Assembly: GCA_943356525.1 (NCBI GenBank) | Contig: CALRFG010000001.1 | Span: 7,278 to 71,277 of the forward strand | Source: Candidatus Nomurabacteria bacterium | GTDB lineage: Bacteria > Patescibacteriota > Minisyncoccia > Phycocordibacterales > CAIZLB01 | Direction: 5' to 3' | Length of the DNA: 64,000 bases | Shown here: positions 1 to 64,000 of the stretch, piece after piece | Layout: every line of letters begins with the position of its first letter | Numbering within the stretch: the first letter of the stretch is position 1 | Notes under the pieces: model-generated | The model's input: the letters and a program-made list of their open reading frames with translations, nothing else | What the model was told of the DNA's origin: nothing | The model's database searches: none | Position numbers and translations under genes: made by a program

Positions 1-993
1 TGAATTTAATTTACTTTGAATAACGATATTTTGAAAAGTGACACCAGAACCCATACCTGCACCAGCCGAATAACATAGTTTATTTTCAGTTCTCAATTTT
101 TCAAAAACTAAATCACTTATTACTAAAACAAGAAGTCTCAACGTGGCAATCTTTTTTGAATCTTTTTTCAAATCAAATATAGGTAATATTATTTCAGCTT
201 CTATACTAGCTTGTTCTTCATCACCAAGACCGATATCTATATATTTATTTTCATATTTATTTTCTTTAGGCTTTCCAATTGTTTTTAAGAGATTTGGAAT
301 CTCTGACTTTTTACCAACAGAAACTTGCTTCAGGTTTATGAGTATTGTATTTTTTATATCTTCAAGATTGTCTAAGTTTCCTGCAATAAAAATCTTAAGA
401 TTACTTTTAACCAAAAACCTATCCTTAGCTTTTCTTAAATCCTCAGGTGTATTTTTCTCTATAGTATCTACCCAACCAATAACACTATTGGTTCTTAGTA
501 ATTCAGGACAGTCAAATAAATTATTTTTTCTTAAAGTAATCAAATATTTTAAATATGTCTCATTTGTATAATATCTCCACAACTCTTGAACAATAACCTT
601 CTTTTCACTTTCCACCGCTTCTGGGTCAAATTTGGGACTAATAACAGAACTGAAGAATACATCTAATACATGCTCAGCATCTTGTGGTAGACATTTACCA
701 ATAATTTGTAGTTTATATAAACTTGTATTTGCATTTGCTGTTCCAAGTGTGTATTTATTTGAGAACTCTCTATAAGCTTTCTCATCTTCTATAAGATCGG
801 AACCTTTCAAAATCACATGCTCTAAAAAATGAGCACATCCTTCAAGCCCTGGTTCATCATGCATAGCACCGTAATCAAACACGAGTTTGATATGAACACA
901 CGGGGCTGTGGATATATGTTTATAATAAAAAGGTACACCATCTACAGAATCTTCGGTAAAAACATACGGATCTTCTTTAAAATATTTAGTCAT
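1..993 (-). CDS. M16 family (pitrilysin/insulinase-like) zinc peptidase, partial (C-terminus runs off the window start)
   Basis: Reverse-strand translation gives MTKYFKEDPYVFTEDSVDGVPFYYKHISTAPCVHIKLVFDYGAMHDEPGLEGCAHFLEHVILKGS... with the inverted zinc-binding HxxEH motif (HFLEH). ATG is the complement of 991-993 and a TATAAT lies ~10 nt upstream. The frame stays open to position 1. The + strand ORFs 143..571 and 829..1053 are antisense to it. Confidence 0.75.
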   Translation of the reverse strand, partial: MTKYFKEDPYVFTEDSVDGVPFYYKHISTAPCVHIKLVFDYGAMHDEPGLEGCAHFLEHVILKGSDLIEDEKAYREFSNKYTLGTANANTSLYKLQIIGKCLPQDAEHVLDVFFSSVISPKFDPEAVESEKKVIVQELWRYYTNETYLKYLITLRKNNLFDCPELLRTNSVIGWVDTIEKNTPEDLRKAKDRFLVKSNLKIFIAGNLDNLEDIKNTILINLKQVSVGKKSEIPNLLKTIGKPKENKYENKYIDIGLGDEEQASIEAEIILPIFDLKKDSKKIATLRLLVLVISDLVFEKLRTENKLCYSAGAGMGSGVTFQNIVIQSKLNS

Positions 994-1069
994 AGGTTTA
1001 ATTATAGCAGGGCTGTCAAATCTTCCTATCTATGTAATAATAACCCCATGTAGTCGTTTACATATATAC

Positions 1070-1463
1070 GGGGATGACCGGATTCGATATATAGATCTTT
1101 AACACATATGCGTAACCGAGTACCCTCAAATCTCGTTAAACTTTGAGGAACCCTATGTGCTAAAACACAGAAAGCTGTTGCGTCCAATTTTGGATTCAGC
1201 AACTCTTTCGCCTTTGCTAGAGCCTAGCTCTACCTCATGCGAGACATCTTACTACTATCTACTTTGTGTAGGAGATAAGGTGTAATATAGCAAAGTAAGG
1301 TTAAGGTGTTATCTTGAGCCTTGATCGAGATTATAAGATTAGTTTATATGATGTTTGGATGTGTATTTATAATCATATAAATGAAGTTTGAAAACATATC
1401 TATGTTACGTAGATGTATGTGTTATACCTATATAGACGAGGGTTCAACTCCCTCCATCTCCAC
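1070..1463 (+). ncRNA. ssrA: tmRNA (ssrA)
   Basis: 5' GGGGATGACCGGATTCGA matches the tmRNA 5' consensus GGGGnUGAnnnGGAUUCGA. The 3' end GACGAGGGTTCAACTCCCTCCATCTCCA is a tRNA-Ala-like T-arm plus acceptor stem. The acceptor pairs GGGGATG with CATCTCC, including the G3-U70 wobble. An internal reading frame ends ...SNSFAFARA-stop, which is a candidate tag peptide. Confidence 0.85.
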
Positions 1464-1662
1464 TTTTCAAAGAATTTCAAATTATTTGTAATAATTTATA
1501 TTTTATATTTTTGTTTTATACAAGAGCGTGAAAATAAGGTCGTAAAAATATCCATCTATCAGATATATAAACCCGATTATACATTCAGAAATGCCTCAGG
1601 CTTTTCATTTAATTAGAAGAAAAGATAAAAATATTAAACTTTTAGTAGTTAAGGTAATGTCG

Positions 1663-2982
1663 TTAAAAATTAAACGATTCAAGGCAGTCTCGATAATAAA
1701 AATTTTTATTAACTATCAAATCACAAATTTTTCTATCTTTATTTATTATTGCCGAATTTATAAAACATACATTTACGACATCTTCTGTTTTAAATTGATT
1801 GCACAAGTTGGGATCATCTATTGTTTTATTTTCCAAAATAATTAGTTTACATATTTCTGGCGTAATATAAGTATAAGTATTTTTACTAATTTTTTCACAA
1901 ATTTTTGTATCTTTTTTTGTGAATGCTACGTTAAAATAACATTTATCTTTAAGATAACTATCATTCTGTGATTCACAAACAGACTCACCCCTTTGTATTA
2001 TGGCAAAATTAATCTTACATTCACTCTGTAACCCTTTAGATACCTCATTTCGAGAAGAAACGTCAGCAAAAGTATTTATTTGTTCACAGATCTTTAATCT
2101 ATCATCATAGTTTTTATCCGTGATTTTTCTATCCATAGTATTTTCTATAAAATCCTTATAAAACAAGTCTTTGCTTTCAAAATTAGGTTTAATAATTTTT
2201 AATGAAAAATATCGATTTGAATTTTTATAATTTATTTTAAAATAAAAGACATTTTCATTCCAAAAAAAATCTGCGAGAGAAGCGTCGTAATGACTACTTC
2301 TTACATATTTTCCAATTTTTATATATCTACCATCTTTGGTAAACAAAGCCAAAACATCTTCCTTGTTGTATGATGTGAATGAGAATCTGGTAGAATTTTG
2401 TTTATCAGAATAACTTAATATAGCAAAATCTCCATATGTATTCACTGTAGTATTATTTGTATAGGTATCAGCGTCACTTATTTTTTTAATCTTATTCTCA
2501 CTAAGATCAAAATAAAAAGTATCCCCCTCATATGACCATTCACTTTCATTTTTTAAAATTACAGCGTAATCAAAAATTTTATAAGAATAATTTGGTACAT
2601 ACGGAGAAAGTAAATATTCATCGTTTTCTGTCTTTAGTGTATTTGGTGGATAAAGAAAGTTCTTTTTTATATAATTAAATTTATTTTTTGAAAATTTACC
2701 TTCTGCCTCTTCAGCAAGAACACCAGTTTTTTTCATATCCATGAAATCTGAAATAAAAATTTCTTCAATAGATACTATAGAATTATCAAAAAATAAATTT
2801 GTACCCTCTAATCTTTTTAACCCCTCGCCATTATTTGATGGTGTGAAAAAAAAGTAAAAAATACTCAGAACTAAAAACAAGATAATTAATCCTATACGCA
2901 AAGATAAAATATCTTTTATTTTAATTTTTTTCTTCATAACCAAAATTATATCATATAAAAAAAATATCCTAAGTAATCTCAA
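1663..2982 (-). CDS. hypothetical membrane-anchored/secreted protein with Cys-rich C-terminal repeats
   Basis: 439-aa ORF with an N-terminal hydrophobic anchor (the internal Met MKKKIKIKDILSLRIGLIILFLVLSIFYFFF is the likelier start, ~2934). The C-terminal third has many Cys in a repeated C-x-K-I/D-x-N pattern. No recognisable catalytic motif. Confidence 0.55.
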   Translation of the reverse strand: MRLLRIFFLYDIILVMKKKIKIKDILSLRIGLIILFLVLSIFYFFFTPSNNGEGLKRLEGTNLFFDNSIVSIEEIFISDFMDMKKTGVLAEEAEGKFSKNKFNYIKKNFLYPPNTLKTENDEYLLSPYVPNYSYKIFDYAVILKNESEWSYEGDTFYFDLSENKIKKISDADTYTNNTTVNTYGDFAILSYSDKQNSTRFSFTSYNKEDVLALFTKDGRYIKIGKYVRSSHYDASLADFFWNENVFYFKINYKNSNRYFSLKIIKPNFESKDLFYKDFIENTMDRKITDKNYDDRLKICEQINTFADVSSRNEVSKGLQSECKINFAIIQRGESVCESQNDSYLKDKCYFNVAFTKKDTKICEKISKNTYTYITPEICKLIILENKTIDDPNLCNQFKTEDVVNVCFINSAIINKDRKICDLIVNKNFYYRDCLESFNF

Positions 2983-3281
2983 CCCTCACAGAGAGCCTTC
3001 ACAGGACTCACACTGTGGGGGCTTTTCTTTTACACCTTAGAGTACCTAAAAATAAACTCCAAAACCTCACCAAAATGATTTGATAAATTTGCCCTCGTGT
3101 CCACAAAATTAGAAACAACTCCTTAGGGAGTTGTTTTCGATATAGGTGATGAGAAAGTGCATAGTTGCACTTTCGGGTGAGAGTTGAAAAGCTTTGCTAT
3201 ATTTTTGAGGGGCTTTGCTCCGAAAAAATAGCAAAGGTGTACTGAGACTGTAAGTCTCTACCCCCCCCTCCATCTCCACAA

Positions 3282-3300
3282 AGCAGAAATAACCCGAAAG
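3282..3300 (-). terminator. rho-independent terminator downstream of the 993-aa gene
   Basis: On the minus strand AACCCTTTCGGGTT forms a hairpin followed by a T-rich tract (ATTTCTGCTTTG), just past the stop codon at 3336. Confidence 0.45.
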
Positions 3301-3335
3301 GGTTGTTTCTTTATCTTAAAATATAAAACTAATTA

Positions 3336-6317
3336 CTAAATCTCTGAAATCTCAGGACTTATACGGCAAATAGTAGATGATGAAAGATTTACACCTGGAC
3401 CTCTACAATTAACAGTTATTTTATGATTTGTTTTTAGATTATCAACACTTACAAATCCAGAATTTGAACCGTTGATAGGATCTAAATTAATTATTGGATT
3501 TGTAGGTGTTAATATGTTTTCGCCGATAGATACGACATCACAACTTGTATCATTTGGCATATTTTCTATATCCCAACTTACAACACATTTTCCACCCTTA
3601 TCAACAATTACATTAGGTTCTTTATTTAAGATTATCGAAGCTGAGTTTTGGGATCCAATATCATCTATTGCAGGAATAATACATGTTGTATTAACCGTTC
3701 TAAGCGTATTTGAATCTCTACTTTTATCAATTATATTAACAGGTATGGTTTGCTTTGATGTTGTCTTATTTATTGTAAACGAATTAGTTATAATTTTTTG
3801 GTTATCTTTATAATATTCTATTGTCGCACCATTTAAAGGACTTGCTATCAATATCACATTTGACACCGAAGGGGAGTTATTGTCGGAAACTGAACAACTT
3901 AGAAACAATTTACATTCTTTACTGTCTTTTTCATTGCTGACAGTTTCATTTGTTGTTTTATTGAAGCAAACCATATTTTGGGAATTACACCCACACTCAA
4001 TTTCATCGGCAGGAGGAGTTTCTATATTATTGACACATTGACCTTCAGGGTTTTTTATATAGTTTGTATCAATATAGTCACCGTCCAATGTTTTTTTTCT
4101 TATTATGTTACCAAATTTAATATAATCACCTTCTAGGTTTGGACAAACTGAAGTTATTTCACCAGGACAAACTCCTGCACCTGCAACACATACTTCTTGT
4201 GAATATATTCTAAAAGTTGAGGTGTTACCCCGAGCTTGATTTTGTAACATTATATAAAACTTATGTTTTCCTGGGGTTGTAGGCATTTTATATGTACCAG
4301 CATTTATATTATAGTTACTACTTCTTTCATGACCTCCAGCATTATAATAACCATTACCCCACGCTGAGGAAGCCCATAAATATTTACCTGATTTACCTTG
4401 AACGTTAGTATTTGTAAAACCAGTTTGAGGATAGGTTTTATATGGACCTTTAATAACCTCTGGATGACTTTGAACGCCACCTATTGAACTTATAGCAGTC
4501 CAAAAAGAAGCAAGTCTAGGTAAAACTCGTGGCCCCCACGTATCACCAGAATAAAATAAAACATTAATCCATTGAATTGTTGTATATCTTACTGATCTGA
4601 AATTTCTTGAAGTTACCTGTTGCCAAATATGTGCATCGTATATACCATTTAGATTAAAATTCCACCAATCATCACTAGGACCAAATAGATTGTTATTAAA
4701 TCCAGCATTATTACAAGCAACATAAGATGCATTAACCTGTAAAGTAAAGTCTTCACCCGGTTGATATATTCTTACATCACTAGGTTGAGGTGAGATAAAA
4801 GAATTTAATTTAAAATTTTGGGAAGAGTTAGCTTGTGGGGCTAACTCTGTTGTAAAAGCCTCCACTTTTTGAGAGATTAAAAATAAAGGAGTTAGTGCAA
4901 TTAAAAATAGCAAAGTACTTTTAGGCACTTTTTTATTTATTTTTTTTCTGAAAAATATAATTATAATAAATATTATAGGTAATAATGAAAGTAGAATAAT
5001 ATATGTGATTCTTATAGAATATTCTCCTAAATAAGTATTTTCTAATTCTTTCTCTGAAGGTAGATTAGTTTCATATCTTGATAAAATATCACCTTCTTCA
5101 TCAACCATCTCAGCTTTTATAATAAAACCGCTTACTGTTTTTGATATATCAACCTCAATAGCAGTAGTACTTGCTGCCGATAAATTTATTTGTGTCTGAC
5201 CTTCGCCTATAATATTATTCTTTCTATCAAAAATAGATAATTTTATCATTGCGGTTTTATTCACAGCAGTATTTTGAGTGTTACTAGCATTTTCTGTTGA
5301 ATCTTTTTCTATTTGATCGTAAAAAAACTTAGCAACTTCCTCAGAAGACATACTTGATATATCAACACCTTCAGGTTCACTTGTATCAAAATCATCAGTC
5401 TGATCATTTACAGCATTAATATCAAAAAAATCTTCATTTGTTATATTTAAAGGAATTCCAGCATATTCAATATTAACTTTAATTTTTTCTCCCTTCTTCG
5501 CGTCCAAAGAAGATGTATTTATGTTTAATATTGTACCTATATTACCTTCTAAAATATATCTAAAATAGGAAGATGGTATATAGTATTCGAGATTTTCAAA
5601 TGTTAAAACCCCAGCATAGACGAGAGGATTTATATTTGTTGGTAATTTCAATCTATACTCCTTGTTAGAATCCAATTCAATATCATCTAGTATGATGGTT
5701 TCTAAGGGTTTATTATTCAAAGTTGTTCTATTGTATAATTCTATTTTAGGTTTAACAGTAAGTCCTTTAATACCTATCTTGTCTATTTTGAATTTGATAA
5801 AAATATTTCCATCTTTTTTTACTGTTGGACCTTGTTGAGGGAAAAAATTTTTTCCTTCGGCTTCAATATTAAAATTATTTAAAGTTAAATTTTTTTTATT
5901 TTTTTTACTTTTTATAATTATAGGTTTTTGAATCTGATTTAAAAAAGTTCCATCTTTTGAGTAAACTGTAACAATAAAATCTGCTTTTGAGTTTAATTCG
6001 GTATTTAAAATATGTTCAAAATTAAAAACCTTATTAGATTTTGATTCTAAATAAATATTTTTTCCATATTGGAAATCGCTTTCTATTATTTGATTATCTA
6101 AACTTGTGGATATAAAAGTTTGTATATAAATATCTGACTCTCTTGAGGTTGAATTATTAAATATTCTAACGGAACCTTTAATAATTTCTTTTTCATTGTA
6201 TTCTATTTTATCTATAAATAAATCATTTACATAAACCCCTTCATCTTGGGCTAGTATTGTATTTTTATTACTAAAAATACAAAAAATAAATATGGAGATT
6301 AAAAATATTTTTTTCAT
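3336..6317 (-). CDS. giant surface protein, paralog 1: signal peptide, N-domain, 2-TM hairpin, C-domain, then conserved C-terminal domain
   Basis: 993-aa ORF. Signal peptide MKKIFLISIFIFCIFSNKNTILA. Mid-protein TM (YIILLSLLPIIFIIIIFF), then RKKINKK, then a second signal-like hydrophobic segment (LLFLIALTPLFLISQKVEA). C-terminal ~90 aa (VDKGGKCVVSWDIENMP...ICRISPEISEI) is shared with the genes at 6375 and 8064. Confidence 0.8.
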   Translation of the reverse strand: MKKIFLISIFIFCIFSNKNTILAQDEGVYVNDLFIDKIEYNEKEIIKGSVRIFNNSTSRESDIYIQTFISTSLDNQIIESDFQYGKNIYLESKSNKVFNFEHILNTELNSKADFIVTVYSKDGTFLNQIQKPIIIKSKKNKKNLTLNNFNIEAEGKNFFPQQGPTVKKDGNIFIKFKIDKIGIKGLTVKPKIELYNRTTLNNKPLETIILDDIELDSNKEYRLKLPTNINPLVYAGVLTFENLEYYIPSSYFRYILEGNIGTILNINTSSLDAKKGEKIKVNIEYAGIPLNITNEDFFDINAVNDQTDDFDTSEPEGVDISSMSSEEVAKFFYDQIEKDSTENASNTQNTAVNKTAMIKLSIFDRKNNIIGEGQTQINLSAASTTAIEVDISKTVSGFIIKAEMVDEEGDILSRYETNLPSEKELENTYLGEYSIRITYIILLSLLPIIFIIIIFFRKKINKKVPKSTLLFLIALTPLFLISQKVEAFTTELAPQANSSQNFKLNSFISPQPSDVRIYQPGEDFTLQVNASYVACNNAGFNNNLFGPSDDWWNFNLNGIYDAHIWQQVTSRNFRSVRYTTIQWINVLFYSGDTWGPRVLPRLASFWTAISSIGGVQSHPEVIKGPYKTYPQTGFTNTNVQGKSGKYLWASSAWGNGYYNAGGHERSSNYNINAGTYKMPTTPGKHKFYIMLQNQARGNTSTFRIYSQEVCVAGAGVCPGEITSVCPNLEGDYIKFGNIIRKKTLDGDYIDTNYIKNPEGQCVNNIETPPADEIECGCNSQNMVCFNKTTNETVSNEKDSKECKLFLSCSVSDNNSPSVSNVILIASPLNGATIEYYKDNQKIITNSFTINKTTSKQTIPVNIIDKSRDSNTLRTVNTTCIIPAIDDIGSQNSASIILNKEPNVIVDKGGKCVVSWDIENMPNDTSCDVVSIGENILTPTNPIINLDPINGSNSGFVSVDNLKTNHKITVNCRGPGVNLSSSTICRISPEISEI

Positions 6318-6368
6318 AATAATATTATATATTATCTACTTTTTAAGTGCTAATTAAATTAGTTAATT
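6318..6368 (-). promoter_or_regulatory. duplicated upstream/promoter region (copy 1) of the paralog family
   Basis: The ~45 nt immediately upstream of the start codon (AATAATATTATATATTATCTACTTTTTAAGTGCTAATTAAATTA) is near-identical to 7907..7951 upstream of the 7906 gene start (2 mismatches). AT-rich with TATA-like boxes. Confidence 0.5.
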
Positions 6369-6374
6369 AAAATC

Positions 6375-7547
6375 TTATATTTCGTTAATTTCTGGGTTTA
6401 CACGACATACAGCAGACTCAGTCAGAGAAGGATTTAGGTTAACTCCTGCACAGGTTATACTAAACTTTGTATTTGACTGTATATCACTTTGGGTATATGA
6501 ACCTGTTGACGTACTGTTTACGGTAGCGTTAACTTTAATACCATCTCGTTTTAAAGTACACTCTGTGCCTGGTGGCATATTTTCTATTTTCCAAGACAAT
6601 TTACAGTCTCCACCTTTATCTAAGGTTACTAGGGGTTTTTTTGTTATTTTTATTGATGGTTTAGCTACCGGATCTTTTGGTTTGGTGATTGTTTCACTTG
6701 TATCTGCTTCACATTTAACAGTTTTTGATGTGTTATCAAAACTATCAGTCACAGTAACATCCATAGTCTGAAGTGACTTTGTATTTGGAATAGTGTATGT
6801 ATATGATGTTCCAGGATATTGTATTTTAGTATCTTTACCTGTACTGGTATACGTAATTGTTGCTATGTTCTGAGAAGGCGTTACTGTAAATTCAACATTT
6901 AAATTATTAATACTAGCATCACAGACTGCACTTAGACCGCACATAGGGGCGTTTGCGTCTCTTGTTTCCTCCTCACTGTTCCGTGTACCCACCCAATCTC
7001 TACCAACGCAGGCATAAGTTACGGGAGATAAACATTCACCATTTATCCCTTCTAATCCTTCAGGTATCTCTGTTTGTATTTCATTAATGTTTGAACATAA
7101 ATCTGGAATAGTTAGTACACAGTCACCGTTAACGTCAAGCTCATATCCTTCAGGTATCTCTGTTTGTATTTCATCAATATTTGGACATACATCGGAGACC
7201 TCTTCTTCAACGCAAAGACCTGCCCCTGTTACACAATATGTATGCTCAAAAAGTATATATGCTGAAGGTTTATAATATGTTAATTGTTTACCTTGTTCAG
7301 ATGTACCGTAGAGAGGGTTATAGTAACTTGAACAATACTCTCCATAACCAGCACTACTGGGGTCAGCATAACCCCCAGAACTCCCAGGACTCCAGAACCC
7401 ACAGGATGAAATAACAATAGGTCCGTTATAATATTCTCTAGGTTCATACGTATTCTCGACTGTGTTTCTGTATGCGTATATATATATATAGCATGTTTTC
7501 CAGGTATAGTTGATGCTTTGTACGGTTTTGTATATACACCAAATATA
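6375..7547 (-). pseudogene. paralog 2, C-terminal portion (frame 0), open stop-to-stop from 7547 with no start of its own; part of a frameshifted gene
   Basis: Hand translation upstream of the annotated GTG at 6992 continues in frame: ...SSCGFWSPGSSGGYADPSSAGYGEYCSSYYNPLYGTSEQGKQLTYYKPSAYILFEHTYCVTGAGLCVEEEVSDVCPNIDEIQTEIPEGYELDVNGDCVLTIPDLCSNINEIQTEIPEG...GTRNSEEE... This aligns with paralog 1 (RIYSQEVCVAGAGVCPGEITSVCPNLEGDY...). It ends with the shared CTD ...AVCRVNPEINEI. Confidence 0.6.
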
Positions 7548-7906
7548 TTACGCGTTACTTTAGTAGCGTTTTTAACATTTCTCCACCATACAACATCTGT
7601 TATGTAACCAAATACATTAAACGAGTATGCATTTTCTGTTTCATTTTTAACATAAAAATCAACAGTATACGTTTCATTATTACAATCAGATAGAGAAGTG
7701 AAGAAAGTTAGATTAAAAGCCTCGCCTGGTGAATAGTTTTTACCTAAACGGTAATCATAAGGTGAAGATACTGATGATATCCTAAATTCTGGAAAATCTG
7801 ATGATCTAACCGGATAAGCCTCAGCATTAACCCAAACATAACCTGACAAAAGCAACATTACAAACATTAATATTTTCTTATTTAAAAATAAAAACATTTT
7901 TTTCAT
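7280..7906 (-). pseudogene. paralog 2, N-terminal portion (frame 2): signal peptide plus start of C-domain; apparent frameshift joins it to the 6375..7547 frame
   Basis: 208-aa ORF MKKMFLFLNKKILMFVMLLLSGYVWVNAEA... Its residues ...YKASTIPGKHAIYIYTHTETQ align with paralog 1 ...YKMPTTPGKHKFYIMLQNQ. The homolog then continues in the other frame, so a +/-1 frameshift lies around 7400-7450. Confidence 0.6.
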
Positions 7907-7951
7907 AATAATATTATATATTATTTACTTTTTAAGTACTAATTAAATTAA
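7907..7951 (-). promoter_or_regulatory. duplicated upstream/promoter region (copy 2)
   Basis: AATAATATTATATATTATTTACTTTTTAAGTACTAATTAAATTA is near-identical to 6318..6362. Confidence 0.5.
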
Positions 7952-8055
7952 TCAATTTTCACTGACCTCATATCCATATCCTCAACATAATCAAATCTTA
8001 TTACAATATCTGGTTTTATTTCATCACTTTCTATAACACTAGGCCATTCTATAAA
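7947..8055 (-). repeat. duplicated fragment of the tsaE 3' end (last ~35 codons plus stop), a remnant of segmental duplication
   Basis: ~109 nt match 10932..11040 (the tsaE C-terminus ...IEWPIIIENDEIKPDIVIRFDYVEDVDMRSVKID-stop) with a few mismatches. It sits between the 943-aa gene stop and the paralog 2 promoter copy. Confidence 0.75.
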
Positions 8056-8063
8056 CACATGAA

Positions 8064-10895
8064 TTAAATCTCATTAATAGTCGGGTTTACACGACAGATA
8101 CTAGAAGATACTATGGTTGTACTTGTGTCTCCTGAACAGCTTATGGTGTATCTTGTGTTTTGATATATTGGAGGTGATATCCATTTACCAGAGTTACCTG
8201 AAAGCGATTCAGGAGTTATGTCGCCGCCACTCAATGTACACGTCATACCAGTAGTAGGTCTATTTATTATCTCCCAGTCAAGTGTACAAGTACCACCTTT
8301 ATTTAAAGTTATGGCTGGGGTTTTTTTAATGATGATTTCAGTTAAGGCTGTTGTGTTTTCAACAGAACAAGTTGCGTTTGATTTAGAACCATCAGAATCA
8401 GTTAAATTCACCGTTAGTGACAGAGGTGTTCCTGGTGTTGTAGTTGTTGAATATATGTAGGTGTATGGTGGAGATGATTTTAGTGTAGATACATTTGGTG
8501 AGTGTGTATATGTTACATTTCCTATTCTGTTAATAGGGGTAAATGTAAAAAATGTCTTATCTAATGAGGTTGTTGGTGAACAATATGAATTGAAAGCACA
8601 TTGTGGAGAGTTTAGTGTTGTAGTTGTTGCTACCCCACCTGTTGTACATGTATTTGTTCGAGTATTGTTACATGAACATACCTGTTGGGGGGTAGTTGTG
8701 GCTTCGCATGTATTATCTGTTGCTGATTCAATCCACACACTATTTAAATTACAAGTTCTATCAGATTGACAAACTATCAAAGATTGAAAGAAAGGTGCTA
8801 TTGTTTTATATTTAGAATATGTGGTTGATGTGGCCACAAAAGTCCACAAAACATTATATGCTGGTATAACGGTATCATTTTTTGTTTTTTCCTCAACTTC
8901 ACCATTATATAAACCCTTACCGCTGTATTTATAAGATGATGAATCTACAAGCAATGGGTCTCTACAAGTAGCGTTTGATGTTAAACCTAGTTCTATTAGA
9001 CTGTATCCTCTAGTCCAAGAATCGGTGTCATGTCCGGTATTATATAACCTAAATACTACATTACACGAACCATCATAAGACATACTGGGATAATTTTCTT
9101 TATAGGCACCATAATAATATTTCTGAGAAGCACCTAGACTACTTGATTTTGCATATACATTACCAAATTTGAACTCAAAAATAGGAAATCTTATTTGCCA
9201 CCAAGAACTTGTTTGTTCCATCAAAGCATAAAAACCTTTATTTTGATTTTTTAAACTAGGTATATCAGCTGGGTTTATACCTAGATAATCACAAACATTT
9301 ACAGTTTGATCACTCCATGAACTAGTAGGGTGTTTTACAGGTGTCATGTACACACTACCTTTTATATATGTATCACTAAGACTTGTTGTACCGTCACTGT
9401 TTGTACATGTTGTTATAGATAATAAATTACTGTTATTTTCATAAGTATCAGTATTAACAACTCTAGATTTACACATAGATGGTTCAATCTTACCTGCTTC
9501 AATTACTCTAACTTTTGCACCCATAGTATTTGAATCAGCACCTTTGTATACAGATGTAACAATAACCTTACAACTACCATCATATGTTGCATAGTTAACA
9601 TTTCTTTTTCTTCCTCCTGGATCAAAAGTCACGGTACTTGCAGTACCTTTTTTAAAACTGAAAATGTGATACCTTTTTTTTAGCCAAGCTGAAGTAGCTG
9701 AATCAGAAATAACATAAAAGTTATCATTACTTTTAAGGTTACTCATATTAACACAAACATCAACAGTAATAGAAGCAGGACTAGAGGCTGTGGTTATAAT
9801 ATTACCAGTTGAAAAATTTTTTCTAACCCTAGCGTCAGTTGTTGAGCAACTCTCATTCTGTTGGCAAACAGATGTGGTTTTTATATCTTCAAGGCATGTA
9901 TCGGCAGGTTTGTTTACACCACCACAAGTTTCAACTGCTGAAATATTTGATGATACAAACAAAGCTAAAATTATTAGTAGTAACAAAAATAAACCAGCAA
10001 TCACCTTTTTACTTATTTTAGTTTTAAAAACAAAAAATAATATAACCATCAAGGCAATCATCATACCTAAAATTATATAATATATATTATTACTGTTTGT
10101 TTTTTTTAAATCAACAGTTTTAGATTGGGTCAATATTACTTGACCATCAATATCTTTTATGTCTATTTTTAATACAACTTCACCTTTTAGTTTTGATAAA
10201 GCATCTATGTTTTCATCAACAATAATACTACCTTCATTAAAAAACTTCTTATCTGATTCTTTTTTAAATATTTCAACACCTTCTTTTGTTAACGTAACAA
10301 CAATTTTATTATCCTGATCAGTATCAAATAAAGAAACATAGCCTATATTAGCCAATACGTTTGTATCCTCTATTATGATATCTGACGTTGTAAAACTATA
10401 AGCTGAATTTGACACATTAAATGAATAATCTAAATTTAATTTTTTATCACCTATTTCAATAGTTAAAATTAGGTCATATTTTCCACCTTCAAAATTTAAC
10501 GGTATTTTGATATTAATTTTATCATTTTCTAGAAACACCTCCTCAAAATATGTTTTATTTTCTTCTAAATATTGATTAAAACCTTCAATCTCTGTGTTTA
10601 TTTTTTGATTTGGTGTTTTTAATGAATAAACCAAATCCTTATTATCATTTTTAAAAATTTTCAAATCAATTTTAGGTTCAGTATCTTCGAATGAATTTTC
10701 TTTATTATCGTTAGTAAACGATATATTTAAGTTTGAATTTTTTGTCAAAGATATATTCTTTGATTCATCTTGTATAAATGAATCTGACTGTATTTTAAAA
10801 TTATCTTTAGAATATAAAACCAGTTCAGTGGAATAAATATTATTATTAATCAATAAATTTATTATTAATAAAAAAAATAAAGTGTATTTTCTCAT
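8064..10895 (-). CDS. giant surface protein, paralog 3 (same architecture: signal peptide, N-domain, 2-TM hairpin, Cys/Thr/Ser-rich C-domain, shared C-terminal domain)
   Basis: 943-aa ORF. Signal peptide MRKYTLFFLLIINLLINNNIYS. TM hairpin ...IYYIILGMMIALMVILFFVFKTKISKKVIAGLFLLLLIILALFVSS. CTD ...LNKGGTCTLDWEIINRP...ICRVNPTINEI. Confidence 0.8.
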   Translation of the reverse strand: MRKYTLFFLLIINLLINNNIYSTELVLYSKDNFKIQSDSFIQDESKNISLTKNSNLNISFTNDNKENSFEDTEPKIDLKIFKNDNKDLVYSLKTPNQKINTEIEGFNQYLEENKTYFEEVFLENDKINIKIPLNFEGGKYDLILTIEIGDKKLNLDYSFNVSNSAYSFTTSDIIIEDTNVLANIGYVSLFDTDQDNKIVVTLTKEGVEIFKKESDKKFFNEGSIIVDENIDALSKLKGEVVLKIDIKDIDGQVILTQSKTVDLKKTNSNNIYYIILGMMIALMVILFFVFKTKISKKVIAGLFLLLLIILALFVSSNISAVETCGGVNKPADTCLEDIKTTSVCQQNESCSTTDARVRKNFSTGNIITTASSPASITVDVCVNMSNLKSNDNFYVISDSATSAWLKKRYHIFSFKKGTASTVTFDPGGRKRNVNYATYDGSCKVIVTSVYKGADSNTMGAKVRVIEAGKIEPSMCKSRVVNTDTYENNSNLLSITTCTNSDGTTSLSDTYIKGSVYMTPVKHPTSSWSDQTVNVCDYLGINPADIPSLKNQNKGFYALMEQTSSWWQIRFPIFEFKFGNVYAKSSSLGASQKYYYGAYKENYPSMSYDGSCNVVFRLYNTGHDTDSWTRGYSLIELGLTSNATCRDPLLVDSSSYKYSGKGLYNGEVEEKTKNDTVIPAYNVLWTFVATSTTYSKYKTIAPFFQSLIVCQSDRTCNLNSVWIESATDNTCEATTTPQQVCSCNNTRTNTCTTGGVATTTTLNSPQCAFNSYCSPTTSLDKTFFTFTPINRIGNVTYTHSPNVSTLKSSPPYTYIYSTTTTPGTPLSLTVNLTDSDGSKSNATCSVENTTALTEIIIKKTPAITLNKGGTCTLDWEIINRPTTGMTCTLSGGDITPESLSGNSGKWISPPIYQNTRYTISCSGDTSTTIVSSSICRVNPTINEI

Positions 10896-10933
10896 ATACT
10901 AAATTATATCATTCTTTAAAAAAATACGTAGAA

Positions 10934-11347
10934 TTAATCAATTTTCACTGACCTCATATCCACATCCTCAACATAATCAAATCTTATTACAATATCTGGT
11001 TTTATTTCATCATTTTCTATGATAATAGGCCATTCTATAAATATAAGGTTTTCTTTATCTTCTAAATATTCTTCTATTCTTATCTTTTGTAAATCTTTAT
11101 AAGACTCCAACCTGTAAGCGTCTATGTGTATCAATTTTTTAAAATTTTCTATAGGAAATTCATAGCTTTTTAATATAGTAAATGTTGGACTTGTTATATC
11201 AATATTTAAATCTAGTTGCTTACACAGGTTTTTTGTAAAAGTTGTCTTACCAGAACCTAAATCACCCTGTAAATAAACAACAGTAGCCTTATCTTTGTTA
11301 GTTATAGATTTTAATTTTTTTATAAATTCTTCATAGATATTTTCCAT
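10934..11347 (-). CDS. tsaE: tRNA threonylcarbamoyladenosine biosynthesis protein TsaE (YjeE-like P-loop protein)
   Basis: 137 aa. Walker A GDLGSGKTTF, an SPTF motif, and the overall small YjeE architecture. Confidence 0.8.
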   Translation of the reverse strand: MENIYEEFIKKLKSITNKDKATVVYLQGDLGSGKTTFTKNLCKQLDLNIDITSPTFTILKSYEFPIENFKKLIHIDAYRLESYKDLQKIRIEEYLEDKENLIFIEWPIIIENDEIKPDIVIRFDYVEDVDMRSVKID

Positions 11348-11419
11348 AAATATACAATAAACAAAAACACCCTCTTTTACAAGGATGATTTTGTATTAAA
11401 AACTTTTTACAATCAAAGG

Positions 11420-12526
11420 TTAGATATTTTCTATAGTTAGTCTTTTTTTAGCTTGATAAATGAAGGCAAACACTGCTCCTAATATCAGAACCATAGTTGC
11501 AACCATGTAGTCAAAGAAACTTAAAGATAGACCTGTTGCAGGCAACTGACTTAGATAAACTCCTGATACAGGTGTTCCTGAAGTTATACCAGGTGTTAGA
11601 CTTACTGACGATCCACCAGTGTATGAAGGTGTGTATGAGTTGTAATAGTTTCCGTAAACAGAGTTATTGTTTTCAAAAGTAACATTACATGTTTTTGTAA
11701 TAATCTCTTGATCAGATCTTATTGTAATATTTATGTATTTTTTACCAGTTGTGTAAGATGTAAATGATGTAGATGCACCTGAAACACTGTTTATATCACC
11801 ACCCCATATGTAAGTATAGTTACCTATACCACCTGTTGCATAAGCCGTAGCTGTTACTGATTGACCAGGTCTAGGGTTTGATGGAGTTATTGTACAATAA
11901 CCATCTAACAAAACACGATTAGGGTTATGAACTACAGCATTACCAGTTGGGTTTGTATAAACATATACATTGTTATTGTTAACATTATTGTTTATAGCTG
12001 TAGCAGTTGATGATGAGTTTGAGTTTGAAGTTGAAGTTGAAGTCGAGTTTGATAGGTTGGTGTTTGTATTGGCGTTATTATTTGATGTAGTGTTTGATGA
12101 ATAGTTTGAATTAGGTATAAATGAAGATGTGTATGATGAACCATATGATGGTAAAGAGTATCCACTGTAATATGAACCACTGTATGATGGTAGAGAGTAT
12201 CCACTATAACTAGAACCACTATATGACGGCGTGTAGTAAGACGGAGTATATGATGATCCGTAGTTATATGATGGTGAAGAATATGAGGGTGAAGAATATG
12301 AAGGGGTGTATGATGGTGAAGAATAAGAATACACAGGAGAGTATGAGTAAGTACTTGGACCTGAATAACCATAATTTGAGGTATATCCACCACCAGTCAT
12401 GATACCAGGACCTCCAGTTCCTGAAAAAGAATTATCTTTTCCCGCGAAAACCACACCAGGTATCATAAATATAGCAAAAACTACCATAATTATTGTTTTT
12501 TTGATTTGTTTGTTTGTTTTTAACAT
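11420..12526 (-). CDS. LPXTG-anchored cell-surface protein with Ser/Tyr/Pro-rich repeats
   Basis: Signal peptide. Repeats of the form SPSYTPSYSSPSYSSPSY and YSGSYYSGYSLPSYSGS. C-terminal sortase signal LPATG, then a hydrophobic segment, then KKRL. Confidence 0.75.
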   Translation of the reverse strand: MLKTNKQIKKTIIMVVFAIFMIPGVVFAGKDNSFSGTGGPGIMTGGGYTSNYGYSGPSTYSYSPVYSYSSPSYTPSYSSPSYSSPSYNYGSSYTPSYYTPSYSGSSYSGYSLPSYSGSYYSGYSLPSYGSSYTSSFIPNSNYSSNTTSNNNANTNTNLSNSTSTSTSNSNSSSTATAINNNVNNNNVYVYTNPTGNAVVHNPNRVLLDGYCTITPSNPRPGQSVTATAYATGGIGNYTYIWGGDINSVSGASTSFTSYTTGKKYINITIRSDQEIITKTCNVTFENNNSVYGNYYNSYTPSYTGGSSVSLTPGITSGTPVSGVYLSQLPATGLSLSFFDYMVATMVLILGAVFAFIYQAKKRLTIENI

Positions 12527-12621
12527 TATGAGTATATTATAGCATATATGAAATATTTGTCAAGCTATATAAAACAAAAACCTTGGGGATTAACCCAAGG
12601 CCCAAAAGACGAATCTTTTGA

Positions 12622-13398
12622 TTATTTGTGAACAACTTTGAATGTTGTTCCTGTTGGTAGTTCATAAATCCACCTTGCAACTTCTCCGTTGTGGCGGTTA
12701 CACCCAGCACTATTCCCAGTCTCAGACCTGTTGCCAGATATGTCACCTCGATGAGTATAATTGCCACTATCATTTTTGTCACCTATATGGTGGTCGATAT
12801 GATAAGCATATGGCATAAAGCTTTTTCTGCTCCTAGACCACCTACCAGGTAAACCTTTGTGTTCTTCATTACCTTTTTCTGACAGGGTGTGAATACCCTC
12901 AGAAAGCCACGCTGATTTATCTTTTGAGGTCGAATTTCTAACAACTCCAATGATTTCACCGCCGGCATTTATAAGGTGTGTAACACCTAGACCACCGTCA
13001 AAATAGTAACAAATGAATGTTGCTATTTTTTGATCAACAGCAATCCATGATACAGTCAAAGGGTTTTGTGCCGAAACATCAACCAAACTATAGATAGTTT
13101 TCAAATCACCTTTTAGGGGTAAAATGATTTCGGTTGTGTTTTTGGCATCAAAATATTGATACCATTTGAATGGGTCAATTTCTTGAGCCCAAGAAAGGTT
13201 GAAGATTTTCTGGAATTTTTCTGGAACACTTTTATTTGGTCCATTTATTCCCCAGTAAACATAGTCCGGGCTATCCGGAATACCTACATTTAAACCTTTG
13301 TACTCAAAGGTTTTTGCATGTAAGTTGGAGTTGGTTAGAGTTAGTAAAAGTGACAAAATTAATGCCGCAAAACAAGTGATTTTTAAGTTAAGTTTCAT
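12622..13398 (-). CDS. hypothetical secreted protein
   Basis: 258-aa ORF with an N-terminal signal peptide (MKLNLKITCFAALILSLLLTLTNSNLHA). The ORFs 12537..12782 and 12783..12968 are alternate frames inside it. Confidence 0.6.
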   Translation of the reverse strand: MKLNLKITCFAALILSLLLTLTNSNLHAKTFEYKGLNVGIPDSPDYVYWGINGPNKSVPEKFQKIFNLSWAQEIDPFKWYQYFDAKNTTEIILPLKGDLKTIYSLVDVSAQNPLTVSWIAVDQKIATFICYYFDGGLGVTHLINAGGEIIGVVRNSTSKDKSAWLSEGIHTLSEKGNEEHKGLPGRWSRSRKSFMPYAYHIDHHIGDKNDSGNYTHRGDISGNRSETGNSAGCNRHNGEVARWIYELPTGTTFKVVHK

Positions 13399-13442
13399 AC
13401 TGTATATATTATATCATATATAACAATAATGTCAATGAAAAA

Positions 13443-13475
13443 ACCCAGAGCGTTAATAGCTCTGAGTTTGAATAT
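13443..13475 (-). terminator. rho-independent terminator downstream of the lipoprotein gene
   Basis: On the minus strand CTCAGAGC-TATTAAC-GCTCTGGG is followed by TTTTTT. Confidence 0.55.
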
Positions 13476-13493
13476 TTCACTGTAAATTAAGGG

Positions 13494-14030
13494 TTAATTG
13501 ACAGGAAACATTTTTCTGATTTCGGCTGGAACCTCCGATTCTGGAACAAAAATCGTTTGAGTCCTTATGCTCACAGGGTTCTTTTTCTGTTCAAGTTTAA
13601 CAAAAAAAGTTCCGTCGGGGTCATACATCCCAGATAAAGCCCTTTTTGCAAAGGGGATATATTCCTCCCCTTGAGGTAGAGTACCTTTGTCACTTAGCTT
13701 TTTTGAAGCCATTTGAGAGATTTCTCTTTCAACAAGGTTAATTCTTTCGGGTGTTATTCCAGAACCACGAGCAGGAACGAGTCCGACTGTGGCAGTAACA
13801 CTGCCGCTATAGTATGGTGTTTTTTTAGTAACATTAACACCTTTTAACTGTTTTACGGTTCGTGTTTGGGTCTCCGACACCTCTCTTAAACCATCTTGAC
13901 CTTGTAGGTTTTGGATATAGGGCCGGATTGCCAGCGGTTGACCCTCTGGGACAAAGTGTACACAGGACGAGAGGCAAAGGATAGCAAGAATAATAGTGAC
14001 AGTGACGACGATTTTAACGATATTTTTCAT
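13494..14030 (-). CDS. putative lipoprotein (relatively GC-rich gene)
   Basis: 178 aa with a signal peptide and lipobox-like ILCLSSC. Local GC is ~40-45% against ~30% for the surroundings. Confidence 0.6.
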   Translation of the reverse strand: MKNIVKIVVTVTIILAILCLSSCVHFVPEGQPLAIRPYIQNLQGQDGLREVSETQTRTVKQLKGVNVTKKTPYYSGSVTATVGLVPARGSGITPERINLVEREISQMASKKLSDKGTLPQGEEYIPFAKRALSGMYDPDGTFFVKLEQKKNPVSIRTQTIFVPESEVPAEIRKMFPVN

Positions 14031-14174
14031 GACTTCTGGAGTAGTTTGTTTTGTTTTTGTTCAACTCCATCCCTACATAGGGTGGACTTAGATGTTAACA
14101 TATTAACACAAAACAACTTAAAAGTCAATCATCTGCAATTAGCACAAAACATTATAAACATTTACAATACATTC

Positions 14175-15857
14175 ATGACAATAATCTTTGATGAAGATAA
14201 GAAAAACCAACAACTCAAACAAATGAGACAAGAAGAAGATGAAAGACTTGTAAAAATGCTTTCGGATCGATACTCTATTCCTTATATAAACCTCTCTACA
14301 GTTTCTATAAACACTGACGCACTTCGATTACTTGATCAAGAGGAGTCTAAAAAATCTGAATGTGTTATTTTTGATATTGTCGGTAAAAAACTTTACCTTG
14401 CTTTATATAATCCATTAAATTCAAATATTGAAGTGACTGTAGATAGTTTAAAAAGAAAAGGATATGAAATAGTTTTTCACATAGCATCAATGTATAGTGT
14501 TGAAAAAGCATTTAATTTTTACAAAGATTTATCTTTTGCTGTTGAAACAGAGGCGGGTTCATTGGATATATCAAATAATGAAATAGAGACGCTTGTTGAA
14601 AAAACACAAAGTCTTGATGATATTAAAATTTTTATTGAAGAAGCTTTGAAGGAAAAAAAGAGTCACAGGCTTTCAAAACTTTTGGCTGTTATTATGGCTG
14701 GAGGTCTTGCAACGAAAGCATCTGATATACACATAGAAGCAGAAGATTCGTATTCAAAACTTAGATACCGTGTCGATGGTGTTCTAATAGAAACTTCTCG
14801 TTTTGACCTTGAAACATATCATTCACTTTTATCTCGTTTAAAACTTTTATCAGGACTTAAGTTAAATATAAAAGAAAATTCACAAGATGGAAGATTTACA
14901 ATAAAAATTTATACTGCGGATGTTGAGATCCGTGTTTCAACTATACCAGGGGCATATGGCGAGTCTGTTGTTATGCGTATTCTAAACCCTAAATCTATCT
15001 CATCAGGACTTGAGGATTTAGGAATGACAAAAAAACTATATGACATTGTCATGAAAGAAATAAGTAGACCAAATGGTCTTATACTTCTAACTGGACCAAC
15101 AGGTTCTGGAAAAACTACAACTTTGTATGCATTTTTAAAAAAGACAATGTCACCTGAGTATAAAATAATAACTATCGAGGACCCTGTTGAATATCATTTA
15201 CCTGGAGTTGTCCAGACACAAGTTGATGAAAATAAAGGATATACTTTTGGTGAGGGTTTGAGATCTATTCTTCGTCAAGATCCTGATATTATTCTTGTGG
15301 GTGAGATACGTGATTCAGAAACAGCTTCAACAGCTATACAAGCATCACTTACAGGTCATTTGGTTTTCTCCACATTGCACACCAACAACGCAGCTGGAAC
15401 TTTTATACGACTTATGGACCTAGGTGCTGATCCAAAAACATTAACATCCTCTCTTCATTTAGCTATAGCACAAAGACTTATAAGAACATTGTGTCTAGAC
15501 TGTAGAAAACTTGTTGATATAACAGAAAGACAAAAAAGAATAATACAAGAAACAATAAATTCTTTAGATGGTTATGAAGAAAAAGATGAAATAAAAGAAA
15601 TACCTATGCAACTTTATCAAGCTGTTGGTTGTAAAGAATGTAATAACACTGGTTATAAAGGACGTATCGGAATACATGAAGGAATATTATCAAATGAAAA
15701 AATAGAAAAAATTATTGCAACCGGTCCAAGTGAAAGAGAAATTAAAGAAGCTGCTTTAGATCAAAAACTAATAAATATGAAGCAGGATGGTATTATAAAA
15801 ATACTGAAAGGAATAACAACGATAGATGAGCTAGAGAGAGTTGTTGATATATATTAA
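14175..15857 (+). CDS. pilB: type IV pilus / type II secretion ATPase, PilB/GspE family (paralog 1)
   Basis: GspE N-terminal domain (SDRYSIPYINLSTVSI). Walker A GPTGSGKTTTLYAF, Walker B ILVGEIRD, and tetracysteine CLDC...CKEC. The ORF track start at 13911 overlaps the opposite-strand gene; the Met at 14175 (MTIIFDED) is the likelier start. Confidence 0.85.
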   Translation: MTIIFDEDKKNQQLKQMRQEEDERLVKMLSDRYSIPYINLSTVSINTDALRLLDQEESKKSECVIFDIVGKKLYLALYNPLNSNIEVTVDSLKRKGYEIVFHIASMYSVEKAFNFYKDLSFAVETEAGSLDISNNEIETLVEKTQSLDDIKIFIEEALKEKKSHRLSKLLAVIMAGGLATKASDIHIEAEDSYSKLRYRVDGVLIETSRFDLETYHSLLSRLKLLSGLKLNIKENSQDGRFTIKIYTADVEIRVSTIPGAYGESVVMRILNPKSISSGLEDLGMTKKLYDIVMKEISRPNGLILLTGPTGSGKTTTLYAFLKKTMSPEYKIITIEDPVEYHLPGVVQTQVDENKGYTFGEGLRSILRQDPDIILVGEIRDSETASTAIQASLTGHLVFSTLHTNNAAGTFIRLMDLGADPKTLTSSLHLAIAQRLIRTLCLDCRKLVDITERQKRIIQETINSLDGYEEKDEIKEIPMQLYQAVGCKECNNTGYKGRIGIHEGILSNEKIEKIIATGPSEREIKEAALDQKLINMKQDGIIKILKGITTIDELERVVDIY

Positions 15858-15862
15858 AAAAA

Positions 15863-15886
15863 TTTATTAGTCAATTGACTAATAAA
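15863..15886. promoter_or_regulatory. 24-bp perfect palindrome TTTATTAGTCAATTGACTAATAAA (operator-like, or terminator stem)
   Basis: Perfect inverted repeat 6 nt after the pilB stop. On the plus strand it is followed by an A-rich tract rather than a U-tract. Confidence 0.4.
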
Positions 15887-16160
15887 AAATAAAAACATAT
15901 CATAAAAAAGAACAGCTCCTTAAATCTCCAAGCAAAACTTTTTTCGTTAAGAAAAAAGCTCAATGTGTTTTCAAGGATAGCCTCAGGAATATAGCAAGCT
16001 ATACACCAAAGCGTCCTCTAACTCACACCAAAAAATCCAGGGGATTTATTGCTTGGAGACTTAAAAAGCCGATTCAAAATTTAGTTCTGTTTCTTTTTAT
16101 AAAATATAAAACAAAACATTTATCAAGTAACTATAACAAGTATAGCATATCGCTATCATC

Positions 16161-17180
16161 ATGTCAAGCGACTTAAATATCATCAAAAACAACGCTCCTG
16201 AAGACAAAGTTTTAGACCAAACCCTTAGACCATCGTCTTTCAATGAGTATATCGGACAAGAAAGTATTAAAAACAACCTTAATATACTATTAAAAGCAGC
16301 TAAAGGACGCAACCATGCTCCCGAACATATACTTTTCTACGGATCTCCGGGACTTGGCAAAACCACACTTGCCTATCTTGTGGCAAAAGAACTTGGCTCA
16401 CAAATGAAAGTAACCTCAGGACCTGCTATTGAGCGAGTGGGTGACCTTGCGTCTATACTTACCAATCTTTCACCGGGAGATATTTTGTTTATAGATGAGG
16501 TTCACAGACTTAACAAGTCCGTAGAGGAGATATTGTACCCAGCCATGGAGTCTGGGCAGATGGATATTATAGTAGGCAAAGGCCCTGCCGCCCGTACAAT
16601 ACAACTAGACCTCCCTCCTTTTACTCTTATAGCAGCCACCACAAGGGTCGCAATGATATCTTCACCTCTTCGTTCACGTTTCTCGGGAGGTGTCTTTAAG
16701 CTTGAATTTTACACAAATGATGAGATACAGTTTATAGTAGAAAGATCTGCAAAAATATTGGGAATAGACCTGGATAAAAAAGCTGCTTTATATATTGCCC
16801 AAAGAAGTAGAAAAACTCCAAGAACAGCTAACTATCTATTGAAAAGATGTCGCGACCTTGCACAAATATATGAAAAATCATTAGATGAGGATATTGTTAT
16901 AGAAGCATTGAATATGATAGGAACAGATAAAATTGGTTTAAATAAGTCTGATATTGATTTGCTTGAAACTATTATTAACAAGTATAGTGGTGGACCTGTT
17001 GGTCTTTCAACAATAGCCGCATCTCTCTCTGAAGATGAAGCAACTATAGAGGATTTTAATGAACCCTATCTTATACAACTTGGGTTTTTAGATAGAACTC
17101 CTCGAGGACGAGTTGTTACAGAGTCAGCTTATGATCATTTAAATATTCCTTATACAAAAAATAATATAGATGGTAAATAA
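16161..17180 (+). CDS. ruvB: Holliday junction branch migration helicase RuvB
   Basis: AAA+ Walker A GSPGLGKTTLA, Walker B ILFIDEVHRL, and the RuvB C-terminal winged-helix region. Confidence 0.9.
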   Translation: MSSDLNIIKNNAPEDKVLDQTLRPSSFNEYIGQESIKNNLNILLKAAKGRNHAPEHILFYGSPGLGKTTLAYLVAKELGSQMKVTSGPAIERVGDLASILTNLSPGDILFIDEVHRLNKSVEEILYPAMESGQMDIIVGKGPAARTIQLDLPPFTLIAATTRVAMISSPLRSRFSGGVFKLEFYTNDEIQFIVERSAKILGIDLDKKAALYIAQRSRKTPRTANYLLKRCRDLAQIYEKSLDEDIVIEALNMIGTDKIGLNKSDIDLLETIINKYSGGPVGLSTIAASLSEDEATIEDFNEPYLIQLGFLDRTPRGRVVTESAYDHLNIPYTKNNIDGK

Positions 17181-17679
17181 TATAAAAGAAAAAATAATAC
17201 TTTCTATAGATCCAGGATACGAAAGACTTGGTATATGTGTGTTAAAAAAAGATATGATAATAAAAAAAACGGAATTACTTCACTCCGAATGTTTTAAGAC
17301 ATCTAAAGATGATGATTTTAAAGACAGAATACTCAAAATAGGTTTATATATAGAAAGTATAATAGAAAAATACAAGCCAGAAGATCTTGCTATAGAAAAT
17401 CTTTTTATGAATACAAATCAAAAAACAGCATTGAAAGTTAGTGAAGTTAAGGGGGTTTTGATATATATATGTAAAAAATATCAGATGGGTGTTTTTGAAT
17501 ACACACCGCTTCAAATAAAATCTGCGATAACAGGCTCTGGAAGAAGTGATAAGGTTGCTGTTAAAAAAATGTTGTTTTTATTGATGCCTGAATTGAAAAA
17601 AGATGGAAAAAAAATAGATGATGAATATGATGCTATAGCTTGTGGATTGACGCACTTTGCATTCATGAGAGGTATATGA
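17170..17679 (+). CDS. ruvC: Holliday junction resolvase RuvC
   Basis: 169 aa. ILSIDPGYERLGICV matches the RuvC N-terminal catalytic motif (ILGIDPG...G). Overlaps the ruvB stop. Confidence 0.8.
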   Translation: MVNNIKEKIILSIDPGYERLGICVLKKDMIIKKTELLHSECFKTSKDDDFKDRILKIGLYIESIIEKYKPEDLAIENLFMNTNQKTALKVSEVKGVLIYICKKYQMGVFEYTPLQIKSAITGSGRSDKVAVKKMLFLLMPELKKDGKKIDDEYDAIACGLTHFAFMRGI

Positions 17680-17694
17680 TTTAATATCAACAAT

Positions 17695-17970
17695 ATGTCC
17701 AAAAACAGTAATCAAGAAAATATTAACAAAGCCATAAACCCTGAATCAAAAATAGATGATTTGAATTTACCTGATATTGGCTTAGATATAGCAGATGATG
17801 ACTTACTTATTACAACAGAAGAGACTCTGACTGTTGTTATAGAGGACGATGAGGGATTATTAGAAGATGAAGAGTTTTTACTTGGTTTAAATAAAAATAA
17901 AAAGAAAAAGAAAAACGAAGATGATGAAGATATTGAGGATTTTGATAGTTATTTTTTTCAAGAGGAATAG
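17695..17970 (+). CDS. hypothetical small acidic protein
   Basis: 91-aa ORF, strongly acidic (DDLLITTEETL...EDDEDIEDFD). Confidence 0.4.
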   Translation: MSKNSNQENINKAINPESKIDDLNLPDIGLDIADDDLLITTEETLTVVIEDDEGLLEDEEFLLGLNKNKKKKKNEDDEDIEDFDSYFFQEE

Positions 17971-17987
17971 GTTATACTATAAAATAT

Positions 17988-20444
17988 ATGGTAAAAGTTT
18001 TTAGAAATTTTATTTATAAAATAGAGGATTTTATTATTTATATAATAAGCAAAATGATTAAATTTTTTAATTTAAATAAAAAGAATAAATCCTGGGTTAA
18101 AAAATTAGTAAGAAAAATTATTTTAGGAGTTATTGCTTTATTGATGTTTATTACCGCTCTTTTTTTATTGTGGTTTTCCAGCCTAAAAACACCTGATATA
18201 AACGTTTTTGATGACAAACTACTTGGACAATCAGCTAAGATATACGATAGAACAGGAAATGTTTTATTGTATGATTTAAGTCAAAAAGTAAGAAGATCTG
18301 TTATGCCAATTGATCAAATCTCTCCTTATATAGCACAGGCAACTATTGCCATAGAGGATAATGATTTTTATCAACATGGAGGTATAAAAATATCATCTCT
18401 TGTGCGTGCTGTTTTTGCAAACATTAGTGAGGGTGGTTACAGTCAAGGCGGTTCTACTATAACTCAACAAGTTGTTAAAAACTCTCTTTTGACAAGAGAT
18501 AAGACAATAGTTAGAAAAATTAAAGAAATATTTTTATCATTAAAACTTGAAAGGAATTTAACTAAGGATCAGATTTTAACACTTTATCTAAATAATTCTC
18601 CTTATGGTGGAAATATATATGGTGTTGAGGAAGCAACTCAATTATTTTTCAATAAAAAAGCAAATGATGTTACTTTAGCAGAGGCTGCTATTATTGCATC
18701 TTTACCAAAAGCACCTTCTACTTATAACCCTTATGTAGGCAAAAAAAATGCACTATTAGATAGGAAAAATCTTGTTCTTTCAAACATGTTTAAACTGAAA
18801 ATGATTACAGAGGAGCAGTACAACGAAGCAAAAGCAGAGGTTGTTGTATTTGAACCAAGAAATCTAGGTTCAATAAAAGCAGCACATTTTGTAATGTATT
18901 TAAGAGATCAGCTAGAAAAAAAATATGGTATAGAAAAATTATCTGAAGGTGGTTTTAAGGTTATTTCTACAATAGACTATGATATTCAAAAAAAAGGAGA
19001 GGAAATAGTTTTTGATTATATAAAAAATAATCAAAAAAGATTTGGTGCTGAAAATGGTTCTATGGTTGTTATAGATCCAAAAACAGGACAAATATTGGCC
19101 ATGATAGGTTCACGAGATTATTTTGATACAGAAATAGATGGAAATTTTAACATTGCGACAGCATATAGACAACCAGGTTCAGCTTTTAAACCTTTTGTGT
19201 TTGCAACGGGTTTTAATAAAGGTTTTTTACCTCAAACTGTATTGTTTGATACTTTAACCGAGTTTTCGTCTGAATGTACACCTAGTGGTATACCTAAATC
19301 AGCAGAAACTGTTTGTTATAAGCCTCAAAACTATGAGGGTGGTTTTAAGGGTCCTATGAGTATAAGAATGGCACTAGGTGCATCTAGAAACATACCTGCG
19401 GTTAAGATGATATATCTTGTTGGTGTCCAATCTGTTATAAACACCGCTAGGGCGTTGGGTATTTCCAATCTAGAGAATGCATCAAAGTATGGTTTATCGC
19501 TTGCACTTGGGTCTGGTGAAGTGTCTGTAATTGACATGACAAGTGCTTATGGGGTTTTTGCAAATGATGGTGTTAGAAACAACGTTACTGGTATAATTAA
19601 AATAGAAGATTCAAATGGCCAAGTTTTGGAGGAGTTTGAACCTGCACCTAAAAAGGTCCTGGAAGAGCAAACCGCTAGGTATATAAACGATATCTTGTCT
19701 GATGTGGTTGCGCGTAACAGTATATTTGTAAAATCTTATTTCAAAGATGATATAGTTGCCATGAAAACAGGTACAACAAACAACTCTCGTGATGCTTGGA
19801 CTATAGGTTATACACCAACAGTGGTTGTGGGTGCATGGATAGGAAACAACGACAATAGCCCTATGAGCCAAATTGCTTCAGCTTTGATAGTATCCCCTAT
19901 GTGGAAACAATACATGGATTATTTATTAACAAAAGTTAATAAAGAATCATTTATAAAGCCAGAGGAAATAAGTAGTGATGTTAAACCTTTTATGAAAGGG
20001 GTTTATCAAACAGCAGATGGTGTTGCTCACAGTGAGCTATACTGGATTGATAGAGATGATGTTACAGGCGCACAACCAAGAAATCCTGCTGCTGATCCAT
20101 TATTCTACAATTGGGAAAATTCTATATATAATGAATCACAGGAGTTTAGTGATGGAAACACTTCTTCATCAGGTTTAATGGTAAATATAATTGGTAGTAA
20201 AAAAAATTTATTAAAGGACTCTATATTAAGTGTGAGTGTTTCTGGTTATACAGATCAGACTACAAAAGTAGATTTCTTAATAAACGGAGTAAAGGTTGGA
20301 GATAGTACTACATCACCTTATAAATTTAACGTTAACTTAAATTTGTTAAAAAACATAAATCCAGAGAATGAAATAAAAATAGTGGAGTACAATAAAGATG
20401 ATGTTACTAAAGTTGCGGTAGATTATTTTACAATTCAAGAGTAA
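17988..20444 (+). CDS. class A penicillin-binding protein (bifunctional glycosyltransferase/transpeptidase, PBP1A-like)
   Basis: N-terminal TM. GT51 motifs EDNDFYQHGG and GGSTITQQVVKN. Transpeptidase SAFKPF (SxxK) and KTGT. Confidence 0.9.
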   Translation: MVKVFRNFIYKIEDFIIYIISKMIKFFNLNKKNKSWVKKLVRKIILGVIALLMFITALFLLWFSSLKTPDINVFDDKLLGQSAKIYDRTGNVLLYDLSQKVRRSVMPIDQISPYIAQATIAIEDNDFYQHGGIKISSLVRAVFANISEGGYSQGGSTITQQVVKNSLLTRDKTIVRKIKEIFLSLKLERNLTKDQILTLYLNNSPYGGNIYGVEEATQLFFNKKANDVTLAEAAIIASLPKAPSTYNPYVGKKNALLDRKNLVLSNMFKLKMITEEQYNEAKAEVVVFEPRNLGSIKAAHFVMYLRDQLEKKYGIEKLSEGGFKVISTIDYDIQKKGEEIVFDYIKNNQKRFGAENGSMVVIDPKTGQILAMIGSRDYFDTEIDGNFNIATAYRQPGSAFKPFVFATGFNKGFLPQTVLFDTLTEFSSECTPSGIPKSAETVCYKPQNYEGGFKGPMSIRMALGASRNIPAVKMIYLVGVQSVINTARALGISNLENASKYGLSLALGSGEVSVIDMTSAYGVFANDGVRNNVTGIIKIEDSNGQVLEEFEPAPKKVLEEQTARYINDILSDVVARNSIFVKSYFKDDIVAMKTGTTNNSRDAWTIGYTPTVVVGAWIGNNDNSPMSQIASALIVSPMWKQYMDYLLTKVNKESFIKPEEISSDVKPFMKGVYQTADGVAHSELYWIDRDDVTGAQPRNPAADPLFYNWENSIYNESQEFSDGNTSSSGLMVNIIGSKKNLLKDSILSVSVSGYTDQTTKVDFLINGVKVGDSTTSPYKFNVNLNLLKNINPENEIKIVEYNKDDVTKVAVDYFTIQE

Positions 20445-20700
20445 GGCTGGAATTTAAATTTTTTATTTTTTTATTAATCTTTTCCAGATGCATGAGTATT
20501 ATAAATCTTTTGTTTGAGTTTAATTTAATTTTAAATATATTATTATTATTAAGGATATCTTTTTCTTTAATTTTTAAACCAGATTCTTCATTTATTATTT
20601 TTAATACAGCATAGATAATTTGATCAGATGCACTCTTTGTAATATCCAGTTGATTTTCTAATTTAATTAGGTTTGATAAATCTTTTATGTTTTTAAGCAC
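20428..20700 (-). CDS. hypothetical small protein downstream of dnaN
   Basis: 90-aa ORF with no recognised motif. Confidence 0.35.
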   Translation of the reverse strand: MLKNIKDLSNLIKLENQLDITKSASDQIIYAVLKIINEESGLKIKEKDILNNNNIFKIKLNSNKRFIILMHLEKINKKIKNLNSSLTLEL

Positions 20701-20727
20701 TGTTTTATATATAATTAAAAGTTATCT

Positions 20728-21855
20728 TTATTTATTCATAGGCATAACCATATAAACATAACTATTATCCTCAAGGGGTTTTATTACTGTTGGTGTTGTT
20801 TTACCACTGATTTCTATACTTATTTTGTCAGATTTAATTTTATTTAAAAAATCTGATAAGTATTTATGATTATAGTTTTGGGACAAAGACTCCCCTTTTT
20901 TAAATATTTCCTGCTTTGAAAAAGACTCACCTATTTTATTATTTTTAGAATAAAAATCTATTTCTTTGTCACCTATATCAATTTTTACATAATTAAAATC
21001 ATCGGAGAAAATATTTGATGCTTTTAATGCATTTAAAATATCTTCTGTTGACATCTCTATCTCTGTAATAAATTTATTTGGAATAATTGCTTTATAGTTT
21101 GGATACAAACCTGAAACAGTTCTAACACATAATAAACTCTCTGTTGTTTTTACACAAAATAAACCCTTTTCTAGAAAAATAGATATTGAAATATTTGGAT
21201 AAATTACCTTCATTAAATCATTTAAGGTTTTTGCTGGTATAAGTATTTGCTTAAAATCATCTATATTTTTTATATTATCTTTATTTATAATTTTTCTTTT
21301 TTCAACTAGTCTAAATCCATCAGTGGCTACAAAACTAAATACATCACCCTCATAAGACATAAGGACACAAGACAGCTCTGGTTTTATACTAGATATAGCT
21401 GCTGCAAAAGAAACCGATTGTATTCCATCAATTAATATATCTGAATTTATTATTAAACTGTTTTCACTTTGACTAAGGTTAAAATTTTTAATATCAGGAT
21501 AAGTATTAGAGGAAACTATTTGTATATTTGATTCCTGATTTTTAACTTTTATTTTTATAGAGTTTTCTAGTATTTCAATAATTACGTTTTCATTTTTATT
21601 GAATAGATTTAAATAACTTAGTAAAAGATTTGGATTTATACATATTTTCTTATTTTTACCTTCTGATATTGTTTTTATAAATATATCTTGTTTGTAAAAT
21701 ATATCTAGATTATAGCTAGTTATTCTCAATGTTGATTCATCTGTAATCTCGAATAGTATATTCTCTAAAACTGGTTGATTTGGGTTTCTTGTGGTTATTT
21801 TAGCTGCTTTACCTATAACATCTATCAATAATTCATTTATTGTTTCTATTTTCAT
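20728..21855 (-). CDS. dnaN: DNA polymerase III beta subunit (sliding clamp)
   Basis: Immediately downstream of dnaA. N-terminus MKIETINELLIDVIGKAAKITTRNPNQPVLENILFEI matches the DnaN pattern (MKF.I.R..L...L......R...PILSN.LLE). The track start at 21876 adds 7 residues. Confidence 0.8.
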   Translation of the reverse strand: MKIETINELLIDVIGKAAKITTRNPNQPVLENILFEITDESTLRITSYNLDIFYKQDIFIKTISEGKNKKICINPNLLLSYLNLFNKNENVIIEILENSIKIKVKNQESNIQIVSSNTYPDIKNFNLSQSENSLIINSDILIDGIQSVSFAAAISSIKPELSCVLMSYEGDVFSFVATDGFRLVEKRKIINKDNIKNIDDFKQILIPAKTLNDLMKVIYPNISISIFLEKGLFCVKTTESLLCVRTVSGLYPNYKAIIPNKFITEIEMSTEDILNALKASNIFSDDFNYVKIDIGDKEIDFYSKNNKIGESFSKQEIFKKGESLSQNYNHKYLSDFLNKIKSDKISIEISGKTTPTVIKPLEDNSYVYMVMPMNK

Positions 21856-21876
21856 ATTTAAATTAATTATACACAA

Positions 21877-22099
21877 TAATAGCCATTATGTATGTTGATA
21901 TCTTAATAAGTCTAATATACTTATATACTTCAACCTTATTTGATAATTTGAATGTTGATAATCTAGTTGATAGCTGTGGATAAAATAGGTGTATAACTAT
22001 GTATATGTGGATAACTGTGGATAAAACCTATACTTATACAGTGTTTATACAAACTTATATACAGTATATAAACAAGATATACACAAGTTTATACACAAA
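21877..22099. promoter_or_regulatory. oriC: oriC candidate: dnaA-dnaN intergenic region with DnaA boxes and an AT-rich unwinding region
   Basis: Perfect DnaA boxes TGTGGATAA at 21975-21983, 22006-22014 and 22016-22024. Variant TTATACACA at ~22088. Flanking sequence is very AT-rich. Confidence 0.7.
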
Positions 22100-23473
22100 C
22101 TATATACGAAGCATTGATTTGATTTGGTTGATCTCCTCAAATAAAACTTGGTTTGAAACCAAATCAGCCTTAACTTTGTCATATGCGTGTATAACCGTTG
22201 TATGATCCCTCTTTCCTAGTTTTTCACCTATATTTGATAAAGAATAACCAAAATATTCCCTTAATATAAACATTAAAACCTGCCTAGGTTTAACTATCTC
22301 TTGTTTTCTGTTCTTTTCTATTATAGATTTTTCATCTATTTTGTAAAATGAAGCCACAGCCTTTAAAACATCCTTTAAGGAGATGTTTCCTGAGGTTTTT
22401 ACAATGTTTTTTGTTAAGTTTTTAACCTCATCGAGACTTAAAACCCTATCTTTTATTTGAGATTGTATTGATATATTGTTTATTATACCCTCTATTTCCC
22501 TTATACTACCATCCAAACCTTCTGCTAGGTACTGTATAGTCTCTTGGTCTAGTTTAGTGTCTCCTTGCTCCAGTTTAGAGTTAATAATAGCTATTTTAGA
22601 TTCAGTGTCTATCCTAGGTATATCTATAATCATACCTTGTGAAAACCTTGATTTTAAACGACTTTCTAGATTCTGTAGATAATTAGGATGCTGATCTGAT
22701 GAAAAGATGATTTGTCTCTGATTGTCATATAAAAAATTGAATAAATGGAACAATTCCTCCTGAGTTTTTTCTTTGTTTGATAAAAACTGAATATCATCCA
22801 TAATCAAAAGGTCATATTTCTTGTACTTTTCCTTGAAAAGGTTAGATTTGTTATTTTGTAAAGAAGATATATAGTCATTTGTAAACCTTTCGCTTGTTAC
22901 ATAAAAAACCTTCTTACTAAGATTATTTTTATAATAATTTCCAACAGCCTGCATAAGGTGAGTCTTCCCTACCCCTGTACTACCGTAAAAAAATAAAGGG
23001 TTATAAAATCCAGGTTTTTTAATAATAGCCTGAGCTGAAGCATTTGCTAATTCATTAAAAGAACCCACAACAAAAGAGTCGAATATGTATTTTGGGTTCA
23101 AGTTATCATTTAAATCTATATAGTTATCCTTCAAAGGTAACTCATTTTTCTTATCATAAACCTTTTCACCCCCTTTTTCTTCTATTCTATCGCTGTTTTT
23201 AAGATCTTTTTCTTTTTTAACTATTGTTGGAGATATTATAAATTCGATATTTTTTATATTTTCATGTTTCTTTCTAAGAATATTGAGTATTTTTGTATAT
23301 GCCTTACTTTTAATCCAGTCTATAGCAAAAGAGTTTTGTACTAAAACCTTCAAAACATGATCCTCATATGAGTCAACTTTTGTGTTTTTAAGCCAAGAAT
23401 TATAACCTGAAGGAGTAACCTCTGGTTTTATTTCTTCTAATGTTTTTTTCCATATAATGTTAATTTCTTCCAT
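22100..23473 (-). CDS. dnaA: chromosomal replication initiator DnaA
   Basis: AAA+ Walker A GSTGVGKTHLMQAVGNYY, Walker B LLIMDDIQFL, C-terminal DNA-binding helix-turn-helix (KLGKRDHTTVIHAYDKV). Confidence 0.9.
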   Translation of the reverse strand: MEEINIIWKKTLEEIKPEVTPSGYNSWLKNTKVDSYEDHVLKVLVQNSFAIDWIKSKAYTKILNILRKKHENIKNIEFIISPTIVKKEKDLKNSDRIEEKGGEKVYDKKNELPLKDNYIDLNDNLNPKYIFDSFVVGSFNELANASAQAIIKKPGFYNPLFFYGSTGVGKTHLMQAVGNYYKNNLSKKVFYVTSERFTNDYISSLQNNKSNLFKEKYKKYDLLIMDDIQFLSNKEKTQEELFHLFNFLYDNQRQIIFSSDQHPNYLQNLESRLKSRFSQGMIIDIPRIDTESKIAIINSKLEQGDTKLDQETIQYLAEGLDGSIREIEGIINNISIQSQIKDRVLSLDEVKNLTKNIVKTSGNISLKDVLKAVASFYKIDEKSIIEKNRKQEIVKPRQVLMFILREYFGYSLSNIGEKLGKRDHTTVIHAYDKVKADLVSNQVLFEEINQIKSMLRI

Positions 23474-23500
23474 GTGGATAAATTATATACTTGTGGATAA
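23474..23500. promoter_or_regulatory. two DnaA boxes at the dnaA promoter
   Basis: TGTGGATAA at 23474-23482, abutting the dnaA ATG, and at 23492-23500. Confidence 0.6.
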
Positions 23501-23549
23501 CTTTTTTTACCTTGTTTTTTCTATAAAATAATGTATATTGTTATATATT

Positions 23550-23693
23550 ATGTCATTCACTTATAATCCAAAGAAAAAGAAAAGAGCAACAACTCATGGT
23601 TTTTTAGCTAGATCCAAAACACATGGTGGTAGAAGGGTGTTACAAGCAAGAAGAAGAAAAGGCAGAAAAAACCTTTCAACTGTTGGTTCATAA
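23550..23693 (+). CDS. rpmH: 50S ribosomal protein L34
   Basis: Hand translation [47 protein letters not shown]. Absent from the ORF track because it is short. Confidence 0.9.
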
Positions 23694-23737
23694 TCATTTA
23701 TATAGTGATTTGTTGTATAATAATATAAAAAACAGTC

Positions 23738-24028
23738 ATGCTTTACACTATAAAAACAATAAACCAGAAAGAAAAACCTGGTTTTTTTGTTTATTTTGTA
23801 GCAAAAAAGAAAGTGTTTAAAAAAGCTGTACTGCGCAACAAGGTAAAAAGAATAGCCAGACATGCCTTTTTTGAGGCCAAGAAGAGTCTTTTATCTACCA
23901 AAAACCAAACCTTTCCAGATAAACAGGTTATTTTTTTCTTAGAAAATGGTATTATTCAAGAATCCTTTGAAAACATAGTTAATTCTTTTACAAACGATAT
24001 TTTAAAAATAAGTAATAAAAACAAATAA
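23738..24028 (+). CDS. rnpA: ribonuclease P protein component
   Basis: 96 aa with KAVLRNKVKRIARHAF (the RnpA RNR motif). Sits between rpmH and yidC, the conserved order. Confidence 0.8.
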   Translation: MLYTIKTINQKEKPGFFVYFVAKKKVFKKAVLRNKVKRIARHAFFEAKKSLLSTKNQTFPDKQVIFFLENGIIQESFENIVNSFTNDILKISNKNK

Positions 24029-24037
24029 AACACAACA

Positions 24038-24775
24038 ATGTTCCATACAATATTTTATAAACCAATGTACAATGCTTTGATATTTATATTGGACATATTA
24101 CCAAGCCATGATGTTGCTTTAGCTGTTATAGTTTTGACTACTTTGATTAAAATAGTACTTCTCCCCTTGTCTCATAAGATGTTTATAACCCAAATACTAC
24201 AGAAAAAAATACAACCGATCATATCTAAGATACAAGAAGAGTATAAAGATAATAAACAAATGTTAGGTGTAAAAATGCTAGAGGTATATAAAGAGCATAA
24301 ACTTAACCCTTTCTCTTCTCTTTTATTAATGATAATACAAATACCAATCGTCCTTGCGTTATATTTTGTTTTTGCAAACGGGGGGTTACCTGAAATAATC
24401 CTAGCTGATCTATACCCATTTGTTTCAAGTGTAAATAATATTAAATATGTATTACTAGGTATAGACTTTACTAAAGCCAACGTTTTAGTTGGTTTCGTTG
24501 CAGGGTTGGCTCAATATATACAAATAAGGCTATCTTTGCAAAACATGACACCTATTGACCCAAAAAAACCTATATCTGAAATGAAACCAGAAGAAATGAT
24601 GCAGAAACAAATGAGTTTTATGATGAAATATTTTATACCAATACTTATATTTATAGCATCACTTCAAGTTTCAGCCGCAGTTGCCTTATACTGGATAGTC
24701 TCATCTATTTTTATGATAGTTCAAGAGTTATATTTCAGAAATAAATATAAAGTTGAATTATTAGCTGTTAAATAA
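24038..24775 (+). CDS. yidC: membrane protein insertase YidC (short, Gram-positive type)
   Basis: 245 aa, multi-TM, YidC/Oxa1 fold signature. Conserved rpmH-rnpA-yidC synteny. Confidence 0.8.
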   Translation: MFHTIFYKPMYNALIFILDILPSHDVALAVIVLTTLIKIVLLPLSHKMFITQILQKKIQPIISKIQEEYKDNKQMLGVKMLEVYKEHKLNPFSSLLLMIIQIPIVLALYFVFANGGLPEIILADLYPFVSSVNNIKYVLLGIDFTKANVLVGFVAGLAQYIQIRLSLQNMTPIDPKKPISEMKPEEMMQKQMSFMMKYFIPILIFIASLQVSAAVALYWIVSSIFMIVQELYFRNKYKVELLAVK

Positions 24776-24824
24776 AACCTTCATAATAAAATATTTATTC
24801 AAATTCTAAAAATAAATAAAAAAT

Positions 24825-24859
24825 AAGGTCATTCTAGCAAAGAATGACCTTATTTTTTA
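24825..24859. terminator. bidirectional rho-independent terminator
   Basis: AAGGTCATTC-TAGCAAA-GAATGACCTT hairpin flanked by A-run and T-run, between convergent yidC and the 24871 gene. Confidence 0.6.
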
Positions 24860-24870
24860 TTTAATTATTA

Positions 24871-26190
24871 CTAGAGGTCGTATTTCCACAAAGTTAAAGT
24901 CTCTTTATCTTGAAATAACAGATATTTGTTTGTACTAGATATGTTCATTTTATATATATCTATAGGTACTATAACCTGATCTTGTAATGAGACAATAAGT
25001 CTAAAGCCCCCTGTTTCAGCATCAATCGACCATATATTATCACCAAAAGATATATTATTTTTATACCATGCGTCTGGATAAGGTGCTTGCTCTAGTCTTT
25101 GTGGTATACCACAGTATATTATTTTAGAATCAGAGCCCCAAACACATTTATCTACTATGGTGGCTTGATTTAAATACGTTGAATTTTTCGCTTTTATGTC
25201 ATATATGAATGTTTCCAAAGTGTTATTTAATATTTCATTGTATATAACCTTCTTGCCATCAGGTGACATAAGTGTGTTAAAACCGTATTTTTCACCCAAA
25301 ATATAAGTGTTTTTAGAGTTACCGTCTGGGTTAAGTGTGAATAAATAACCTTTAAAATAAGCCGAAGGTTTTGTTGTCAAAGCAACTACTGTTTTATTTA
25401 CGTACTGTGATAACCACTCTGATATAGTAGTATTTATTGTATTTATCCTAACAACACCATCTATATTAGAAACAACACCACCACCAGATTTGTTTATAAA
25501 ATAGAATATTTTTTTAATAGATCCTAAAAAAGATATATTATTTGCATCAATGTTTATATTTTTAACCTCAGCTTTATAAATAGTTGATGATGAAAACTCC
25601 TTTATTAGCTTCATGTATGCAGTAGAGATTGTCTCATTATCATTAGCTAAAGTTCTTATAATCAAAGAAGAACTATCTGCAAAAAATACCTCTTCAGCTC
25701 CAGGTGAGGTATAGTTAGAAATCTTTACAATATCTGTTGTAGAAGCTATATTTTCATATATATGACCTGTTTTACGATCCCAAAAGTAAATATATTCTTG
25801 ATTTTTTAATATTTTTTTATTTTTAATATCTTTTACAATATCCTTTGTTGATGTTGATTTATTTGTACTTGTTGATATAACCTCTATATCTTTATATACA
25901 AAATCAAAACCTGAAACAGGTTCATTCCATAGTTGTATAAGTCTTGGTTTTTCTGATGCTGTTTCTGTTGGATTTTCTACAACCTCTTCATTTGCAAATG
26001 TTTCAACGTTTGTAGATGTTGAAACTCTTGTTTGAAAAGGGGTTCTATTTCTATCTATATTTGTAACATCCCCACCATTTGTCTTTATTAGTGTTTTAGA
26101 TTTTTGAAAAAAACTATAACCAAAATATACACCTAAGCCTAATATTAGTATTGTTAAAGTAAAAATTATTTTTTTTATAGTATTTTTCAT
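24871..26190 (-). CDS. hypothetical membrane-anchored extracytoplasmic protein
   Basis: 439 aa with an N-terminal signal anchor. Downstream partner of the 3D-domain paralog. Confidence 0.5.
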   Translation of the reverse strand: MKNTIKKIIFTLTILILGLGVYFGYSFFQKSKTLIKTNGGDVTNIDRNRTPFQTRVSTSTNVETFANEEVVENPTETASEKPRLIQLWNEPVSGFDFVYKDIEVISTSTNKSTSTKDIVKDIKNKKILKNQEYIYFWDRKTGHIYENIASTTDIVKISNYTSPGAEEVFFADSSSLIIRTLANDNETISTAYMKLIKEFSSSTIYKAEVKNINIDANNISFLGSIKKIFYFINKSGGGVVSNIDGVVRINTINTTISEWLSQYVNKTVVALTTKPSAYFKGYLFTLNPDGNSKNTYILGEKYGFNTLMSPDGKKVIYNEILNNTLETFIYDIKAKNSTYLNQATIVDKCVWGSDSKIIYCGIPQRLEQAPYPDAWYKNNISFGDNIWSIDAETGGFRLIVSLQDQVIVPIDIYKMNISSTNKYLLFQDKETLTLWKYDL

Positions 26191-26215
26191 ATTTTTTGTT
26201 TAAAATGTTTTTTTG

Positions 26216-27472
26216 TTAACGATTTAATATTTGTGCTCTTTTTTGACCAAAATATATTGTCCATTGTCCAGCTGGTATATTTTTTAAGTATGATCCGCCC
26301 AATGTTCCATTTTCATCATAAATATCGACAGTATTATTAAAAATAACACCATTATAAACAGCCGCTGTTGCATCTTCATAGTAACCAATAGAAGTTCCGT
26401 TTATATAAACCTCTTGACCTGTCTGAGGTTTATATCTAGATATAAGATCAGGAGACAATGCAACAGAACCCTCTCTTAGAAGATTATTTGAGTTTCCTCT
26501 TCTTTGTGCTGTGTTTGTGTCTGTTATTTTGTCTTTGGTTGCACTGTATACAGTTACAACAAGTCTACCATCTGTTGATCTTTGTCCATTATTAAGACCT
26601 CTTACCCAGTTTTCTGCAGTCCTTTCATTCCAAGAACCTACAGTGTTATAAGCATCCACAATCGACCCACCCCCAGCAGCTCCTAAATACGGACTATTTG
26701 GTACACTTGGTCCATAAAGCCCTGGAACATTAACACTCTGCTGTAAACCTTCAACATTTGCAAAGCTTGTAGAATATGTACCCTCCTTCAATCCTTGGGC
26801 TGCTTTAGCTATACCCCCATCAATACTATTCTCAGTATCAAGTTGTCCTGGATTAAAGTTAAAAGCCACAAGTTGTTTGTTTACTGTATACAATATGGTA
26901 TATGACAGTAAGCCTAAAGCCAAAGCTATTAAACTATTTTGCAATCTCTTTTTAGCACCTCCTTTTATCTGACCAGTTGCCTCCTCTGTCATATATTGTA
27001 TACCTGAAACAGATATATTGATAACAGATAATATTATTATGATTGATATCAAAAGTGTAAACAACATTTTCAACAACCCCTCAGTCCCACTAGCCACTTT
27101 AATACAAGTTATCTTACCTCCTTCCTTGGTGTCTCTGTTTGGAACCTCAACAACACCAAGACTCACTGCCCCTGGAAAAGTCTTGTCTATACCAGAAAAA
27201 GGTTGATAAAGTTTCTTATTTACATAATCACAGTTTTTTGTAGTTGGAAATATTGTTGCAAGTATCGAACCTTCAGGTGCTGCCCAATCCACAAATTTAT
27301 CAGCAAACCCTTTTTCTTGAGTTGGGGTGGAGGCTTGTTTTGGTGCTGCGGCATCTAGCCTCATTTGACCTGGTACAGCTTGGGGAACTTGTGCCAAAAC
27401 ATCATCACCACCCAAAAGCAAAACAAAAATCAACACAAGTATTTTTACAAAATTGAATAAAGGTTTATCCAT
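26216..27472 (-). CDS. membrane protein, paralog A: conserved N-terminal module plus C-terminal 3D-like (MltA-type) domain
   Basis: 418 aa. The first 265 aa are identical to the 28071 gene except one residue. The C-terminus has LLREGSVALSPD...GQEVYINGTSIGYYEDATAAVYNGVIFNNTVDIYDENG, resembling the 3D domain of lytic transglycosylases and stationary-phase survival proteins. Confidence 0.6.
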   Translation of the reverse strand: MDKPLFNFVKILVLIFVLLLGGDDVLAQVPQAVPGQMRLDAAAPKQASTPTQEKGFADKFVDWAAPEGSILATIFPTTKNCDYVNKKLYQPFSGIDKTFPGAVSLGVVEVPNRDTKEGGKITCIKVASGTEGLLKMLFTLLISIIIILSVINISVSGIQYMTEEATGQIKGGAKKRLQNSLIALALGLLSYTILYTVNKQLVAFNFNPGQLDTENSIDGGIAKAAQGLKEGTYSTSFANVEGLQQSVNVPGLYGPSVPNSPYLGAAGGGSIVDAYNTVGSWNERTAENWVRGLNNGQRSTDGRLVVTVYSATKDKITDTNTAQRRGNSNNLLREGSVALSPDLISRYKPQTGQEVYINGTSIGYYEDATAAVYNGVIFNNTVDIYDENGTLGGSYLKNIPAGQWTIYFGQKRAQILNR

Positions 27473-27494
27473 GTGTTGATTATATCAGATTATT
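26678..27494. repeat. ~817-bp near-perfect direct repeat, copy 1 (5' part of the gene plus promoter)
   Basis: Identical to 28557..29373, as shown by the identical overlapping ORFs 27018..27206 and 28897..29085, 1879 bp apart. Ends 22 nt upstream of the ATG. Confidence 0.85.
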
Positions 27495-28059
27495 TCAATT
27501 GATTGTATTGTTTTGTTATTTCTTGTTTTTTTGCTGATGAAAGATTTTCATACTCACCACTTAATTCTACATACCATTGAAATATTAAATAAACATTTGC
27601 TTTAGTTTTTTTAATGTCACTGCTTGTATTTATAATTTTTATCAATTCTGATGAGTTTTTTGATATAAAAGGTCTCCAAGCTTCCAACAAAACCTCATTA
27701 TCTGCCGATTCAGATAAAGATAAAGCTTGACTTAATAGCTCAGGGTTTTTTGTTATCTCCCAGTTGAATAAAATTTTATTTAGATTGTTATATTCAACAT
27801 CTTCAACGCCGTCCTTGTAACTTACAACATTGACATCTAAATTATTTTTTAACAATGTTGATGTATCATCTAATTTTTTATCACCCAATGTTTCATTTTT
27901 TCCAAACACTACCCTATCAGATATAACTGTTTGTGTACTTGTTGATACCTCTATGTTTAACTGTGTTTGTTTTTTATTATTTACGTAAAAATAAGAAAAA
28001 ATTATTAAAAACGATATTAATATTATTATGATTATTCTTATAAATTTTGTATTTAACAT
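27490..28059 (-). CDS. hypothetical membrane-anchored protein between the two paralogs (candidate immunity/partner protein)
   Basis: 189 aa with an N-terminal TM anchor. Directly downstream of paralog B. Confidence 0.45.
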   Translation of the reverse strand: MLNTKFIRIIIIILISFLIIFSYFYVNNKKQTQLNIEVSTSTQTVISDRVVFGKNETLGDKKLDDTSTLLKNNLDVNVVSYKDGVEDVEYNNLNKILFNWEITKNPELLSQALSLSESADNEVLLEAWRPFISKNSSELIKIINTSSDIKKTKANVYLIFQWYVELSGEYENLSSAKKQEITKQYNQLK

Positions 28060-28070
28060 ATTTTTATTTA

Positions 28071-29351
28071 TTATTTTCCAACAATTATTGAACCTTTACC
28101 CAAAGCTGTATAGGTTTGTATTGCTCTCCAAAACCTTTGCTGTGTTGCCAAATCTCCGACAATACCTATACAACCAATTGTACCAGGTCCACCTCCATCT
28201 GGGTGTATTCTTAGTTCTGTTCTTTGTGTATTTGTCCTCGGATCAAGTTGTATATCGTTTAGGTCACATGAATATCCAAAACCACTTACAAACATTGTTG
28301 GTTTAGATGCTATATCTGTTCTTATACGGCAATTTGTTATTGTATAAGTACCAAATGGTAAATATCCCTCACCCCCACCACCTGATCTAAAAGGAAAAAC
28401 TTCACCTGATATGTTTAGAACACCACCACTTGCTCTAGCTTGCATTAAGGTTGGATTTTCTATTGAATTTATTTTTGCGTATGCTATTCCTGACTGCATA
28501 CTTGACATCGGTAATCCATAATTTCCATAAGCATCCACAATCGACCCACCCCCAGCACCTCCTAAATACGGACTATTTGGTACACTTGGTCCATAAAGCC
28601 CTGGAACATTAACACTCTGCTGTAAACCTTCAACATTTGCAAAGCTTGTAGAATATGTACCCTCCTTCAATCCTTGGGCTGCTTTAGCTATACCCCCATC
28701 AATACTATTCTCAGTATCAAGTTGTCCTGGATTAAAGTTAAAAGCCACAAGTTGTTTGTTTACTGTATACAATATGGTATATGACAGTAAGCCTAAAGCC
28801 AAAGCTATTAAACTATTTTGCAATCTCTTTTTAGCACCTCCTTTTATCTGACCAGTTGCCTCCTCTGTCATATATTGTATACCTGAAACAGATATATTGA
28901 TAACAGATAATATTATTATGATTGATATCAAAAGTGTAAACAACATTTTCAACAACCCCTCAGTCCCACTAGCCACTTTAATACAAGTTATCTTACCTCC
29001 TTCCTTGGTGTCTCTGTTTGGAACCTCAACAACACCAAGACTCACTGCCCCTGGAAAAGTCTTGTCTATACCAGAAAAAGGTTGATAAAGTTTCTTATTT
29101 ACATAATCACAGTTTTTTGTAGTTGGAAATATTGTTGCAAGTATCGAACCTTCAGGTGCTGCCCAATCCACAAATTTATCAGCAAACCCTTTTTCTTGAG
29201 TTGGGGTGGAGGCTTGTTTTGGTGCTGCGGCATCTAGCCTCATTTGACCTGGTACAGCTTGGGGAACTTGTGCCAAAACATCATCACCACCCAAAAGCAA
29301 AACAAAAATCAACACAAGTATTTTTACAAAATTGAATAAAGGTTTATCCAT
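28071..29351 (-). CDS. membrane protein, paralog B: conserved N-terminal module plus C-terminal L,D-transpeptidase/Tlde1-like (H...GC) domain
   Basis: 426 aa. The N-terminal 265 aa match the 26216 gene. The C-terminus has ELRIHPDGGGPGTIGCIGIVGD, a His...Gly-Cys pattern reminiscent of YkuD/DUF2778 catalytic motifs. Confidence 0.55.
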   Translation of the reverse strand: MDKPLFNFVKILVLIFVLLLGGDDVLAQVPQAVPGQMRLDAAAPKQASTPTQEKGFADKFVDWAAPEGSILATIFPTTKNCDYVNKKLYQPFSGIDKTFPGAVSLGVVEVPNRDTKEGGKITCIKVASGTEGLLKMLFTLLISIIIILSVINISVSGIQYMTEEATGQIKGGAKKRLQNSLIALALGLLSYTILYTVNKQLVAFNFNPGQLDTENSIDGGIAKAAQGLKEGTYSTSFANVEGLQQSVNVPGLYGPSVPNSPYLGGAGGGSIVDAYGNYGLPMSSMQSGIAYAKINSIENPTLMQARASGGVLNISGEVFPFRSGGGGEGYLPFGTYTITNCRIRTDIASKPTMFVSGFGYSCDLNDIQLDPRTNTQRTELRIHPDGGGPGTIGCIGIVGDLATQQRFWRAIQTYTALGKGSIIVGK

Positions 29352-29373
29352 GTGTTGATTATATCAGATTATT
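28557..29373. repeat. ~817-bp near-perfect direct repeat, copy 2
   Basis: See 26678..27494. Confidence 0.85.
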
Positions 29374-30382
29374 TATTACTTGTTTCTATTATATAAGTAA
29401 CACTTCTTGTTTGAAGTATTGAATTTTCATTTTTAATTTCTACTGACATTCTTGACCTGTCATTATTTGTTTTCTTTTTAAAAGAAAGTTCATTCAGGTT
29501 TGTATTAATTTTTACATCATTTATATACCATGTATATAATCCAGAAAAAACCGTTGAAAAAGAATAATATAAAGGATAAGAAACTATAGTTGCTTCTAAC
29601 TTATTCATGTAGTAAGTATTTTTTATTGTTTTATTAAACAAAACTCCAAGTAATGGTGATTTTTCATAAGTTATAATTTCACTAGGTAGGGCTCTTACTT
29701 TTAACAAAGCTTCATTATTGAAAGAGTTTTTTTGTGTATTTTTATCGTTAAAACTTTTTATACTTGAGAGTGTAACTTTAAATAAAGGTTCTATCCCCAA
29801 GATGTCATCCTCATATACAAATGAAGAATATCCAACCCCTGATTGATTTCCAAGGACTGTATCATCTTTTTTCCATGTGTAGTTGTTATACTTATTTGTT
29901 AAAGGATTTTCTTGATCAAGATTTATTGCGTTTAAAACAAGTGTTGCCTCTGGTGTAAAAAATGATTTACCTCTATAAAAAGGGGGTGTATATGTTCTAG
30001 ATTCCCAGACTATTATGATTTTTTTTGGATCAAATTCAAAAGTTTTTTCTATAATCAGACCATTTTCTGTAGTTATTTTTAGATCTATCTTAGTTTTTTC
30101 AGATAAAACAAAACTAGCTTTGTTTATACCTACCCCATCTTTAAAAACCACTCCGTTAATTTTCCATATAAAACTCGTGTTTTGTATAGGTGTACCATAC
30201 ATCTGAGCCTCAAGTTCTACAGTATCACCTATGTTGGGTCTAGTAGGTGTTATGTTGTAATAAACTTTTTCTTTTAGTTCTGGTATGTCACCAGGTTTGA
30301 TCAACTCGGCAAAGGTTTTTGTTGAAACACTCAAGTATAAAACAAATATAGTTATTAAAAATATTTTAGAGAAAAAACTCAT
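29369..30382 (-). CDS. hypothetical secreted protein (T4SS locus)
   Basis: 337 aa with a signal peptide. TATAAT 7 nt upstream of the ATG. Confidence 0.5.
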   Translation of the reverse strand: MSFFSKIFLITIFVLYLSVSTKTFAELIKPGDIPELKEKVYYNITPTRPNIGDTVELEAQMYGTPIQNTSFIWKINGVVFKDGVGINKASFVLSEKTKIDLKITTENGLIIEKTFEFDPKKIIIVWESRTYTPPFYRGKSFFTPEATLVLNAINLDQENPLTNKYNNYTWKKDDTVLGNQSGVGYSSFVYEDDILGIEPLFKVTLSSIKSFNDKNTQKNSFNNEALLKVRALPSEIITYEKSPLLGVLFNKTIKNTYYMNKLEATIVSYPLYYSFSTVFSGLYTWYINDVKINTNLNELSFKKKTNNDRSRMSVEIKNENSILQTRSVTYIIETSNK

Positions 30383-30401
30383 GTTATAATTATATCAGAT
30401 T

Positions 30402-30827
30402 TTAATTTGAATAGTAGGAATAGATTACATTTAACGTCATAAAAGGTAAAAAACTTATAAAAGGAATATATTCAAGTATAGACGTTGCACCCATAGATCC
30501 TATTTTTTTCATATTAAACTTCACACCAGAGAAGAAAAACCAAGGTATAAATATCACATTGTATAGTATTGATATAAGTATACTTATTGCAGGAATTAAA
30601 CTAAGTAGATCAAGTATTATAGAGACAGCCAACATACATATAAAATTTAATGTTATTGGTTTTTTTGTGATATTTTTAGCTACATTTTTAGCATTAGTGA
30701 TCTGATTTACAGGGTTCTTGTCTCCACCTATTTTTTCACCAACCCTTTCGATTTTACTAGGACTATTTAATTCAGAAGTATCCCTCCTCTCCACTCTACT
30801 TGGCCTCTCACCTAATTGTGTAGCCAT
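30402..30827 (-). CDS. hypothetical small membrane protein overlapping the virB4 3' end
   Basis: 141 aa with two or three TM segments. Overlaps the upstream gene by 16 nt. Confidence 0.45.
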   Translation of the reverse strand: MATQLGERPSRVERRDTSELNSPSKIERVGEKIGGDKNPVNQITNAKNVAKNITKKPITLNFICMLAVSIILDLLSLIPAISILISILYNVIFIPWFFFSGVKFNMKKIGSMGATSILEYIPFISFLPFMTLNVIYSYYSN

Positions 30828-32629
30828 GTTTTTTGATTATCTTTATTGGCATTTAATATCTCTTCTGGATTTGATGTGATGATTTTATTTTCAGTCTCTG
30901 ATGCGACAACTTTCAGTGCAACATGTTTTTGTCCTGCAAAAAATATTCCCTCCCCGACACCTGACTCTAATAATAAATATTTCTCTTCATTTGTAAGGTT
31001 AAATGTCTTTTGAACCATATCTATCGATGTTGGTGACTGTTTTAACATAAATTGCATAGATGAGTTTGTGATAATAGGCAATCCATAAGGAGATCTCAAA
31101 AAGTCTTCTACATCTTGAGTTATTGTTGATATACCTAGATAGTATTTTCTACCTCTTTTAGCTAAGCCAAACAAGAAAGATGCTGTATCTTCTGATTTCA
31201 TCATCCACCACGCTTCATCAACAACCAAAAGTCTCTTTTTTATTTCTTTACGTACTAAACTCCAAATATGATGCATAACTATATACATAGCTATAGGTTT
31301 AAGCTCATCTTCCATATCACGAAGAGAAAATACCACTAATTTTTTATTTATATCCAAGTTTGAAGGTCTGTTTATAAATCCTGACCATGTTCCTTTTGTA
31401 TATTTTGTAAGTCTCTGTACCAATGACTCCCCTCCTTCAAGTCCAGCGAGTACCAACTCAAAGTCTGACATCAAAGGTGGTTCTATAGCTGAAAAATTGG
31501 CTTCAGGGGTGATATCTTTAAGTGCATAGGTTTCAGATATAGCTCTATCTATAATAGAATCCTCCTCAGGTGTTAAACCTCCAAGCATAAGACGGAAAAG
31601 TCCAACCAGGTTTACTATATGTGATCGTAAAACATCAGACGGAGACTCATCCTCATGTGGCATAGGTAAGTCAAAAGGGTTGATATGATTTTCTGATGTT
31701 AAAGATATATTAAAATATCTACCACCTAGAGTCTCTGTCATCTTCTCATACTCTCTTTCAGGGTCAAGAACTATAACATCAACATCAAACATAAGAGATC
31801 TTAATATCTCAAGTTTAGTGGCATAAGATTTTCCAGAACCAGATTTTGCAAAAGTAACAGAGTTATAGTTTTCAAGAGAAAATCTATCAAATAACACCAA
31901 ACTGTTATTGTGACGGTTCAACCCATATAAAATACCTCTACCTTCTGTAAGGTCAAAAGAAATAAATGGAAATATACTTGATAGTGGTGATGAGTTTAGT
32001 TTTGAATGAACATCTAATTCATCAGTAGATACTGGTATAGTTGTCCTAAAACCTTGCTCTTGTTGAAACAATGCAGGTTTGATAAAAACAAGAGAAGCCT
32101 CAAGTGTTGATTTTATTTCTGACTCTACCCTGTTGAGTTCTTCCTCACTGTCACCGTATATAGATATATAAATCCCAACATCAAATATTTTTTCTTGTGC
32201 TTGTTGTAGGTTGTCACGCAACTGCTCTAGGTTTTGATATGAGGCATCAAGCTGTGGATCACGAACTAAACCCTTTTCCTCTCTGTCGTTGATTTGACTT
32301 TGTACCTCAGCAACTTTTTTCTTAAATTCATTTAACACAGTTGATGTGTCTATGGGTTGTATAAATATCGATATATCAAAGGCTTTATCTAGATTAATGA
32401 TTGGTGAAAACCAAGAGTCTGATAAAAACTTTGGATAAGACATTACAAAAAAACTTCTAACTAACTTCTCACCTAGGTTTAAAGTCTTAGGACTTATTTT
32501 TAGAGCGGAAGGTGCAATAATATCTTTAAGTTCAAGTACTGCCGATCTATAAATATCTTTCGGTAATATAGACGTTATTTGTTTTATTTGGTTGTTATTA
32601 TTTGTTTTTAAAAAATCTAGAAATCCCAT
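30812..32629 (-). CDS. virB4: VirB4/TrbE/CagE-family type IV secretion ATPase
   Basis: Walker A FAKSGSGKSY. DPEREY (aligned to the VirB4 DPKGEY). Walker B LLVVDEAWWM. C-terminal RKYYLGISTITQDVEDF. Confidence 0.8.
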   Translation of the reverse strand: MGFLDFLKTNNNNQIKQITSILPKDIYRSAVLELKDIIAPSALKISPKTLNLGEKLVRSFFVMSYPKFLSDSWFSPIINLDKAFDISIFIQPIDTSTVLNEFKKKVAEVQSQINDREEKGLVRDPQLDASYQNLEQLRDNLQQAQEKIFDVGIYISIYGDSEEELNRVESEIKSTLEASLVFIKPALFQQEQGFRTTIPVSTDELDVHSKLNSSPLSSIFPFISFDLTEGRGILYGLNRHNNSLVLFDRFSLENYNSVTFAKSGSGKSYATKLEILRSLMFDVDVIVLDPEREYEKMTETLGGRYFNISLTSENHINPFDLPMPHEDESPSDVLRSHIVNLVGLFRLMLGGLTPEEDSIIDRAISETYALKDITPEANFSAIEPPLMSDFELVLAGLEGGESLVQRLTKYTKGTWSGFINRPSNLDINKKLVVFSLRDMEDELKPIAMYIVMHHIWSLVRKEIKKRLLVVDEAWWMMKSEDTASFLFGLAKRGRKYYLGISTITQDVEDFLRSPYGLPIITNSSMQFMLKQSPTSIDMVQKTFNLTNEEKYLLLESGVGEGIFFAGQKHVALKVVASETENKIITSNPEEILNANKDNQKTWLHN

Positions 32630-32638
32630 ATGTATATA

Positions 32639-33262
32639 TTACATCTTTATTGGTTTTTCTGCATCTCCTGGATTAAATATTCTATAAAATAATTCAACTA
32701 ACTCTTCACTACCAAGACGAGCTATCTTTACACCACAACGCGCTAAGCCTTGCTCCACTACAGATATCCTCTGTTCTATTTGATTTTTTATTTCCTCGAA
32801 GTCATCATTCTTACTTTTTTGATTTTCAAATTCATCTTTCTTTTTAAACATTCCTGTTATACTTTTTGTTGCATTTGATATGGGTGCATATGGAACAACT
32901 ATAAAAAAACTTTTAGTCATTATATTTGACCCTTCTGTTAATCCTTTTATAAACATAATATATTCACTAATCTGAACTTTCATCAAATCACTTGTTTGAG
33001 CCCTAAGCCTATCCTCTAACAGCGCTACATAAGGTCTTATATCAAGTTTTCTTGATTGTATATAAGTTTGAACTGTAAAATCTAATGAGTTAAGGAAATT
33101 TTGAAATTGATAAATAACAGATTCTTGTTCTTCTGTTGACTTTAATGCAAAGTTAATTGATGTTGCCAAAACAACAGCTCTCATTGAGCCGTCCTTCAAT
33201 ATCATAATACCTTCACGTATTTCATTGATTGGTACAAAATCTTGTGCAGGGTTAGTCTTCAT
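32639..33262 (-). CDS. hypothetical soluble protein of the T4SS locus
   Basis: 207 aa. The annotated ATG overlaps the 3' end of tRNA-His; the alternative Met (MILKDGSM, ~33205) may be the real start. Confidence 0.45.
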   Translation of the reverse strand: MKTNPAQDFVPINEIREGIMILKDGSMRAVVLATSINFALKSTEEQESVIYQFQNFLNSLDFTVQTYIQSRKLDIRPYVALLEDRLRAQTSDLMKVQISEYIMFIKGLTEGSNIMTKSFFIVVPYAPISNATKSITGMFKKKDEFENQKSKNDDFEEIKNQIEQRISVVEQGLARCGVKIARLGSEELVELFYRIFNPGDAEKPIKM

Positions 33263-33335
33263 GGGCGGCTAGAGAGAATCGAACTCTCGACTCAGGATCC
33301 ACAAACCTGGGTTTTACCACTAAACTATAGTCGCC
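33262..33335 (-). tRNA. tRNA-His (GTG)
   Basis: Cloverleaf folds. Extra 5' G-1 pairs with discriminator C73. Anticodon loop TTGTGGA. T-arm GAGAG-TTCGATT-CTCTC. One A-C mismatch in the acceptor stem. Confidence 0.75.
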
Positions 33336-33380
33336 ATACCTATATTTATAGCAGATATATAGGTATTATTCAATTTTTTC

Positions 33381-33806
33381 TCACTGTTCTTTTTTTGTTG
33401 GATATACACTTTTGTTTACGTCCAAACTCCAAGCCAGATCTTTTAGTTTACTTTGTGACAAAGATGGTGCTAGGAATGAGTCAGCTACACTTGTATCTTG
33501 TACTTTCTCTTCGGCCGTAACAGGTTTATCTATTTTTTTCCATATATATAACTTTGATTTTGTCATATATGAGAAACCGGCAGCTAAAACATCTATAAAA
33601 CTTTTATTATTTATTTTAACAAAAGCTAAAGATCCTGCTAATGCCCAAAGTATAAACATGAGTATAATACCAGGAAAAAAACCAAATACTTTATATATAA
33701 TATATGTACCACCAATACCGCCGAGTATATATATAAATTGCTTAAATGTTAAAGGTCCTATGATTTTACTTTCAAACTCTATAAACTGTGGTACTTGATA
33801 TCTCAT
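33381..33806 (-). CDS. small two-TM membrane protein, VirB3/PrgI-like (putative T4SS component)
   Basis: 141 aa with two hydrophobic helices near the N-terminus (IYILGGIGGTYIIYKVFGFFPGIILMFILWALAG). Sits in the T4SS gene neighbourhood. Confidence 0.4.
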   Translation of the reverse strand: MRYQVPQFIEFESKIIGPLTFKQFIYILGGIGGTYIIYKVFGFFPGIILMFILWALAGSLAFVKINNKSFIDVLAAGFSYMTKSKLYIWKKIDKPVTAEEKVQDTSVADSFLAPSLSQSKLKDLAWSLDVNKSVYPTKKEQ

Positions 33807-33810
33807 ATTG

Positions 33811-34614
33811 TTATTCTAATGGTTCTCTATAGATGTCGTCAAGATTTATAGTTATTGGTTTTTTAATCTCAAGTTTTTGTTCTATATTTGTTTGGATTTT
33901 TATAGGCATTGGTTGAGGCGGTATTTCTGTTTTTGTTATTTCTGGAATAATATCTTCTGTGTGAAATGGTTTCTCTATATGTGTGTTCTGTAGTTGATGG
34001 TCCACAGGGATAGGTTGTGATGCGGGTTGTACAGGTTTAGGCGTTAGTTCTATGGTGAATGATTTTGTCGGTGTGTTTATTTCGTTTAGCATATCGTCTT
34101 TTTCTTTATTGATGTCGGTTGGGATTTCTTTATCTTTTATAACTTCTTCTATAACTTCTTCTTCATCTTCAGGACTAGCATCATCCTCTTCTCTTATTTT
34201 ATCTAGTTCGGCATAGTGTTTTGCATAGGCTTCGTTTTCTGCACGGGCTTCTTTTTCATCATCGTCTAGTAGAAAGTTTTCTATTTCTTCTTCTTCTTTA
34301 TCTCCCTCATCCATATCAACCAAATCTTCTCTTATTTTTTTTAAAATCTTTAAATCAACTTCCAGTAATATATCTGCAGCCATTTCTGAATTTATATGTG
34401 CATCACCAAACATATGGCTTATAAAATCTGGCGCATCTATATCGCCAAACATAAGCTTCATTGTACAGTCTTCAAGTACTTGGGTTTGGTCTATGTGTAG
34501 TTTGAATTGAGTTTTGATTTGTACAAGGGATTCTTCCCAATTTGACATACTAATAGCATACTGAAGATTTTCAGGTAGAGTTTTTAATTTTTCATCATAA
34601 TATGTTTTGTTCAT
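33811..34614 (-). CDS. hypothetical acidic protein
   Basis: 267 aa, Glu/Asp-rich centre, no TM. Confidence 0.4.
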   Translation of the reverse strand: MNKTYYDEKLKTLPENLQYAISMSNWEESLVQIKTQFKLHIDQTQVLEDCTMKLMFGDIDAPDFISHMFGDAHINSEMAADILLEVDLKILKKIREDLVDMDEGDKEEEEIENFLLDDDEKEARAENEAYAKHYAELDKIREEDDASPEDEEEVIEEVIKDKEIPTDINKEKDDMLNEINTPTKSFTIELTPKPVQPASQPIPVDHQLQNTHIEKPFHTEDIIPEITKTEIPPQPMPIKIQTNIEQKLEIKKPITINLDDIYREPLE

Positions 34615-34624
34615 AGTTTTTTAA

Positions 34625-37618
34625 TTATTTTTCTTTTGCTTTTTCTGCTGCTGCCGCTTTTTTTGCTAAGTCTTCATTCTTTTTTATTAAATCTTTATTA
34701 ACTTTTTCACGAACCTCTTTTACTTTTTCACCAGCATCATATACTTTTTCTTCAAGATCACGTCTAATATCAGATGGTATGTTTCCAGAATATGAATGCT
34801 CGGCATCTTCAAGGTTTCTTCTTGCTGTATTGAATTCCCTACTTTCTTTACCTGCTTTTTTATCCAAACCTGGTGATGTAGGGTCTTTAATCATTTCATC
34901 TATTGTTTTATCTTCAGGTAAAAGGGCTAATTTTTCTTTTATCTTTTTAATCATTGCTTCTGAATCCTTCTCATTCTGATCATTCTGGTATTTTCCCTCT
35001 TCTGCCTTGAACGCTGCCTCTGCTGCTTTAGCCTTAGCCTCTGCTTTTTGTGTTCTATAAGGTTTCCATAAACCTTTTTTATTAATTTTTGTAGCACCTG
35101 CACCTGTAGTGTGATATTTTGATACATCTCCTAAACCTTTTGCAACCTCTTTGTTGTCAAGTTTAAACTTTATACCAGTAATATTACCACCTGCGTCTCT
35201 TATTTCTTCACGTACCAATGCTTTATCCATTATTGCTGTAAGGTGTTTTGTACCATCTTTATTTTCTTTGTGAATTATATCTTTATTACCAAATGAAACT
35301 TTTGCTCTCTTCTCTATTTGCTTTTCTACGTACTCTTTATATTTATCAGCTTTTGCTGCATCAACTCCTATTGCACCATTTTTCTTTTCCCACTGCTCTT
35401 GTGTATCCGGTTTATATTTCTCAGCTGCCATTTTTATTAGGTTTTCTTCGTCCTCTTTTGAACCTTTTATTATTTTATTGTCTATTTCTTTTCTTTCCTT
35501 AGTTGTTTGAGCTTGTAATGCAACTGCTTTTCTTGCAAGAGCTGAACCTACAATCGGTACACCCCTTAATCCTAATGCACTATTTCTTAAAGCATCAGCA
35601 GCTGTCTCTTTTAGGTTAGCGCCAGGATTTGAAAATCCATCACCTGCACCTTTCCAAAAACCATTACCTCTAGATGCACTTCTGGCACCGTAACCTAGAC
35701 CCGTAACTGCGCGAAGAGGAACTTTTATCGCACCTACAGATGCACCCAATGTAGCCGCTCCCACCTTCTTAGCTAAGCCTGATGTCATCTTTGTTTGCCA
35801 ACCTGCAAATTTATTTGCTACACCGGTACCCAATTTATTTCCAATAGCACCATCACCTCCATCTCCCACATGCTTAACTCCGTAACTAATAGCTCTCATT
35901 AAAAACATTATAACTATACAGAAAACAGCTACAAGAGATATAGAAGACCCTAAGCCCGACGCTCCTACAGGTGGACTACATATTAGACTTAAAAGGCTTC
36001 CTCCATCTTTTTGTATTGTTGCCAATTTATCAAAAACAATAATAGCTATCAATATTTGAAAAAGATATAAGATTGGAAATAATAAAACATGCTGCATTTC
36101 TGACCACCATTTTCTACTTATTTGATTCATTCTTTCATTCCCAGGGATCACATAACCCCAAACCCAAAGAGGTGATCTTATAAATAAGAATATTATATTT
36201 ACTAAACGTATCAAAAATAATATAGCTGCTAGACCCAATGCTAATATAAGCACTATTAAAAATATTGTACCCAAAATAGAAACAGTAATCAATGATGTTG
36301 GATTGTTAGCACAAGTACCCTCGGCCTGTAGTGTTTTAGGTGTAAATATTTCTGAAACATTATAAAGACCCGTTAAACCTACAGTGTTCATAACCCTCAA
36401 AGATATAGACGATTCTTTATTAGCTGAGCTACTTTTCATTACTTCGTATATTTTTAAGGAAACAATATTTGACCCATCAACCATAAGTTTTGCGGCAAAT
36501 AATGAAAAATTCATAAGTATCGCAAAAATAACAACATTAGTTAGAATTTTTCTTGCATTGTACTTTGCATCATTTCCTATAAGTATCTGAACAGCTGTAA
36601 AAAGTAGTATAAAAATAAAAGTCATGTTTAATATATCTCTGATAAATGACCAAGTTATTTCAACGACACCCAGCTTTTTTAAAAACTCTGCAGAGTTTAC
36701 TGAAAGCTCCAAAGAATAATCAAAAAGTGTACCAACTAAATATGCAGCAAAAGAAGCAAGTTTAAATATAACATTTGTTAAGATTGCTACACCCCATAAC
36801 ATACAATTAGGTGACCAAAAATTAGTAACACCGCAATCAGGTTCTGAAACAGGTTGATTATAAGACGCAGCTTGCCTTTCTTTTTCGGTTATTATTTTTT
36901 GGTTTACACCACGATTGTTCAAAGCTCCAGTTTCTTGAAACTCTGCAGCATCTACAAGTGCTTGTGCTACTGCTATCTGCTGAGGAGTACCGCCATTTGA
37001 TCTTACATTTTCCAGTTCTTGTCTGGCTTCATCTGCTTTTTTTGTTGTCTCATCAACTTTTTGCTGTAAAGACTCTTCTGCAGCTCTTGCATTCCACAAT
37101 ACATTTTTATCATTTATAGTTGTCCCTTCGGGTCTACCTTGCGCTTTATCTATGATGTTTAGTTGCTCATTGGCTTCGACTGATTCTTTTACAGTTGGTT
37201 TTAATACTGTATAAAAATTACCACCTGTACCGTTATCTCTCCTTTTTGTTGCATATGCAATATTAACATCCTTACCTGGTTTTTCTTTATATACAAAAGT
37301 ACTTACATTTGAACTATTTTCTCTGTATACATTATATTTTGTTATATTATCAGCAAATGGAACCAAATCAGCTTTAAGCTTAACTTTTAATGCATCAATC
37401 TCTTCATCTGTTAATTGTGGGTTGGAAGGGTTTGCGTTAAATAATGTAAAATAAGCCTCATCTACAATATAACCACTTGCCTTATCATTATCATTCAAAT
37501 ACCCTTTTGTGTCTCCTACTACATCAACTTTTGCTTCTACTAGTTTTGGAATAACGAACATCGAACATAAAAAAAATACCAACAAAAAAATATTTTTCTT
37601 AGAATTAAAATTAGACAT
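34625..37618 (-). CDS. large polytopic membrane protein, VirB6/TrbL-like (putative T4SS channel subunit)
   Basis: 997 aa. Signal peptide, ~270-aa extracytoplasmic domain, 5-7 TM helices, then a long Lys/Glu/Ala-rich coiled-coil-like C-terminal tail. Confidence 0.45.
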   Translation of the reverse strand: MSNFNSKKNIFLLVFFLCSMFVIPKLVEAKVDVVGDTKGYLNDNDKASGYIVDEAYFTLFNANPSNPQLTDEEIDALKVKLKADLVPFADNITKYNVYRENSSNVSTFVYKEKPGKDVNIAYATKRRDNGTGGNFYTVLKPTVKESVEANEQLNIIDKAQGRPEGTTINDKNVLWNARAAEESLQQKVDETTKKADEARQELENVRSNGGTPQQIAVAQALVDAAEFQETGALNNRGVNQKIITEKERQAASYNQPVSEPDCGVTNFWSPNCMLWGVAILTNVIFKLASFAAYLVGTLFDYSLELSVNSAEFLKKLGVVEITWSFIRDILNMTFIFILLFTAVQILIGNDAKYNARKILTNVVIFAILMNFSLFAAKLMVDGSNIVSLKIYEVMKSSSANKESSISLRVMNTVGLTGLYNVSEIFTPKTLQAEGTCANNPTSLITVSILGTIFLIVLILALGLAAILFLIRLVNIIFLFIRSPLWVWGYVIPGNERMNQISRKWWSEMQHVLLFPILYLFQILIAIIVFDKLATIQKDGGSLLSLICSPPVGASGLGSSISLVAVFCIVIMFLMRAISYGVKHVGDGGDGAIGNKLGTGVANKFAGWQTKMTSGLAKKVGAATLGASVGAIKVPLRAVTGLGYGARSASRGNGFWKGAGDGFSNPGANLKETAADALRNSALGLRGVPIVGSALARKAVALQAQTTKERKEIDNKIIKGSKEDEENLIKMAAEKYKPDTQEQWEKKNGAIGVDAAKADKYKEYVEKQIEKRAKVSFGNKDIIHKENKDGTKHLTAIMDKALVREEIRDAGGNITGIKFKLDNKEVAKGLGDVSKYHTTGAGATKINKKGLWKPYRTQKAEAKAKAAEAAFKAEEGKYQNDQNEKDSEAMIKKIKEKLALLPEDKTIDEMIKDPTSPGLDKKAGKESREFNTARRNLEDAEHSYSGNIPSDIRRDLEEKVYDAGEKVKEVREKVNKDLIKKNEDLAKKAAAAEKAKEK

Positions 37619-37658
37619 ACTTAACTAAAGTATACTACAAATAAATTAAAATATTAAA

Positions 37659-38858
37659 TTAATTAGTGTTTACTTTCTCTAATGTTTTATCAATAGCTAC
37701 TGTTATAAGTTGATCAACTAGTGCTGTTACAACTTGATCAAATTTATCAACTAAAAGAAGTCTATTTGTACCAATTTCTAAAGATGACTGTGCCTTCCCT
37801 AGTATGATTTTACCAGGTGTCGTTATAGGACATTTTGATTTATCTTTTTCTGTACCTTCACATTTTCTAAAACTTAGAATACCGTCATTCCAGTTCAACT
37901 CTGTAGTCTTACTTAGTTTAACTGCAGCTACCTGACTGTATAAGTTTTCATTTGTTCTAAAATATGTATCATAAGGGTTGTTGTTTGGGTTTTGTGTTAA
38001 CTGAAACCAAGTATTCCAACCACCACCTTCGGTAAAATTACCACCTAAAAATGCATTTAATTGACCCGGGTTTTGATCAAAAGGGCAACCGTTAAAATTA
38101 TTTTGACCTTGTTGACCATATCCACCATTTTCATAACCTTGTTGACCATAATAGTTTTGTTTATTTCTTCCATATCTACTTAATATAGATGAAACTATTG
38201 TACCTTTAAAAGCACCGCATACGTTTGAGTTAACACCATATGCCAAATTCTGTATAAAAGCTCTTTTTTCTGCATTAGCAAGATCGGTAAAAAATTGATC
38301 AGGATTTGTTAAAAAAGCTGGATTACCTTCAAAACCTGTGTTAATCCACTGTATAGTAGAGTCTGCGATATATACAAGCATTGAGTTAACTATACAATAA
38401 GCCATAGCATCCCAACTGGGTAATGCCATTGATCCTATACCCCCTATACCTAAAACTGTACCAACCCTAGCACTAGTTTCTGTTGTTATATTTGCCTTAA
38501 CAATACCGCTTTCTGCTGTAGGTACATTTAAAAGACTGTCTGTTACAGTACTTTCTGCACCTGTTACAGCTGATACTATTGCCTTTGATAAAATTTGTGA
38601 ACCAATGCAACTTGCTACACCTCCTATGGCCTGAGCTATCGCCGGGTTTGAGTTTGGAGATGAGCTTGCTTGTGAAGTTGCAAGTACACTATCTTGTATT
38701 TGACTATTTATATACTCTGGAGTCAATGTATTTTCATTAACTACAATTGCCCTAGGTGCATTGGTAGTATCCACTGTCTGTGCAAAAACTATAGCAGGAC
38801 TAAAAACTAAAATAAATATTATTATCGAAACTATTATTTTTTCTAAAGTTTTTTTCAT
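37659..38858 (-). CDS. hypothetical secreted protein (T4SS locus)
   Basis: 399 aa with a signal peptide (MKKTLEKIIVSIIIFILVFSPAIVFA). Gly/Gln/Asn-rich segment. Confidence 0.5.
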   Translation of the reverse strand: MKKTLEKIIVSIIIFILVFSPAIVFAQTVDTTNAPRAIVVNENTLTPEYINSQIQDSVLATSQASSSPNSNPAIAQAIGGVASCIGSQILSKAIVSAVTGAESTVTDSLLNVPTAESGIVKANITTETSARVGTVLGIGGIGSMALPSWDAMAYCIVNSMLVYIADSTIQWINTGFEGNPAFLTNPDQFFTDLANAEKRAFIQNLAYGVNSNVCGAFKGTIVSSILSRYGRNKQNYYGQQGYENGGYGQQGQNNFNGCPFDQNPGQLNAFLGGNFTEGGGWNTWFQLTQNPNNNPYDTYFRTNENLYSQVAAVKLSKTTELNWNDGILSFRKCEGTEKDKSKCPITTPGKIILGKAQSSLEIGTNRLLLVDKFDQVVTALVDQLITVAIDKTLEKVNTN

Positions 38859-38863
38859 TTTTT

Positions 38864-39706
38864 TTATTCTAGTTTTATAGATGTGTTATTTACATTATTT
38901 GATATCCAAAAAAATCCAGGATCACTCTCAGTATAATCTATTTTATTAAGTATAATGGTTTTTTTTATTTTTTCAAAACTTATCAAAACTTCATTTGTTG
39001 CAACTTTAATTTTGTTTAGTCCTAAAAGAGCTTTTGCTGGATCTGTTAATTGTTGATCCATCATGATTAAACCTTCACTATATTTTTTTAAACCATTAAT
39101 TAAAATTATATGATTATCAGATAAAGATTCAGGTACTTCTGTCATTGTTAAAAGTTCTGCTGTTTTCTTATATATACTTGCAATATATGGGGTTTTATTT
39201 GTTTTATTATTTAATGAGTTTATTCCTTTATTTGTAGCATTTTGTATAACAGCAATATTATTTCCGTACACCTTTAGATTATTTATATTTGAAGAAACTA
39301 TTTTTATATCACTGTAAATTACAGGGTTTTCTAATTCATTTTTTGTTTTTAAAACACTTTCGGTAGCATCTAAAACATCATCCTTATTAATTTCACCAGA
39401 AGCATTGTATTTTATATATTGAGTAAAAATATCTTTTGATAGTCCATCACTTAAATTGTCGGTACTATTTTTTTTAAAACTATCTGAAAACCTTTCAAGA
39501 TATTTAACATTTTCATTAACAACTGTTTCTAATATATTAGCTTGATATTGATCAGCTTTTGTTTGCATTTTTCCACTAGAGTCAGCAACTACATTATCAG
39601 AGTTATTAGCTTCTATTTTATTTTTATAAGTTACGGCAAAAACTATTATTAGTGATACCACACAAACTGAAATAATGTTTAAAGTCTTCTTATTCATTAA
39701 TATCAT
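38864..39706 (-). CDS. hypothetical membrane-anchored protein (bitopic, VirB8/TcpC-like topology)
   Basis: 280 aa with a single N-terminal TM and an extracytoplasmic domain. Confidence 0.4.
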   Translation of the reverse strand: MILMNKKTLNIISVCVVSLIIVFAVTYKNKIEANNSDNVVADSSGKMQTKADQYQANILETVVNENVKYLERFSDSFKKNSTDNLSDGLSKDIFTQYIKYNASGEINKDDVLDATESVLKTKNELENPVIYSDIKIVSSNINNLKVYGNNIAVIQNATNKGINSLNNKTNKTPYIASIYKKTAELLTMTEVPESLSDNHIILINGLKKYSEGLIMMDQQLTDPAKALLGLNKIKVATNEVLISFEKIKKTIILNKIDYTESDPGFFWISNNVNNTSIKLE

Positions 39707-40502
39707 TATATACCAATTTTGTTATATAAATCCAATCAACAGGTATTATGTTTTCCGGTCTTTCTTTTTTAAACTTATCATCAGTTATTTTTAAGGTAGA
39801 ACCAAGCTGTTTTCTTTTACTGTTGAATGCTTTTTTTGCTGTTTCCCAGTATTTTTTTTCTATATATTTTATACTCGCTTTTGTCTCATTTTCAAATATG
39901 TTTTTGTTTATATTTTTTATTATCAAAACAGCAGAATCAACTTTCGGCGCTGGGACAAAATTTCCTTTTGACACTTTCATAAAAATGTAAGGTTCGCCAT
40001 ATGTTTTAATACCCAAAGAAAATAAACTCATCTTTTTGTCCATTGCCCTGTCCGCTATCTCTTTTTGAACCATAAAAATCATAGTTTTTGGTTGATTTTT
40101 GGCTTCTAGGAACTTTTTAAATATAAAACCGGTGAGATAATAGGGTATGTTTGCGATTATTACATAATCTTGAGATATTTTATCTTGTTTTTTGTCATCT
40201 ATGTCAAAAAGCCTTATATCTTGGTGTATTATTTCCAGATTTTTAGTTGTTTTAATATTTTTTTCAAACCTTTCATTCAACAAAGGTATTGCCCTATCGT
40301 CTGTTTCTATACAAATAAGCTTATTTTTTGGGAATATTTTAAGTATTTCAGCGGTCAACTCCCCTGTTCCTGGGCCTATTTCTATGATATTTGTATTTTC
40401 ACCTATATACTGCTTGGCTTCTTCAACAATTTTCTTTATTATGGTCGTATTTTTCAGGAAATTTTGACCCAATGATTTTTTAGCTTCTAAGTTATATTCC
40501 AT
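39690..40502 (-). CDS. rsmA: 16S rRNA (adenine1518/1519-N6)-dimethyltransferase RsmA/KsgA
   Basis: LGQNFL and EIGPGTGELT motifs. The track start at 40520 adds 6 residues; MEYNLEAKKSLGQNFL is the likelier start. Confidence 0.85.
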   Translation of the reverse strand: MEYNLEAKKSLGQNFLKNTTIIKKIVEEAKQYIGENTNIIEIGPGTGELTAEILKIFPKNKLICIETDDRAIPLLNERFEKNIKTTKNLEIIHQDIRLFDIDDKKQDKISQDYVIIANIPYYLTGFIFKKFLEAKNQPKTMIFMVQKEIADRAMDKKMSLFSLGIKTYGEPYIFMKVSKGNFVPAPKVDSAVLIIKNINKNIFENETKASIKYIEKKYWETAKKAFNSKRKQLGSTLKITDDKFKKERPENIIPVDWIYITKLVYNDINE

Positions 40503-40513
40503 ATTACCCCAAT

Positions 40514-42520
40514 TTACCAATCTATCTCAGATAAGTCTAGTAAATCGCGTTTATCGCCATTGTCTTTGTTACCATTATTTGACCCATAAACTTTGTTATA
40601 TGTGGTGTTATCATTGTGATCTATCAGTTTTTCATTTATATCTTTTATAAAATTTGACATAGTTCTTACTTGACGTGCTCCAAATATTGTTCTTATTATT
40701 GCATTTGATAGATGCAACTTTTTCTTTGCTCTGGTTAGGGCTACATAGAAAAGCCTTCTCTCCTCCTCATCATCTCTGTCTGCACTGGTTTCATTTGCTC
40801 TTTCATATGGAAATAAACTTTCTTCCATTCCAACTATAAAAACATAATCATACTCTAAACCTTTTGATGCGTGAACCGTCATAAGTCTAACTTTGTTTTG
40901 TTGATCTTTTTTATCAAGCTCATCTTGATCTGACATAAGTGAAGTTTCTTCAAGGAAAAGTTCTAAAGCTTCTTCTGGTTCAAATCCATCATATTTTGTT
41001 GTTAAGGAAATAAGTTCTTTTATGTTTTCTAGCTTTTCTAAATCATCCTCACTTTTTGTTAAATATGATTTTTCTATACCAGAATTTTTAAAAATATATT
41101 TAAAAACCTCAGAAAGTTTTTCTGTTTTTGTTTTATTTTCTATAACATCCAGTAATGCAAAATACTCCTTAACTTTTATTTGCGTTGCTTGGGTTAAATC
41201 TTTTATTCTATCTTCAACTATTTTTATTAAACTAACTGCACCTATACCACGTGCTGGAGTATTAATTGTTCTTTTAATATCCGTAATCGAATCTCTGTTA
41301 ACAGCAGCTTTAAGATATGAAATCATATCCTTTATTTCTTTTCTTTCAAAAAACCTTACTCCTAAAACTTGATATGGAACATTAAACATAAGACATGATT
41401 CTTCTAATACACGAGATTGGAAGTTTGCACGATAAAGTACAGCTATTTCTTTTGGCTCTACGCCCTGCTGTATAAGGCTTTTTATTTTTCCTATAACATA
41501 TCTTGATTCATCAACTTCATCAAAACCTGTATAAACCTCTATCTTATCTCCAGATTCTTTTTGTGTAAATAAATTTTTCTTCTTTCTATAAATATTTTTC
41601 TCAATAACATTGTTTGCTGCCTCTATAATATTTGCAGTTGATCTATAATTTTCCTCAAGAAGAACCATTTCTGTTCCAGGAAAATCATTTTCAAATTCTA
41701 ATATATGAGAAATATTCGCACCTCTCCATGAATAAATAGTTTGATCAGCATCACCTACTACTACTATATTTTTATTTTCACCTGCTAAAAGTTTACACAA
41801 TTCATATTGTATAGGGTTTGTATCTTGATACTCATCTACATGTATATATTGCCAAAGATTATTTAGTTTTTGTTTTATTTCCGGATTCTCTTTCATTATT
41901 TTTACAGGTAAAGTAAGTAGATCATCAAAGTCTACATTTTTTTCTTTTCGTAGTTCAGCATCATACTGCGCCCAAACAGCTTGTACTGTTTCACCTAAAA
42001 AACCATCATGTCCTGATAAGACTTTGGTCGTGTATTCTGCTAAGGTTATGTTTTCACCCTTATTTTTTGATATCATATTTAAAACTTTTGAAGGCTCTAC
42101 TTTTTTAGGATCATGCCCTTTTCTTACAAGTATTTCTTTCACTTTTTTACGACTATCATCGCGGTCTAGTATGGTAAAGTTTTTATTTATACCTTGTGTG
42201 TATCCAAAATTTTTCAAAATATAAACGCCAAGGCTGTGAAATGTAGAAAGAAATGGATGCCTATTCCCTATAACGGCATGCAAGTCTCTATCACCTTCTA
42301 TCATCTGATGAACTCTTTCTCTCATCTCTTTTGCAGCCTTGTTTGTAAAAGTTATTGCTAATATGTTTTCAGGCTGTATACCACTTTTTATCAGATTAAC
42401 TATACGTGTGGTTACTGTTTTAGTCTTTCCTGCCCCGGCACCAGCGATTATAAGTATCGGTCCATTGATCTTTAATACTGCTTTTTGTTGAGCGGGATTT
42501 AATTGGTCTATATAATTCAT
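40514..42520 (-). CDS. pcrA: UvrD/PcrA-family ATP-dependent DNA helicase
   Basis: Walker A AGAGAGKTKT. TFHSLG. Helicase motifs QDTNPIQ and VGDADQTIYSWRGA. Confidence 0.9.
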   Translation of the reverse strand: MNYIDQLNPAQQKAVLKINGPILIIAGAGAGKTKTVTTRIVNLIKSGIQPENILAITFTNKAAKEMRERVHQMIEGDRDLHAVIGNRHPFLSTFHSLGVYILKNFGYTQGINKNFTILDRDDSRKKVKEILVRKGHDPKKVEPSKVLNMISKNKGENITLAEYTTKVLSGHDGFLGETVQAVWAQYDAELRKEKNVDFDDLLTLPVKIMKENPEIKQKLNNLWQYIHVDEYQDTNPIQYELCKLLAGENKNIVVVGDADQTIYSWRGANISHILEFENDFPGTEMVLLEENYRSTANIIEAANNVIEKNIYRKKKNLFTQKESGDKIEVYTGFDEVDESRYVIGKIKSLIQQGVEPKEIAVLYRANFQSRVLEESCLMFNVPYQVLGVRFFERKEIKDMISYLKAAVNRDSITDIKRTINTPARGIGAVSLIKIVEDRIKDLTQATQIKVKEYFALLDVIENKTKTEKLSEVFKYIFKNSGIEKSYLTKSEDDLEKLENIKELISLTTKYDGFEPEEALELFLEETSLMSDQDELDKKDQQNKVRLMTVHASKGLEYDYVFIVGMEESLFPYERANETSADRDDEEERRLFYVALTRAKKKLHLSNAIIRTIFGARQVRTMSNFIKDINEKLIDHNDNTTYNKVYGSNNGNKDNGDKRDLLDLSEIDW

Positions 42521-43063
42521 TAAGCTTTTATTTGTTTAAAACATTAGATAAAACCTGCTGTTTAAGGTTGCCTGGAGACATTTATCTTTATGTTGTAGGA
42601 TTTTTAATTTTTTATAAATTCGGATAAATACTCTGAATGGAACTTTTATTTCTTGTTTAATATACCATAATCCATCCTCAAGGCATTTAAATATCATCAG
42701 TATTATCTGTTTCTAGACTTTTAATTATATCATCGGTGGTTTTTTTTAGCTAAATTTGGAGCATTCTTGCTTTTATGTGTCAAAACTATACCACACAAAA
42801 TAACTTGATTACAATATATTTTCAATATAACATATAGATTGTGCAATGAGTTTTAACATCCCTTTTTTTTCAGATAGTTAAAGATCATTTTATTCGTTTA
42901 AGATAAAACTATTTTATACAAATCTTCAAATTCACTAGCGGGTTTCCTTATATTTTCAGGGTTATTAACAGGTTTTGTTCAGGTAAATTTAAATAATCAT
43001 ACAATAAGCGCAGGTGGTAAGACTGACGCTAGTTCTTCTTCTGTTTTTGATTTAAACAAAAAC

Positions 43064-44083
43064 TTGGGCTTAACAGAGGGTTTATTACCAGGTGTTTTTT
43101 ATAATATTGAAAAAAACACTTATACTAAGAGTAAAAAACAGAAAATAACAGTAAAAGCTTTTATGTTAGATAAAAAAACCATTGTTATTAAGGGTTTAAA
43201 CGAGGATATGGATAATTTACTTCTAAAAACGATTGATTTAGATATTAAAAACATAGATATATCTACAACGACTTTCGGTACTGATATTATACCTGTAACT
43301 ATTGAAGTGGCCCTAAATGATGACGCTGTGGAGTTAAAATATGATGATAATAGTGATATTGTCGAATACGAAGTTGTTTCAGGTGATAATATAAGCTCTA
43401 TTGCAGACAGGTTTAACGTATCGGTTGACACCGTTTTGTGGGCAAACGACTTAAATTCAAAAAGTAGTATAAAAGTTGGTCAAAAACTAGTTATACTTCC
43501 AGTTTCAGGTATATCATATAAGGTTAAAAGTGGTGATACTTTGAGTGGTCTATCTAATAGATTTGATGTTACAGAAAGGGATATTATCGGATTTAATAAA
43601 ACTGATGGAGATAAATTAATTATTGGTGAAAACATAATTATACCAGGGGGTAAAATAAGTACTCAGGCTAATGTAAATAATCCTATAAAAAACCTAGGTA
43701 AAACAGTTATAGATTCAAATAATAATACAAAAGTTAGTTCTTCTGGCATGATTAGACCTATCAATGGTGTTAAAACCCAAGGTATACACGGTAATAATGG
43801 TGTTGATTTTGGTGCAAACATAGGTACACCTGTTTATGCTGCTCTGGACGGTGTTGTAACTCTTACAAGAGGCGGTGATTCATGGAATGGAGGATATGGT
43901 AATTATATAGTTATAAAGCACAACAACGGTACACAGACATTGTATGCTCACTTGAGTAATATATCAATAAATAAGGGTCAAAATGTAGATAGAGGTCAAG
44001 TTATAGGTAAATCAGGAAACTCTGGTCAGTCAACAGGACCACATCTACACTTCGAGGTTCGCGGCTCTAAAAATCCTTTTTAA
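43064..44083 (+). CDS. M23 family peptidoglycan endopeptidase with two LysM domains
   Basis: LysM repeats (YEVVSGDNISSIADRFNV, YKVKSGDTLSGLSNRF). M23 motifs HGNNGVDFGA...YAHLS...GPHLHFEV. The frame is open upstream to 42902 across a signal-peptide-like stretch with no canonical start. Confidence 0.8.
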   Translation: MGLTEGLLPGVFYNIEKNTYTKSKKQKITVKAFMLDKKTIVIKGLNEDMDNLLLKTIDLDIKNIDISTTTFGTDIIPVTIEVALNDDAVELKYDDNSDIVEYEVVSGDNISSIADRFNVSVDTVLWANDLNSKSSIKVGQKLVILPVSGISYKVKSGDTLSGLSNRFDVTERDIIGFNKTDGDKLIIGENIIIPGGKISTQANVNNPIKNLGKTVIDSNNNTKVSSSGMIRPINGVKTQGIHGNNGVDFGANIGTPVYAALDGVVTLTRGGDSWNGGYGNYIVIKHNNGTQTLYAHLSNISINKGQNVDRGQVIGKSGNSGQSTGPHLHFEVRGSKNPF

Positions 44084-45509
44084 GCAGCTGTATTGCCAGA
44101 TCAATATTTTCCTGATTTAGTTTAGGTTCTTCTTCCGTCAATATATGATTAAGTTTAGCTATATCTCTTGCTAGACAAAGTATTTTGTCTAAATAAGCTC
44201 TATCAAGTAAATTAATATTTTTTTCAATAAATATATTTGAGGCATATTCATCAATAATCTTGACCTCTGCATTCCTAAATTTACTTATAATATTGTTCAC
44301 TTTTATATAATCATCTGAAATATAATCTATAGAATTTTCATAAGCTGTATTTATGTGAAAATCAAAAAAACCATTCTCTATTCTCTGTATTCTCTGCCTA
44401 TATTTTAAAATATTTCTTTGTAAACAGAAACATTTATTATTTCCAATATTATTAAAAAAAACATTACTATTACCACATGGACAGGAATTGTAAAAGCAAA
44501 GTATACTGGATGAATTATATTTTTTAATAATATACAGTGATTCTTCACTCATATTCAAAAAATCTTCTATAATATTAAAACCAAATAAGCTTTTATTTAA
44601 TAAATCAGACAAATCATTTTTTTGAGTCTGACTGTCTAGTATTGAAACTTTAGGATAAGTATATGTTTCAAGTATTTGATCATCACTTAAATTTAGCATA
44701 TTTGACATTTTTAGTACCTCAATAGGATTTAGTTTTTTATTATAATATATCAAGTTTTCTATATATTTTTTAATAAATGATTTTTTAGTATTTTCTATAA
44801 ATATATTTCTTTTAGTACAAATTGCTAAAATTATCTTTAGTATATTTATATTCAAGTCTTTAGACGATTTAATTTTAATTAGATTAGTGTCAGGGGTGAT
44901 TTTACAGATACCCTTATCAATACTTTCATTTTCCTTACCTTTAAGAACTGAGTAGCTTTTATTTTTAATATTATTAATTAAGTCACCTAAGTTATTTGAA
45001 GAAATAAATTTGATATTATTTTCTATTATTAATTTCTGTATATCTATCTTATTTTTATCAAGTCTATCAATCTCGACTTGAGTACATACTATAATTTTAA
45101 TATTATTTTTAATAGCTTGATATATAGATCTAATTATAAAATTACCTGGAATTATATTTCCTAGTATTGATAATTCCCCTATAACAATAGCATCTTCATC
45201 AATATTGATTTGATCCATACAAGACAAGTAACTTAAGGCTATTGATAAATCATATATATTCGTTTTCTTAACTATATTAGTAGGTAAAAGGTTAACAGTT
45301 ATTTTCTTATTATCAGATTTTAAATTTACTAGTCTCTGAGACCTAAGTGCTGAGTATATTCTATCTTTAGTGTCTGTAGAGTTTTTTTGATTGATACCTA
45401 ATATAGAAAATCTATAGAGACCATTTAATATTATTGTCTCAATCTCTATGAGGTTAGTTTTATTTAATTCTGTATCTATTGAATATATTTTAATATTATT
45501 TAACATCAA
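44067..45509 (-). CDS. ComM/YifB (Mg-chelatase-like) family homolog with degenerate ATPase motifs
   Basis: N-terminal Lon/ChlI-like domain and the ComM zinc-finger region (ILCFYNSCPCGN...CFCLQRNILKYRQRI) are present. At the Walker A position GPPGTGKT is replaced by IENTKKSF, and at Walker B FLDE is replaced by ILDSQ. Confidence 0.6.
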   Translation of the reverse strand: MMLNNIKIYSIDTELNKTNLIEIETIILNGLYRFSILGINQKNSTDTKDRIYSALRSQRLVNLKSDNKKITVNLLPTNIVKKTNIYDLSIALSYLSCMDQINIDEDAIVIGELSILGNIIPGNFIIRSIYQAIKNNIKIIVCTQVEIDRLDKNKIDIQKLIIENNIKFISSNNLGDLINNIKNKSYSVLKGKENESIDKGICKITPDTNLIKIKSSKDLNINILKIILAICTKRNIFIENTKKSFIKKYIENLIYYNKKLNPIEVLKMSNMLNLSDDQILETYTYPKVSILDSQTQKNDLSDLLNKSLFGFNIIEDFLNMSEESLYIIKKYNSSSILCFYNSCPCGNSNVFFNNIGNNKCFCLQRNILKYRQRIQRIENGFFDFHINTAYENSIDYISDDYIKVNNIISKFRNAEVKIIDEYASNIFIEKNINLLDRAYLDKILCLARDIAKLNHILTEEEPKLNQENIDLAIQLLKKDF

Positions 45510-45609
45510 TTAAATAATACAAAACTATAGATAAAGTTTTCATAAAGAAAATATAAATAAAGTCAGAAGAAAAGATAAGTTTATATAAAAAAACTACTTA
45601 CAAATCTAC

Positions 45610-46671
45610 CTATCTAGATATGTTTTCTTTAAGTAATCTGTTTTTAATATCAAGAAATGATTGATCTCCTGAAGTAATTAATAAGAATTTATTATTAATA
45701 AAACCATAAATAATATTTGTATTACTCTCATTATCTACATACTCTCTAATATCATAATTTTTTAAAATTCTATCCACAAAGACTTTTGTGTTATTCTTGT
45801 AATATTTTTTAGTAATAATCACCGGAGAGCTGCTACTGTTTGTTATAGATGTAGTTGCTGTCATTACTGTTGTTGAAGATGTTGTAGGTGTTAAAGTTAC
45901 TTTATTTAAAATTTCATTATTTCCTATAAATATTTCTTTTAAGTCTATTGGCATAAAACTTTCCCAATCCAGTATTGACTTGAATGCTAAGTCGAAATTA
46001 CTTATTTCTAAAAGTAGATAATTTTCAAACTGACCTCCTTCTCTGGAATATAAGCCAAAAGCATAGTTTTCACTAAAAGACCTTAATAGTGCTTCATTTC
46101 CTGAATATTTAATTTTTTCAAATAATTGCCTTACTTTTAAATTTGAATCTATACCAACATTATTATTAGGTGTTATATTACTATCCAATAATAATTGTTT
46201 TATATTATTCAATTCAGAAATAACCCCCTCCCTTTCTAGTTTTGAAAAATCACTAGATTTTAGTATTTCAGGGTTCAATACATTGTTATACTTCAGCAAT
46301 GGCTGTTGATCACTTAAAGACAAATCTTCAGAAGGATTTGATAAGTCTGATTCAATTTTATTAAACCACAAGTTTTTTGAGTCATATAACATATATAATG
46401 CTATCGATACTAATGAAATTAAAAAAATAACTATTATTAAAATAACTATATTTTTTTTTGAAAAAAAATTATTATCAGACCCTGCACTATTTTTTTTATC
46501 AAAATCTCTACTATAAGTAGAATTTTTAGGATCTGTAATTATTTTTATAATATTCTTACCATAGCTATTATCCATTATGGCCGAAGCAAGATCGCTTTCT
46601 AATGTGTGTATAGAAGGTATTTTTTTTTCTAACTGTATATCATAACCATCGTTTAATTTATTTTCACTCAT
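45610..46671 (-). CDS. hypothetical bitopic membrane protein
   Basis: 353 aa with a single TM near residue 85-105 and a Ser/Thr-rich stretch. Confidence 0.45.
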   Translation of the reverse strand: MSENKLNDGYDIQLEKKIPSIHTLESDLASAIMDNSYGKNIIKIITDPKNSTYSRDFDKKNSAGSDNNFFSKKNIVILIIVIFLISLVSIALYMLYDSKNLWFNKIESDLSNPSEDLSLSDQQPLLKYNNVLNPEILKSSDFSKLEREGVISELNNIKQLLLDSNITPNNNVGIDSNLKVRQLFEKIKYSGNEALLRSFSENYAFGLYSREGGQFENYLLLEISNFDLAFKSILDWESFMPIDLKEIFIGNNEILNKVTLTPTTSSTTVMTATTSITNSSSSPVIITKKYYKNNTKVFVDRILKNYDIREYVDNESNTNIIYGFINNKFLLITSGDQSFLDIKNRLLKENISR

Positions 46672-46684
46672 ACTTATTATTATT

Positions 46685-47290
46685 TTATTTTAAATCAGAG
46701 TCAGTTTGATTAAATTTTTTTAACCCCCTTTTACTTCCAGATGTGATATTTTGTCTAGTACTATTGTTTTTAGAGCTTGTTTTACTATAAAAAAGATATC
46801 TAGAAGGGTTTTCAGATAAATCAATAAATTCATCAGCATGTTCTTTTACCATTGATGATGCAGATTTACCAAAAGCCACAACCTCAACCCTACACCCAAA
46901 AGTTCCTTGTAGATATTGGACAAGGTGTACAAAATCACCATCCCCAGATGCTATGATAACTACATCAAGTTTAGGCGCTAATCGAATTGCGTCTATTGCA
47001 AGACCTACATCCCAGTCAGCCTTTTTTGATCCGCTACTAAAAATCTGTATGTCTTTTATTTTAGTTTCGATTCCCATTTTTTCAAGCGCATCAAAAAAAT
47101 TCTGCTCTTCAATAGAATCTGTGTTAATCACATATGCAACAGCTCTAATTAGGTTTCTTTCTGCTAGAATATCTGTAATTATATTTTGAAAATTAACCTT
47201 AGATCTATATAAATTTTTTGCTCCATGGTACAGGTTTTGAGTATCAATAAAAATACCTACCCTTTGCCCTTTATGTTTTAAATTTTCCAT
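46685..47290 (-). CDS. NYN-domain (LabA-like, PIN-like nuclease fold) protein
   Basis: VGIFIDTQNL ... ADWDVGLAIDAI ... VVIIASGDGDF pattern typical of LabA/NYN proteins. Confidence 0.7.
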   Translation of the reverse strand: MENLKHKGQRVGIFIDTQNLYHGAKNLYRSKVNFQNIITDILAERNLIRAVAYVINTDSIEEQNFFDALEKMGIETKIKDIQIFSSGSKKADWDVGLAIDAIRLAPKLDVVIIASGDGDFVHLVQYLQGTFGCRVEVVAFGKSASSMVKEHADEFIDLSENPSRYLFYSKTSSKNNSTRQNITSGSKRGLKKFNQTDSDLK

Positions 47291-47321
47291 ATGGTTTAAT
47301 TATATATTAATTAGTAAATAA

Positions 47322-47345
47322 TTAAAAATAACCTTGTCGTCAAGG
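47322..47345. terminator. rho-independent terminator downstream of rpsO
   Basis: AACCTTG-ACGA-CAAGGTT hairpin with a flanking T-run on the minus strand. Confidence 0.6.
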
Positions 47346-47371
47346 TTATTTTTAGGTTTTAAAACTTAATC

Positions 47372-47635
47372 TTATTTAGATTTAGATACCTTAACAGATG
47401 CAATATGCCTAGTGGAATCAGATTTTTTTATATATTTTAAATGAGATAACCTTTTTGAAACCATTTTTAACAATCCTCTTCTTGAACTATTGTCTTTTTT
47501 ATGAACTTTCAAGTGATCTGCTAGTTGATTTATTCTTTCTGTAAGTATACCAACTTGAACATCAGAAGAACCTGTGTCTTTGTCATGTAATTTAGTTTTC
47601 GCTATAACTTTAGCTTTTTTAGTTTTAGAAATCAT
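47372..47635 (-). CDS. rpsO: 30S ribosomal protein S15
   Basis: GSSDVQVGILTERINQLADHLKVHKKDNSSRRGLLKMV is a strong S15 signature. Confidence 0.9.
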   Translation of the reverse strand: MISKTKKAKVIAKTKLHDKDTGSSDVQVGILTERINQLADHLKVHKKDNSSRRGLLKMVSKRLSHLKYIKKSDSTRHIASVKVSKSK

Positions 47636-47794
47636 TAAAACATATTAGCATACAATTAATATTTATGCAAGAACGTAAACCTTTTAATTTAATACTATGA
47701 TGTCATAAAGTGCTGTTATGTAGGTACATTTGTATATGAAGAATAAATCATCAATAATGAAGATTTTTAAATTAAAATGGTATAATTAACTATA

Positions 47795-48709
47795 ATGACT
47801 ATAAATGAATGTATTAGAAATTTTCTAGAGTATTTAGAAATAGAAAAAGGTCGTAGCCTTAAGACTATAGATAATTATAGTCGCTATTTAAATTACTTTG
47901 AAAAATACCTTTACACTAAGGACATAAAAGACATAAAAGACATTAAAAGGCAGGATATAAGAGACTTTAGAATGTCTTTAAACAGAAAAAAGACATCAGG
48001 TTTTGATAAAAGTCAGGATGAGTATATAGGTAAAAAAACTCAAAACTACTATCTTATATCAATAAGGTCATTCTTGAAGTTTTTACAGAAAAATGAGATA
48101 AATGCAGTTTCACCTGAAACTATAGATTTAGCCAAGATTCCCGAAAGACATATATCTTTTATGACAGATAAAGAGCTAAATGCTTTACTTATGGCTCCTA
48201 AGTCTATAATTAATGGAGAAAACAAAGAAAAATACAGAGATACAGCCATTATAGAACTTTTATTTTCCACAGGTTTACGTGTTTCTGAGCTATGCTCTTT
48301 ACCTAACGATTTAGATTTAAGTCAAAATGAGATTTCTGTACGCGGAAAAGGTTCTAAAGTAAGGGTTGTTTTTATAACTGATGATGCAATGATAGCAGTT
48401 AAAGAGTACAAATCTAAGTTTATAGAAGGTAAAAAGATAGTTAATGATAAATTGTTTCCCGTGACACCAAGAACTATAGAAAGGATTGTCAAAAAATACT
48501 CAACAATTGCCGGAATATCAAAAAAAATAACTCCACATATACTAAGACATAGCTTTGCTACTAATCTTTTACAAAATGGTGCTGATATAAGATCAGTTCA
48601 AGCAATGCTTGGTCATTCGAATATATCAACAACACAGATATATACACATGTCACAGACTCACATCTAAAAAATATACATAAGAGTTTTCACAAAAAACCA
48701 ACAAAATAG
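47795..48709 (+). CDS. tyrosine site-specific recombinase, XerC/XerD-like
   Basis: C-terminal catalytic region HILRHSFATNLLQNGADIRSVQAMLGHSNISTTQIYTHV (R..HxxR...Y). ~300 aa, typical for Xer. Confidence 0.8.
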   Translation: MTINECIRNFLEYLEIEKGRSLKTIDNYSRYLNYFEKYLYTKDIKDIKDIKRQDIRDFRMSLNRKKTSGFDKSQDEYIGKKTQNYYLISIRSFLKFLQKNEINAVSPETIDLAKIPERHISFMTDKELNALLMAPKSIINGENKEKYRDTAIIELLFSTGLRVSELCSLPNDLDLSQNEISVRGKGSKVRVVFITDDAMIAVKEYKSKFIEGKKIVNDKLFPVTPRTIERIVKKYSTIAGISKKITPHILRHSFATNLLQNGADIRSVQAMLGHSNISTTQIYTHVTDSHLKNIHKSFHKKPTK

Positions 48710-48730
48710 GGGAATTTGTTACATATGAAA

Positions 48731-50200
48731 CTATCTAACTTTATATTTTGACCTTATATTATGTATTTTTTCATCAATCTCTTGTTTTTTATGACTCAAA
48801 GCAACCTTATTTAACTGATCTAGTTCATCTTGGTTCATGTGTAACAACTCATTAGATATTTTCAATAGTGATTCTCTTGTGTTCAATTCAGGGTTATCTA
48901 AACATTTATCTAGTAATATATTTAAAATTATACCTATTACTGGTCCTGATTTCACGTGTAACATGTTTATTAAGTCATTACCATCTATTTTAAGCATAGA
49001 AGCATCTGTAGGATCTGCTAACACTTCCTCTATCATAGACATATATTTTCTAAGTCTATAAGGATCTTCTTTCGGTCTTCCTGTACCAACACGGTCACAT
49101 ATCCTCAGGTTTATAAGATCCCATATGTTTTCTCGCCCAACGTTTGATATCATTCGTCTTACCGCAGATTTTGTTATTTGATCTGTATCTGAAAAAAACA
49201 TGTGCCACCTTATGAGTTTTGTAACCTTGTTTATTGTTTCATGTGAAAACTTTAAATCGTTTAATATCTGCTTTGTCATCTTGGTTCCAACAACCTCATG
49301 ATTATAAAAAGTATAATCGTTCTTTTCCTTTGAAAATACACGGGTCGAAGGTTTACCTATGTCATGAAATAGGGCAGCAAGTCTTATTTCTAATGGATAA
49401 TTCTTATCTACTGCACACTGAAGACTTCTTATTAGGTGTTCAAAGACATCATAAGTATGACAACCATTTTGCTTAACATTGACAGCTTCTTTTAAGTGTA
49501 TTGTTATATATTGTAAAATATCAATTTTACTCATATATATAAATGCTTTTATAGCATCGGAGGACATAAGTATTTTACAGAACTCATCCTTTATCCTTTC
49601 TTTGGCTATTTTTTCTAATATTTGTCTCTTATCCATCGCTGATATTAAAGTGTTTGTATCAATAGAGAAGTCTAATTGGGCAGAAAATCTAATCATTCTA
49701 AGTATCCGCAATCCATCCTCTGAGAATCGCTCATTTGCCTCACCAACACACTTTATTAACTTAGCCTCTATATCAATCATCCCATTGAAAGGGTCTACCA
49801 GTGTCTTTTCTAGCGGACTATAGGCTATTGCGTTTATTGTAAAATCTCTCCTAGATAGGTCTTTATTAATATCATCGGTGTATTCAATACTATCTGGTCT
49901 CCTACCGTCAGAATAAGAACCTTCTTTTCTATAAGGTGTAACCTCAACAACACCTATTGATGTCTTAATTCCTACTGTACCGTAGTCATTTTCGTAAAAT
50001 GAGTCAGGAAACAATGCCTGTATCTCATCAGGCTTAGCATTTGTTGTTATATCCCAATCTTTAGGTATTTTATTCATTAACATGTCTCTTACGCAACCAC
50101 CGACTAAATAACCCTCATAGTTGCTATTATCTAGAGTTTCTAAAATTAAAGTTATTTCTTCAGGAATTTTAATGTCTTTTATTATTTTTGATTTGTTCAT
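48731..50200 (-). CDS. cca: tRNA nucleotidyltransferase (CCA-adding enzyme) with HD domain
   Basis: Pol-beta-like head GYLVGGCVRDMLM...DWDITT. HD domain HDIGK. Confidence 0.8.
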   Translation of the reverse strand: MNKSKIIKDIKIPEEITLILETLDNSNYEGYLVGGCVRDMLMNKIPKDWDITTNAKPDEIQALFPDSFYENDYGTVGIKTSIGVVEVTPYRKEGSYSDGRRPDSIEYTDDINKDLSRRDFTINAIAYSPLEKTLVDPFNGMIDIEAKLIKCVGEANERFSEDGLRILRMIRFSAQLDFSIDTNTLISAMDKRQILEKIAKERIKDEFCKILMSSDAIKAFIYMSKIDILQYITIHLKEAVNVKQNGCHTYDVFEHLIRSLQCAVDKNYPLEIRLAALFHDIGKPSTRVFSKEKNDYTFYNHEVVGTKMTKQILNDLKFSHETINKVTKLIRWHMFFSDTDQITKSAVRRMISNVGRENIWDLINLRICDRVGTGRPKEDPYRLRKYMSMIEEVLADPTDASMLKIDGNDLINMLHVKSGPVIGIILNILLDKCLDNPELNTRESLLKISNELLHMNQDELDQLNKVALSHKKQEIDEKIHNIRSKYKVR

Positions 50201-50258
50201 AAGTATGATATATTAGTTCTTATACTTGAAATATAATACTTTTTAAGTAAAATTAAAA

Positions 50259-50330
50259 GCACCTATGGTGAAATGGATATCACATCGGTCTTCGGAACCG
50301 CTGTTCTGGGTTCGAATCCTGGTGGGTGCA
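50259..50330 (+). tRNA. tRNA-Arg (TCG), anticodon assignment tentative
   Basis: Cloverleaf with GCACCTA/TGGGTGC acceptor, GG in the D-loop, TTCGAAT T-loop. Anticodon loop CTTCGGA on a 4-bp stem with one mismatch. Confidence 0.6.
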
Positions 50331-50349
50331 CATGATTAAGATAGGAAAT

Positions 50350-50420
50350 GCGGGATTGGTTTAGTGGTAGAATACGTCCTTGCCAAGGATGAGACAAGAG
50401 TTCGATTCTCTTATCCCGCA
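50350..50420 (+). tRNA. tRNA-Gly (GCC)
   Basis: GCGGGAT/ATCCCGC acceptor. Anticodon loop TTGCCAA. T-arm AGAG-TTCGATT-CTCT. Confidence 0.8.
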
Positions 50421-50633
50421 CTATTTAGTAAAGGTTTTTGTGTTATTTAATGTTTTTGGTTTAGTGTTTCTATACTTATATCGGTCAAATTGTGGATAAC
50501 TATGTGTATATGTGTATAAAAGACATATTGCAACATGACTTATATCTAAACAAAATAGTCTCAGAAATCTGTCTTTATATTTACTTCATTTTTTCTTGAT
50601 TAAAACTTTATCATTTCTTTACCGGAACTTTAT

Positions 50634-51068
50634 GTGTCTTTATGTAGAATATTGGACATGAATAACTTAAATAAAAAATTTAATAATAGTGTTGGATACA
50701 AAGGGGAGACTGCTGTTATGTATAAATTAAAGACATGTGGCTTTGAGTTATATAAAAGAAACATTAAAAAAATTGACTCAGAGATAGATATTGTAGTTTA
50801 CAAGTACAATCTGTGCAAAAAAACTTTAGATATAAGGATTATTGAAGTTAAAACAAGAAAAAGTTATGAATTTGATTTATCTACTTTTGGTATCGATAAA
50901 AAATGGAGACTTATAAGAAAGCATATTTTTAATATAAAAGAGGATATTGATCGTAAATTTGACATCCTTAATTATTCAGAGATACATTTTGATCTAGCTT
51001 TGGTTAAATATCATGAAAATGATTATAAAATATATAGATATATTAAAGACGTTAACCTAATGCTTTAG
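50634..51068 (+). CDS. YraN-family (UPF0102) endonuclease-like protein
   Basis: GYKGETAVMYKLKTCGFELYKRN...SEIDIVVYK...LDIRIIEVKTRKS matches the YraN GE..A..YL...G..IL.RN...GEID.I......L.FVEVK.R pattern. The Met at ~50658 is the likelier start. Confidence 0.6.
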   Translation: MSLCRILDMNNLNKKFNNSVGYKGETAVMYKLKTCGFELYKRNIKKIDSEIDIVVYKYNLCKKTLDIRIIEVKTRKSYEFDLSTFGIDKKWRLIRKHIFNIKEDIDRKFDILNYSEIHFDLALVKYHENDYKIYRYIKDVNLML

Positions 51069-51116
51069 ATGTTGAGGGTTTCTTATTATTTCGTTGTGTG
51101 GTAATATCTAAACAAT

Positions 51117-51189
51117 CGGGGCGTGGTGTAACGGCTAACATGCATCACTTGGGCTGATGTGACTCTGGGTTCGAATCCCAGCGCTCCGA
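51117..51189 (+). tRNA. tRNA-Pro (TGG)
   Basis: C1-G72 acceptor pair, typical of bacterial tRNA-Pro. Anticodon loop CTTGGGC with G37. T-arm CTGGG-TTCGAAT-CCCAG. Confidence 0.75.
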
Positions 51190-51193
51190 CAAT

Positions 51194-51499
51194 ATGTCTT
51201 TTATTAAAAATAAAGAAGACTTCATTTGCGAAAATTGTGGTTATGAAAATAAAGGTAATGGCTATACAAATCATTGCTCAAGGTGTCTTTTCAGTAAACA
51301 TGTTGATATAAACCCTGGCGACAGGTTAAATAGCTGTGGTGGGCTTATGGAGCCCATTTATGTGTCATATACAAACAATGAGAAGTATGTGATACAAAAA
51401 TGTTTGAAATGCTCTTACGAAAAGAAAAATATTTTGAGTGATAGTGATTCTGTAGATGTTATGATTAAAATTCAAAATGATTTAGCTAATAAACAATAA
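51194..51499 (+). CDS. RNHCP-domain zinc-ribbon protein
   Basis: FICENCGYEN...YTNHCSRCLFSKHVD...CLKCSYEK: paired CxxC motifs and the (R)NHC(P) signature. Confidence 0.6.
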   Translation: MSFIKNKEDFICENCGYENKGNGYTNHCSRCLFSKHVDINPGDRLNSCGGLMEPIYVSYTNNEKYVIQKCLKCSYEKKNILSDSDSVDVMIKIQNDLANKQ

Positions 51500-51512
51500 T
51501 AAAACAGTAAAC

Positions 51513-52688
51513 CTATTTTATTATATTTAATCTTACTAGAGATTCTTTGGTGTATTGTTCCAGGGAAGACTTTAACTTAATGTCATTAAATATCTGAATA
51601 AGGCTCATGTCTATCTCTTTTTTAGTTAGTAAATCTTTGATTATAGCTAAAAACGGTTCTGTCTGTGTTTTGTTTATATTCCTCAAATCATATTCCATCA
51701 CAGCAAGAATGTGTTTTATTGTAACAACTCTAACTATTTGAGGTATTTCATTTTTAATCAGTATACTTGAAAGACCTATAAGAGTATTTGATTGACCTTG
51801 AGATATAACCATACCACCTGATGAACCATGGTCTATGTATTTTGAACCTACAACGTCAAGTAAACTGTCTTTTATATTTTGTAATGGACTACTATAAACC
51901 CTAGAAACTGAAACTAAGTCCTTTTTTTGAAATAATTGATTATAAACATTTTTTGATAAAATCTGCTGGGCAGGGTAAGAGTATATATATATACTGTTTA
52001 ACCCAGATTTATCATCGTAATTTGATATTTTTAATTTAGGGTTTACTCTAAGCGCTGTATATATATTTGAACTATCTTTTTTTAATGGTTTAATCCTACT
52101 AGACTCTATTATTGCAAAATCAAATTCTCCTGTAGAATTTTGATCGGGGTCACCGATAACATATTGATTATTTTTATCTAACCAATAATAAGGTATATAT
52201 CTGAGTGATAAGGTATGAGTTGTTGTGGTTGGGCTACCTGTTCGACCGACACATTTTTTACTTGAGTCCAATAAATGTCTTGCAACATGTGCATTTGTTA
52301 GCACAATACCTGAAACCTCATCAGGGTTGGTTAAAAAAACACCACTACCACTTGCAACTTTTGTATATTTTTCAGCAGACTCGCTACAAAAAATATTTAT
52401 TAAATAATTATGTAATTTATCATTATTTATTTTTATATATGTATCACTATTTAACTTTTGTGATGCAAAAATATTTTTTTGTATCTGTGTACTATTTAAA
52501 TTTTTATTTAGATCTAATATTAAAGGTAAAACTTTAGTATTAGATGTTGCCGTTACAGGTGAACCATTTCTTAGGGCCTTATTTTTATATGAAATATTCT
52601 TACTTGGATTATTTAATGTGTTTATACTAAATGTAAAAATGATTATTAAGCTTAGTATATAAAATAGTTTACTGTTGTATATACTCAT
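51513..52688 (-). CDS. membrane-anchored trypsin-like (S1/HtrA-type) serine protease
   Basis: Catalytic triad context TNAHVARH (His), GEFDFAIIE (Asp), DHGSSGGMV (Ser). The track start at 52793 runs antisense through tRNA-Gly; the Met at 52688 (MSIYNSKLFYILSLIIIF) is the likelier start. Confidence 0.7.
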   Translation of the reverse strand: MSIYNSKLFYILSLIIIFTFSINTLNNPSKNISYKNKALRNGSPVTATSNTKVLPLILDLNKNLNSTQIQKNIFASQKLNSDTYIKINNDKLHNYLINIFCSESAEKYTKVASGSGVFLTNPDEVSGIVLTNAHVARHLLDSSKKCVGRTGSPTTTTHTLSLRYIPYYWLDKNNQYVIGDPDQNSTGEFDFAIIESSRIKPLKKDSSNIYTALRVNPKLKISNYDDKSGLNSIYIYSYPAQQILSKNVYNQLFQKKDLVSVSRVYSSPLQNIKDSLLDVVGSKYIDHGSSGGMVISQGQSNTLIGLSSILIKNEIPQIVRVVTIKHILAVMEYDLRNINKTQTEPFLAIIKDLLTKKEIDMSLIQIFNDIKLKSSLEQYTKESLVRLNIIK

Positions 52689-52721
52689 TATATCTGTTAT
52701 TATAACATACATTATAAACAA

Positions 52722-52792
52722 GCGGGATTGGTTTAGTGGTAGAATGACTGCCTTCCAAGCAGTAGACAAGAGTTCGATTCTCTTATCCCGCA
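52722..52792 (+). tRNA. tRNA-Gly (TCC)
   Basis: Acceptor, D and T arms are identical to tRNA-Gly(GCC) at 50350. The anticodon arm ACTGC-CTTCCAA-GCAGT gives anticodon TCC. Confidence 0.8.
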
Positions 52793-52876
52793 CTACATAT
52801 TAGATAATAATAAAACAAAAAACACTTAGTTTTTACTGAGTGTTTTTTGTTTACTTAGTTAAGTTTAATTAAAAAA

Positions 52877-53149
52877 TTATTTAACTGAGTCTTTAAGTGC
52901 TTTTGCTGCACGGAATTTAGGAACATTTGTTGCTGGAACTTTAACAGGCTCTCCTGTTTTTGGGTTTCTAGCTACTCTAGCTGCTCTTTTTTTAACTGAG
53001 AATATACCTAGACCGGCTATTGAAACCTCATCACCTTTTTTAAGTGTTGAGATAATTGAATCCACAATTGTATCAACTACTGATTCTGCTTGAACCTTTG
53101 TTGATCCTAATAATTCGTGTATTTTATCAACCAATGCTGCTTTGTTCAT
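52877..53149 (-). CDS. hup: HU-family DNA-binding protein
   Basis: 90 aa, MNKAALVDKI...GFGTF-like beta-arm (GIFSVKKRAARVARNPKTGEPVKVPA). Confidence 0.9.
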   Translation of the reverse strand: MNKAALVDKIHELLGSTKVQAESVVDTIVDSIISTLKKGDEVSIAGLGIFSVKKRAARVARNPKTGEPVKVPATNVPKFRAAKALKDSVK

Positions 53150-53264
53150 ATTTTTATTTTTGATTTGTTATGTAAATGATAATGAATAATCTTTATTACC
53201 GGAGTAATACATTAATTTTAAAGGGAAAATCTATATATTGCAATAGTTTTTTATTAGAGTATAA

Positions 53265-53834
53265 CTAGATAACTTTGTCAATAATACCATAATCTTTAGC
53301 TTCTTTGGCTGACATAAAGAAGTCTCGGTCTGCATCTTTAACTATTTTGTCATATTTTTGACCTGTATTTTTAACCAAAATCTCATATAAGTTCTTTTTT
53401 GTTTGTAGTATTTTCTTTGTCCTAATTTCAATATCGGAAGCTTGACCCTCATAACCACCTAGAGGTTGATGTATCATTATTTCAGCATTTGGTAGTGCGA
53501 ACCTTTTACCTTTGGCACCAGCTGAGAGTATCATTGCCCCCATAGAAGCAGCCATACCTACGCATATAGTAGATACATCGTTTTTTATATGATTCATTGT
53601 GTCTATTATAGCTAAACCGTCTACTACAGACCCTCCTGGTGAGTTTATGTATAGTTTTATCTCCTTTTTAGGATCCTCAGAGGCAAGAAATAATAGCTGG
53701 GCAATAATCAGACCTGCACTTTCATGCCGAACCTCATCATTCAAGAAGATAATGTTATCTTTTAATAATCTAGAGTATATATCGTATGCTCTTTCCCCTT
53801 GGGGAGTCTTTTCTATTACTGTTGGTATTAACAT
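53265..53834 (-). CDS. clpP: ATP-dependent Clp protease proteolytic subunit
   Basis: Active-site context [10 protein letters not shown] (Ser) and MIHQPLGG (His). ~190 aa. Confidence 0.9.
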
Positions 53835-53899
53835 AGGGTCTATTATAGCAGACTATACAAATTTTTCACGTATTTACCTATATATGTTATATTTTATAT

Positions 53900-54619
53900 A
53901 TGCGTATACACAGGTTTTATATAAAAAATATAGACATAAGTTCAGAAAATACAGTTGTTACACAAGAAACAGAGCTTATTCATCAACTTAAAAATGTTTT
54001 TAGATATAAATCAGGACAAAAAATTTATTTTTTTAATGAGAAAATAGGGGAGATTGAGGTTGAAATATCAGAAATAGGTAAAAAAGACATGTCTTTTAAA
54101 TATATAAGACAAATAAGGAATATGATTGATGACAAAGAACTAGGTAAAAGTGTTTCTTTATACATCTCTACTATAAAAAATAGCAATTTTGAATTGATTA
54201 TTGAAAAAGCAGTTGAGTTGGGTGTTATTGAAATAATACCTATAACAACAGAAAGATCTATGAAAAATAGTCCAAACACTCAAAGGATAAATAAAATAAT
54301 CAAAGAGGCTACAGAACAATCAGGTAGGATTGATTTAATGAAAATCGGGGATATTGTTGATTTAAAAAATGCCATAAAAAATGCTAAAGATGTCTCTGAT
54401 ATAGTTTACTTTGGATCCCTTGAAGAAAAAGACATTGAAACTAAAGCTAATAGAAATAATCTGATGAAAATAGCGGTATTTATTGGCCCCGAAGGTGGTT
54501 TTTCTGATGAAGAGCTATCCTTGTTTAAATCTGAAAATGTAAACCCTTTAAGGCTGGGTAAGTATATCTTACGTGCTGAAACTGCTTCTATTGTAGCTTG
54601 TGGAATACTGTCTCTATAA
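53900..54619 (+). CDS. rsmE: 16S rRNA (uracil1498-N3)-methyltransferase RsmE
   Basis: N-terminal RIHRFYI, C-terminal SPOUT fold, and GPEGGFS. Confidence 0.75.
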   Translation: MRIHRFYIKNIDISSENTVVTQETELIHQLKNVFRYKSGQKIYFFNEKIGEIEVEISEIGKKDMSFKYIRQIRNMIDDKELGKSVSLYISTIKNSNFELIIEKAVELGVIEIIPITTERSMKNSPNTQRINKIIKEATEQSGRIDLMKIGDIVDLKNAIKNAKDVSDIVYFGSLEEKDIETKANRNNLMKIAVFIGPEGGFSDEELSLFKSENVNPLRLGKYILRAETASIVACGILSL

Positions 54620-55699
54620 TATTTTTCTTATTAGCCAGATAAATCTTTCGTTAATTTTAGTTAACAAACTTCTATTTTTCCAAGAAGTCAGATTCAGCTT
54701 TTCTGAATAAGCTATTAAATCATTAATTATATGGGTATTTAGCTCCTTTATACAATCAGTATTTAATATACCGACACCGCACTCATAATTGTACCTAAGA
54801 CTAAGGTTATCTAGGTTTAAAGTTCCAATAAATGCTTGCTTATTGTCAAATATTGAAAATTTGCTATGTAACATGTCTTTATGAAAATACACATGTACAC
54901 CAGCACTCAACAGTTTATGTATATGTGTATTTCTTGCCAAATCGACAACAGGTATCTCAGTATTTTTAGGTATTATTATATGTACATTACCATGTCTTTT
55001 AGATGCGTGAATTATTTGCCTAACCATTCTTCTATCAGGTACAAAATAAGGCGATATAAGAAAGACACTTTCTCTAGAAGCTTTTATTAATCTTATGTAA
55101 TATCTATAAATATGTCTTTTAAACTGAAGAGGTGATTGGGTTATATAATTAAAATCTGTCAAAGACATTGATTCCTCTCTTTTTGTTGAACCTATATTGA
55201 AAGTTGGATGATAAACCTTGCTCCACGTTTCATTAAAAACATTTTTGGCATTTATGACAATATCTTTGTCTTTTATAAAAATCCCAAGCTCTTTCCAGTC
55301 TATTGTTACGGAGCTTAAGCAGACACTGCCTGTAAATAGATAATCATCATCTATTATAATTGTTCTTCTATGATCTCTTAAAAACCAAAAAGTTTTTCTG
55401 TTTTTAGAGAAAGGTAATACCGAGTTGAAGAATTGGACTTTTATATTGTGATTTTCTAGTTCTTTCAAGGTTTTACTATTCGTAGAAAATTCATATGAAC
55501 CAACATGATCAAACAATAATCTGATTTTTAAAGCTTCTTTTGCCTTTAGTATCAACAGTTTTAAAATGTCAGATCCGACTTCATCGTTCACAAAGTAATA
55601 TATTTCCACATCTATAGAGTTTTTGGCATTACGTATTCTTTCTTTTATTGAATCTATAGAATCCTTTGATGTAAATGATAATTCGTAGTTTTTATCCAT
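54614..55699 (-). CDS. phospholipase D / cardiolipin synthase-like protein
   Basis: C-terminal HKD motif MLHSKFSIFDNKQAFIGTLNLD. The N-terminal half has a degenerate HxK-like copy (HRRTIIIDD). Confidence 0.65.
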   Translation of the reverse strand: MDKNYELSFTSKDSIDSIKERIRNAKNSIDVEIYYFVNDEVGSDILKLLILKAKEALKIRLLFDHVGSYEFSTNSKTLKELENHNIKVQFFNSVLPFSKNRKTFWFLRDHRRTIIIDDDYLFTGSVCLSSVTIDWKELGIFIKDKDIVINAKNVFNETWSKVYHPTFNIGSTKREESMSLTDFNYITQSPLQFKRHIYRYYIRLIKASRESVFLISPYFVPDRRMVRQIIHASKRHGNVHIIIPKNTEIPVVDLARNTHIHKLLSAGVHVYFHKDMLHSKFSIFDNKQAFIGTLNLDNLSLRYNYECGVGILNTDCIKELNTHIINDLIAYSEKLNLTSWKNRSLLTKINERFIWLIRKIL

Positions 55700-55721
55700 T
55701 TACTTAAGTATAATGGTTATT

Positions 55722-57479
55722 TTAGTCGTTGGCTACCCTCAAAACCTCTTCTATACTAGTTAAGCCTTTTGCGGCTTGCATAATACCATCCTCTATCATT
55801 GTTAGCATACCATCTTTTTTAGCTTGTCTCTCTATTTTATCAGCCGTTTCGTTCTTCATTATCAGTTCCTTTATGGTTAAAGTGACTTTTAAAGCTTCGT
55901 GTATACCAATACGTCCTTTAAAACCATTATTATTTTCATCAACGATATTTGGTTTGTAAAAAATGATATCTTTCCAAGTCATTTTATCATCAATTATTTT
56001 TTCTTTTCTCATAAAAACCAAAACCCTATCCAAATCAATCTTTTTTGCCAATTGACTTAATTCATCATCATTTAACATGTGCTGTATTTTTGTTTCACTC
56101 AATCTTCTTACAAGTCTTTGTGCGATGATAATTTTAATAGTTGAAACAAGTAGAAAAGGTTCACATTTCATATCCATAAGCCGTGGAACAGCTCCTGCTG
56201 CAGAGTTTGTATGTAGAGTAGATAAAACTAAGTGCCCTGTTAAGGCTGCGTTTATAGCCAATGATGCTGTTTCATTGTCACGAATCTCTCCAATCATGAT
56301 TATATCTGGATCCTGACGTAATAATGAACGAAGACCTGAAGCAAATGTGAAACCGATATCAGAACGTATTTGCGTTTGATTTATTCGTTTAATTTGATAT
56401 TCGATCGGATCTTCAACTGTTGAGATGTTTACATCTGGGGTATTCAATATATCTAGCATTGTATACAAAGTCGTTGTCTTGCCTGATCCTGTTGGTCCTG
56501 TGGTTAGAATCATTCCTTCAGAATAGTTCAATGCATCATGCATATCTTCCAAGGCTTGTCCGTGAAAACCAAGACCTTCCAGTGTAAAACCTGACACGTT
56601 TTCACGCAAAAGTCTCATAACTATCTTTTCACCATAATATGTAGGTAAAACCGATACACGGAAAGATATCTTCTCTCCATTCATATCTATTTTGAAACGT
56701 CCATCTTGAGGTAATCTTTTTTCATCAAGTTTTAAATTAGCTAAAACTTTTATACGGGCTGTTATACTAGGACCAGAATTTTTTGGTAAAATCATTGCAT
56801 CATGAAGAAGACCGTCAAGCCTGTATCTTATGATTGTATTTTGATCACCGTGCTCTATATGAATATCAGAAACCCCTTGTATAGCAGCATGATTTAACAA
56901 TGTTTCCACTATCTTGATAACAGGTAAATCATCAGCCATCTTCTTTAAATCCTCTATATTGTCACTATCTATATCCTTTCTATCGCTGTCGATTAGTTTT
57001 AGATTTCCAATTTCTTTTTGAATAATATCACCAAAATCAGCTTTAAGACTTTTTTGATATTGCAGTAACAGGTTTTTAATAGACGCAGTGTTGGTTAATC
57101 TGGGTAAAACCCTTAACCCTGTTTTCTTTTTTATAAAATCTATAGCGTTTAAATCATCACCATCCATCAGGGCTATTTCTAGATAATCATCTTTTTTACT
57201 ATATGCAACTATACTATGCTTTCGTGCTATAGGTTCTGGTATAAGTGATAGAATGTCTATAGCGACCTTGGTTTTAGTTAAATCAACGAAGGGTATACCT
57301 ACTAAATAGGCCTGTATTCTTAAATAATCATCTTCATTTATCTTACCTAGAGCCATCAATGTATCTTGAAGAGGTTTACCTTCTTCCTCAGATTTTTTCT
57401 TAATAGTTTCATACTCCTCTTTGGATATTAAGCCTGAATCTATAATGAATTTGTATAATTGATCTTGATCTATGTGCAT
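55722..57479 (-). CDS. pilB: type IV pilus / type II secretion ATPase, PilB/GspE family (paralog 2)
   Basis: GspE N-domains. Walker A TGPTGSGKTTTLY, Walker B IMIGEIRD. The track start at 57734 adds 85 implausible residues; the Met at 57479 (MHIDQDQLYKF) is the likelier start. Confidence 0.85.
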   Translation of the reverse strand: MHIDQDQLYKFIIDSGLISKEEYETIKKKSEEEGKPLQDTLMALGKINEDDYLRIQAYLVGIPFVDLTKTKVAIDILSLIPEPIARKHSIVAYSKKDDYLEIALMDGDDLNAIDFIKKKTGLRVLPRLTNTASIKNLLLQYQKSLKADFGDIIQKEIGNLKLIDSDRKDIDSDNIEDLKKMADDLPVIKIVETLLNHAAIQGVSDIHIEHGDQNTIIRYRLDGLLHDAMILPKNSGPSITARIKVLANLKLDEKRLPQDGRFKIDMNGEKISFRVSVLPTYYGEKIVMRLLRENVSGFTLEGLGFHGQALEDMHDALNYSEGMILTTGPTGSGKTTTLYTMLDILNTPDVNISTVEDPIEYQIKRINQTQIRSDIGFTFASGLRSLLRQDPDIIMIGEIRDNETASLAINAALTGHLVLSTLHTNSAAGAVPRLMDMKCEPFLLVSTIKIIIAQRLVRRLSETKIQHMLNDDELSQLAKKIDLDRVLVFMRKEKIIDDKMTWKDIIFYKPNIVDENNNGFKGRIGIHEALKVTLTIKELIMKNETADKIERQAKKDGMLTMIEDGIMQAAKGLTSIEEVLRVAND

Positions 57480-57648
57480 ATTATTTAAAATTGACTTTGT
57501 ATACCTTATAGTATAATATACAAATCGTAGTAAATCTATTTTCCAGACATTCTTATATGAGCCGAAGTCGCACTTTCCCAAGGCGACTTTTGTCATTAAT
57601 GTTTCAGAGATTAAATTTATTTTATCAAAATAAAAAAATAAAAAAAAC

Positions 57649-58809
57649 ATGTTTGATTTAAAAACCATAAACCTTGTAATAGAACAGTTGCAAACTGAAA
57701 AAAATATTTCCAAAGAGAAAATAATCGAAGCCATAGAAGCTTCTCTTGCAACAGCTTATAAAAAAGAATATTGCAAAAAATCACAATTTGTTAGATGTGA
57801 GTTTGATTTATCATCTGGTAAAACAGAATTCTATCAAGTCAAAACAGCTATTGACCCAGAAGATATATTAACAGATGAAGATATTGAGGAAATTAAGGAA
57901 AATAATTTAAAAAATATTGATAATGAAGTATTTTTAAATAAAATTAAATTTAACGATGATCAACATATTCTTTTGGCAACAGCTCAAAAAATTAAAAAAA
58001 ATATCAACCCAGGTGAGGAAATAGTTTTTTCATTGGAGCATAAAGATGATTTTGGTCGTATTGCTGCTCAAACCGCAAAACAAATAATCATGCAAAAAAT
58101 AAGAGAAGCTGAGAAAGTTAATCTTGTTGAAGAGTTTGGTGGTAAAACAGGGGAAATAATCTCAGGTACCGTAGAAAGAATAGATAGGGGATCAGTATTT
58201 ATAAATGTAGGAAAAGCTATAGGTGTTATGCCATATGATGAGCAAATAAAAAATGAAAAATTTAAACAAGGAGAAAGAGTTAGGGCTTATCTTGTTGATG
58301 TCGATGATTCAGGTCGTGGAGTATTTTTGAAACTTTCACGCTCACATCCTAGGTTTTTAGCAAAATTGTTTGAGTTTGAAGTTCCTGAAATAAAAACAGG
58401 TATTGTCGAAATAAAATCAGTGGCACGCGAAGCTGGAGCTAGATCAAAAGTTGCCGTTTGGAGTAATGACGAATCTATAGATCCTGTCGGAGCAATGGTT
58501 GGACAAAGAGGTACAAGAGTAAATGTTGTTATGTCTGAACTCCATGGTGAACGAATAGATATAATAGAATATGCAGAAAATATAAATGAGTTTATTGAGA
58601 GAGCACTTTCTCCAGCAAAAATATTGGGAGTTGATGTTGATCAAGATAATAAAGTTGCGCATGCGGTTGTAACAGAAGATCAGCAGTCACTTGCTATCGG
58701 TAAAGGTGGTCAAAATGTACGTCTCGCAGCAAAGCTTACAGGTTACAGGATAGACATAAAGGCAATAGCAGAAGATGAAATAGAGGAAGTTGTAGGGGGG
58801 GAAATTTAG
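57649..58809 (+). CDS. nusA: transcription termination/antitermination factor NusA
   Basis: N-terminal domain, S1 domain (GEIISGTVERIDRGSVFINVG) and two KH domains. Confidence 0.85.
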   Translation: MFDLKTINLVIEQLQTEKNISKEKIIEAIEASLATAYKKEYCKKSQFVRCEFDLSSGKTEFYQVKTAIDPEDILTDEDIEEIKENNLKNIDNEVFLNKIKFNDDQHILLATAQKIKKNINPGEEIVFSLEHKDDFGRIAAQTAKQIIMQKIREAEKVNLVEEFGGKTGEIISGTVERIDRGSVFINVGKAIGVMPYDEQIKNEKFKQGERVRAYLVDVDDSGRGVFLKLSRSHPRFLAKLFEFEVPEIKTGIVEIKSVAREAGARSKVAVWSNDESIDPVGAMVGQRGTRVNVVMSELHGERIDIIEYAENINEFIERALSPAKILGVDVDQDNKVAHAVVTEDQQSLAIGKGGQNVRLAAKLTGYRIDIKAIAEDEIEEVVGGEI

Positions 58810-58856
58810 ATTCAACAGATTCAGATAATTAATAAATAATTTAAAAAATAAAATAT

Positions 58857-59789
58857 ATGATTAAAGTTTTTGGACATAAATCACCAGACACTGATGCTAC
58901 CGTTTCCGCTATAGTATATGCTTGGTATTTAAATACTTTTACATCAACAAAAGCAGAACCTTTCATCTTAGGAGGGTTAAACAAAGAAACACAATTTGTT
59001 TTAAATAAATGGAGTACTAATGAACCTGCACTTCTCGAATCTATTGACGAAAACGATGAGGTTGTAATAGTGGATACAAACAATTCCCAAGAACTGTTTG
59101 ATAATATAAATAATGCAGACATTATACAAATAATAGACCATCATATATTAACAGGAACATTAAAATCTAAAAAACCTATCGACATACATATCAAACCTTT
59201 AGCTTCAACTGCTACAGTTATATACGATATGCTGGGTGCACATGGTGAAAATTTACCAAATGATATTGCCGGATTGATACTATCAAGTATATTATCAGAT
59301 ACGCTGGGTTTTAGATCTCCAACAACAACATCACATGATAAAAATGTTGCAAGTAAATTGGCTGAAAAACTAAATATAAATATAGAAGAATATTCTTTAG
59401 AAATGTTTAATGCTAAATCAGATATATCAGATTTTACTGATACTGGGCTTGTACATTTAGATAGTAAAAAAAGTATGGTAGGTGATAAAAATATTCGCAT
59501 ATCAGTTGTTGAGACAATGAATGTAAAAACTGTATTGGATAGACTTGCAGGAATTATAGAAGCAATGAAGAATATATTAATTGAAGAAACAGATACTGAT
59601 GCAATATTATTTTTTGTTACAGATATTCTTAATGAAGAATCAATAGTGATTGTCTACGACCAGTTTACAAAAGATTTGGTCTCAGCTTCATTTGAGGTTC
59701 GAATAGACAATAATGAAACCACTAAAGTTTTACCAGGAATTATTTCTAGAAAAAAACAAATTATTCCAATGTTAAAATTACCGAACTAA
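58857..59789 (+). CDS. ppaC: manganese-dependent inorganic pyrophosphatase (family II, DHH-DHHA2)
   Basis: VFGHKSPDTDA, VDTNN, DHH. Overall collinear with PpaC through the C-terminal SRKKQIIP. Confidence 0.8.
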   Translation: MIKVFGHKSPDTDATVSAIVYAWYLNTFTSTKAEPFILGGLNKETQFVLNKWSTNEPALLESIDENDEVVIVDTNNSQELFDNINNADIIQIIDHHILTGTLKSKKPIDIHIKPLASTATVIYDMLGAHGENLPNDIAGLILSSILSDTLGFRSPTTTSHDKNVASKLAEKLNINIEEYSLEMFNAKSDISDFTDTGLVHLDSKKSMVGDKNIRISVVETMNVKTVLDRLAGIIEAMKNILIEETDTDAILFFVTDILNEESIVIVYDQFTKDLVSASFEVRIDNNETTKVLPGIISRKKQIIPMLKLPN

Positions 59790-59828
59790 TACTAATAAAC
59801 TTAATAAAAATAAATAATAAATAAAATT

Positions 59829-60878
59829 ATGGCAGAATATAAAATCAAAAAAACAAATACAGATAAAGATTGCGAAGTAACCCTGGAAATAGAAGTGAAG
59901 TCAGATGCTTTAAATAAGTTAAAAGATGAAGCGGTTAAAAGAATAGGTGAGTCTGTTAAGATAGATGGTTTTAGACCAGGAAATATTCCAGCTAAAGTTA
60001 TAGTTGAGAAAGTAGGAGAGTATGCGATATATGAAGAGGCTACTCGTATGTTTATAGATACTAACTTTGTTACCATTTTACAAGATGGAAAATATTTTCC
60101 AATAAATCAGCCAAATATTTCTATAACTAAATTGACACCTGGTGCTGACGCTGAAATTAAAATAGAATTTGCAGTTGCTCCAGAGATTGATGTTGCTGAT
60201 TATAAAAAGATTGCAAAAAAATATAATGAAGAAAAAACTGAAATAAAAGAAGATGTTACTGTTGCTGAGATAGATACTGTTATATTAAATCTACAAAGAG
60301 AAGTTGCTCATCATGAATATCATCAAAATCACGATGATCATGATCATTCACATGGAGAACTTGAACTTCCTGAAGTTGATGAAAATTTTGCAAAAAAAGT
60401 TGGCCCATTTCAAACTGTTGATGAGATGAAAAAAATGATAAAAGAGAATCTATCTCAAAATAAAAATCAAAGAGAAAAAGAAAAAGGTCGTATTAAACTT
60501 ATTGATGAAGTGATAGAAAAATCAAAAATAAAATATCCAGAATTTTTACTAAGATCCGAGCAATCAATCATGCTTGAAGAGTTAAAAGCTGATGTTGCTC
60601 AAAGCGGTCAACCTTTTGGAGACTATCTTAAAATGATAAATAAAACTGAGGATGATATAAAAGAGGAGAGAAAAGAGATGGCTGATAAAAGAGTGAAGAC
60701 ACAACTTGTTTTAAGTAAGATTGCAAATGTGGAAAAACTTAAAGCTGACGAATCTAATGTAAATAATCAAGTTGCTGATATATTGAAAATGCATGTGAAT
60801 GCAGATAAGGATAATGTACGTATGTTTGTGGAGAGATTTGAGCTTAATCAGCTTGTGTGGAAGATGTTGGAGGATTAG
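59829..60878 (+). CDS. tig: trigger factor (short form)
   Basis: N-terminal ribosome-binding domain with GFRPGNIP (the GFRPGKVP signature), then an acidic linker and part of the C-terminal arm. 349 aa. Confidence 0.7.
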   Translation: MAEYKIKKTNTDKDCEVTLEIEVKSDALNKLKDEAVKRIGESVKIDGFRPGNIPAKVIVEKVGEYAIYEEATRMFIDTNFVTILQDGKYFPINQPNISITKLTPGADAEIKIEFAVAPEIDVADYKKIAKKYNEEKTEIKEDVTVAEIDTVILNLQREVAHHEYHQNHDDHDHSHGELELPEVDENFAKKVGPFQTVDEMKKMIKENLSQNKNQREKEKGRIKLIDEVIEKSKIKYPEFLLRSEQSIMLEELKADVAQSGQPFGDYLKMINKTEDDIKEERKEMADKRVKTQLVLSKIANVEKLKADESNVNNQVADILKMHVNADKDNVRMFVERFELNQLVWKMLED

Positions 60879-61050
60879 CTATCCCTGTTTATGTGTGCTA
60901 TACTCAACCCACAAGGGTGTTCCCACAGACTTTGAGAGAATGATAGACCTTGATTTATAACCAATTGCAGTGACTTTCATTGGAATAAATCATATAGTTA
61001 CAAAGTAGTGTTAGTCAGATTAATATAAATAAAAAATAAGAATAAACAAA

Positions 61051-61464
61051 ATGGAAGCAGAAAATACAAAAAAATTATACGTAGGTAATCTATCATGGGG
61101 AATCAATGATGATTCATTGAGAGCAGCATTTGCTGAATTCGGTGAAGTTACATCGGCACAAGTTGCTATTGATAGAATGACAGGTAGATCAAGAGGATTT
61201 GCTTTCGTAGAATTCGCAAACGCAGAAGACGCAGCTAAAGCAGTTGCGGGTCTAGATGGTCACGAATTGGACGGAAGAGAATTGAGAGTAAACATCGCTA
61301 TGCCAAAAACAGAAGGTGGTTCATCAGCTCCAAGAAGATCTTTTGGTGGAGATAGAGGTGGATACAATGGAGGTGGATCAAGAGGTGGACAAGGTGGTGG
61401 ATACTCATCAAGAGGTGGAGACTCAAGAGGTGGACAAGGTGGTGGATACTCAAGAGGATACTAA
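61051..61464 (+). CDS. RRM-type RNA-binding protein with Gly/Arg-rich tail
   Basis: RNP2 LYVGNL and RNP1 RGFAFVEF. C-terminal GGxRGG repeats. Confidence 0.85.
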   Translation: MEAENTKKLYVGNLSWGINDDSLRAAFAEFGEVTSAQVAIDRMTGRSRGFAFVEFANAEDAAKAVAGLDGHELDGRELRVNIAMPKTEGGSSAPRRSFGGDRGGYNGGGSRGGQGGGYSSRGGDSRGGQGGGYSRGY

Positions 61465-61493
61465 TCTCAAACAAATCTATTTTATAGAAACAA

Positions 61494-61522
61494 AAAGCGC
61501 GACAAAACCGCGTTTTTTGTTT
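61494..61522 (+). terminator. rho-independent terminator
   Basis: AAAAGCGCG-ACAAAAC-CGCGTTTTTTG. Confidence 0.6.
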
Positions 61523-61529
61523 ATTATAT

Positions 61530-62753
61530 ATGTATATGAAATTTTCTTACGTTGCAAAGAAATTGGATGAATCAACTTATAAAGGTGTTTTTATTTCAGA
61601 TTCAAAATCAGATTTATTTACTAAGATAAAACAAAGTGGAGATACTTTAGTTTCTTATAAAATTGTCACAGATGATAGACTCAAGGTCTTATGGGAAAAG
61701 TTCTTATCATCATTTTCAAAAGTAAAAATGATAGATAAAATAGTCTTCGCTCAAAATCTAGCAAACATGATTGAGGCAGGTTTATCTCTGACGCGCTCAA
61801 TATCTGTGATGGAAAAACAAAGTAAAAACAAGAAACTTAAAAATATATATCATGAAATAAATTTAGATATATCTGCTGGTAAAACTTTTCATGATGCTTT
61901 AAATAAGTGGAATACTATTTTCCCTCCTGTATTTATATCTATGGTTAAAGCAGGGGAAGAGTCTGGTAATCTTGCAAACTCTTTAAAATCAGTCGCCACT
62001 CAAATGCAAGCAACTTATAAACTTCAAAAGAAAATTAAGAGTGCGATGATCTATCCTTCAGTTATTTTTATTGTTATGATTTTAATTGGAATCATCATGA
62101 TGGTATTTGTCGTTCCTAAACTTACAGCAACTTTTGCTGACGTTAAAGCCGAACTACCTGGTTCAACAAAGTTTGTTATTTTTATGAGTAACTTTTTGAA
62201 AGATCACTATATTTTATTACCATTGGCTTTACTTGCTATAATGTTTGTTATTTATCAAGTCTTACATACAAAACAGGGTAGAAATTTATTCGATAGATTT
62301 GTTATACATTTACCTATATTTGGAACTATTATTAAAGAATCTAACTCTGCCAAAACATCCCGAACACTATCTTCCCTTATAGGTTCAGGTGTAGATCTTA
62401 TACAATCAGTTGATATAACAAGAGAAGTATTACAAAATAATCTTTATAAAGGAGTTATGTCTGAGGTTAGAATAAATGTAGAAAAAGGTAAAGCTATGTC
62501 TGAGATATTTAATAAACATGAAAATCTGTACCCTATATTTGTTTCAGAGATGGTAACCGTCGGTGAGGAAACTGGTAAGCTTTCGACTATGCTTCAAGGG
62601 GTTGCTGTTTTTTATGAAAATGAAGTAGATCAAAAAACTAAAGATTTATCAACAATTATAGAGCCAATACTTATGGTTATTATTGGTATAGCTGTGGGAT
62701 TTTTTGCCATCTCTATGATATCACCGATGTATAGTGTTATGAATAATATATAA
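61530..62753 (+). CDS. pilC: type IV pilus assembly platform protein PilC (GspF family)
   Basis: Two T2SS_F repeats and three TM segments. 407 aa. Confidence 0.85.
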   Translation: MYMKFSYVAKKLDESTYKGVFISDSKSDLFTKIKQSGDTLVSYKIVTDDRLKVLWEKFLSSFSKVKMIDKIVFAQNLANMIEAGLSLTRSISVMEKQSKNKKLKNIYHEINLDISAGKTFHDALNKWNTIFPPVFISMVKAGEESGNLANSLKSVATQMQATYKLQKKIKSAMIYPSVIFIVMILIGIIMMVFVVPKLTATFADVKAELPGSTKFVIFMSNFLKDHYILLPLALLAIMFVIYQVLHTKQGRNLFDRFVIHLPIFGTIIKESNSAKTSRTLSSLIGSGVDLIQSVDITREVLQNNLYKGVMSEVRINVEKGKAMSEIFNKHENLYPIFVSEMVTVGEETGKLSTMLQGVAVFYENEVDQKTKDLSTIIEPILMVIIGIAVGFFAISMISPMYSVMNNI

Positions 62754-62757
62754 AGCA

Positions 62758-63210
62758 GTGATTATAAAAACAAAAACAAAATATATATTACAAAATAAAA
62801 AAGGTTTTTCCTTAATGGAAATAATAGTATCTTTATCTTTATTGGCTATGATATCTAGTCTAATTTTCTTTTCTTTTAATTCTCTAAATAATATACAATC
62901 ACTGAATAAACAGGTTGATTTTATTAAATCATCTATTAACCAAACAAGATTAAATGCAGTTAATTCAAAAAATGTAGTAAATCAAAGTATTAGATTTTCA
63001 ACAAACTCAATTACTTATGATGATAAAATAATAAATTTGGAAAGTAATATCTCTCTAATGTCTAACAACACAGGAACTACAACTATTTATTTTTCCAGAA
63101 TATCTGGTTTTCCAAGTGCTACAGGAACTCTTGTCTATAAGCTTCATAAAGGAAGTACTGTTATAGCAACAAGTAGTATTATTATAAATAATCTAGGTAT
63201 AATAGAATAA
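62758..63210 (+). CDS. type IV prepilin-like protein
   Basis: N-terminal class III signal ...KKGFSLMEIIVSLSLLAMISS (cleavage G|F, Glu+5). Confidence 0.8.
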   Translation: MIIKTKTKYILQNKKGFSLMEIIVSLSLLAMISSLIFFSFNSLNNIQSLNKQVDFIKSSINQTRLNAVNSKNVVNQSIRFSTNSITYDDKIINLESNISLMSNNTGTTTIYFSRISGFPSATGTLVYKLHKGSTVIATSSIIINNLGIIE

Positions 63211-63213
63211 GTA

Positions 63214-63696
63214 ATGAATAGAAAATTGTATCAAAAAGGAATATCGATAGTTGAAGTTGTTATAGCATCAGCAATTATATCCTTAGCTATGATTTCTATT
63301 ACAAATGTTTATGGAAATTTCTTAACCCTATCATTAGCTAATACTGAAAAAGTCCAGGCTGTATTTTTACTTGATGAAGGAGTAGAAGCTATAAAAATAA
63401 TGAGAAATTATTCATGGGCAAGTGTTGCCTCTTCAACTGAAAGTACAAACTATTATCTAACTTGGGAAAACTCACGCTGGATTTCAACAACAACTCCAAA
63501 TACTATAGATGGTAAGTTTATAAGAACATTTACTGTAGCAGATGTTTATCGAGACCCTATTACATTAAACATAGTTAATAGTGGAGGAGTTTTAAATAAT
63601 GATAGTAAGGTAATAAACTTTGACATATCATGGAATCATAAGGGTTCCATATCAAGTAAACAAATAAGTTTTTTTATATTCAATCTATATGAATAA
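63214..63696 (+). CDS. type IV prepilin-like protein (minor pilin)
   Basis: ...QKGISIVEVVIASAIISLAMISI. Confidence 0.75.
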   Translation: MNRKLYQKGISIVEVVIASAIISLAMISITNVYGNFLTLSLANTEKVQAVFLLDEGVEAIKIMRNYSWASVASSTESTNYYLTWENSRWISTTTPNTIDGKFIRTFTVADVYRDPITLNIVNSGGVLNNDSKVINFDISWNHKGSISSKQISFFIFNLYE

Positions 63697-64000
63697 AAAT
63701 TTGTATAAAAAAAATAATAAATTTGGATTTTCTATTATGGAAATAATTATTTATTTTAGTTTATTAGCCATGATTTCGACTTTGGTCACAACTAATATTA
63801 TTTCTCTATTTAAGAATTATAATATAACTAGGTCAAATCAAGAGATAGAATATAATGCAATAAATATACTAGATAAGCTAACTCGCGACACAAGAGATGC
63901 AGAAAGTATAAATATAACCGATAGTTCTTTTTCTGTTCCTCAAGGTGCTGTTTCACTACACATTACATCTTCTACAAATGATAATGCTTCAAATACCATA
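63689..64000 (+). CDS. type IV prepilin-like protein, partial (runs off the window end)
   Basis: Hand translation MNKNLYKKNNKFGFSIMEIIIYFSLLAMISTLV...; the start overlaps the previous stop by 8 nt. Confidence 0.7.
   Translation, partial: MNKNLYKKNNKFGFSIMEIIIYFSLLAMISTLVTTNIISLFKNYNITRSNQEIEYNAINILDKLTRDTRDAESINITDSSFSVPQGAVSLHITSSTNDNASNTI

Follow-up and report, generated by a model that had tools for sequence, protein, structure and literature searches.

Three divergent, predicted surface-type genes behind tsaE in an uncultured Paceibacteria bacterium, probably stacked by recombination

Layout of the locus

A 64-kb stretch of a 175-kb contig from a tiny uncultured Paceibacteria bacterium was analysed (the window, meaning the whole of that stretch). 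Three paralogous genes adjoin tsaE on its minus strand, A (993 aa), the frameshifted B (~510 aa) and C (943 aa), and their coordinates are collected in Table 1. The coordinates and sizes given for A, C and tsaE in an earlier sequence-only reading were reproduced, except that 'giant' overstates proteins of ~1000 aa.

Table 1. Features of the tsaE-adjoining array, in window positions
Feature	Position	Strand	Description
Terminator-like hairpin	3285..3310	.	just 3' of A
Gene A	3336..6317	-	993 aa, 'A-type' allele
Variation hotspot in A	3654..4004	-	codons 772-888, penultimate Ig-like domain
P element copy 2	6300..6368	-	repeat search; 5' of A
Gene B, pseudogene	6375..7906	-	~510 aa if repaired, 'B-type' allele
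(TA)7 tract in B	7477..7490	-	+2 frameshift; (TA)6 in the intact L010 ortholog
P element copy 1	7889..7957	-	tsaE end + promoter-like AT-rich spacer + ATG + B codons 1-6
Orphan tsaE 3' fragment	7946..8055	-	last 108 nt of the CDS with stop 7948-7950, + 2 nt
C / orphan tsaE joint	8056..8063	-	8 nt, illegitimate junction; sequence read + alignment
Gene C	8064..10895	-	943 aa, 'C-type' allele
Intact tsaE	10934..11347	-	Pfam TsaE, E 7e-31

In none of the three intergenic gaps (tsaE/C, C/B, B/A) was a terminator-like site found. The promoter/5' region occurs twice, as had been noted, but the repeat (P) spans 69 nt at 93% identity rather than ~45 nt, and its 43-nt core turns up only twice in the whole 64 kb, where 100 shuffles gave an expectation of 0. 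P copy 2 retains a 10-nt remnant of the tsaE end at 6359-6368 and contains the best sigma-70-like match of the region (TTAGCA-18-TATAAT, 6353->6324), the -10 box of which ends 6 nt 5' of the A ATG. The orphan tsaE fragment between C and B matches 10932-11041 over 110 nt with 95% identity, a span that includes the pair 7947-8055 and 10932-11040 singled out in the earlier reading.

The array is genuine and not an assembly artefact, because its gene order and frameshift are repeated identically in L009, an independent MEGAHIT assembly from another sample, which aligns to the window at 99.8% identity across 16 kb without gaps. In a third assembly, A and C variants were present on contigs of equal recorded length (27,900 nt).

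Paralogy of A, B and C

The paralogy of the three genes, also part of the earlier reading, was recovered by pairwise BLASTP and by profile-profile comparison. A matched B with E 1e-28 (A residues 466-993, 27% identity), C matched B with E 1e-20 over the last 200 aa, and A matched C with E 6e-10 over the last 100 aa. Profiles of A-type and C-type proteins aligned over the last ~320 columns with E 1.5e-24, and more weakly in the N-terminal module (92.5% probability, E 5e-7). Amino-acid identity among the array members does not exceed 31% and the gene bodies are without nucleotide similarity, unlike the non-coding leftovers between them, which are 93-95% identical. Conserved 5' and 3' ends enclose variable gene bodies.

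Decay of B

Gene B is read from 7906 to 6375, in frame 0 for 208 codons and then in another frame, and a 509-aa ORF is restored when 2 nt are deleted. An alternative genetic code behind the apparent frameshift was considered and rejected, since the first B ORF stops at TAA and the defect is the +2 in the TA tract. The (TA)7 tract was read directly in L002 and L009, and the post-frameshift ORF of the third assembly (P0028) is 100% identical. The B copy of the related genome L013 carries instead a nonsense codon (TAT->TAG) and an interrupted TA tract. Omega of B against its ortholog in L010, the closest relative, was 1.06. By these signs B is a pseudogene, inactivated independently in the window lineage and in L013. 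The predicted architecture of B comprises a signal peptide and the C-module only, without the N-module, and the intact B-type protein begins at the second helix (TM2) of the family. As for stop codons in general, TGA is rare in this function, yet used.

The same slot in related genomes

Relatives share the synteny PBP-RuvC-RuvB-PilB / x-x-x-tsaE-gene, with one gene of A, B or C type per slot. L001 carries a lone A-type gene, whose protein is 75% identical to that of window A, and L010 a lone intact B-type gene (518-aa P0027; window B is 80% identical). Lone C-type genes follow tsaE in L003 and L007; these encode the closest known C-type proteins, to which window C is only 44-49% identical. Each array gene is therefore closer to a lone same-slot gene elsewhere than to its neighbours, against the local duplication previously proposed as the origin of the array. 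No stacked remnants were found behind the single genes of L001, L003 and L007. L013 is arranged as tsaE-B-A without C, and aligns contiguously with window 8055-4282 at 91.9%. A alleles appear to have been exchanged between lineages, their history being decoupled from that of the genome, because dS between A and its L001 ortholog is 0.43-0.47 as against 1.0 for PilB and 1.2 for tsaE.

Divergence was also uneven along the window when compared with L010. Intact tsaE showed 28 mismatches in 414 positions (6.8%), the orphan tail 2 in 108 and the upstream flank 8 in 481 (1.7-1.9%), which makes intact tsaE 4-fold more diverged than the flanks (Fisher p 6e-5). The case for import depends on this comparison of the whole gene with the flanks and not on the 108-nt tails, which do not differ significantly when taken alone (7/108 in intact tsaE vs 2/108 in the orphan, p 0.17). 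The junction of orphan tail, P and B is collinear with the tsaE-P-B junction of L010. To judge from its sequence, the orphan tail is a remnant of the resident type; and because intact tsaE lies 6.8% from L010 and the orphan tail and upstream flank only 1.7-1.9%, tsaE and C were most likely acquired jointly from a different strain, through homologous recombination that was one-sided.

Variation hotspot in A

Over 16 kb, 31 SNPs separate two near-clonal assemblies, and every one of them lies in A or C. Twenty-two of the 31 SNPs fall within 351 nt of A (codons 772-888), 21 being nonsynonymous and 1 synonymous; the clustering is strong (p about 4e-30), and the ratio of nonsynonymous to synonymous changes, from two haplotypes, gave a binomial p = 0.04. 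Several hotspot sites have three alleles among six variants. This suggests diversifying selection acting on a single exposed Ig-like domain of A. In comparisons between strains, conservation is highest in the N-module (omega 0.18), while the last ~100 aa, like the hotspot, evolve fast (omega 0.65); this differs from the strongly diverged N-domains and conserved last ~90 aa of the sequence-only reading. Its more general proposal of a rapidly evolving surface family holds in that the proteins are of predicted surface type and one gene seems to be under diversifying pressure, while the pattern of divergence is a different one.

Protein architecture and family

A is predicted to consist of a signal peptide (aa 1-24), a beta-sandwich N-module (aa ~27-435), TM1 (aa 437-456), a K-rich loop and TM2, an internal signal-peptide-like helix (aa 468-487, ...QKVEA|FT), followed by a central domain, a Cys-rich linker and two Ig-like domains. 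The prediction for C includes a signal peptide (aa 1-22), a short N-module and a TM hairpin (aa 272-320, 9936-10082) whose second helix is followed by ...NISA|VE, then a Cys-rich ectodomain and C-terminal Ig-like domains ending in CRVNPTINEI. An AxA-type motif after TM2 is kept across the family, and the C-module may be released there by signal peptidase. 'N-module-only' genes were considered as evidence of a split architecture and set aside, as the short matches examined look like truncated pieces that run on past TM2.

A, B, C and a fourth paralog, D, had no match in Pfam or NCBIfam or in a sequence search of the PDB, and literature searches did not yield a description of the family. Fold matches of the models were only to generic Ig/fn3/macroglobulin-like beta-sandwiches, both AlphaFold models being weak (mean pLDDT 55-57, and below 50 in the hotspot domain). 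The C-halves of distant family members contain PKD, fn3, FG-GAP, Laminin_G_3 and InlB-repeat domains. A, B and C are not sortase (LPXTG) substrates, as they end in CRxxPxIxEI without a TM segment. LPATG, a TM segment and KKR were seen in a neighbouring 368-aa protein. For type IV pilins or minor pilins, no N_methyl Pfam match was obtained, the N-termini being Sec-type (MKK and a hydrophobic stretch); nor was the PilY1/PilC beta-propeller matched, the weak models being all beta-sandwich. Taken together, A, B and C are predicted surface-type proteins, which may serve in adhesion to, or recognition of, host or other cells.

In L011, L012, L014 and L021, paralog D is encoded between pilT and pilC, and its exposed half has an omega of 0.4-0.6, compared with 0.36-0.75 for the pilins. 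A profile search of contigs gave 5 loci, of which the four besides L015 (the L001 contig) were without pilus or tsaE neighbours, and the distant homolog P0007 lies between DsbB and MurJ. The link to the pilus operon is thus that of D in this lineage only; these five more distant family loci have neither pilus nor tsaE neighbours.

Discussion

The account that we consider reasonably probable as a whole is one of stacked alleles: a polymorphic slot behind tsaE to which alleles were added by recombination, with B decaying, A diversifying and the products acting as adhesion or recognition proteins. The slot would encode one secreted, membrane-anchored surface protein whose allelic types in the population, three or more in number (A, B and C), are deeply diverged, and in the window lineage the alleles would have been added and not swapped. 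In the order of events that the comparison suggests, a tsaE-P-B chromosome gained P-A behind B, a state kept in L013, although the polarity of this step could be the opposite, with A lost from L010. A tsaE'-C segment would then have been taken up from a donor about 7% diverged, joined on its left side by homologous recombination near the tsaE start and on its right by an illegitimate joint 8 nt past the C stop and 108 nt before the end of resident tsaE. The footprint would be that of homology-facilitated illegitimate recombination (HFIR), with putative donor-type sequence on the homologous side and resident-type sequence beyond the illegitimate joint, and with a doubled promoter and the orphan tail of tsaE left behind. 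Redundant B would have decayed afterwards, by a (TA)6->(TA)7 slip in the window lineage and by the nonsense codon in L013. A and C remain intact, their N-modules presumably held by the TM hairpin and their C-modules placed behind the internal signal-peptide-like helix.

The sequence-only reading had explained the array by segmental duplication in situ of a unit [tsaE tail + promoter + gene], after which the copies would have diverged very rapidly. That unit can still be recognised in the leftovers between the genes, and direct repeats of tsaE tail and promoter flanking paralogous genes are what such an origin would produce. We nevertheless regard it as unlikely, given that these neutral leftovers have stayed 93-95% identical next to gene bodies that share no nucleotide similarity, that lone genes occupying this slot in other genomes are far closer to each array member than its neighbours are, that intact tsaE departs from L010 so much more than its flanks do, and that L013 preserves a B-A state without C. 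Duplication first, with replacement of the alleles later, is a less probable variant. The occurrence of the alleles singly in related strains, together with joints that lie at repeats, might also suggest a metagenome chimera in which strain alleles were joined through the shared tsaE tail. Such an artefact is scarcely believable, however, when order, junctions and frameshift are the same in another sample and with another assembler, the A and C variants of the third assembly sit on contigs of equal recorded length, the repeats fall short of 100% identity and the C-to-tail joint is unique sequence.

Other readings concern the variation itself. B could be switched ON and OFF by (TA)n slippage, or could be a silent cassette for A in the manner of pilS and pilE, and its frameshift inside a dinucleotide repeat, the conserved ends around variable bodies and the mosaic variation of A among strains would fit either form of phase or antigenic variation. 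This seems quite improbable to us, as the tract is (TA)7 in both L002 and L009, the post-frameshift ORF P0028 is identical, L013 lost the gene through a nonsense codon with its tract interrupted, omega of B is about 1, and at the nucleotide level the A hotspot resembles neither B nor C nor any other part of the window. Diversity-generating retroelements are common in CPR bacteria, and clustered, nearly all nonsynonymous changes in a C-terminal domain, with five changed codons of the form AAY, resemble the variable region of one. That the hotspot is such a region is nevertheless very improbable: within the 64-kb window neither a template-repeat copy of 3601-4050 nor an RT-like ORF (≥250 aa with a YxDD-type motif) was found, 9/23 variable positions have A in neither allele, and the tract of ~350 nt is not at the extreme C-terminus.

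Stacking of alleles by recombination has several partial parallels. Polymorphic surface loci are swapped on conserved flanks in the case of pneumococcal pspC/pspA, capsule loci and Neisseria surface antigens. The tsaE locus resembles these in having conserved flanks (tsaE with its promoter, and opposite them the ssrA/SmpB side) and mutually very divergent alleles with a history apparently decoupled from the genome; it differs in that the alleles are stacked in tandem and not replaced, and in that the protein family is undescribed. With Neisseria pilE/pilS it shares inactive or partial copies beside putatively expressed ones, conserved ends and a link to type IV pili. The array copies, however, lack nucleotide-level similarity, and gene conversion is therefore not possible; B is preceded by a putative promoter of its own and decays neutrally, and the proteins are not pilins.

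HFIR itself is described for natural transformation in Acinetobacter, Streptococcus pneumoniae and Pseudomonas stutzeri (PMC3240628). As in HFIR, one end would be anchored by homology (donor-type tsaE, with a crossover near its start) and the other be illegitimate, foreign DNA being added and part of the target duplicated; unlike in the described cases, the event is here deduced from comparative sequence alone. Genes for type IV pili and for competence are generally present in CPR bacteria (PMC6744442). D is comparable to the non-pilin or minor-pilin adhesins of type IV pili (PilY1/PilC; PilX2 of Saccharibacteria, PMC12206443) as a large non-ATPase protein of a pilus operon with a fast-evolving exposed half. 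It differs from them by a Sec signal peptide and TM hairpin in place of a class III prepilin signal or beta-propeller, and the copies in the tsaE slot are not part of that operon. Strain-level hypervariation in predicted surface proteins is also described for Gracilibacteria (PMC6851277) and Nanoarchaeota (PMC6142677). The likeness to these CPR/DPANN symbionts lies in its concentration in predicted surface proteins of ultra-small symbionts; the differences are another protein family, a resolved recombination history, as proposed above, and a hotspot at domain level.

A wider and more speculative proposal, which we hold to be rather doubtful in its entirety, is that of an undescribed, Patescibacteria-wide family of ~1,200 sequence clusters. 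Its surface proteins would have two parts, a conserved N-module held in the membrane by the TM hairpin and a C-module that can be exchanged and that is cut free at the internal signal peptide. While one copy would be fixed in the type IV pilus operon, those in the tsaE slot would determine, strain by strain, which partner or host is recognised; DNA uptake through the pilus would shuffle them between strains, and diversifying selection on a single Ig-like domain would sharpen them.

No new biological principle is involved, HFIR being well known and loci of variable surface antigens likewise. The locus does present what appears to be additive recombination in an uncultured lineage with a natural footprint of unusual clarity, in which foreign tsaE and C are set against the stump of resident tsaE. 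Outside a few cultured Saccharibacteria, partner recognition and attachment in CPR/Patescibacteria are largely obscure, and the locus supplies concrete candidates: a widespread uncharacterised family of predicted surface proteins with a paralog in a pilus operon, a slot for the exchange or stacking of whole alleles, and a domain of ~117 codons that holds 22/31 of the sequence differences separating populations that are clonal in other respects. The locus could be used to mark strains, and proteomics or binding studies could be directed at it.

Anatomy of the array

On the minus strand of the window (GC ~30%) the gene order was tsaE, C, B and A. The sequence-only reading had described three paralogous genes with repeated tsaE-tail and promoter segments, and this anatomy was borne out by gene order, two direct repeats and BLASTP and profile matches. 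Repeat 1 comprises the final 108 nt of tsaE plus 2 nt, and its copy between C and B is referred to as the orphan tail. Repeat 2 (P) runs from the final 10 nt of tsaE through an AT-rich spacer to the ATG and six codons; the spacer holds the region's best sigma-70-like match (TTAGCA-18-TATAAT, the -10 box ending 6 nt 5' of the ATG), and the 43-nt P core occurred twice in the window, where 0 copies were expected.

BLASTP matched A to B (E 1e-28, A residues 466-993), C to B (E 1e-20, last 200 aa) and A to C (E 6e-10, last 100 aa). Profile-profile comparison aligned A-type with C-type proteins over the final ~320 columns (E 1.5e-24), and their N-terminal modules and TM hairpins weakly (92.5% probability); judged by these alignments, the paralogy is real. 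L009, an independent assembly from another sample, had the identical gene order and frameshift (99.8% identity over 16 kb, gap-free) and a third assembly also holds A and C variants, on contigs of equal recorded length, which rules out an assembly artefact.

Coordinates of features in the array and its surroundings (window positions)
Feature	Position	Strand	Description
tmRNA gene (ssrA)	1070-1463	+	
ORF	1663-2982	-	424-439 aa, N-terminal TM segment, Cys-rich C-terminus
Intergenic segments	3044-3137; 3181-3310		terminator-like hairpins at 3113-3136 and 3285-3310
Gene A	3336-6317	-	993 aa
Repeat 2 (P)	6300-6368; 7889-7957		69 nt, 93%
Gene B	7906->6375	-	broken
Repeat inside B	7055-7103; 7145-7193	-	49 nt, 90-nt spacing, 92% identity
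Repeat 1	7946-8055; 10932-11041		110 nt, 95%
Gene C	8064-10895	-	943 aa
tsaE	10934-11347	-	Pfam TsaE, E 7e-31
LPATG protein gene	11420-12526	-	368 aa, secreted, Ser/Tyr/Asn-rich; 39-nt tandem repeats at 12130-12325
Two genes between PilB and LPATG protein	12622-14030	-	178 aa, lipoprotein-like; 258 aa, YkuD-like L,D-transpeptidase
Orphan PilB	14175-15857	+	560 aa, second PilB-like T2SSE ATPase

The slot in related genomes

Among named genomes, MAGs labelled 'Candidatus Paceibacteria' and 'Parcubacteria' are the nearest. Relatives share the order PBP-RuvC-RuvB-PilB, then three small secreted proteins, tsaE and a large gene. The slot 3' of tsaE was occupied by one large gene of differing type in L001 (A-type, 1009 aa, 75% identity to A), L010 (intact B-type, 518 aa, 80% to B, with flanks 95-99.7% identical to the window) and L003 and L007 (C-type, 44-49% to C); no stacked remnants were found 3' of the gene in L001, L003 and L007. 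In L013 the slot reads tsaE-B-A without C and aligns contiguously to window positions 8055-4282 at 91.9%. Since relatives carry single genes of differing type, A, B and C are, on this comparison, alternative, long-diverged alleles of one locus, all three present in the window. Slot alleles also move between lineages, as read from the sequences; dS between A and its L001 ortholog was 0.43-0.47, with 1.0 for PilB and 1.2 for tsaE.

In L003 (positions 10140-10904), the last ~220 aa of the C-type protein matched B (33%, E 2e-30) along more of their length than the window's C, which suggests that C-terminal modules have themselves been shuffled between allele types.

Formation of the array

Against the tsaE-P-B junction of L010, the segment made up of orphan tail, P and B start aligned collinearly. 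The orphan tail differed from L010 at 2/108 positions and the 481-nt stretch 5' of tsaE at 8/481 (1.7-1.9%), whereas the intact tsaE differed at 28/414 (6.8%), scattered across the whole gene (Fisher p 6e-5, tsaE against surroundings). Because of this disparity the intact tsaE is regarded as foreign to its surroundings and the orphan tail as the resident stump. Four steps, in an order that we infer, make up the simplest history. The starting chromosome would have been tsaE-P-B, behind which P-A would have been inserted; the joint lies 6 nt past the B stop and the P-A piece retains 10 nt of a tsaE end. A tsaE'-C segment would then have been acquired from a donor ~7% diverged, crossing over homologously near the tsaE start on the left and, on the right, joining illegitimately 8 nt past the C stop to a point that leaves the last 108 nt of the resident tsaE. 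This footprint matches homology-facilitated illegitimate recombination as defined in PMC3240628. Genes for pili and competence occur widely across CPR (PMC6744442), and since this lineage encodes pili such recombination is plausible; we infer uptake of free DNA as the route of arrival.

A could have been lost from L010 instead of gained in the window lineage. The local duplication with divergence proposed earlier gives way to the stacking of pre-existing alleles by recombination, in view of the single-type slots in relatives and the foreign tsaE; duplication first, with allele replacement later, would also yield such a locus and is less parsimonious. As for B, its frameshift is one added TA unit: the tract at 7477-7490 is (TA)7, and that of the intact L010 gene is (TA)6. 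Operation as a phase switch is a minor alternative to decay. (TA)7 was read in both L002 and L009, two assemblies of the window's population, and the post-frameshift ORF of a third assembly (P0028) was 100% identical to the window. In L013 the TA tract is interrupted and B carries an independent knockout, TAT->TAG at codon 210; against L010, frame-repaired B gave a dN/dS of 1.06. Given the shared frameshift, the independent knockout and this ratio, B is a decaying pseudogene in genomes also carrying A.

The 49-nt repeat inside B codes for two copies of a Cys-rich unit, C-(P/S)-N-I-(D/N)-E-I-Q-T-E-I-P-E-G, also present in D (a fourth paralog) and in the B genes of L010 and L013.

Surrounding variable region

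The 178-aa and 258-aa proteins shared 27-67% identity with their L010/L013 counterparts despite 95% nucleotide identity in PilB, so that the variable region, as aligned, exceeds the three-gene array. Near-identity to L010 (99.7%) starts exactly at position 1464; the limits of the strain-variable island, by alignment, thus lie upstream of PilB (~13885) and at the ssrA 3' end. The tmRNA 3' end is a classic island boundary, yet no integrase was seen.

The LPATG protein ends in LPATG, a TM segment and KKR, a sortase-type signal; its gene was 98% identical to L010 in the 3' half and ~69% in the repeat-rich 5' part. Transcription of the orphan PilB diverges from that of the surface-protein cluster; the gene lies apart from the full pilus operon holding D and keeps its synteny with RuvB, RuvC and PBP in all relatives. 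The ORF at 1663-2982 had no Pfam or NCBIfam match and was found in the window and L009, without a counterpart between B and ssrA in L010. The two intergenic segments recur at 84-94% identity in several intergenic spots of L001 and L010 and may represent a small repeated element. Stop codons of window ORFs of at least 150 codons were TAA (33), TAG (14) and TGA (2), with no TGA among those of at least 300 codons; the genes studied gave no indication of recoding.

Probable DIVERSIFYING selection on gene A

Between the window and L009, 31 positions differed over 16 kb, 28 in A, three in C and none in the other ~10 kb (p about 2e-14). The idea of a fast-evolving surface family was supported, with a fast domain other than the one named beforehand: 22 of the 31 differences fell inside 3654-4004, A codons 772-888 (p about 4e-30), 21 nonsynonymous and one synonymous (crude omega ~5.5, binomial p 0.04). 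Among six A variants, several hotspot sites carried three different residues and one allele (P0021) was mosaic. Between A of the window and L001, the N-module had the lowest omega (0.18) and the last two domains the highest (0.37 and 0.65).

A DGR behind the hotspot is unlikely, since neither a template repeat nor an RT-like ORF was found within the window and 9/23 variable sites lack an A in either allele.

Predicted protein architecture and possible association with type IV pili

Pfam, NCBIfam and PDB sequence searches with A, B, C and D gave no match. AlphaFold2 models had a mean pLDDT of 55-57 and were used for domain layout alone. Sequence and models predict that a Sec-type signal peptide precedes the N-module, a beta-sandwich (pLDDT 70-85), and that a TM hairpin comes next, formed by TM1, a ~10-aa K-rich loop and a second hydrophobic helix. 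Behind this helix the predicted order is a small-x-small motif (A, VEA|F; B, AEA|Y; C, ISA|V), the central domain, the Cys-rich linker and a pair of Ig-like domains closing, at the extreme C-terminus, with C-R-x-N-P-x-I-x-E-x. The intact B-type protein begins exactly at the second helix, used as signal peptide, which suggests possible cleavage of A, C and D at this point, with the N-module staying anchored and the C-module set free. Fold searches returned generic macroglobulin/fn3/Ig beta-sandwich arrays and nothing else. In an exhaustive profile search, 1,228 cluster representatives passed E<=1e-3 and 329 of these passed E<=1e-30, with most matches covering the N-module and hairpin only; C-halves were variable, and 4/6 scanned carried PKD, fn3, FG-GAP, Laminin_G_3 or InlB-repeat domains. 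The picture is of a conserved anchor with exchangeable, putative binding modules.

D (874-930 aa) has the full architecture, and its C-half shares 42-56% identity with B. In L011, L012, L014 and L021 it is flanked by pilT and pilC in an operon (pilM-...-pilB-RR-pilT-D-pilC-pilins); the exact D protein, P0026, has its record on a contig equal in length to the window's and is not encoded inside the window. As L021 and L010 belong to the same genome, one genome carries both D and its slot gene. The D N-module was conserved (omega 0.06-0.3), and its C-half (0.4-0.6) was similar to the adjoining pilins (0.36-0.75). Distant family members had neither pilus genes nor tsaE as neighbours, and tsaE is most likely merely a conserved flank of the slot.

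A, B, C and D are interpreted as putative cell-surface adhesion/recognition proteins, which may act together with type IV pili, in a bacterium of episymbiotic type. Such a role would be in keeping with the close-range adhesins that have been postulated for Saccharibacteria (PMC12206443). The locus is an interesting and well-resolved case of a kind already known, and its protein family is undescribed.

Follow-up and report, generated by a model that had tools for sequence, protein, structure and literature searches.

What becomes of an exported bacterial protein that carries, in the middle of its chain, a transmembrane helix, a short basic loop and a second hydrophobic segment resembling a signal peptide? 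The question is raised by two paralogous genes on the reverse strand of the window (the whole stretch of 64,000 nucleotides that was analysed), which encode proteins of 993 and 943 amino acids, here named A993 and B943, and by a frameshifted middle paralog, M (Table 1). Judged by their sequences, A993 and B943 are members of a large family of the Patescibacteria (Parcubacteria/Paceibacteria), for which no earlier description was found. The Patescibacteria (CPR) account for a large share of bacterial diversity, and their cultivated members are attached to other microbes; to our knowledge, the display and variation of their surface proteins are mostly uncharacterised.

A993 is composed of a signal peptide, an N-module, a first transmembrane helix (TM1), a basic loop, a putative internal signal peptide (TM2), a domain named C1, a variable Cys-rich region, and a C-terminal domain with its tail. 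An earlier note on this DNA had read a signal peptide, an N-domain, a transmembrane helix, a basic loop and a second hydrophobic segment in both proteins; the peptides it quoted were located, and the hairpin, which it had placed at 4870..5010 in A993, was mapped to 4857..5009. The topology was assigned from hydropathy, charge bias, conservation, Cys distribution and the evidence of split genes. Using a 19-residue Kyte-Doolittle window, TM1 and TM2 peak at 2.99 and 1.75 in A993 and at 2.76 and 2.93 in B943, and outside the hairpin only the N-terminal signal peptide of A993 exceeds 1.6 in either protein; that of B943 is visible only with a shorter 11-residue window. The internal segment is hydrophobic in homologs as well: TM1 and TM2 occur in the same order in 16/16 close homologs (15 of which also have the N-terminal hydrophobic segment), and two internal hydrophobic segments were found at about residue 390-450 in 149 of the 161 family sequences compared, the hairpin statistics being drawn from these 149. 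The TM1 position is hydrophobic in all homologs, and in the full-length AlphaFold2 model of A993 (7 sequences, pLDDT 53.5), which is usable for secondary structure only, TM1 lies within a helix spanning residues 422-457. One close homolog, P0016, is missing the N-terminal hydrophobic segment, and its N-terminus looks truncated.

The charge of the hairpin follows the positive-inside rule: the loop has a mean net charge of +3.5 (3.7 K+R, 0.2 D+E), against about -0.4 for the flanks on both sides (n=149). Cys residues are concentrated in the part behind the hairpin, with 15 in the C-part versus 1 in the N-part of A993, and 17 versus 5 in B943; the argument is weaker for B943 because of the five Cys in its N-part. 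At the predicted N-terminal cleavage site, A is found at -1 in 145/151 family sequences and Q at +1 in 80/151. The predicted order in A993 and B943 is a signal peptide, an outside N-domain, a stop-transfer helix, a basic cytoplasmic loop, a signal-peptide-like helix and a second outside domain.

Table 1. Positions of A993, M and B943 and of their parts in the window (a slash in a peptide marks a predicted signal peptidase I cut).
Feature	Position	Strand	Basis
A993 precursor, 993 aa	3336..6317	-	ORF and translation; homologs P0001-P0007 of like architecture
A993 N-terminal signal peptide, aa 1-23, MKKIFLISIFIFCIFSNKNTILA/QDEG	6249..6317	-	Translation
A993 N-module, aa 24-425, three beta-sandwich domains and a helical insert, predicted outside the cell	5043..6248	-	
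A993 TM1 (stop-transfer helix), aa 437-456, ITYIILLSLLPIIFIIIIFF	4950..5009	-	Kyte-Doolittle peak 2.99
A993 predicted cytoplasmic basic loop, aa 457-467, RKKINKKVPKS	4917..4949	-	Charge bias
A993 TM2 / putative internal signal peptide, aa 468-487, TLLFLIALTPLFLISQKVEA	4857..4916	-	Hydropathy, family motif, split genes
A993 putative signal peptidase I site VEA/FT, between aa 487 and 488; predicted new N-terminus F488, FTTELAPQANSSQNFK			
A993 C1 domain, aa 488-720, first after the internal signal peptide, ending at the conserved CVxGAGxC	4158..4856	-	Alignment A1
A993 C-terminal four-Cys domain and tail, ending ...CRISPEISEI	3339..3635	-	tblastn; alignment A4
M, signal peptide and C-part only, frameshifted	6375..7906	-	tblastn, three-frame translation
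M 208-aa ORF; continuation in another frame similar to A993 from about 7385 down to 6378	7280..7906	-	
Duplicated 5' cassette and remnant of the TsaE 3' end, upstream of M	7884..8014	-	blastn
B943, 943 aa, architecture as in A993, N-module different and shorter (about 270 aa)	8064..10895	-	
B943 hairpin, aa 271-320	9936..10085	-	
B943 TM1, aa 271-290, IYYIILGMMIALMVILFFVF; loop KTKISKK, aa 291-297			
B943 putative internal signal peptide, aa 298-320, VIAGLFLLLLIILALFVSSNISA/VE; predicted new N-terminus V321, VETCGGVNKPADTCLEDIK			

TM2 displays the features of a Sec-type signal peptide: a basic n-region (RKKINKK in A993, KTKISKK in B943), a short h-region followed by a polar c-region (such as SQKVEA or SSNISA), often behind a Pro or Gly, small side chains at -3 and -1, and a +1 position free of Pro. 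Measured in the same way, its median hydrophobic length is 20 residues, versus 24 for TM1 (n=149). When the best site is picked by a rule biased towards Ala and towards the residues named here, A occupies -1 in 146/149 sequences and A, V, I, T, S or L occupies -3. The next position, which played no part in the choice of the site, is F, W or Y in 67/149, and T follows at +2 in 51/149. As 92% of random 20-residue windows contain a generic -3/-1 pattern, only the specificity for Ala plus an aromatic residue carries weight, the motif [small]xA[FWY] being present in 82/149 family sequences versus 4.5% of control windows. In P0016 an alternative site, VQA/Q, is required to avoid a Pro at +1. A motif scan of the window returned no signal peptidase I gene, as is expected for 64 kb, and the enzyme is assumed.

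The homologs occur in both separate and fused arrangements, a comparison that the earlier note had proposed. Four pairs of split N-module and passenger genes were found in three contigs (two pairs in L005, one each in L011 and L012). The N-module gene of such a pair stops just past TM1 and its basic tail, and the neighbouring gene, adjacent or overlapping, opens with a signal peptide. In one pair of L005 the upstream gene ends in ...RIKKNK and a stop codon, with TAA-T-ATG at the junction, and the next product begins with MNIKKYFIKVLLLSLFFILFLSCKTFA/YTL; in the pairs of L011 and L012 the second gene begins before the stop of the first, with an overlap of 8 nt, and its signal peptide ends in THA/F or VQA/Y. 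In these four pairs, as in M, the homolog of TM2 occupies the position of an N-terminal export signal. Fused forms dominate the family and the split forms are nested among fused relatives. The proposal that the large genes arose when an upstream gene was fused onto a signal-peptide gene is upheld as to the two separable genes; the direction may have been either, and in lineages with split forms fission is at least as likely as fusion.

The middle paralog had been regarded as the standalone version of the C-part, with an N-terminal signal peptide equivalent to the internal helix of the large proteins. The homology is borne out: residues 10-145 of M match residues 421-571 of the full-length relative P0039 with 45% identity (E=6e-36), its signal peptide being aligned with the internal helix of that protein residue for residue, and a weak match (E=0.002) connects it with the internal helix of A993. 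M is not a clean or ancestral standalone gene, because it is frameshifted, has a copied 5' end and is preceded by a duplicated TsaE fragment. By blastn, 7889..7957 is 93% identical to 6300..6368, which covers the 5' region of A993 and its first six codons, and 7884..8014 matches 10873..11000, which takes in the upstream region of B943 and the end of TsaE, at 82% identity. Identical broken M ORFs are present in at least four assemblies. M looks like a derivative of a full-length gene that underwent deletion and recombination.

Because of the Ala at -1, the aromatic residue at +1, the split genes and the alignment of the middle paralog, we read A993 and B943 as precursors that are probably cut twice by signal peptidase I. 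We consider it reasonably likely that each is a two-part cell-surface precursor, from which this double cut would produce a membrane-anchored N-module and a free passenger. The chain would enter the Sec pathway via its N-terminal signal peptide, and the N-module, in A993 predicted to consist of three Ig/MG-like beta-sandwiches, would be translocated until TM1 halts the transfer, leaving the short K/R loop in the cytoplasm. TM2 would then act as an internal signal peptide that re-starts translocation, so that the Cys-rich C-part is exported too. Signal peptidase I would cut at ...A/Q near the N-terminus and at ...AxA/[FWY]T after the hairpin, yielding an anchored N-module, still joined to the hairpin, and a free passenger with variable adhesin-type domains. 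More tentatively, the passenger might be retained at the surface through its C-terminal tail, bound to the N-module or to another envelope component.

The main alternative is that the hairpin stays uncleaved, giving one mature chain with two ectodomains on a two-TM hairpin, in which the AxA-like motif would come down from a signal-peptide ancestor or serve packing. A model exists in E. coli proteins of the CcmH/DsbD type, which have a cleavable signal peptide, a periplasmic N-domain, an even number of TM helices and a periplasmic C-domain; these are redox enzymes, however, with an uncleaved last helix and no homology to A993 or B943. The about 15-20 hydrophobic residues of TM2 are enough to span the membrane, the full-length AlphaFold2 model (pLDDT 53.5) has long helices at 422-457 and 466-496, a fused chain would explain the surface retention of the passenger without an extra binding step, and generic -3/-1 patterns are abundant by chance in control windows. 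We nevertheless find this alternative doubtful. The Ala at -1 is near-invariant and the aromatic +1 and Thr +2 are conserved despite N-modules of 20-30% identity, while the rest of TM2 is unconserved; TM2 is shorter than TM1, often with Pro or Gly near its end; and in the split genes it is found at the N-terminus of a large secreted protein, as an ordinary signal peptide. The earlier note had predicted both domains outside the cell, tethered by the hairpin: the conserved topology agrees with the location of the domains, and the tether is probably not the end state in view of the Ala at -1, the aromatic +1 and the split genes. A sortase-type reading, in which TM1 and the basic tail form a sorting signal that links the N-module to peptidoglycan, and LPSEKEL is a variant LPXTG, is very improbable. 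In shape, TM1 and the K/R cluster behind it resemble such a signal, split N-module genes end exactly in this way, close homologs of A993 conserve LPSEKEL about 15 residues ahead of TM1, and a true sortase substrate of the classical LPATG-TM-KKR type is encoded five kb away in the same genome (11420..12526). However, a scan of the 35 residues ahead of TM1 found LPxT[GASN] in 0/159 family sequences and LP[ST][EQ] in 19/159 only, the B943 family has no such motif, and in fused genes the signal is internal; only the split N-module genes P0150, P0099 and P0106 have TM1 and its basic tail at the C-terminus. With LPXTG at 0/159, a sortase signal at TM1 was rejected.

The released passenger could also be an accessory of type IV pili, with its tail docked on, for instance, minor pilins, its variable domains exposed at or close to the pilus, and the N-module acting only as a platform for delivery or holding. 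Type IV pili have already been linked to host binding in Saccharibacteria (PMC11623550). Several neighbourhoods fit this proposal: P0039 lies between pilT and pilC (L014), P0152 and a 1359-aa paralog come after minor pilins and PilD (L015), pilC and a large N_methyl protein come after the L011 pair, and the window, L002 and L016 have in common the order PilB ... TsaE - family gene. Of 17 non-redundant contexts, about 6-8 have pilus genes at a distance of at most 10 kb; this is a small sample without a formal control, in which three positive contexts represent one conserved synteny block, and about half of the contexts have no nearby pilus gene. A search for related loci with alignment A1 gave only 5 per collection, too few for statistics on a pilus association. 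Moreover, the two small neighbour proteins in the window are not pilins, and the mature N-terminus A/FT is not a class III signal; a prepilin-type signal at this position was rejected, as the hydrophobic stretch precedes the site and polar sequence follows it. Taken as a whole, an accessory role in the pilus appears unlikely.

The twice-cut precursor has its closest logical counterpart in viruses. The glycoprotein precursors of bunyaviruses contain internal signal peptides cut by signal peptidase and, together with those of other enveloped viruses, follow the same order of signal peptide, first ectodomain, TM helix, short cytoplasmic segment, internal signal peptide and second ectodomain, the cut giving two cooperating proteins (PMC7926653). 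In contrast, A993 and B943, which have no sequence or fold relationship to the bunyavirus proteins, would use bacterial Sec and signal peptidase I, their second product lacks its own TM anchor, and their cleavage is a prediction. Among bacteria, the cytochrome b/c1 precursor FbcH of Bradyrhizobium japonicum yields two proteins from one gene by cleavage at an internal signal peptide after membrane helices; it differs from the present family in being a non-homologous respiratory enzyme and a single case, as opposed to a large, diversifying surface family.

The N-module of A993 is modelled as a string of MG/Ig-like beta-sandwiches, an arrangement that may resemble the MG-domain arrays of alpha-2-macroglobulin, complement C3-C5 and TEP proteins. 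The best Foldseek matches of the N-module model in the PDB were CD109, A2ML1, C5, TEP1 and E. coli ECAM (E about 1e-9), and fold searches with this good model returned generic beta-sandwich arrays only, with no enzyme or specific adhesin fold. A thioester protein was considered and rejected, neither A993 nor B943 having a CxEQ motif. Between the N-modules of A993 and B943, hhalign gave a match of 40 columns only, at 73% probability, and homology of the two is not claimed.

The family comprises 920 representatives of clusters formed at 50% identity, as found by profile search. Neither A993 nor B943 matches any Pfam-A or NCBIfam family above its curated cut-off; the matches to these collections are confined to passenger domains of some relatives (fn3, PKD, FG-GAP, Flg_new), the passengers of relatives including fn3, PKD, FG-GAP and InlB-type repeats. 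A sequence search of the PDB with the family profile gave just marginal matches to arrestin and Spo0M (E 0.004-0.008), and literature searches for the family, for bacterial internal signal peptides and for CPR-specific sorting signals returned no paper on these proteins. N-modules share only 20-30% identity across the family. A C1-like domain directly follows the hairpin in 72/146 full-length representatives (local HMM) and in none of the B943 family. The sequence comparisons indicate a lineage-specific family that combines, in one chain, a conserved anchor module with a highly variable adhesin-type module.

In the window, A993, B943 and M have a four-Cys C-terminal domain in common (tblastn, alignment A4), and the full tail motif occurs in these three family genes only. 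The tail has the consensus ...[N/G][P/G]-x-hydrophobic-x-Glu-x-COOH. Glu is penultimate in 115/146 full-length representatives versus a background of 4.1%, and within the loci examined it occupies -2 in 15/15 family ORFs versus 9/173 other ORFs. The tail is also retained in representatives without a recognisable four-Cys domain (56/146). Searched against a collection of 5.8 billion proteins, the C-terminal-domain profile found one fragment only. The passenger of the L011 split pair is without the Glu tail.

Variable passengers with a conserved extreme C-terminus, restricted to one protein class and one lineage, are likewise known from the PEP-CTERM, PGF-CTERM and MYXO-CTERM proteins and from the CTD of T9SS substrates. 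The known small sorting signals consist of a motif, a TM helix and a basic cluster; the tail of A993 and B943, in contrast, lacks a TM helix, and the chain terminates two residues beyond the key Glu. T9SS requires an outer membrane, which Patescibacteria are not known to have. As a tentative extension of the two-part precursor, a display system might operate across the Patescibacteria, in which the internal signal peptide splits the precursor into a dock and a fast-evolving adhesin, and the tail serves as a novel, TM-less kind of attachment signal; its reader would perhaps be the N-module, type IV pilus components, or a transpeptidase using the last residue as leaving group.

For annotation, pipelines that call N-terminal signal peptides only will mislabel proteins of the A993/B943 type as membrane proteins with two TM helices, and the Glu-x C-terminus offers a simple handle for finding cargo and for the hunt for its reader. 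If the internal signal peptide is cleaved, the family would represent a natural and widespread bacterial polyprotein strategy, otherwise found mainly in enveloped viruses and in isolated bacterial cases. Should the display system be real, it would be a main route by which these episymbionts show host-binding proteins.

A word-indexed homolog search recovered seven relatives for the 993-aa paralog A993 and nine for the 943-aa paralog B943, nearly all of about 1000 aa and all of them retaining the hairpin, comprised of a transmembrane segment (TM1), a basic loop and a second hydrophobic segment (TM2). Searching 1.84 billion cluster representatives with a profile built from the A993 alignment gave 920 matching proteins at E<=1e-3, 494 at E<=1e-10 and 203 at E<=1e-30; most matches cover the first ~295 profile positions, which correspond to the N-module, and lie in proteins of 800-1800 aa that carry unrelated C-parts. 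Two internal hydrophobic segments occur around residue 390-450 in 149 of the 161 family sequences examined, which, together with all close relatives, answers in the affirmative the question posed by an earlier note of whether the internal segment is kept hydrophobic in homologs. None of the curated families matches A993 or B943, and a description of the family was not found in the literature searched; the family is large, uncharacterised and lineage-specific.

The same note described two outside domains joined by a TM hairpin, a view supported by hydropathy, loop charge, conservation and the cysteine pattern; both peptide stretches that it quoted are present in A993 and B943, and its hairpin coordinates (4870-5010) were only a few bases off. 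In a 19-residue window, hydropathy exceeds 1.6 only at the TM1s, at the second segments and, in A993, at the N-terminal signal peptide; the N-terminal signal peptide of B943 shows up only when the window is shortened to 11 residues. Averaged over 149 family sequences, the net charge of the loop is +3.5 and that of the 15 residues on each side -0.4. Most cysteines fall in the C-parts (15 in A993 and 17 in B943), and the N-part has one in A993 but five in B943. Hairpin conservation, loop charge bias and Cys distribution fit a topology with the signal peptide and N-module outside, TM1, the loop inside, TM2, and the C-part outside.

Features of the hairpin proteins, their local cluster and pilus-linked relatives
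Feature	Residues	Coordinates	Strand	Remark
TsaE		10934..11347	-	first in gene order
B943		8064..10895	-	after TsaE
M, broken middle paralog		7906 down to 6375	-	after B943
A993		3336..6317	-	after M
A993 TM1	437-456	4950..5009	-	hydropathy
A993 basic loop RKKINKKVPKS	457-467	4917..4949	-
A993 second hydrophobic segment	468-487	4857..4916	-	hydropathy; ends VEA↓FT
B943 TM1	271-290	within 9936..10085	-	hydropathy
B943 basic loop KTKISKK	291-297	within 9936..10085	-
B943 second hydrophobic segment	298-320	within 9936..10085	-	hydropathy; ends ISA↓VE
C-terminal tails ...C-R-[IV]-[NS]-P-x-I-[SN]-E-I		3339..3368, 6378..6407, 8067..8096		three local family genes
PilB-type ATPase		13911..15857		nearest pilus gene in window, five genes away
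Pilus-linked family gene		L014 8001..10628		between pilT and pilC
Pilus-linked family genes		L015 5897..15421		after minor pilins and PilD
Pilus-linked family gene		L011 5001..8175		adjoins pilC

Four lines of sequence evidence, namely shape, cleavage motif, split genes and the middle paralog M, agree in predicting that the second helix is a signal peptide. TM2 has a basic n-region, a hydrophobic core shorter than TM1 (median length 20, TM1: 24) and, near its end, often Pro or Gly followed by a polar c-region. The generic -3/-1 pattern, found as it is in 92% of control windows, is uninformative; [small]-x-Ala-[F/W/Y] follows TM2 in 82 of 149 sequences versus 4.5% of controls. The best -3/-1 site was chosen without regard to +1 by a rule favouring Ala at -1, so that the Ala counts at the internal (146/149) and N-terminal (145/151) sites are biased, while those at +1 and +2 are not: the internal site has F, W or Y at +1 in 67/149 and Thr at +2 in 51/149, and the N-terminal site has Gln at +1 in 80/151, its +2 being not notable. 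The conserved residue just after the internal site suggests that a new N-terminus is generated and put to use. The predicted mature N-module of those 80 proteins begins with Gln (...A↓Q, after an N-terminal signal peptide such as that at 6249..6317), which could cyclise to pyroglutamate.

On contig L005 the N-module gene ends in ...YRVFNRIKKNK and a stop, the DNA reads TAA-T-ATG, and the downstream gene starts MNIKKYFIKVLLLSLFFILFLSCKTFA↓YTL and ends ...GTEIEI; a second split pair follows on the same contig. In L011 and in L012/L013 there is an 8-nt overlap between the downstream gene and the stop of the N-module gene, and the signal peptides at the start of the downstream genes end THA↓F and VQA↓Y. 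The large genes had been proposed to be fusions. The halves are clearly units that can be separated, and split pairs exist, but split N-modules are rare (P0150, P0099, P0106 and the second L005 pair) and are nested among fused proteins: P0150 shares 42% identity with the fused P0157, and P0099 and P0106 make up a single split clade that has fused proteins as its nearest neighbours. In the split lineages fission is at least as likely as fusion.

The N-terminal signal peptide of M, KKILMFVMLLLSGYVWVNAEA, and the internal helix of the relative P0039 (875 aa), KKMLMIAMLFLSGYVGANAEA, can be aligned residue for residue; the alignment has 45% identity over 158 columns (E=6e-36) and supports the reported correspondence between M's N-terminus and the second segment. 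M is not, as had been thought, an intact standalone version: a frameshift divides it into ORFs of 208 and 205 aa, the first (7280..7906) going out of frame and similarity to A993 resuming in another frame from ~7385 to 6378, and its 5' end is duplicated from the A993 and B943-TsaE regions. Both broken ORFs recur unchanged in at least four assemblies that are independent of one another. The break is therefore no one-off assembly error, and in this population M is either a genuine pseudogene or expressed in truncated form; it looks like a copy that has shed its N-module and TM1 and is now decaying. M also contains a 49-bp direct repeat (7055..7103 and 7145..7193, 92% identical) encoding a repeated ...N-I-[DN]-E-I-Q-T-E-I-P-E-G... 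unit.

The best reading of these sequences is a Sec-exported precursor that signal peptidase I would cut at two sites, yielding a membrane-anchored N-module and a released variable passenger, which would probably stay at the surface via its conserved tail. The chief alternative is a hairpin that stays uncleaved, in a CcmH/DsbD-like topology. Of the earlier picture, in which both domains are outside and tethered by a two-TM hairpin, the outside location stands, but the tethering probably does not last, cleavage being probable from the site motif and the split genes. Readings as a sortase substrate, a thioester protein or a prepilin were rejected, each on a test of a defining feature. The earlier observation is confirmed; its interpretation was largely right, and is corrected in three respects: cleavage is more probable than tethering, M is derived, and fusion is not favoured over fission. 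The B. japonicum FbcH precursor follows the logic proposed here for the A993/B943 family, with no homology to it. Internal-signal-peptide cleavage likewise operates in bunyavirus Gn/Gc-type precursors (PMC7926653), which have the same logic and are not homologous either. Precursors split at internal signal peptides are already known.

The N-module of B943 is shorter than and different from that of A993, hhalign giving only a 40-column match (73% probability), and the hairpin architecture is therefore common to at least two N-module types. A C1 domain immediately following the internal signal peptide is detectable in 72 of 146 representatives, and passenger domains include fn3, PKD, FG-GAP and InlB-type repeats. 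The tail consensus is [C/V]-x-x-[N/G]-[P/G]-x-[F/I/V/Y]-x-Glu-[F/I/N/R]-COOH. Its penultimate Glu is present in 115/146 full-length representatives (79%; Glu background 4.1%), several exceptions having Gln instead or a few extra residues past the motif. Among the non-redundant loci examined, Glu at -2 was found in 15/15 family ORFs versus 9/173 other ORFs, and within the 64-kb window the full motif is confined to the three family genes. These counts, and the persistence of the tail where the four-Cys C-terminal domain is not recognisable (56/146), tie it to the hairpin architecture. The Glu is retained even if the domain before it is a different one, and the tail has the look of a recognition signal at the C-terminus, so far undescribed and lacking a TM helix.

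The window has a low GC content (~30%) and matches scaffold_14 of the ENA metagenome assembly MEHR18-3, its closest genome-level relatives being Candidatus Paceibacteria and Parcubacteria MAGs. The 5' region of M (7889..7957) is 93% identical to that of A993 (6300..6368), including the first six codons, and 7884..8014 shares 82% identity with the stretch that precedes B943 (10873..11000) and takes in the TsaE 3' end. Since, moreover, TsaE is followed by just one family gene on the contig of the 75%-identical relative, the local cluster arose by segmental duplication. The upstream cassette of ~70 bp common to the paralogs (5' UTR and first codons; 6300..6368, 7884..8014, 10873..11000) and the leftover of a duplicated TsaE 3' coding end, borne by the copy upstream of M, are a record of the segmental duplications from which the cluster was built.

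Just upstream of the cluster, a 368-aa secreted protein (11420..12526, minus strand) has a long Ser/Tyr/Pro-rich low-complexity region and, at its C-terminus, a canonical sortase signal (LPATG, hydrophobic helix, KKR), so that the organism also uses classical sortase anchoring. A tmRNA gene (1070..1463, plus strand; tag peptide AKTQKAVASNFGFSNSFAFARA) lies just past the 439-aa ORF downstream of the cluster, with SmpB farther along the same contig (L001), outside the window. A DsbB-family gene is located ~1 kb upstream of the family protein P0007 (L003 1192..1752, L004 8397..8957), a neighbour that fits the disulfide need of a Cys-rich passenger. In three contigs (L014, L015 and L011) family genes are embedded in type IV pilus operons or adjoin them, the gene order PilB ... 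TsaE - family gene is common to the window, L002 and L016, and the window has a second PilB/PilC locus at ~55.7-62.8 kb; about half of the contexts have no pilus gene within 10 kb, and the pilus association, from a small sample without control, is a lead. The finding offers a testable processing model for this large, uncharacterised, lineage-specific family.

Follow-up and report, generated by a model that had tools for sequence, protein, structure and literature searches.

A string of minus-strand genes beside the chromosomal origin is probably a Patescibacteria chromosomal type IV secretion system (T4SS) of the Paceibacteria form, derived from the MPF-FATA class, devoid of relaxase and coupling protein, and concerned with host attachment or exchange and not with DNA transfer. 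As a T4SS, the locus represents an already-described system and the idea is not new. Patescibacteria T4SSs have been published by Wang et al. 2023 (PMC10633639; S. epibionticum SEML1_0006-0019) and Quinonero-Coronel et al. 2025 (PMC12102498), and are of MPF-FATA (monoderm class) origin with TrsD, PrgI, VirB6 and VirB2-like pilins and no relaxase (PMC10633639, PMC12102498). The less-described feature of this known system is the presence of swappable cell-wall-modifying domains on pilin-like proteins. An earlier sequence-only reading had suggested a pared-down T4SS of Gram-positive type without relaxase or coupling protein, which may serve host interaction and not conjugation; its observation as a whole is partly confirmed and its interpretation is supported, with the profile, synteny and fold results in agreement and the published reading being the same. 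The genome, like its closest relatives, most likely belongs to Paceibacteria (Parcubacteria), and not to Saccharibacteria, the comparison group that had been suggested.

The window analysed is a 64-kb stretch of DNA, and all genes of the unit lie on its minus strand. The interval 29369-39706 holds nine tightly packed ORFs, where ten genes had been counted. This block is real, but the unit continues past 29369 downstream to 24871, taking in the pilin-like paralogs, p189 (a small membrane protein) and the conserved p439 (439 aa), after which a strong terminator hairpin (20-bp stem, 24815-24861) closes it. The gene string runs head-to-tail from ksgA to this terminator at 1.4 kb from oriC; the window has six perfect DnaA boxes, all but one of them flanking dnaA. 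Unless another total is given, ortholog counts below refer to 80 related species-level loci; the near relatives L087 and L089 are closer than these. The synteny UvrD-KsgA-...-YidC-DnaA is kept across the 80 species-level genomes, and by its gene neighbourhood the locus is chromosomal and vertically inherited.

The motor of the system is encoded in two parts. The 605-aa ORF at 30812-32629 corresponds to the C-terminal two thirds of a VirB4 ATPase with Walker A and B, and contains all three motifs quoted for it in the earlier reading (FAKSGSGKSY at residue 260, DPEREY at 289 and LLVVDEAWW at 467). The ORF passes the cut-off of the curated profile NCBIfam NF045971 (VirB4-like ATPase, CD1110 family; 370.8 bits vs 325). 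The same ORF matches Pfam P-loop_TraG PF19044 (E 7e-24) and residues 225-772 of pCF10 PrgJ (25% identity over 561 aa, E 2e-40), and is 72-95% identical to its counterparts in at least 577 species-level genomes, a range that indicates strong purifying selection. The N-terminal domain of VirB4 went unrecognised in the earlier reading and is found in a 207-aa ORF at 32639-33262. This ORF matches NCBIfam TrsD/TraD NF041427 (E 5e-8) and, in a precomputed assignment, Pfam PF26593 TraC-like, and it aligns to the N-terminal stretch of VirB4 models (NF045971 positions 2-120, TIGR00929 positions 5-178); judged by these alignments, it is the VirB4 N-domain encoded separately (TrsD-like). Directly upstream of TrsD in 78 of the 80 loci (38-82% identity) is the gene for a small PrgI/VirB3-like membrane protein of 141 aa (33381-33806), the proposed identity of which is borne out by Pfam PF12666 (27.5 bits, cut-off 27.0; E 4.7e-6).

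The TrsD-like ORF is in frame with the ATPase ORF and separated from it by one TAA and 9 nt. Together with a tyrosine recombinase at 47795-48709 and the fact that every detectable T4SS part comes from conjugative MPF-FATA families, this in-frame stop might be taken to signify an ordinary integrated conjugative element, with relaxase and coupling protein outside the window, or a decaying remnant with a stop-inactivated VirB4. Such an origin is largely refuted and highly improbable. A separate TrsD ORF (187-272 aa) with its own start codon occurs in 79 of the 80 species-level relatives and constitutes a known family; the level of VirB4 conservation, an unchanged housekeeping neighbourhood next to oriC in every relative with sufficient flanking sequence, and a GC content of the block (29-36%) within the range of the remaining window likewise oppose it, and the recombinase lies 5 kb beyond the housekeeping gene uvrD and is XerC/D-like in appearance. 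In agreement with the earlier reading, profile searches detected no relaxase or coupling protein (T4CP, VirD4) among the scanned ORFs of the window, tblastn with pCF10 PcfC and PcfG gave no match in the window or in any of 86 related loci, and neither component occurs within 10 kb of the locus in 80 related genomes, such that an integrated conjugative element is not indicated. These searches cover the 64-kb window and the related loci, and VirD4 homologs far from virB4 have been reported in the literature for many Patescibacteria genomes.

The channel subunit of the T4SS is assigned to p997 (34625-37618), an extended VirB6/TrbL-like polytopic protein. The layout proposed for it, an exo-domain and a tail, is confirmed: a signal peptide is followed by an exo-domain of ~240 aa (a beta-sandwich plus a long helical hairpin), about six hydrophobic helices and, last, ~400 aa of charged helical tail. 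The Pfam search with p997 itself gave no match, and its VirB6 identity is supported by the profile matches of its orthologs and by its fold. PF04610 TrbL/VirB6 is matched by 5 of 30 positional orthologs (best E 6e-5), and among distant homologs by P0139, P0142 and P0144, with P0141 and P0144 matching PF19590. In a Foldseek comparison of the AF2 model (pLDDT 77) with the PDB, the top four matches are R388 TrwI/VirB6 chains (E 0.09-0.12, prob 0.80-0.95). The protein is found in 61 of the 80 loci.

Four further Sec-exported or membrane-anchored parts (p280, p399, p337 and p439) are lineage-specific. The first gene past ksgA encodes p280 (38864-39706), a bitopic protein with an N-terminal anchor (TM-like segment at residues 8-26) and a mostly helical ectodomain. 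It is detectable in only 16-23 of the 80 loci, matches nothing in Pfam, NCBIfam or the PDB, shows no similarity to the VirB8-like PrgL and PrgD of pCF10 by hhalign, and is a fast-evolving accessory protein; hhalign and PDB comparisons found no VirB8-like protein in the locus. Immediately upstream of the VirB6-like gene lies that of p399 (37659-38858), which is Sec-secreted (signal peptide ending VFA|Q), present in 54 of 80 loci at lengths of 293-838 aa, and without a match among PDB sequences. Its orthologs carry extra Ig-like, F5/8 type C and SprB domains and one matches DUF4141; from its position and this surface-domain content only, p399 is a candidate surface or tip adhesin, analogous to VirB5. 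The Sec-secreted, beta-rich p337 (29369-30382; Ig/PKD/BiPBP_C-like) is a conserved component, with a signal peptide and orthologs in 76 of 80 loci; of 29 orthologs, seven match BiPBP_C, two PKD_3 and two Ig_3, and PDB comparison of p337 gave weak Ig-type matches only. The last gene in the unit, conserved in place in 64 of 80 loci, encodes the membrane-anchored p439 (24871-26190), probably a beta-propeller (TolB/PD40-like) given weak but repeated TolB matches (E 0.1-0.6) and single orthologs that match PD40 and DUF5050.

Two remaining ORFs lie inside the block. The acidic p267 (33811-34614; 25% acidic residues, no TM segment) is cytoplasmic. Its conserved N-domain of ~95 aa is joined by a disordered stretch rich in D, E and P to a DPYREPIE-like motif, also conserved, at the C-terminus, and D260, Y262 and E264 are invariant in an alignment of 26 orthologs; it occurs in 26-37 of 80 loci and matched no Pfam or NCBIfam family. 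The small polytopic membrane protein p141b (30402-30827; two or three hydrophobic segments) overlaps the VirB4 stop codon by 16 nt and is a second 141-aa membrane ORF, unrelated to the PrgI-like one. Homologs (48-51% identity) are confined to near relatives and a polytopic ORF of 110-340 aa occupies the position in 47 of 74 loci; the protein is fast-evolving, with a conserved position.

The paralogs adjacent to the block had been described as effector-like. They are indeed adjacent paralogs, but consist of a VirB2-like pilin module with a fused cell-wall-enzyme domain, and are therefore part of the system and not neighbours. In pilA (28071-29351, 426 aa), a signal peptide and a Cys-containing N-domain precede a VirB2/T4SS_pilin-like helical hairpin, a Gly/Pro linker and a C-terminal domain of L,D-transpeptidase (YkuD/Tlde1-like) fold with invariant His/Cys. 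The fold is Tlde1a-like and the catalytic dyad intact, at a Pfam Tlde1_dom score of 16.5 (below the gathering score of 30.1) and a YkuD score likewise below. The N-terminal module recurs in pilB (26216-27472, 418 aa), where 275 of 279 residues are identical (99%) and the underlying DNA repeat is 100% identical, whereas the C-terminal domains, of 140-150 aa, are unrelated. That of pilB (~143 aa) has no match among Pfam families or PDB sequences, falls into 82 representative clusters, mostly at protein C-termini, and has been replaced relative to near relatives. T4SS_pilin is matched in 68 of 77 positional orthologs, and the hairpin is followed by an extension of at least 100 aa in 63 of 76; SLT, NlpC/P60-CHAP, M15, YkuD or 3D matches are seen in a minority, one or two each. 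Between the fusions lies p189 (27490-28059), a small protein anchored by an N-terminal TM segment. It matched no family; homologs (41-60% identity) hold the same position in L087 and L089, whereas the 80 more distant loci have neither p189 homologs nor the pilA C-domain. It is a candidate immunity or accessory protein for pilA.

These features could possibly, though somewhat doubtfully, denote a polymorphic toxin system, with a constant delivery or anchoring module, exchangeable peptidoglycan-targeting toxins and p189 as immunity protein, which the T4SS would deliver or present to kill or lyse host or competitors, in resemblance to Xanthomonas X-T4SS effectors or the T6SS effector Tlde1. The near-identical N-termini with unrelated C-termini, the swapped pilB domain, the intact dyad of pilA, the small gene for a membrane-anchored protein that near relatives retain immediately after pilA, the variation of C-domains across the class, and the homogenisation of N-termini within genomes (96.5% in L087, 85% in L090) at only ~50-68% identity between genomes are consistent with this. 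However, most relatives have a single fusion gene without the small downstream gene, monoderm T4SSs normally include peptidoglycan hydrolases as structural components (e.g. PrgK beside PrgJ in pCF10), the hairpin is of membrane or pilus type and no known toxin-trafficking domain, and the immunity role of p189, by binding or neutralising the pilA domain, is only putative. A toxin function also overlaps with the host-contact T4SS preferred here and does not exclude it.

An import role, with the machine taking up DNA, nucleotides or further macromolecules of the host in the manner of H. pylori ComB or archaeal Ced, is unlikely. Relaxase and T4CP are likewise absent from known DNA-import T4SSs, the best pilin-type fold matches of the hairpin are archaeal conjugative pilins, nucleotide and lipid import is obligatory for CPR bacteria, and an uptake conduit was suggested in a 2025 review (PMC12857230). 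The C-terminal region of VirB4 does match the archaeal DNA import ATPase CedB, but weakly (E 1.4e-10, 40.5 bits, far under the cut-off of 700), whereas the conjugative CD1110 model was passed; CedA, ComB7-10 and DNA-binding components were not detected with Pfam/NCBIfam profiles. In S. epibionticum, moreover, competence needs ComEC and type IV pili; cells survive the deletion of comEC, whereas the T4SS is essential (PMC10633639, PMC12857230).

The preferred assignment to the Patescibacteria T4SS rests on an MPF-FATA-type VirB4, a separate TrsD, PrgI/VirB3, VirB6, VirB2-like pilins near virB4, the absence of relaxase and T4CP nearby, and a chromosomal position beside dnaA, dnaN, rnpA, rpmH and ksgA that is typical of Paceibacteria (PMC12102498). 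The pilins differ: published arrays comprise 2-11 divergent short pilins with a within-array average identity of 25%, whereas here two genes (one in most relatives) have 99% identical N-termini and bear the C-terminal domains. No description of Patescibacteria T4SS pilins with exchangeable cell-wall-enzyme C-terminal domains was found in the literature. The pilA domain is comparable with Tlde1, a Salmonella T6SS antibacterial effector, and with the YkuD-fold L,D-transpeptidases/carboxypeptidases Csd6, Pgp2 and Bd1075, but it differs from Tlde1 in its fusion to a membrane hairpin of T4SS-pilin type and in its link to a T4SS instead of a T6SS, and its activity is only predicted. The CD1110-family VirB4 and PrgI are common to pCF10 Prg/Pcf (E. 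faecalis), pGO1/pSK41 Trs (S. aureus) and CTn2; the separate TrsD-like N-domain recalls pGO1, and the order VirB6-VirB3-VirB4-cell-wall enzyme is collinear with prgH-I-J-K of pCF10. In contrast to monoderm MPF-FATA systems, T4CP (PcfC), relaxase (PcfG), a detectable VirB8-like PrgL/PrgD and the PrgB adhesin are missing here, VirB6 is 'extended' (997 aa vs 266 aa in PrgH), VirB2-like pilins are present, and the locus is chromosomal core and not part of a mobile element. The lack of a coupling protein is shared with Bordetella pertussis Ptl, which is listed with Brucella VirB as without T4CP (PMC12102498); Ptl, however, belongs to the diderm MPF-T class, includes VirB7-11 and has an AB5 toxin as its substrate, and sequence kinship is limited to VirB4 and VirB6.

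The computed parts comprise the split VirB4 motor, PrgI/VirB3, the extended VirB6-like subunit, one or two VirB2-like pilin modules and the lineage-specific exported or anchored proteins. The VirB4/TrsD ATPase would dock onto a platform of PrgI and VirB6 and pull Sec-inserted pilin modules out of the membrane, which may then polymerise into a short pilus or conduit across the cell envelope. In the absence of a coupling protein, and with Sec signal peptides on the candidate cargo, substrates would leave in two steps, first by Sec and then through the T4SS, on the model of Ptl. Both termini of a VirB2-type hairpin point outward, and the C-terminal domains would therefore be displayed outside the cell, where the L,D-transpeptidase/Tlde1-fold domain of pilA, the unassigned domain of pilB, and other wall enzymes in a minority of relatives may cut or remodel peptidoglycan at the contact site, be it that of the cell itself or of the host. 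The same architecture and the same inference have been published for Patescibacteria, and S. epibionticum cannot grow epibiotically without the T4SS and its pilins (PMC10633639, PMC12102498, PMC12857230), an essentiality shown by experiment for the Saccharibacteria system. Among unknown genes, those for T4SS pilins belong to the most highly expressed in Paceibacteria co-cultures (PMC10936435). The purpose of the machine in this organism would be host attachment or exchange rather than DNA transfer.

The interval 29369–39706 (minus strand) contains nine ORFs, one fewer than the ten-gene block of the sequence-only reading, and six of the nine remain without a match when all ORFs of the block are searched against Pfam and NCBIfam. 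The 605-aa ORF at 30812–32629 had been proposed to be a VirB4/TrbE ATPase, and the profile searches bear this out. It scores 370.8 bits against NCBIfam NF045971 (VirB4-like conjugal transfer ATPase, CD1110 family; cut-off 325), matches Pfam P-loop_TraG (PF19044) at E 7e-24 and carries both Walker A and Walker B, with the three motifs on which the proposal was based located at residues 260, 289 and 467. The best-scoring models are the MPF-FATA families CD1110 and Mbov_0397, and an alignment with residues 225–772 of PrgJ, from the E. faecalis pCF10 T4SS, gives 25% identity (E 2e-40). The pass of NF045971 together with the PrgJ alignment thus removes the objection that the ATPase might fail profile searches for VirB4. 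The N-terminal third of VirB4 is absent from this ORF and is provided by the preceding 207-aa ORF (32639–33262), which aligns with the first 120–180 positions of several VirB4 models and matches TrsD/TraD NF041427 (E 5e-8) and Pfam TraC-like PF26593. The two ORFs lie in one frame, the gap consisting of a TAA and nine bases. A VirB4 pseudogene interrupted by this in-frame TAA was considered and rejected, as the split is conserved and the N-terminal part matches TrsD. Because a separate TrsD-like ORF of 187–272 aa is kept ahead of virB4 in 79 of 80 related genomes, the split is, as judged from these comparisons, not decay. TrsD is a known separate protein in the pGO1 subclass of MPF-FATA, the monoderm conjugative T4SS class (PMC12102498).

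Of the other channel parts, the 141-aa protein at 33381–33806, previously described as VirB3/PrgI-like, passes Pfam PrgI (PF12666) narrowly, at 27.5 bits vs a gathering score of 27.0, and is kept in 78/80 loci. The assignment of the 997-aa protein (p997) as VirB6/TrbL-like stands in part. p997 has no match of its own in Pfam or NCBIfam, and its profile aligned by hhalign with pCF10 PrgH alone gives a probability of only 7%, whereas 5 of its 30 positional orthologs match TrbL/VirB6 (PF04610; best E 6e-5) and distant homologs carry PF04610 (three of them) or PF19590. An AlphaFold2 model (pLDDT 77) predicts a signal peptide, an extramembrane beta-sandwich with a long helical hairpin, a bundle of membrane helices and a long tail, helical and charged, and the four best PDB matches of this model in Foldseek are all TrwI/VirB6 chains of R388 (E about 0.1, prob 0.80–0.95). 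With moderate confidence, p997 is therefore modelled as an ‘extended VirB6’-like subunit. No VirB8 candidate is found in the block: the profile of p280, a 280-aa protein, resembles neither of the two VirB8-like pCF10 proteins, PrgL and PrgD (hhalign probability <1%), nor has p280 a PDB match. VirB8 is also reported as seldom detectable outside class ABY1 (PMC12102498).

The remaining proteins of the block are largely envelope proteins by their predicted export signals. Directly upstream of the VirB6-like gene lies p399 (399 aa, predicted to be Sec-secreted), whose orthologs are 293–838 aa long and carry additional Ig-like, discoidin and SprB domains; it could plausibly act at the surface or tip in a VirB5-like manner. 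The secreted p337 (337 aa) has Ig/PKD/BiPBP_C-like beta domains and is present in 76/80 loci, and the membrane-anchored p439 (439 aa), with weak but recurring TolB/PD40 propeller signals, is present in 64/80; both are conserved members of the system, of which 29369–39706 takes in p337 but not p439. The 267-aa p267 (33811–34614, minus strand) is acidic and cytoplasmic, and behind a disordered region it ends in a DPYREPIE-like motif in which D260, Y262 and E264 are invariant among 26 orthologs; from its sequence this terminus looks like a short docking peptide. Another 141-aa protein, p141b, overlaps the virB4 stop codon, and small polytopic proteins occupy the analogous position in 47/74 loci. 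PDB sequence-profile searches of p997, p337, p439, p399, p280 and both C-terminal domains of the paralogs treated below return nothing significant, the best signals being coiled-coil noise for p997, a weak TolB for p439 and a weak Ig for p337.

An identical locus is present on 12 metagenomic contigs, and relatives of its VirB4 at 72–95% identity occur in at least 577 species-representative genomes. The 80 relatives listed in this identity range are all CPR MAGs; informative submitter names among the VirB4 relatives are Paceibacterota, Parcubacteria, Taylor-, Zambryski-, Kaiser- or Wolfebacteria, and the many ‘uncultured Candidatus Saccharibacteria’ labels on bulk third-party (TPA_asm) MAG records look generic. 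Across the 80 loci the order is UvrD-KsgA-(p280)-p399-p997-(p267)-PrgI-TrsD-VirB4-(small membrane protein)-p337-pilin gene(s)-p439-YidC-DnaA. Identity drops steeply away from the motor, from 72–95% for VirB4 to 51–85% for TrsD, 38–82% for PrgI and about 20–45% for the rest.

In the window, the genes form an unbroken minus-strand string from 42520 to 24871, which opens with the housekeeping genes for UvrD/PcrA (40514–42520, minus strand), upstream of the block, and KsgA/RsmA (39690–40520, minus strand), which adjoins it. At the other end, between the convergent p439 and yidC, a hairpin at 24815–24861 has a perfect 20-bp stem and T-runs on both strands; it is a bidirectional terminator and sets the boundary of the T4SS transcription unit. 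Beyond the block come rpmH-rnpA-yidC and dnaA-dnaN. Of the six perfect DnaA boxes (TTATCCACA) in the window, five fall within the spacers dnaA-dnaN and dnaA-rpmH, in clusters at 21975–22024 and 23473–23500 that mark a bipartite oriC; by these positions, the T4SS ends 1.4 kb from oriC. The 18-kb block from uvrD to p439 thus lies to the right of oriC on the minus strand, an arrangement shared by relatives, and its transcription consequently runs towards the origin and meets the replication fork head-on. The block has a negative GC skew, which tracks gene orientation, not the leading-strand expectation.

The locus bears no mobile-element signature: its housekeeping context is fixed in 80 species, its GC content is within the range of its flanks and no flanking direct repeats are found. 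It is also free of DNA-processing genes nearby. Family profiles run over all larger ORFs of the window detect neither a relaxase nor a VirD4/TcpA coupling protein, and tblastn with pCF10 PcfC (coupling protein) and PcfG (relaxase), one query for each function, gives no hit in the window or in any of 86 related loci, each taken with 10-kb flanks, whereas PrgJ matches the window and all 86. The earlier observation that relaxase and VirD4 are missing from view is thus extended to the neighbourhood of the related loci, from which both are absent. The ORFs scanned in the window include PBP1, RuvB, a CCA-adding enzyme, NusA, trigger factor and a XerC/D-like tyrosine recombinase (47795–48709, plus strand) that lies apart from the T4SS block and outside any mobile-element context. 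Type IV pilus machinery shares the 64-kb window with the T4SS, with two PilB/T2SSE-type ATPases bearing MshEN domains and one PilC/T2SSF protein (13911–15857, plus; 55722–57734, minus; 61530–62753, plus), and a PLD-family (cardiolipin synthase-like) protein is encoded at 54614–55699 (minus). Two very large ORFs of 993 and 943 aa (3336–6317 and 8064–10895, both minus) match no Pfam family at E <= 0.001, and likewise no Pfam match is obtained for the ORFs at 1663–2982, 45610–46671, 51513–52793 and 11420–12526.

These properties are those of the T4SS already described in Patescibacteria. In Southlakia epibionticum, the T4SS is essential, resembles Gram-positive conjugative systems, includes essential pilins and is without recognisable coupling or relaxase proteins (Wang et al. 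2023, PMC10633639). In a survey of 3,035 Patescibacteria genomes, their VirB4 proteins form one monophyletic clade inside MPF-FATA and are most often accompanied by TrsD; PrgI, VirB6 and VirB2-like pilins are encoded near virB4, and relaxases are nearly absent (Quinonero-Coronel et al. 2025, PMC12102498). The Paceibacteria locus of that survey is near dnaA, dnaN, rnpA, rpmH and ksgA, the same context as in the window. In agreement with these studies, the interpretation of the block as a minimised Gram-positive-type T4SS that probably serves host interaction is correct and already published (PMC10633639, PMC12102498), and the locus is a real, well-conserved Patescibacteria-type T4SS and no new kind of system.

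What goes beyond the published descriptions is carried by the pilin genes. Two minus-strand paralogs, pilA (426 aa; 28071–29351) and pilB (418 aa; 26216–27472), had been described as effector-like neighbours of the T4SS; they are not neighbours but members of the system, as VirB2-like modules directly after p337. They are identical in 275/279 N-terminal residues (99%), with a DNA repeat that is 100% identical, and beyond this have no similarity. The common N-module combines a signal peptide and a segment containing Cys with a pair of hydrophobic helices, connected through a loop rich in K/R, and a linker rich in Gly/Pro; 16 of its 40 database homologs match Pfam T4SS_pilin (PF18895). A hairpin HMM detects such ORFs, one or two per locus, immediately behind p337 in 69 related loci; 68 of 77 hairpin ORFs of related loci match T4SS_pilin and five match TrbC/VirB2. 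VirB2-like pilin genes near virB4, a peculiarity of Patescibacteria, are thus present here. At least 100 residues follow the hairpin in 63/76 of these ORFs (median 187), and a minority of these extensions can be identified as domains of the types SLT/SLT_3, NlpC/P60-CHAP, peptidase M15, YkuD, 3D or TIG. Across about 70 Paceibacteria species, T4SS-linked VirB2-like proteins usually bear C-terminal domains that are predicted to be extracellular.

The layout of pilA, a small gene, pilB and p439 recurs in the near relatives L087, L089 and L090. Within each of the four genomes the N-modules of pilA and pilB are 98.6%, 96.5%, 85% and 62% identical, as against about 50–68% between genomes, and this excess of within-genome identity indicates gene conversion or repeated recent duplication. 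An assembly artefact was rejected as the origin of the repeat, both copies being present in two long assemblies, near relatives having the same layout and the short assemblies breaking off within the repeat or at its end. Several independent assemblies of this organism (among L002–L006; window about 28520–29351) stop within the duplicated module, after 40–50 codons of the first pilin paralog, and one stops after 275 codons, the end of the repeat. As the repeat breaks short-read assemblies, the number of paralogs may be under-counted in MAG surveys.

The C-terminal domain of pilA has the YkuD fold and shares 47% identity with the Tlde1_dom region of a peptidoglycan-binding protein from proteobacteria. 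Its motif HPDGG...GTxGCIG includes His383 and Cys394, the catalytic pair, which are invariant in 29 homologs. Its scores lie below the Pfam gathering scores, at 16.5 bits for Tlde1_dom PF10908 (30.1) and 13.6 bits for YkuD PF03734 (23.4), and the domain is filed as YkuD-superfamily, Tlde1-like, and not as a Pfam member. It is confidently modelled as a predicted enzyme of L,D-transpeptidase/Tlde1 fold whose active site is intact. Another YkuD-type L,D-transpeptidase, encoded separately at 12622–13398 (minus strand) and with a Pfam score of 24.3 bits that is above cut-off, places L,D-type stem-peptide chemistry in a housekeeping context as well and may bear on self-immunity to the Tlde1-like pilin fusion. 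The C-terminal domain of pilB (26219–26650, minus strand) belongs to a family of 82 representative clusters (P0151–P0231) in which it is almost always C-terminal, in proteins of 200–750 aa, and the full-length alignment keeps a pilin-hairpin-like consensus upstream of the domain. The domain has invariant Asp residues and a GSVALSPD...VDIYD motif, with no Pfam or PDB match in sequence and profile searches. An assignment as a 3D/DPBB-type lytic transglycosylase, made by eye from the D-rich motif, was dropped, being supported by no tool.

The two C-terminal domains differ in their history. That of pilA is orthologous among the window, L087 and L089, as is p189, the small membrane-anchored protein of 189 aa (41–60% identity) encoded directly after pilA in these three genomes, whereas that of pilB in the window is replaced relative to the near relatives; neither domain, nor p189, is found in the 80 more distant loci. 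A constant N-module (99% over 275 aa) with exchangeable C-terminal domains that are diverse across loci, followed by p189 as a candidate immunity protein, resembles a polymorphic toxin locus. Nothing p189-like stands behind pilB, where p439 is a conserved system component.

In mechanistic terms, VirB4/TrsD, docked via PrgI on the VirB6 platform, would pull Sec-inserted pilin modules from the membrane, and these would be assembled into an envelope-crossing fibre or conduit, by which their C-terminal domains could reach the cell exterior and act on peptidoglycan there. With no coupling protein, export would be two-step, as in Bordetella Ptl. The wall enzymes may then serve assembly (the VirB1 role), a breach of the host wall, or as toxin. 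A linkage of VirB1-like hydrolases to virB4 is noted for Paceibacteria specifically, and M23/LysM domains occur on VirB1-like proteins of Patescibacteria (2025 survey, PMC12102498); the surveyed hydrolases may be the same genes as the pilin-enzyme fusions, an architecture of which no description was found in the papers cited here or in a literature search. In the window, a LysM-LysM-peptidase M23 protein is encoded at 43064–44083 (plus), just beyond uvrD on the opposite strand. A function in uptake, ComB/Ced-like, is a less likely possibility; CedB scores 40.5 bits vs a cut-off of 700 and CedD 13.9 vs 600, with no other Ced/ComB component (CedA, ComB7–10) detected.

The T4SS and pilus have been proposed as a conduit between epibiont and host (2025 review, PMC12857230), the unknown genes with the highest expression in Paceibacteria co-cultures include T4SS pilins (PMC10936435), and the one Patescibacteria species tested cannot grow epibiotically without its T4SS. 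The pilA fusion is a candidate both for T4SS ‘cargo’ and for the handling of the host cell wall by an ultra-small epibiont. If the fusions were mere VirB1-type assembly factors, the locus would be an ordinary example of the published system; the pilin-borne variable domains are the point of interest beyond that system and deserve follow-up. We tentatively propose, as a possibility short of an even chance, that the Paceibacteria T4SS ‘pilin’ is not a plain fibre subunit but a carrier: its VirB2-like hairpin would be joined by gene fusion to extracellular domains that can be exchanged (some of them, the minority, recognisable cell-wall enzymes: L,D-transpeptidase/Tlde1-like, SLT, NlpC/P60-CHAP, M15, 3D; the majority, with the pilB domain family among them, unassigned), the paralog modules would be kept identical by gene conversion with a possible immunity gene between them, and the pilus itself would deliver the domains and thereby breach or remodel the host wall. 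If true, this carrier would constitute a pilin-borne polymorphic effector system and provide a concrete mechanism by which epibionts open a feeding junction.
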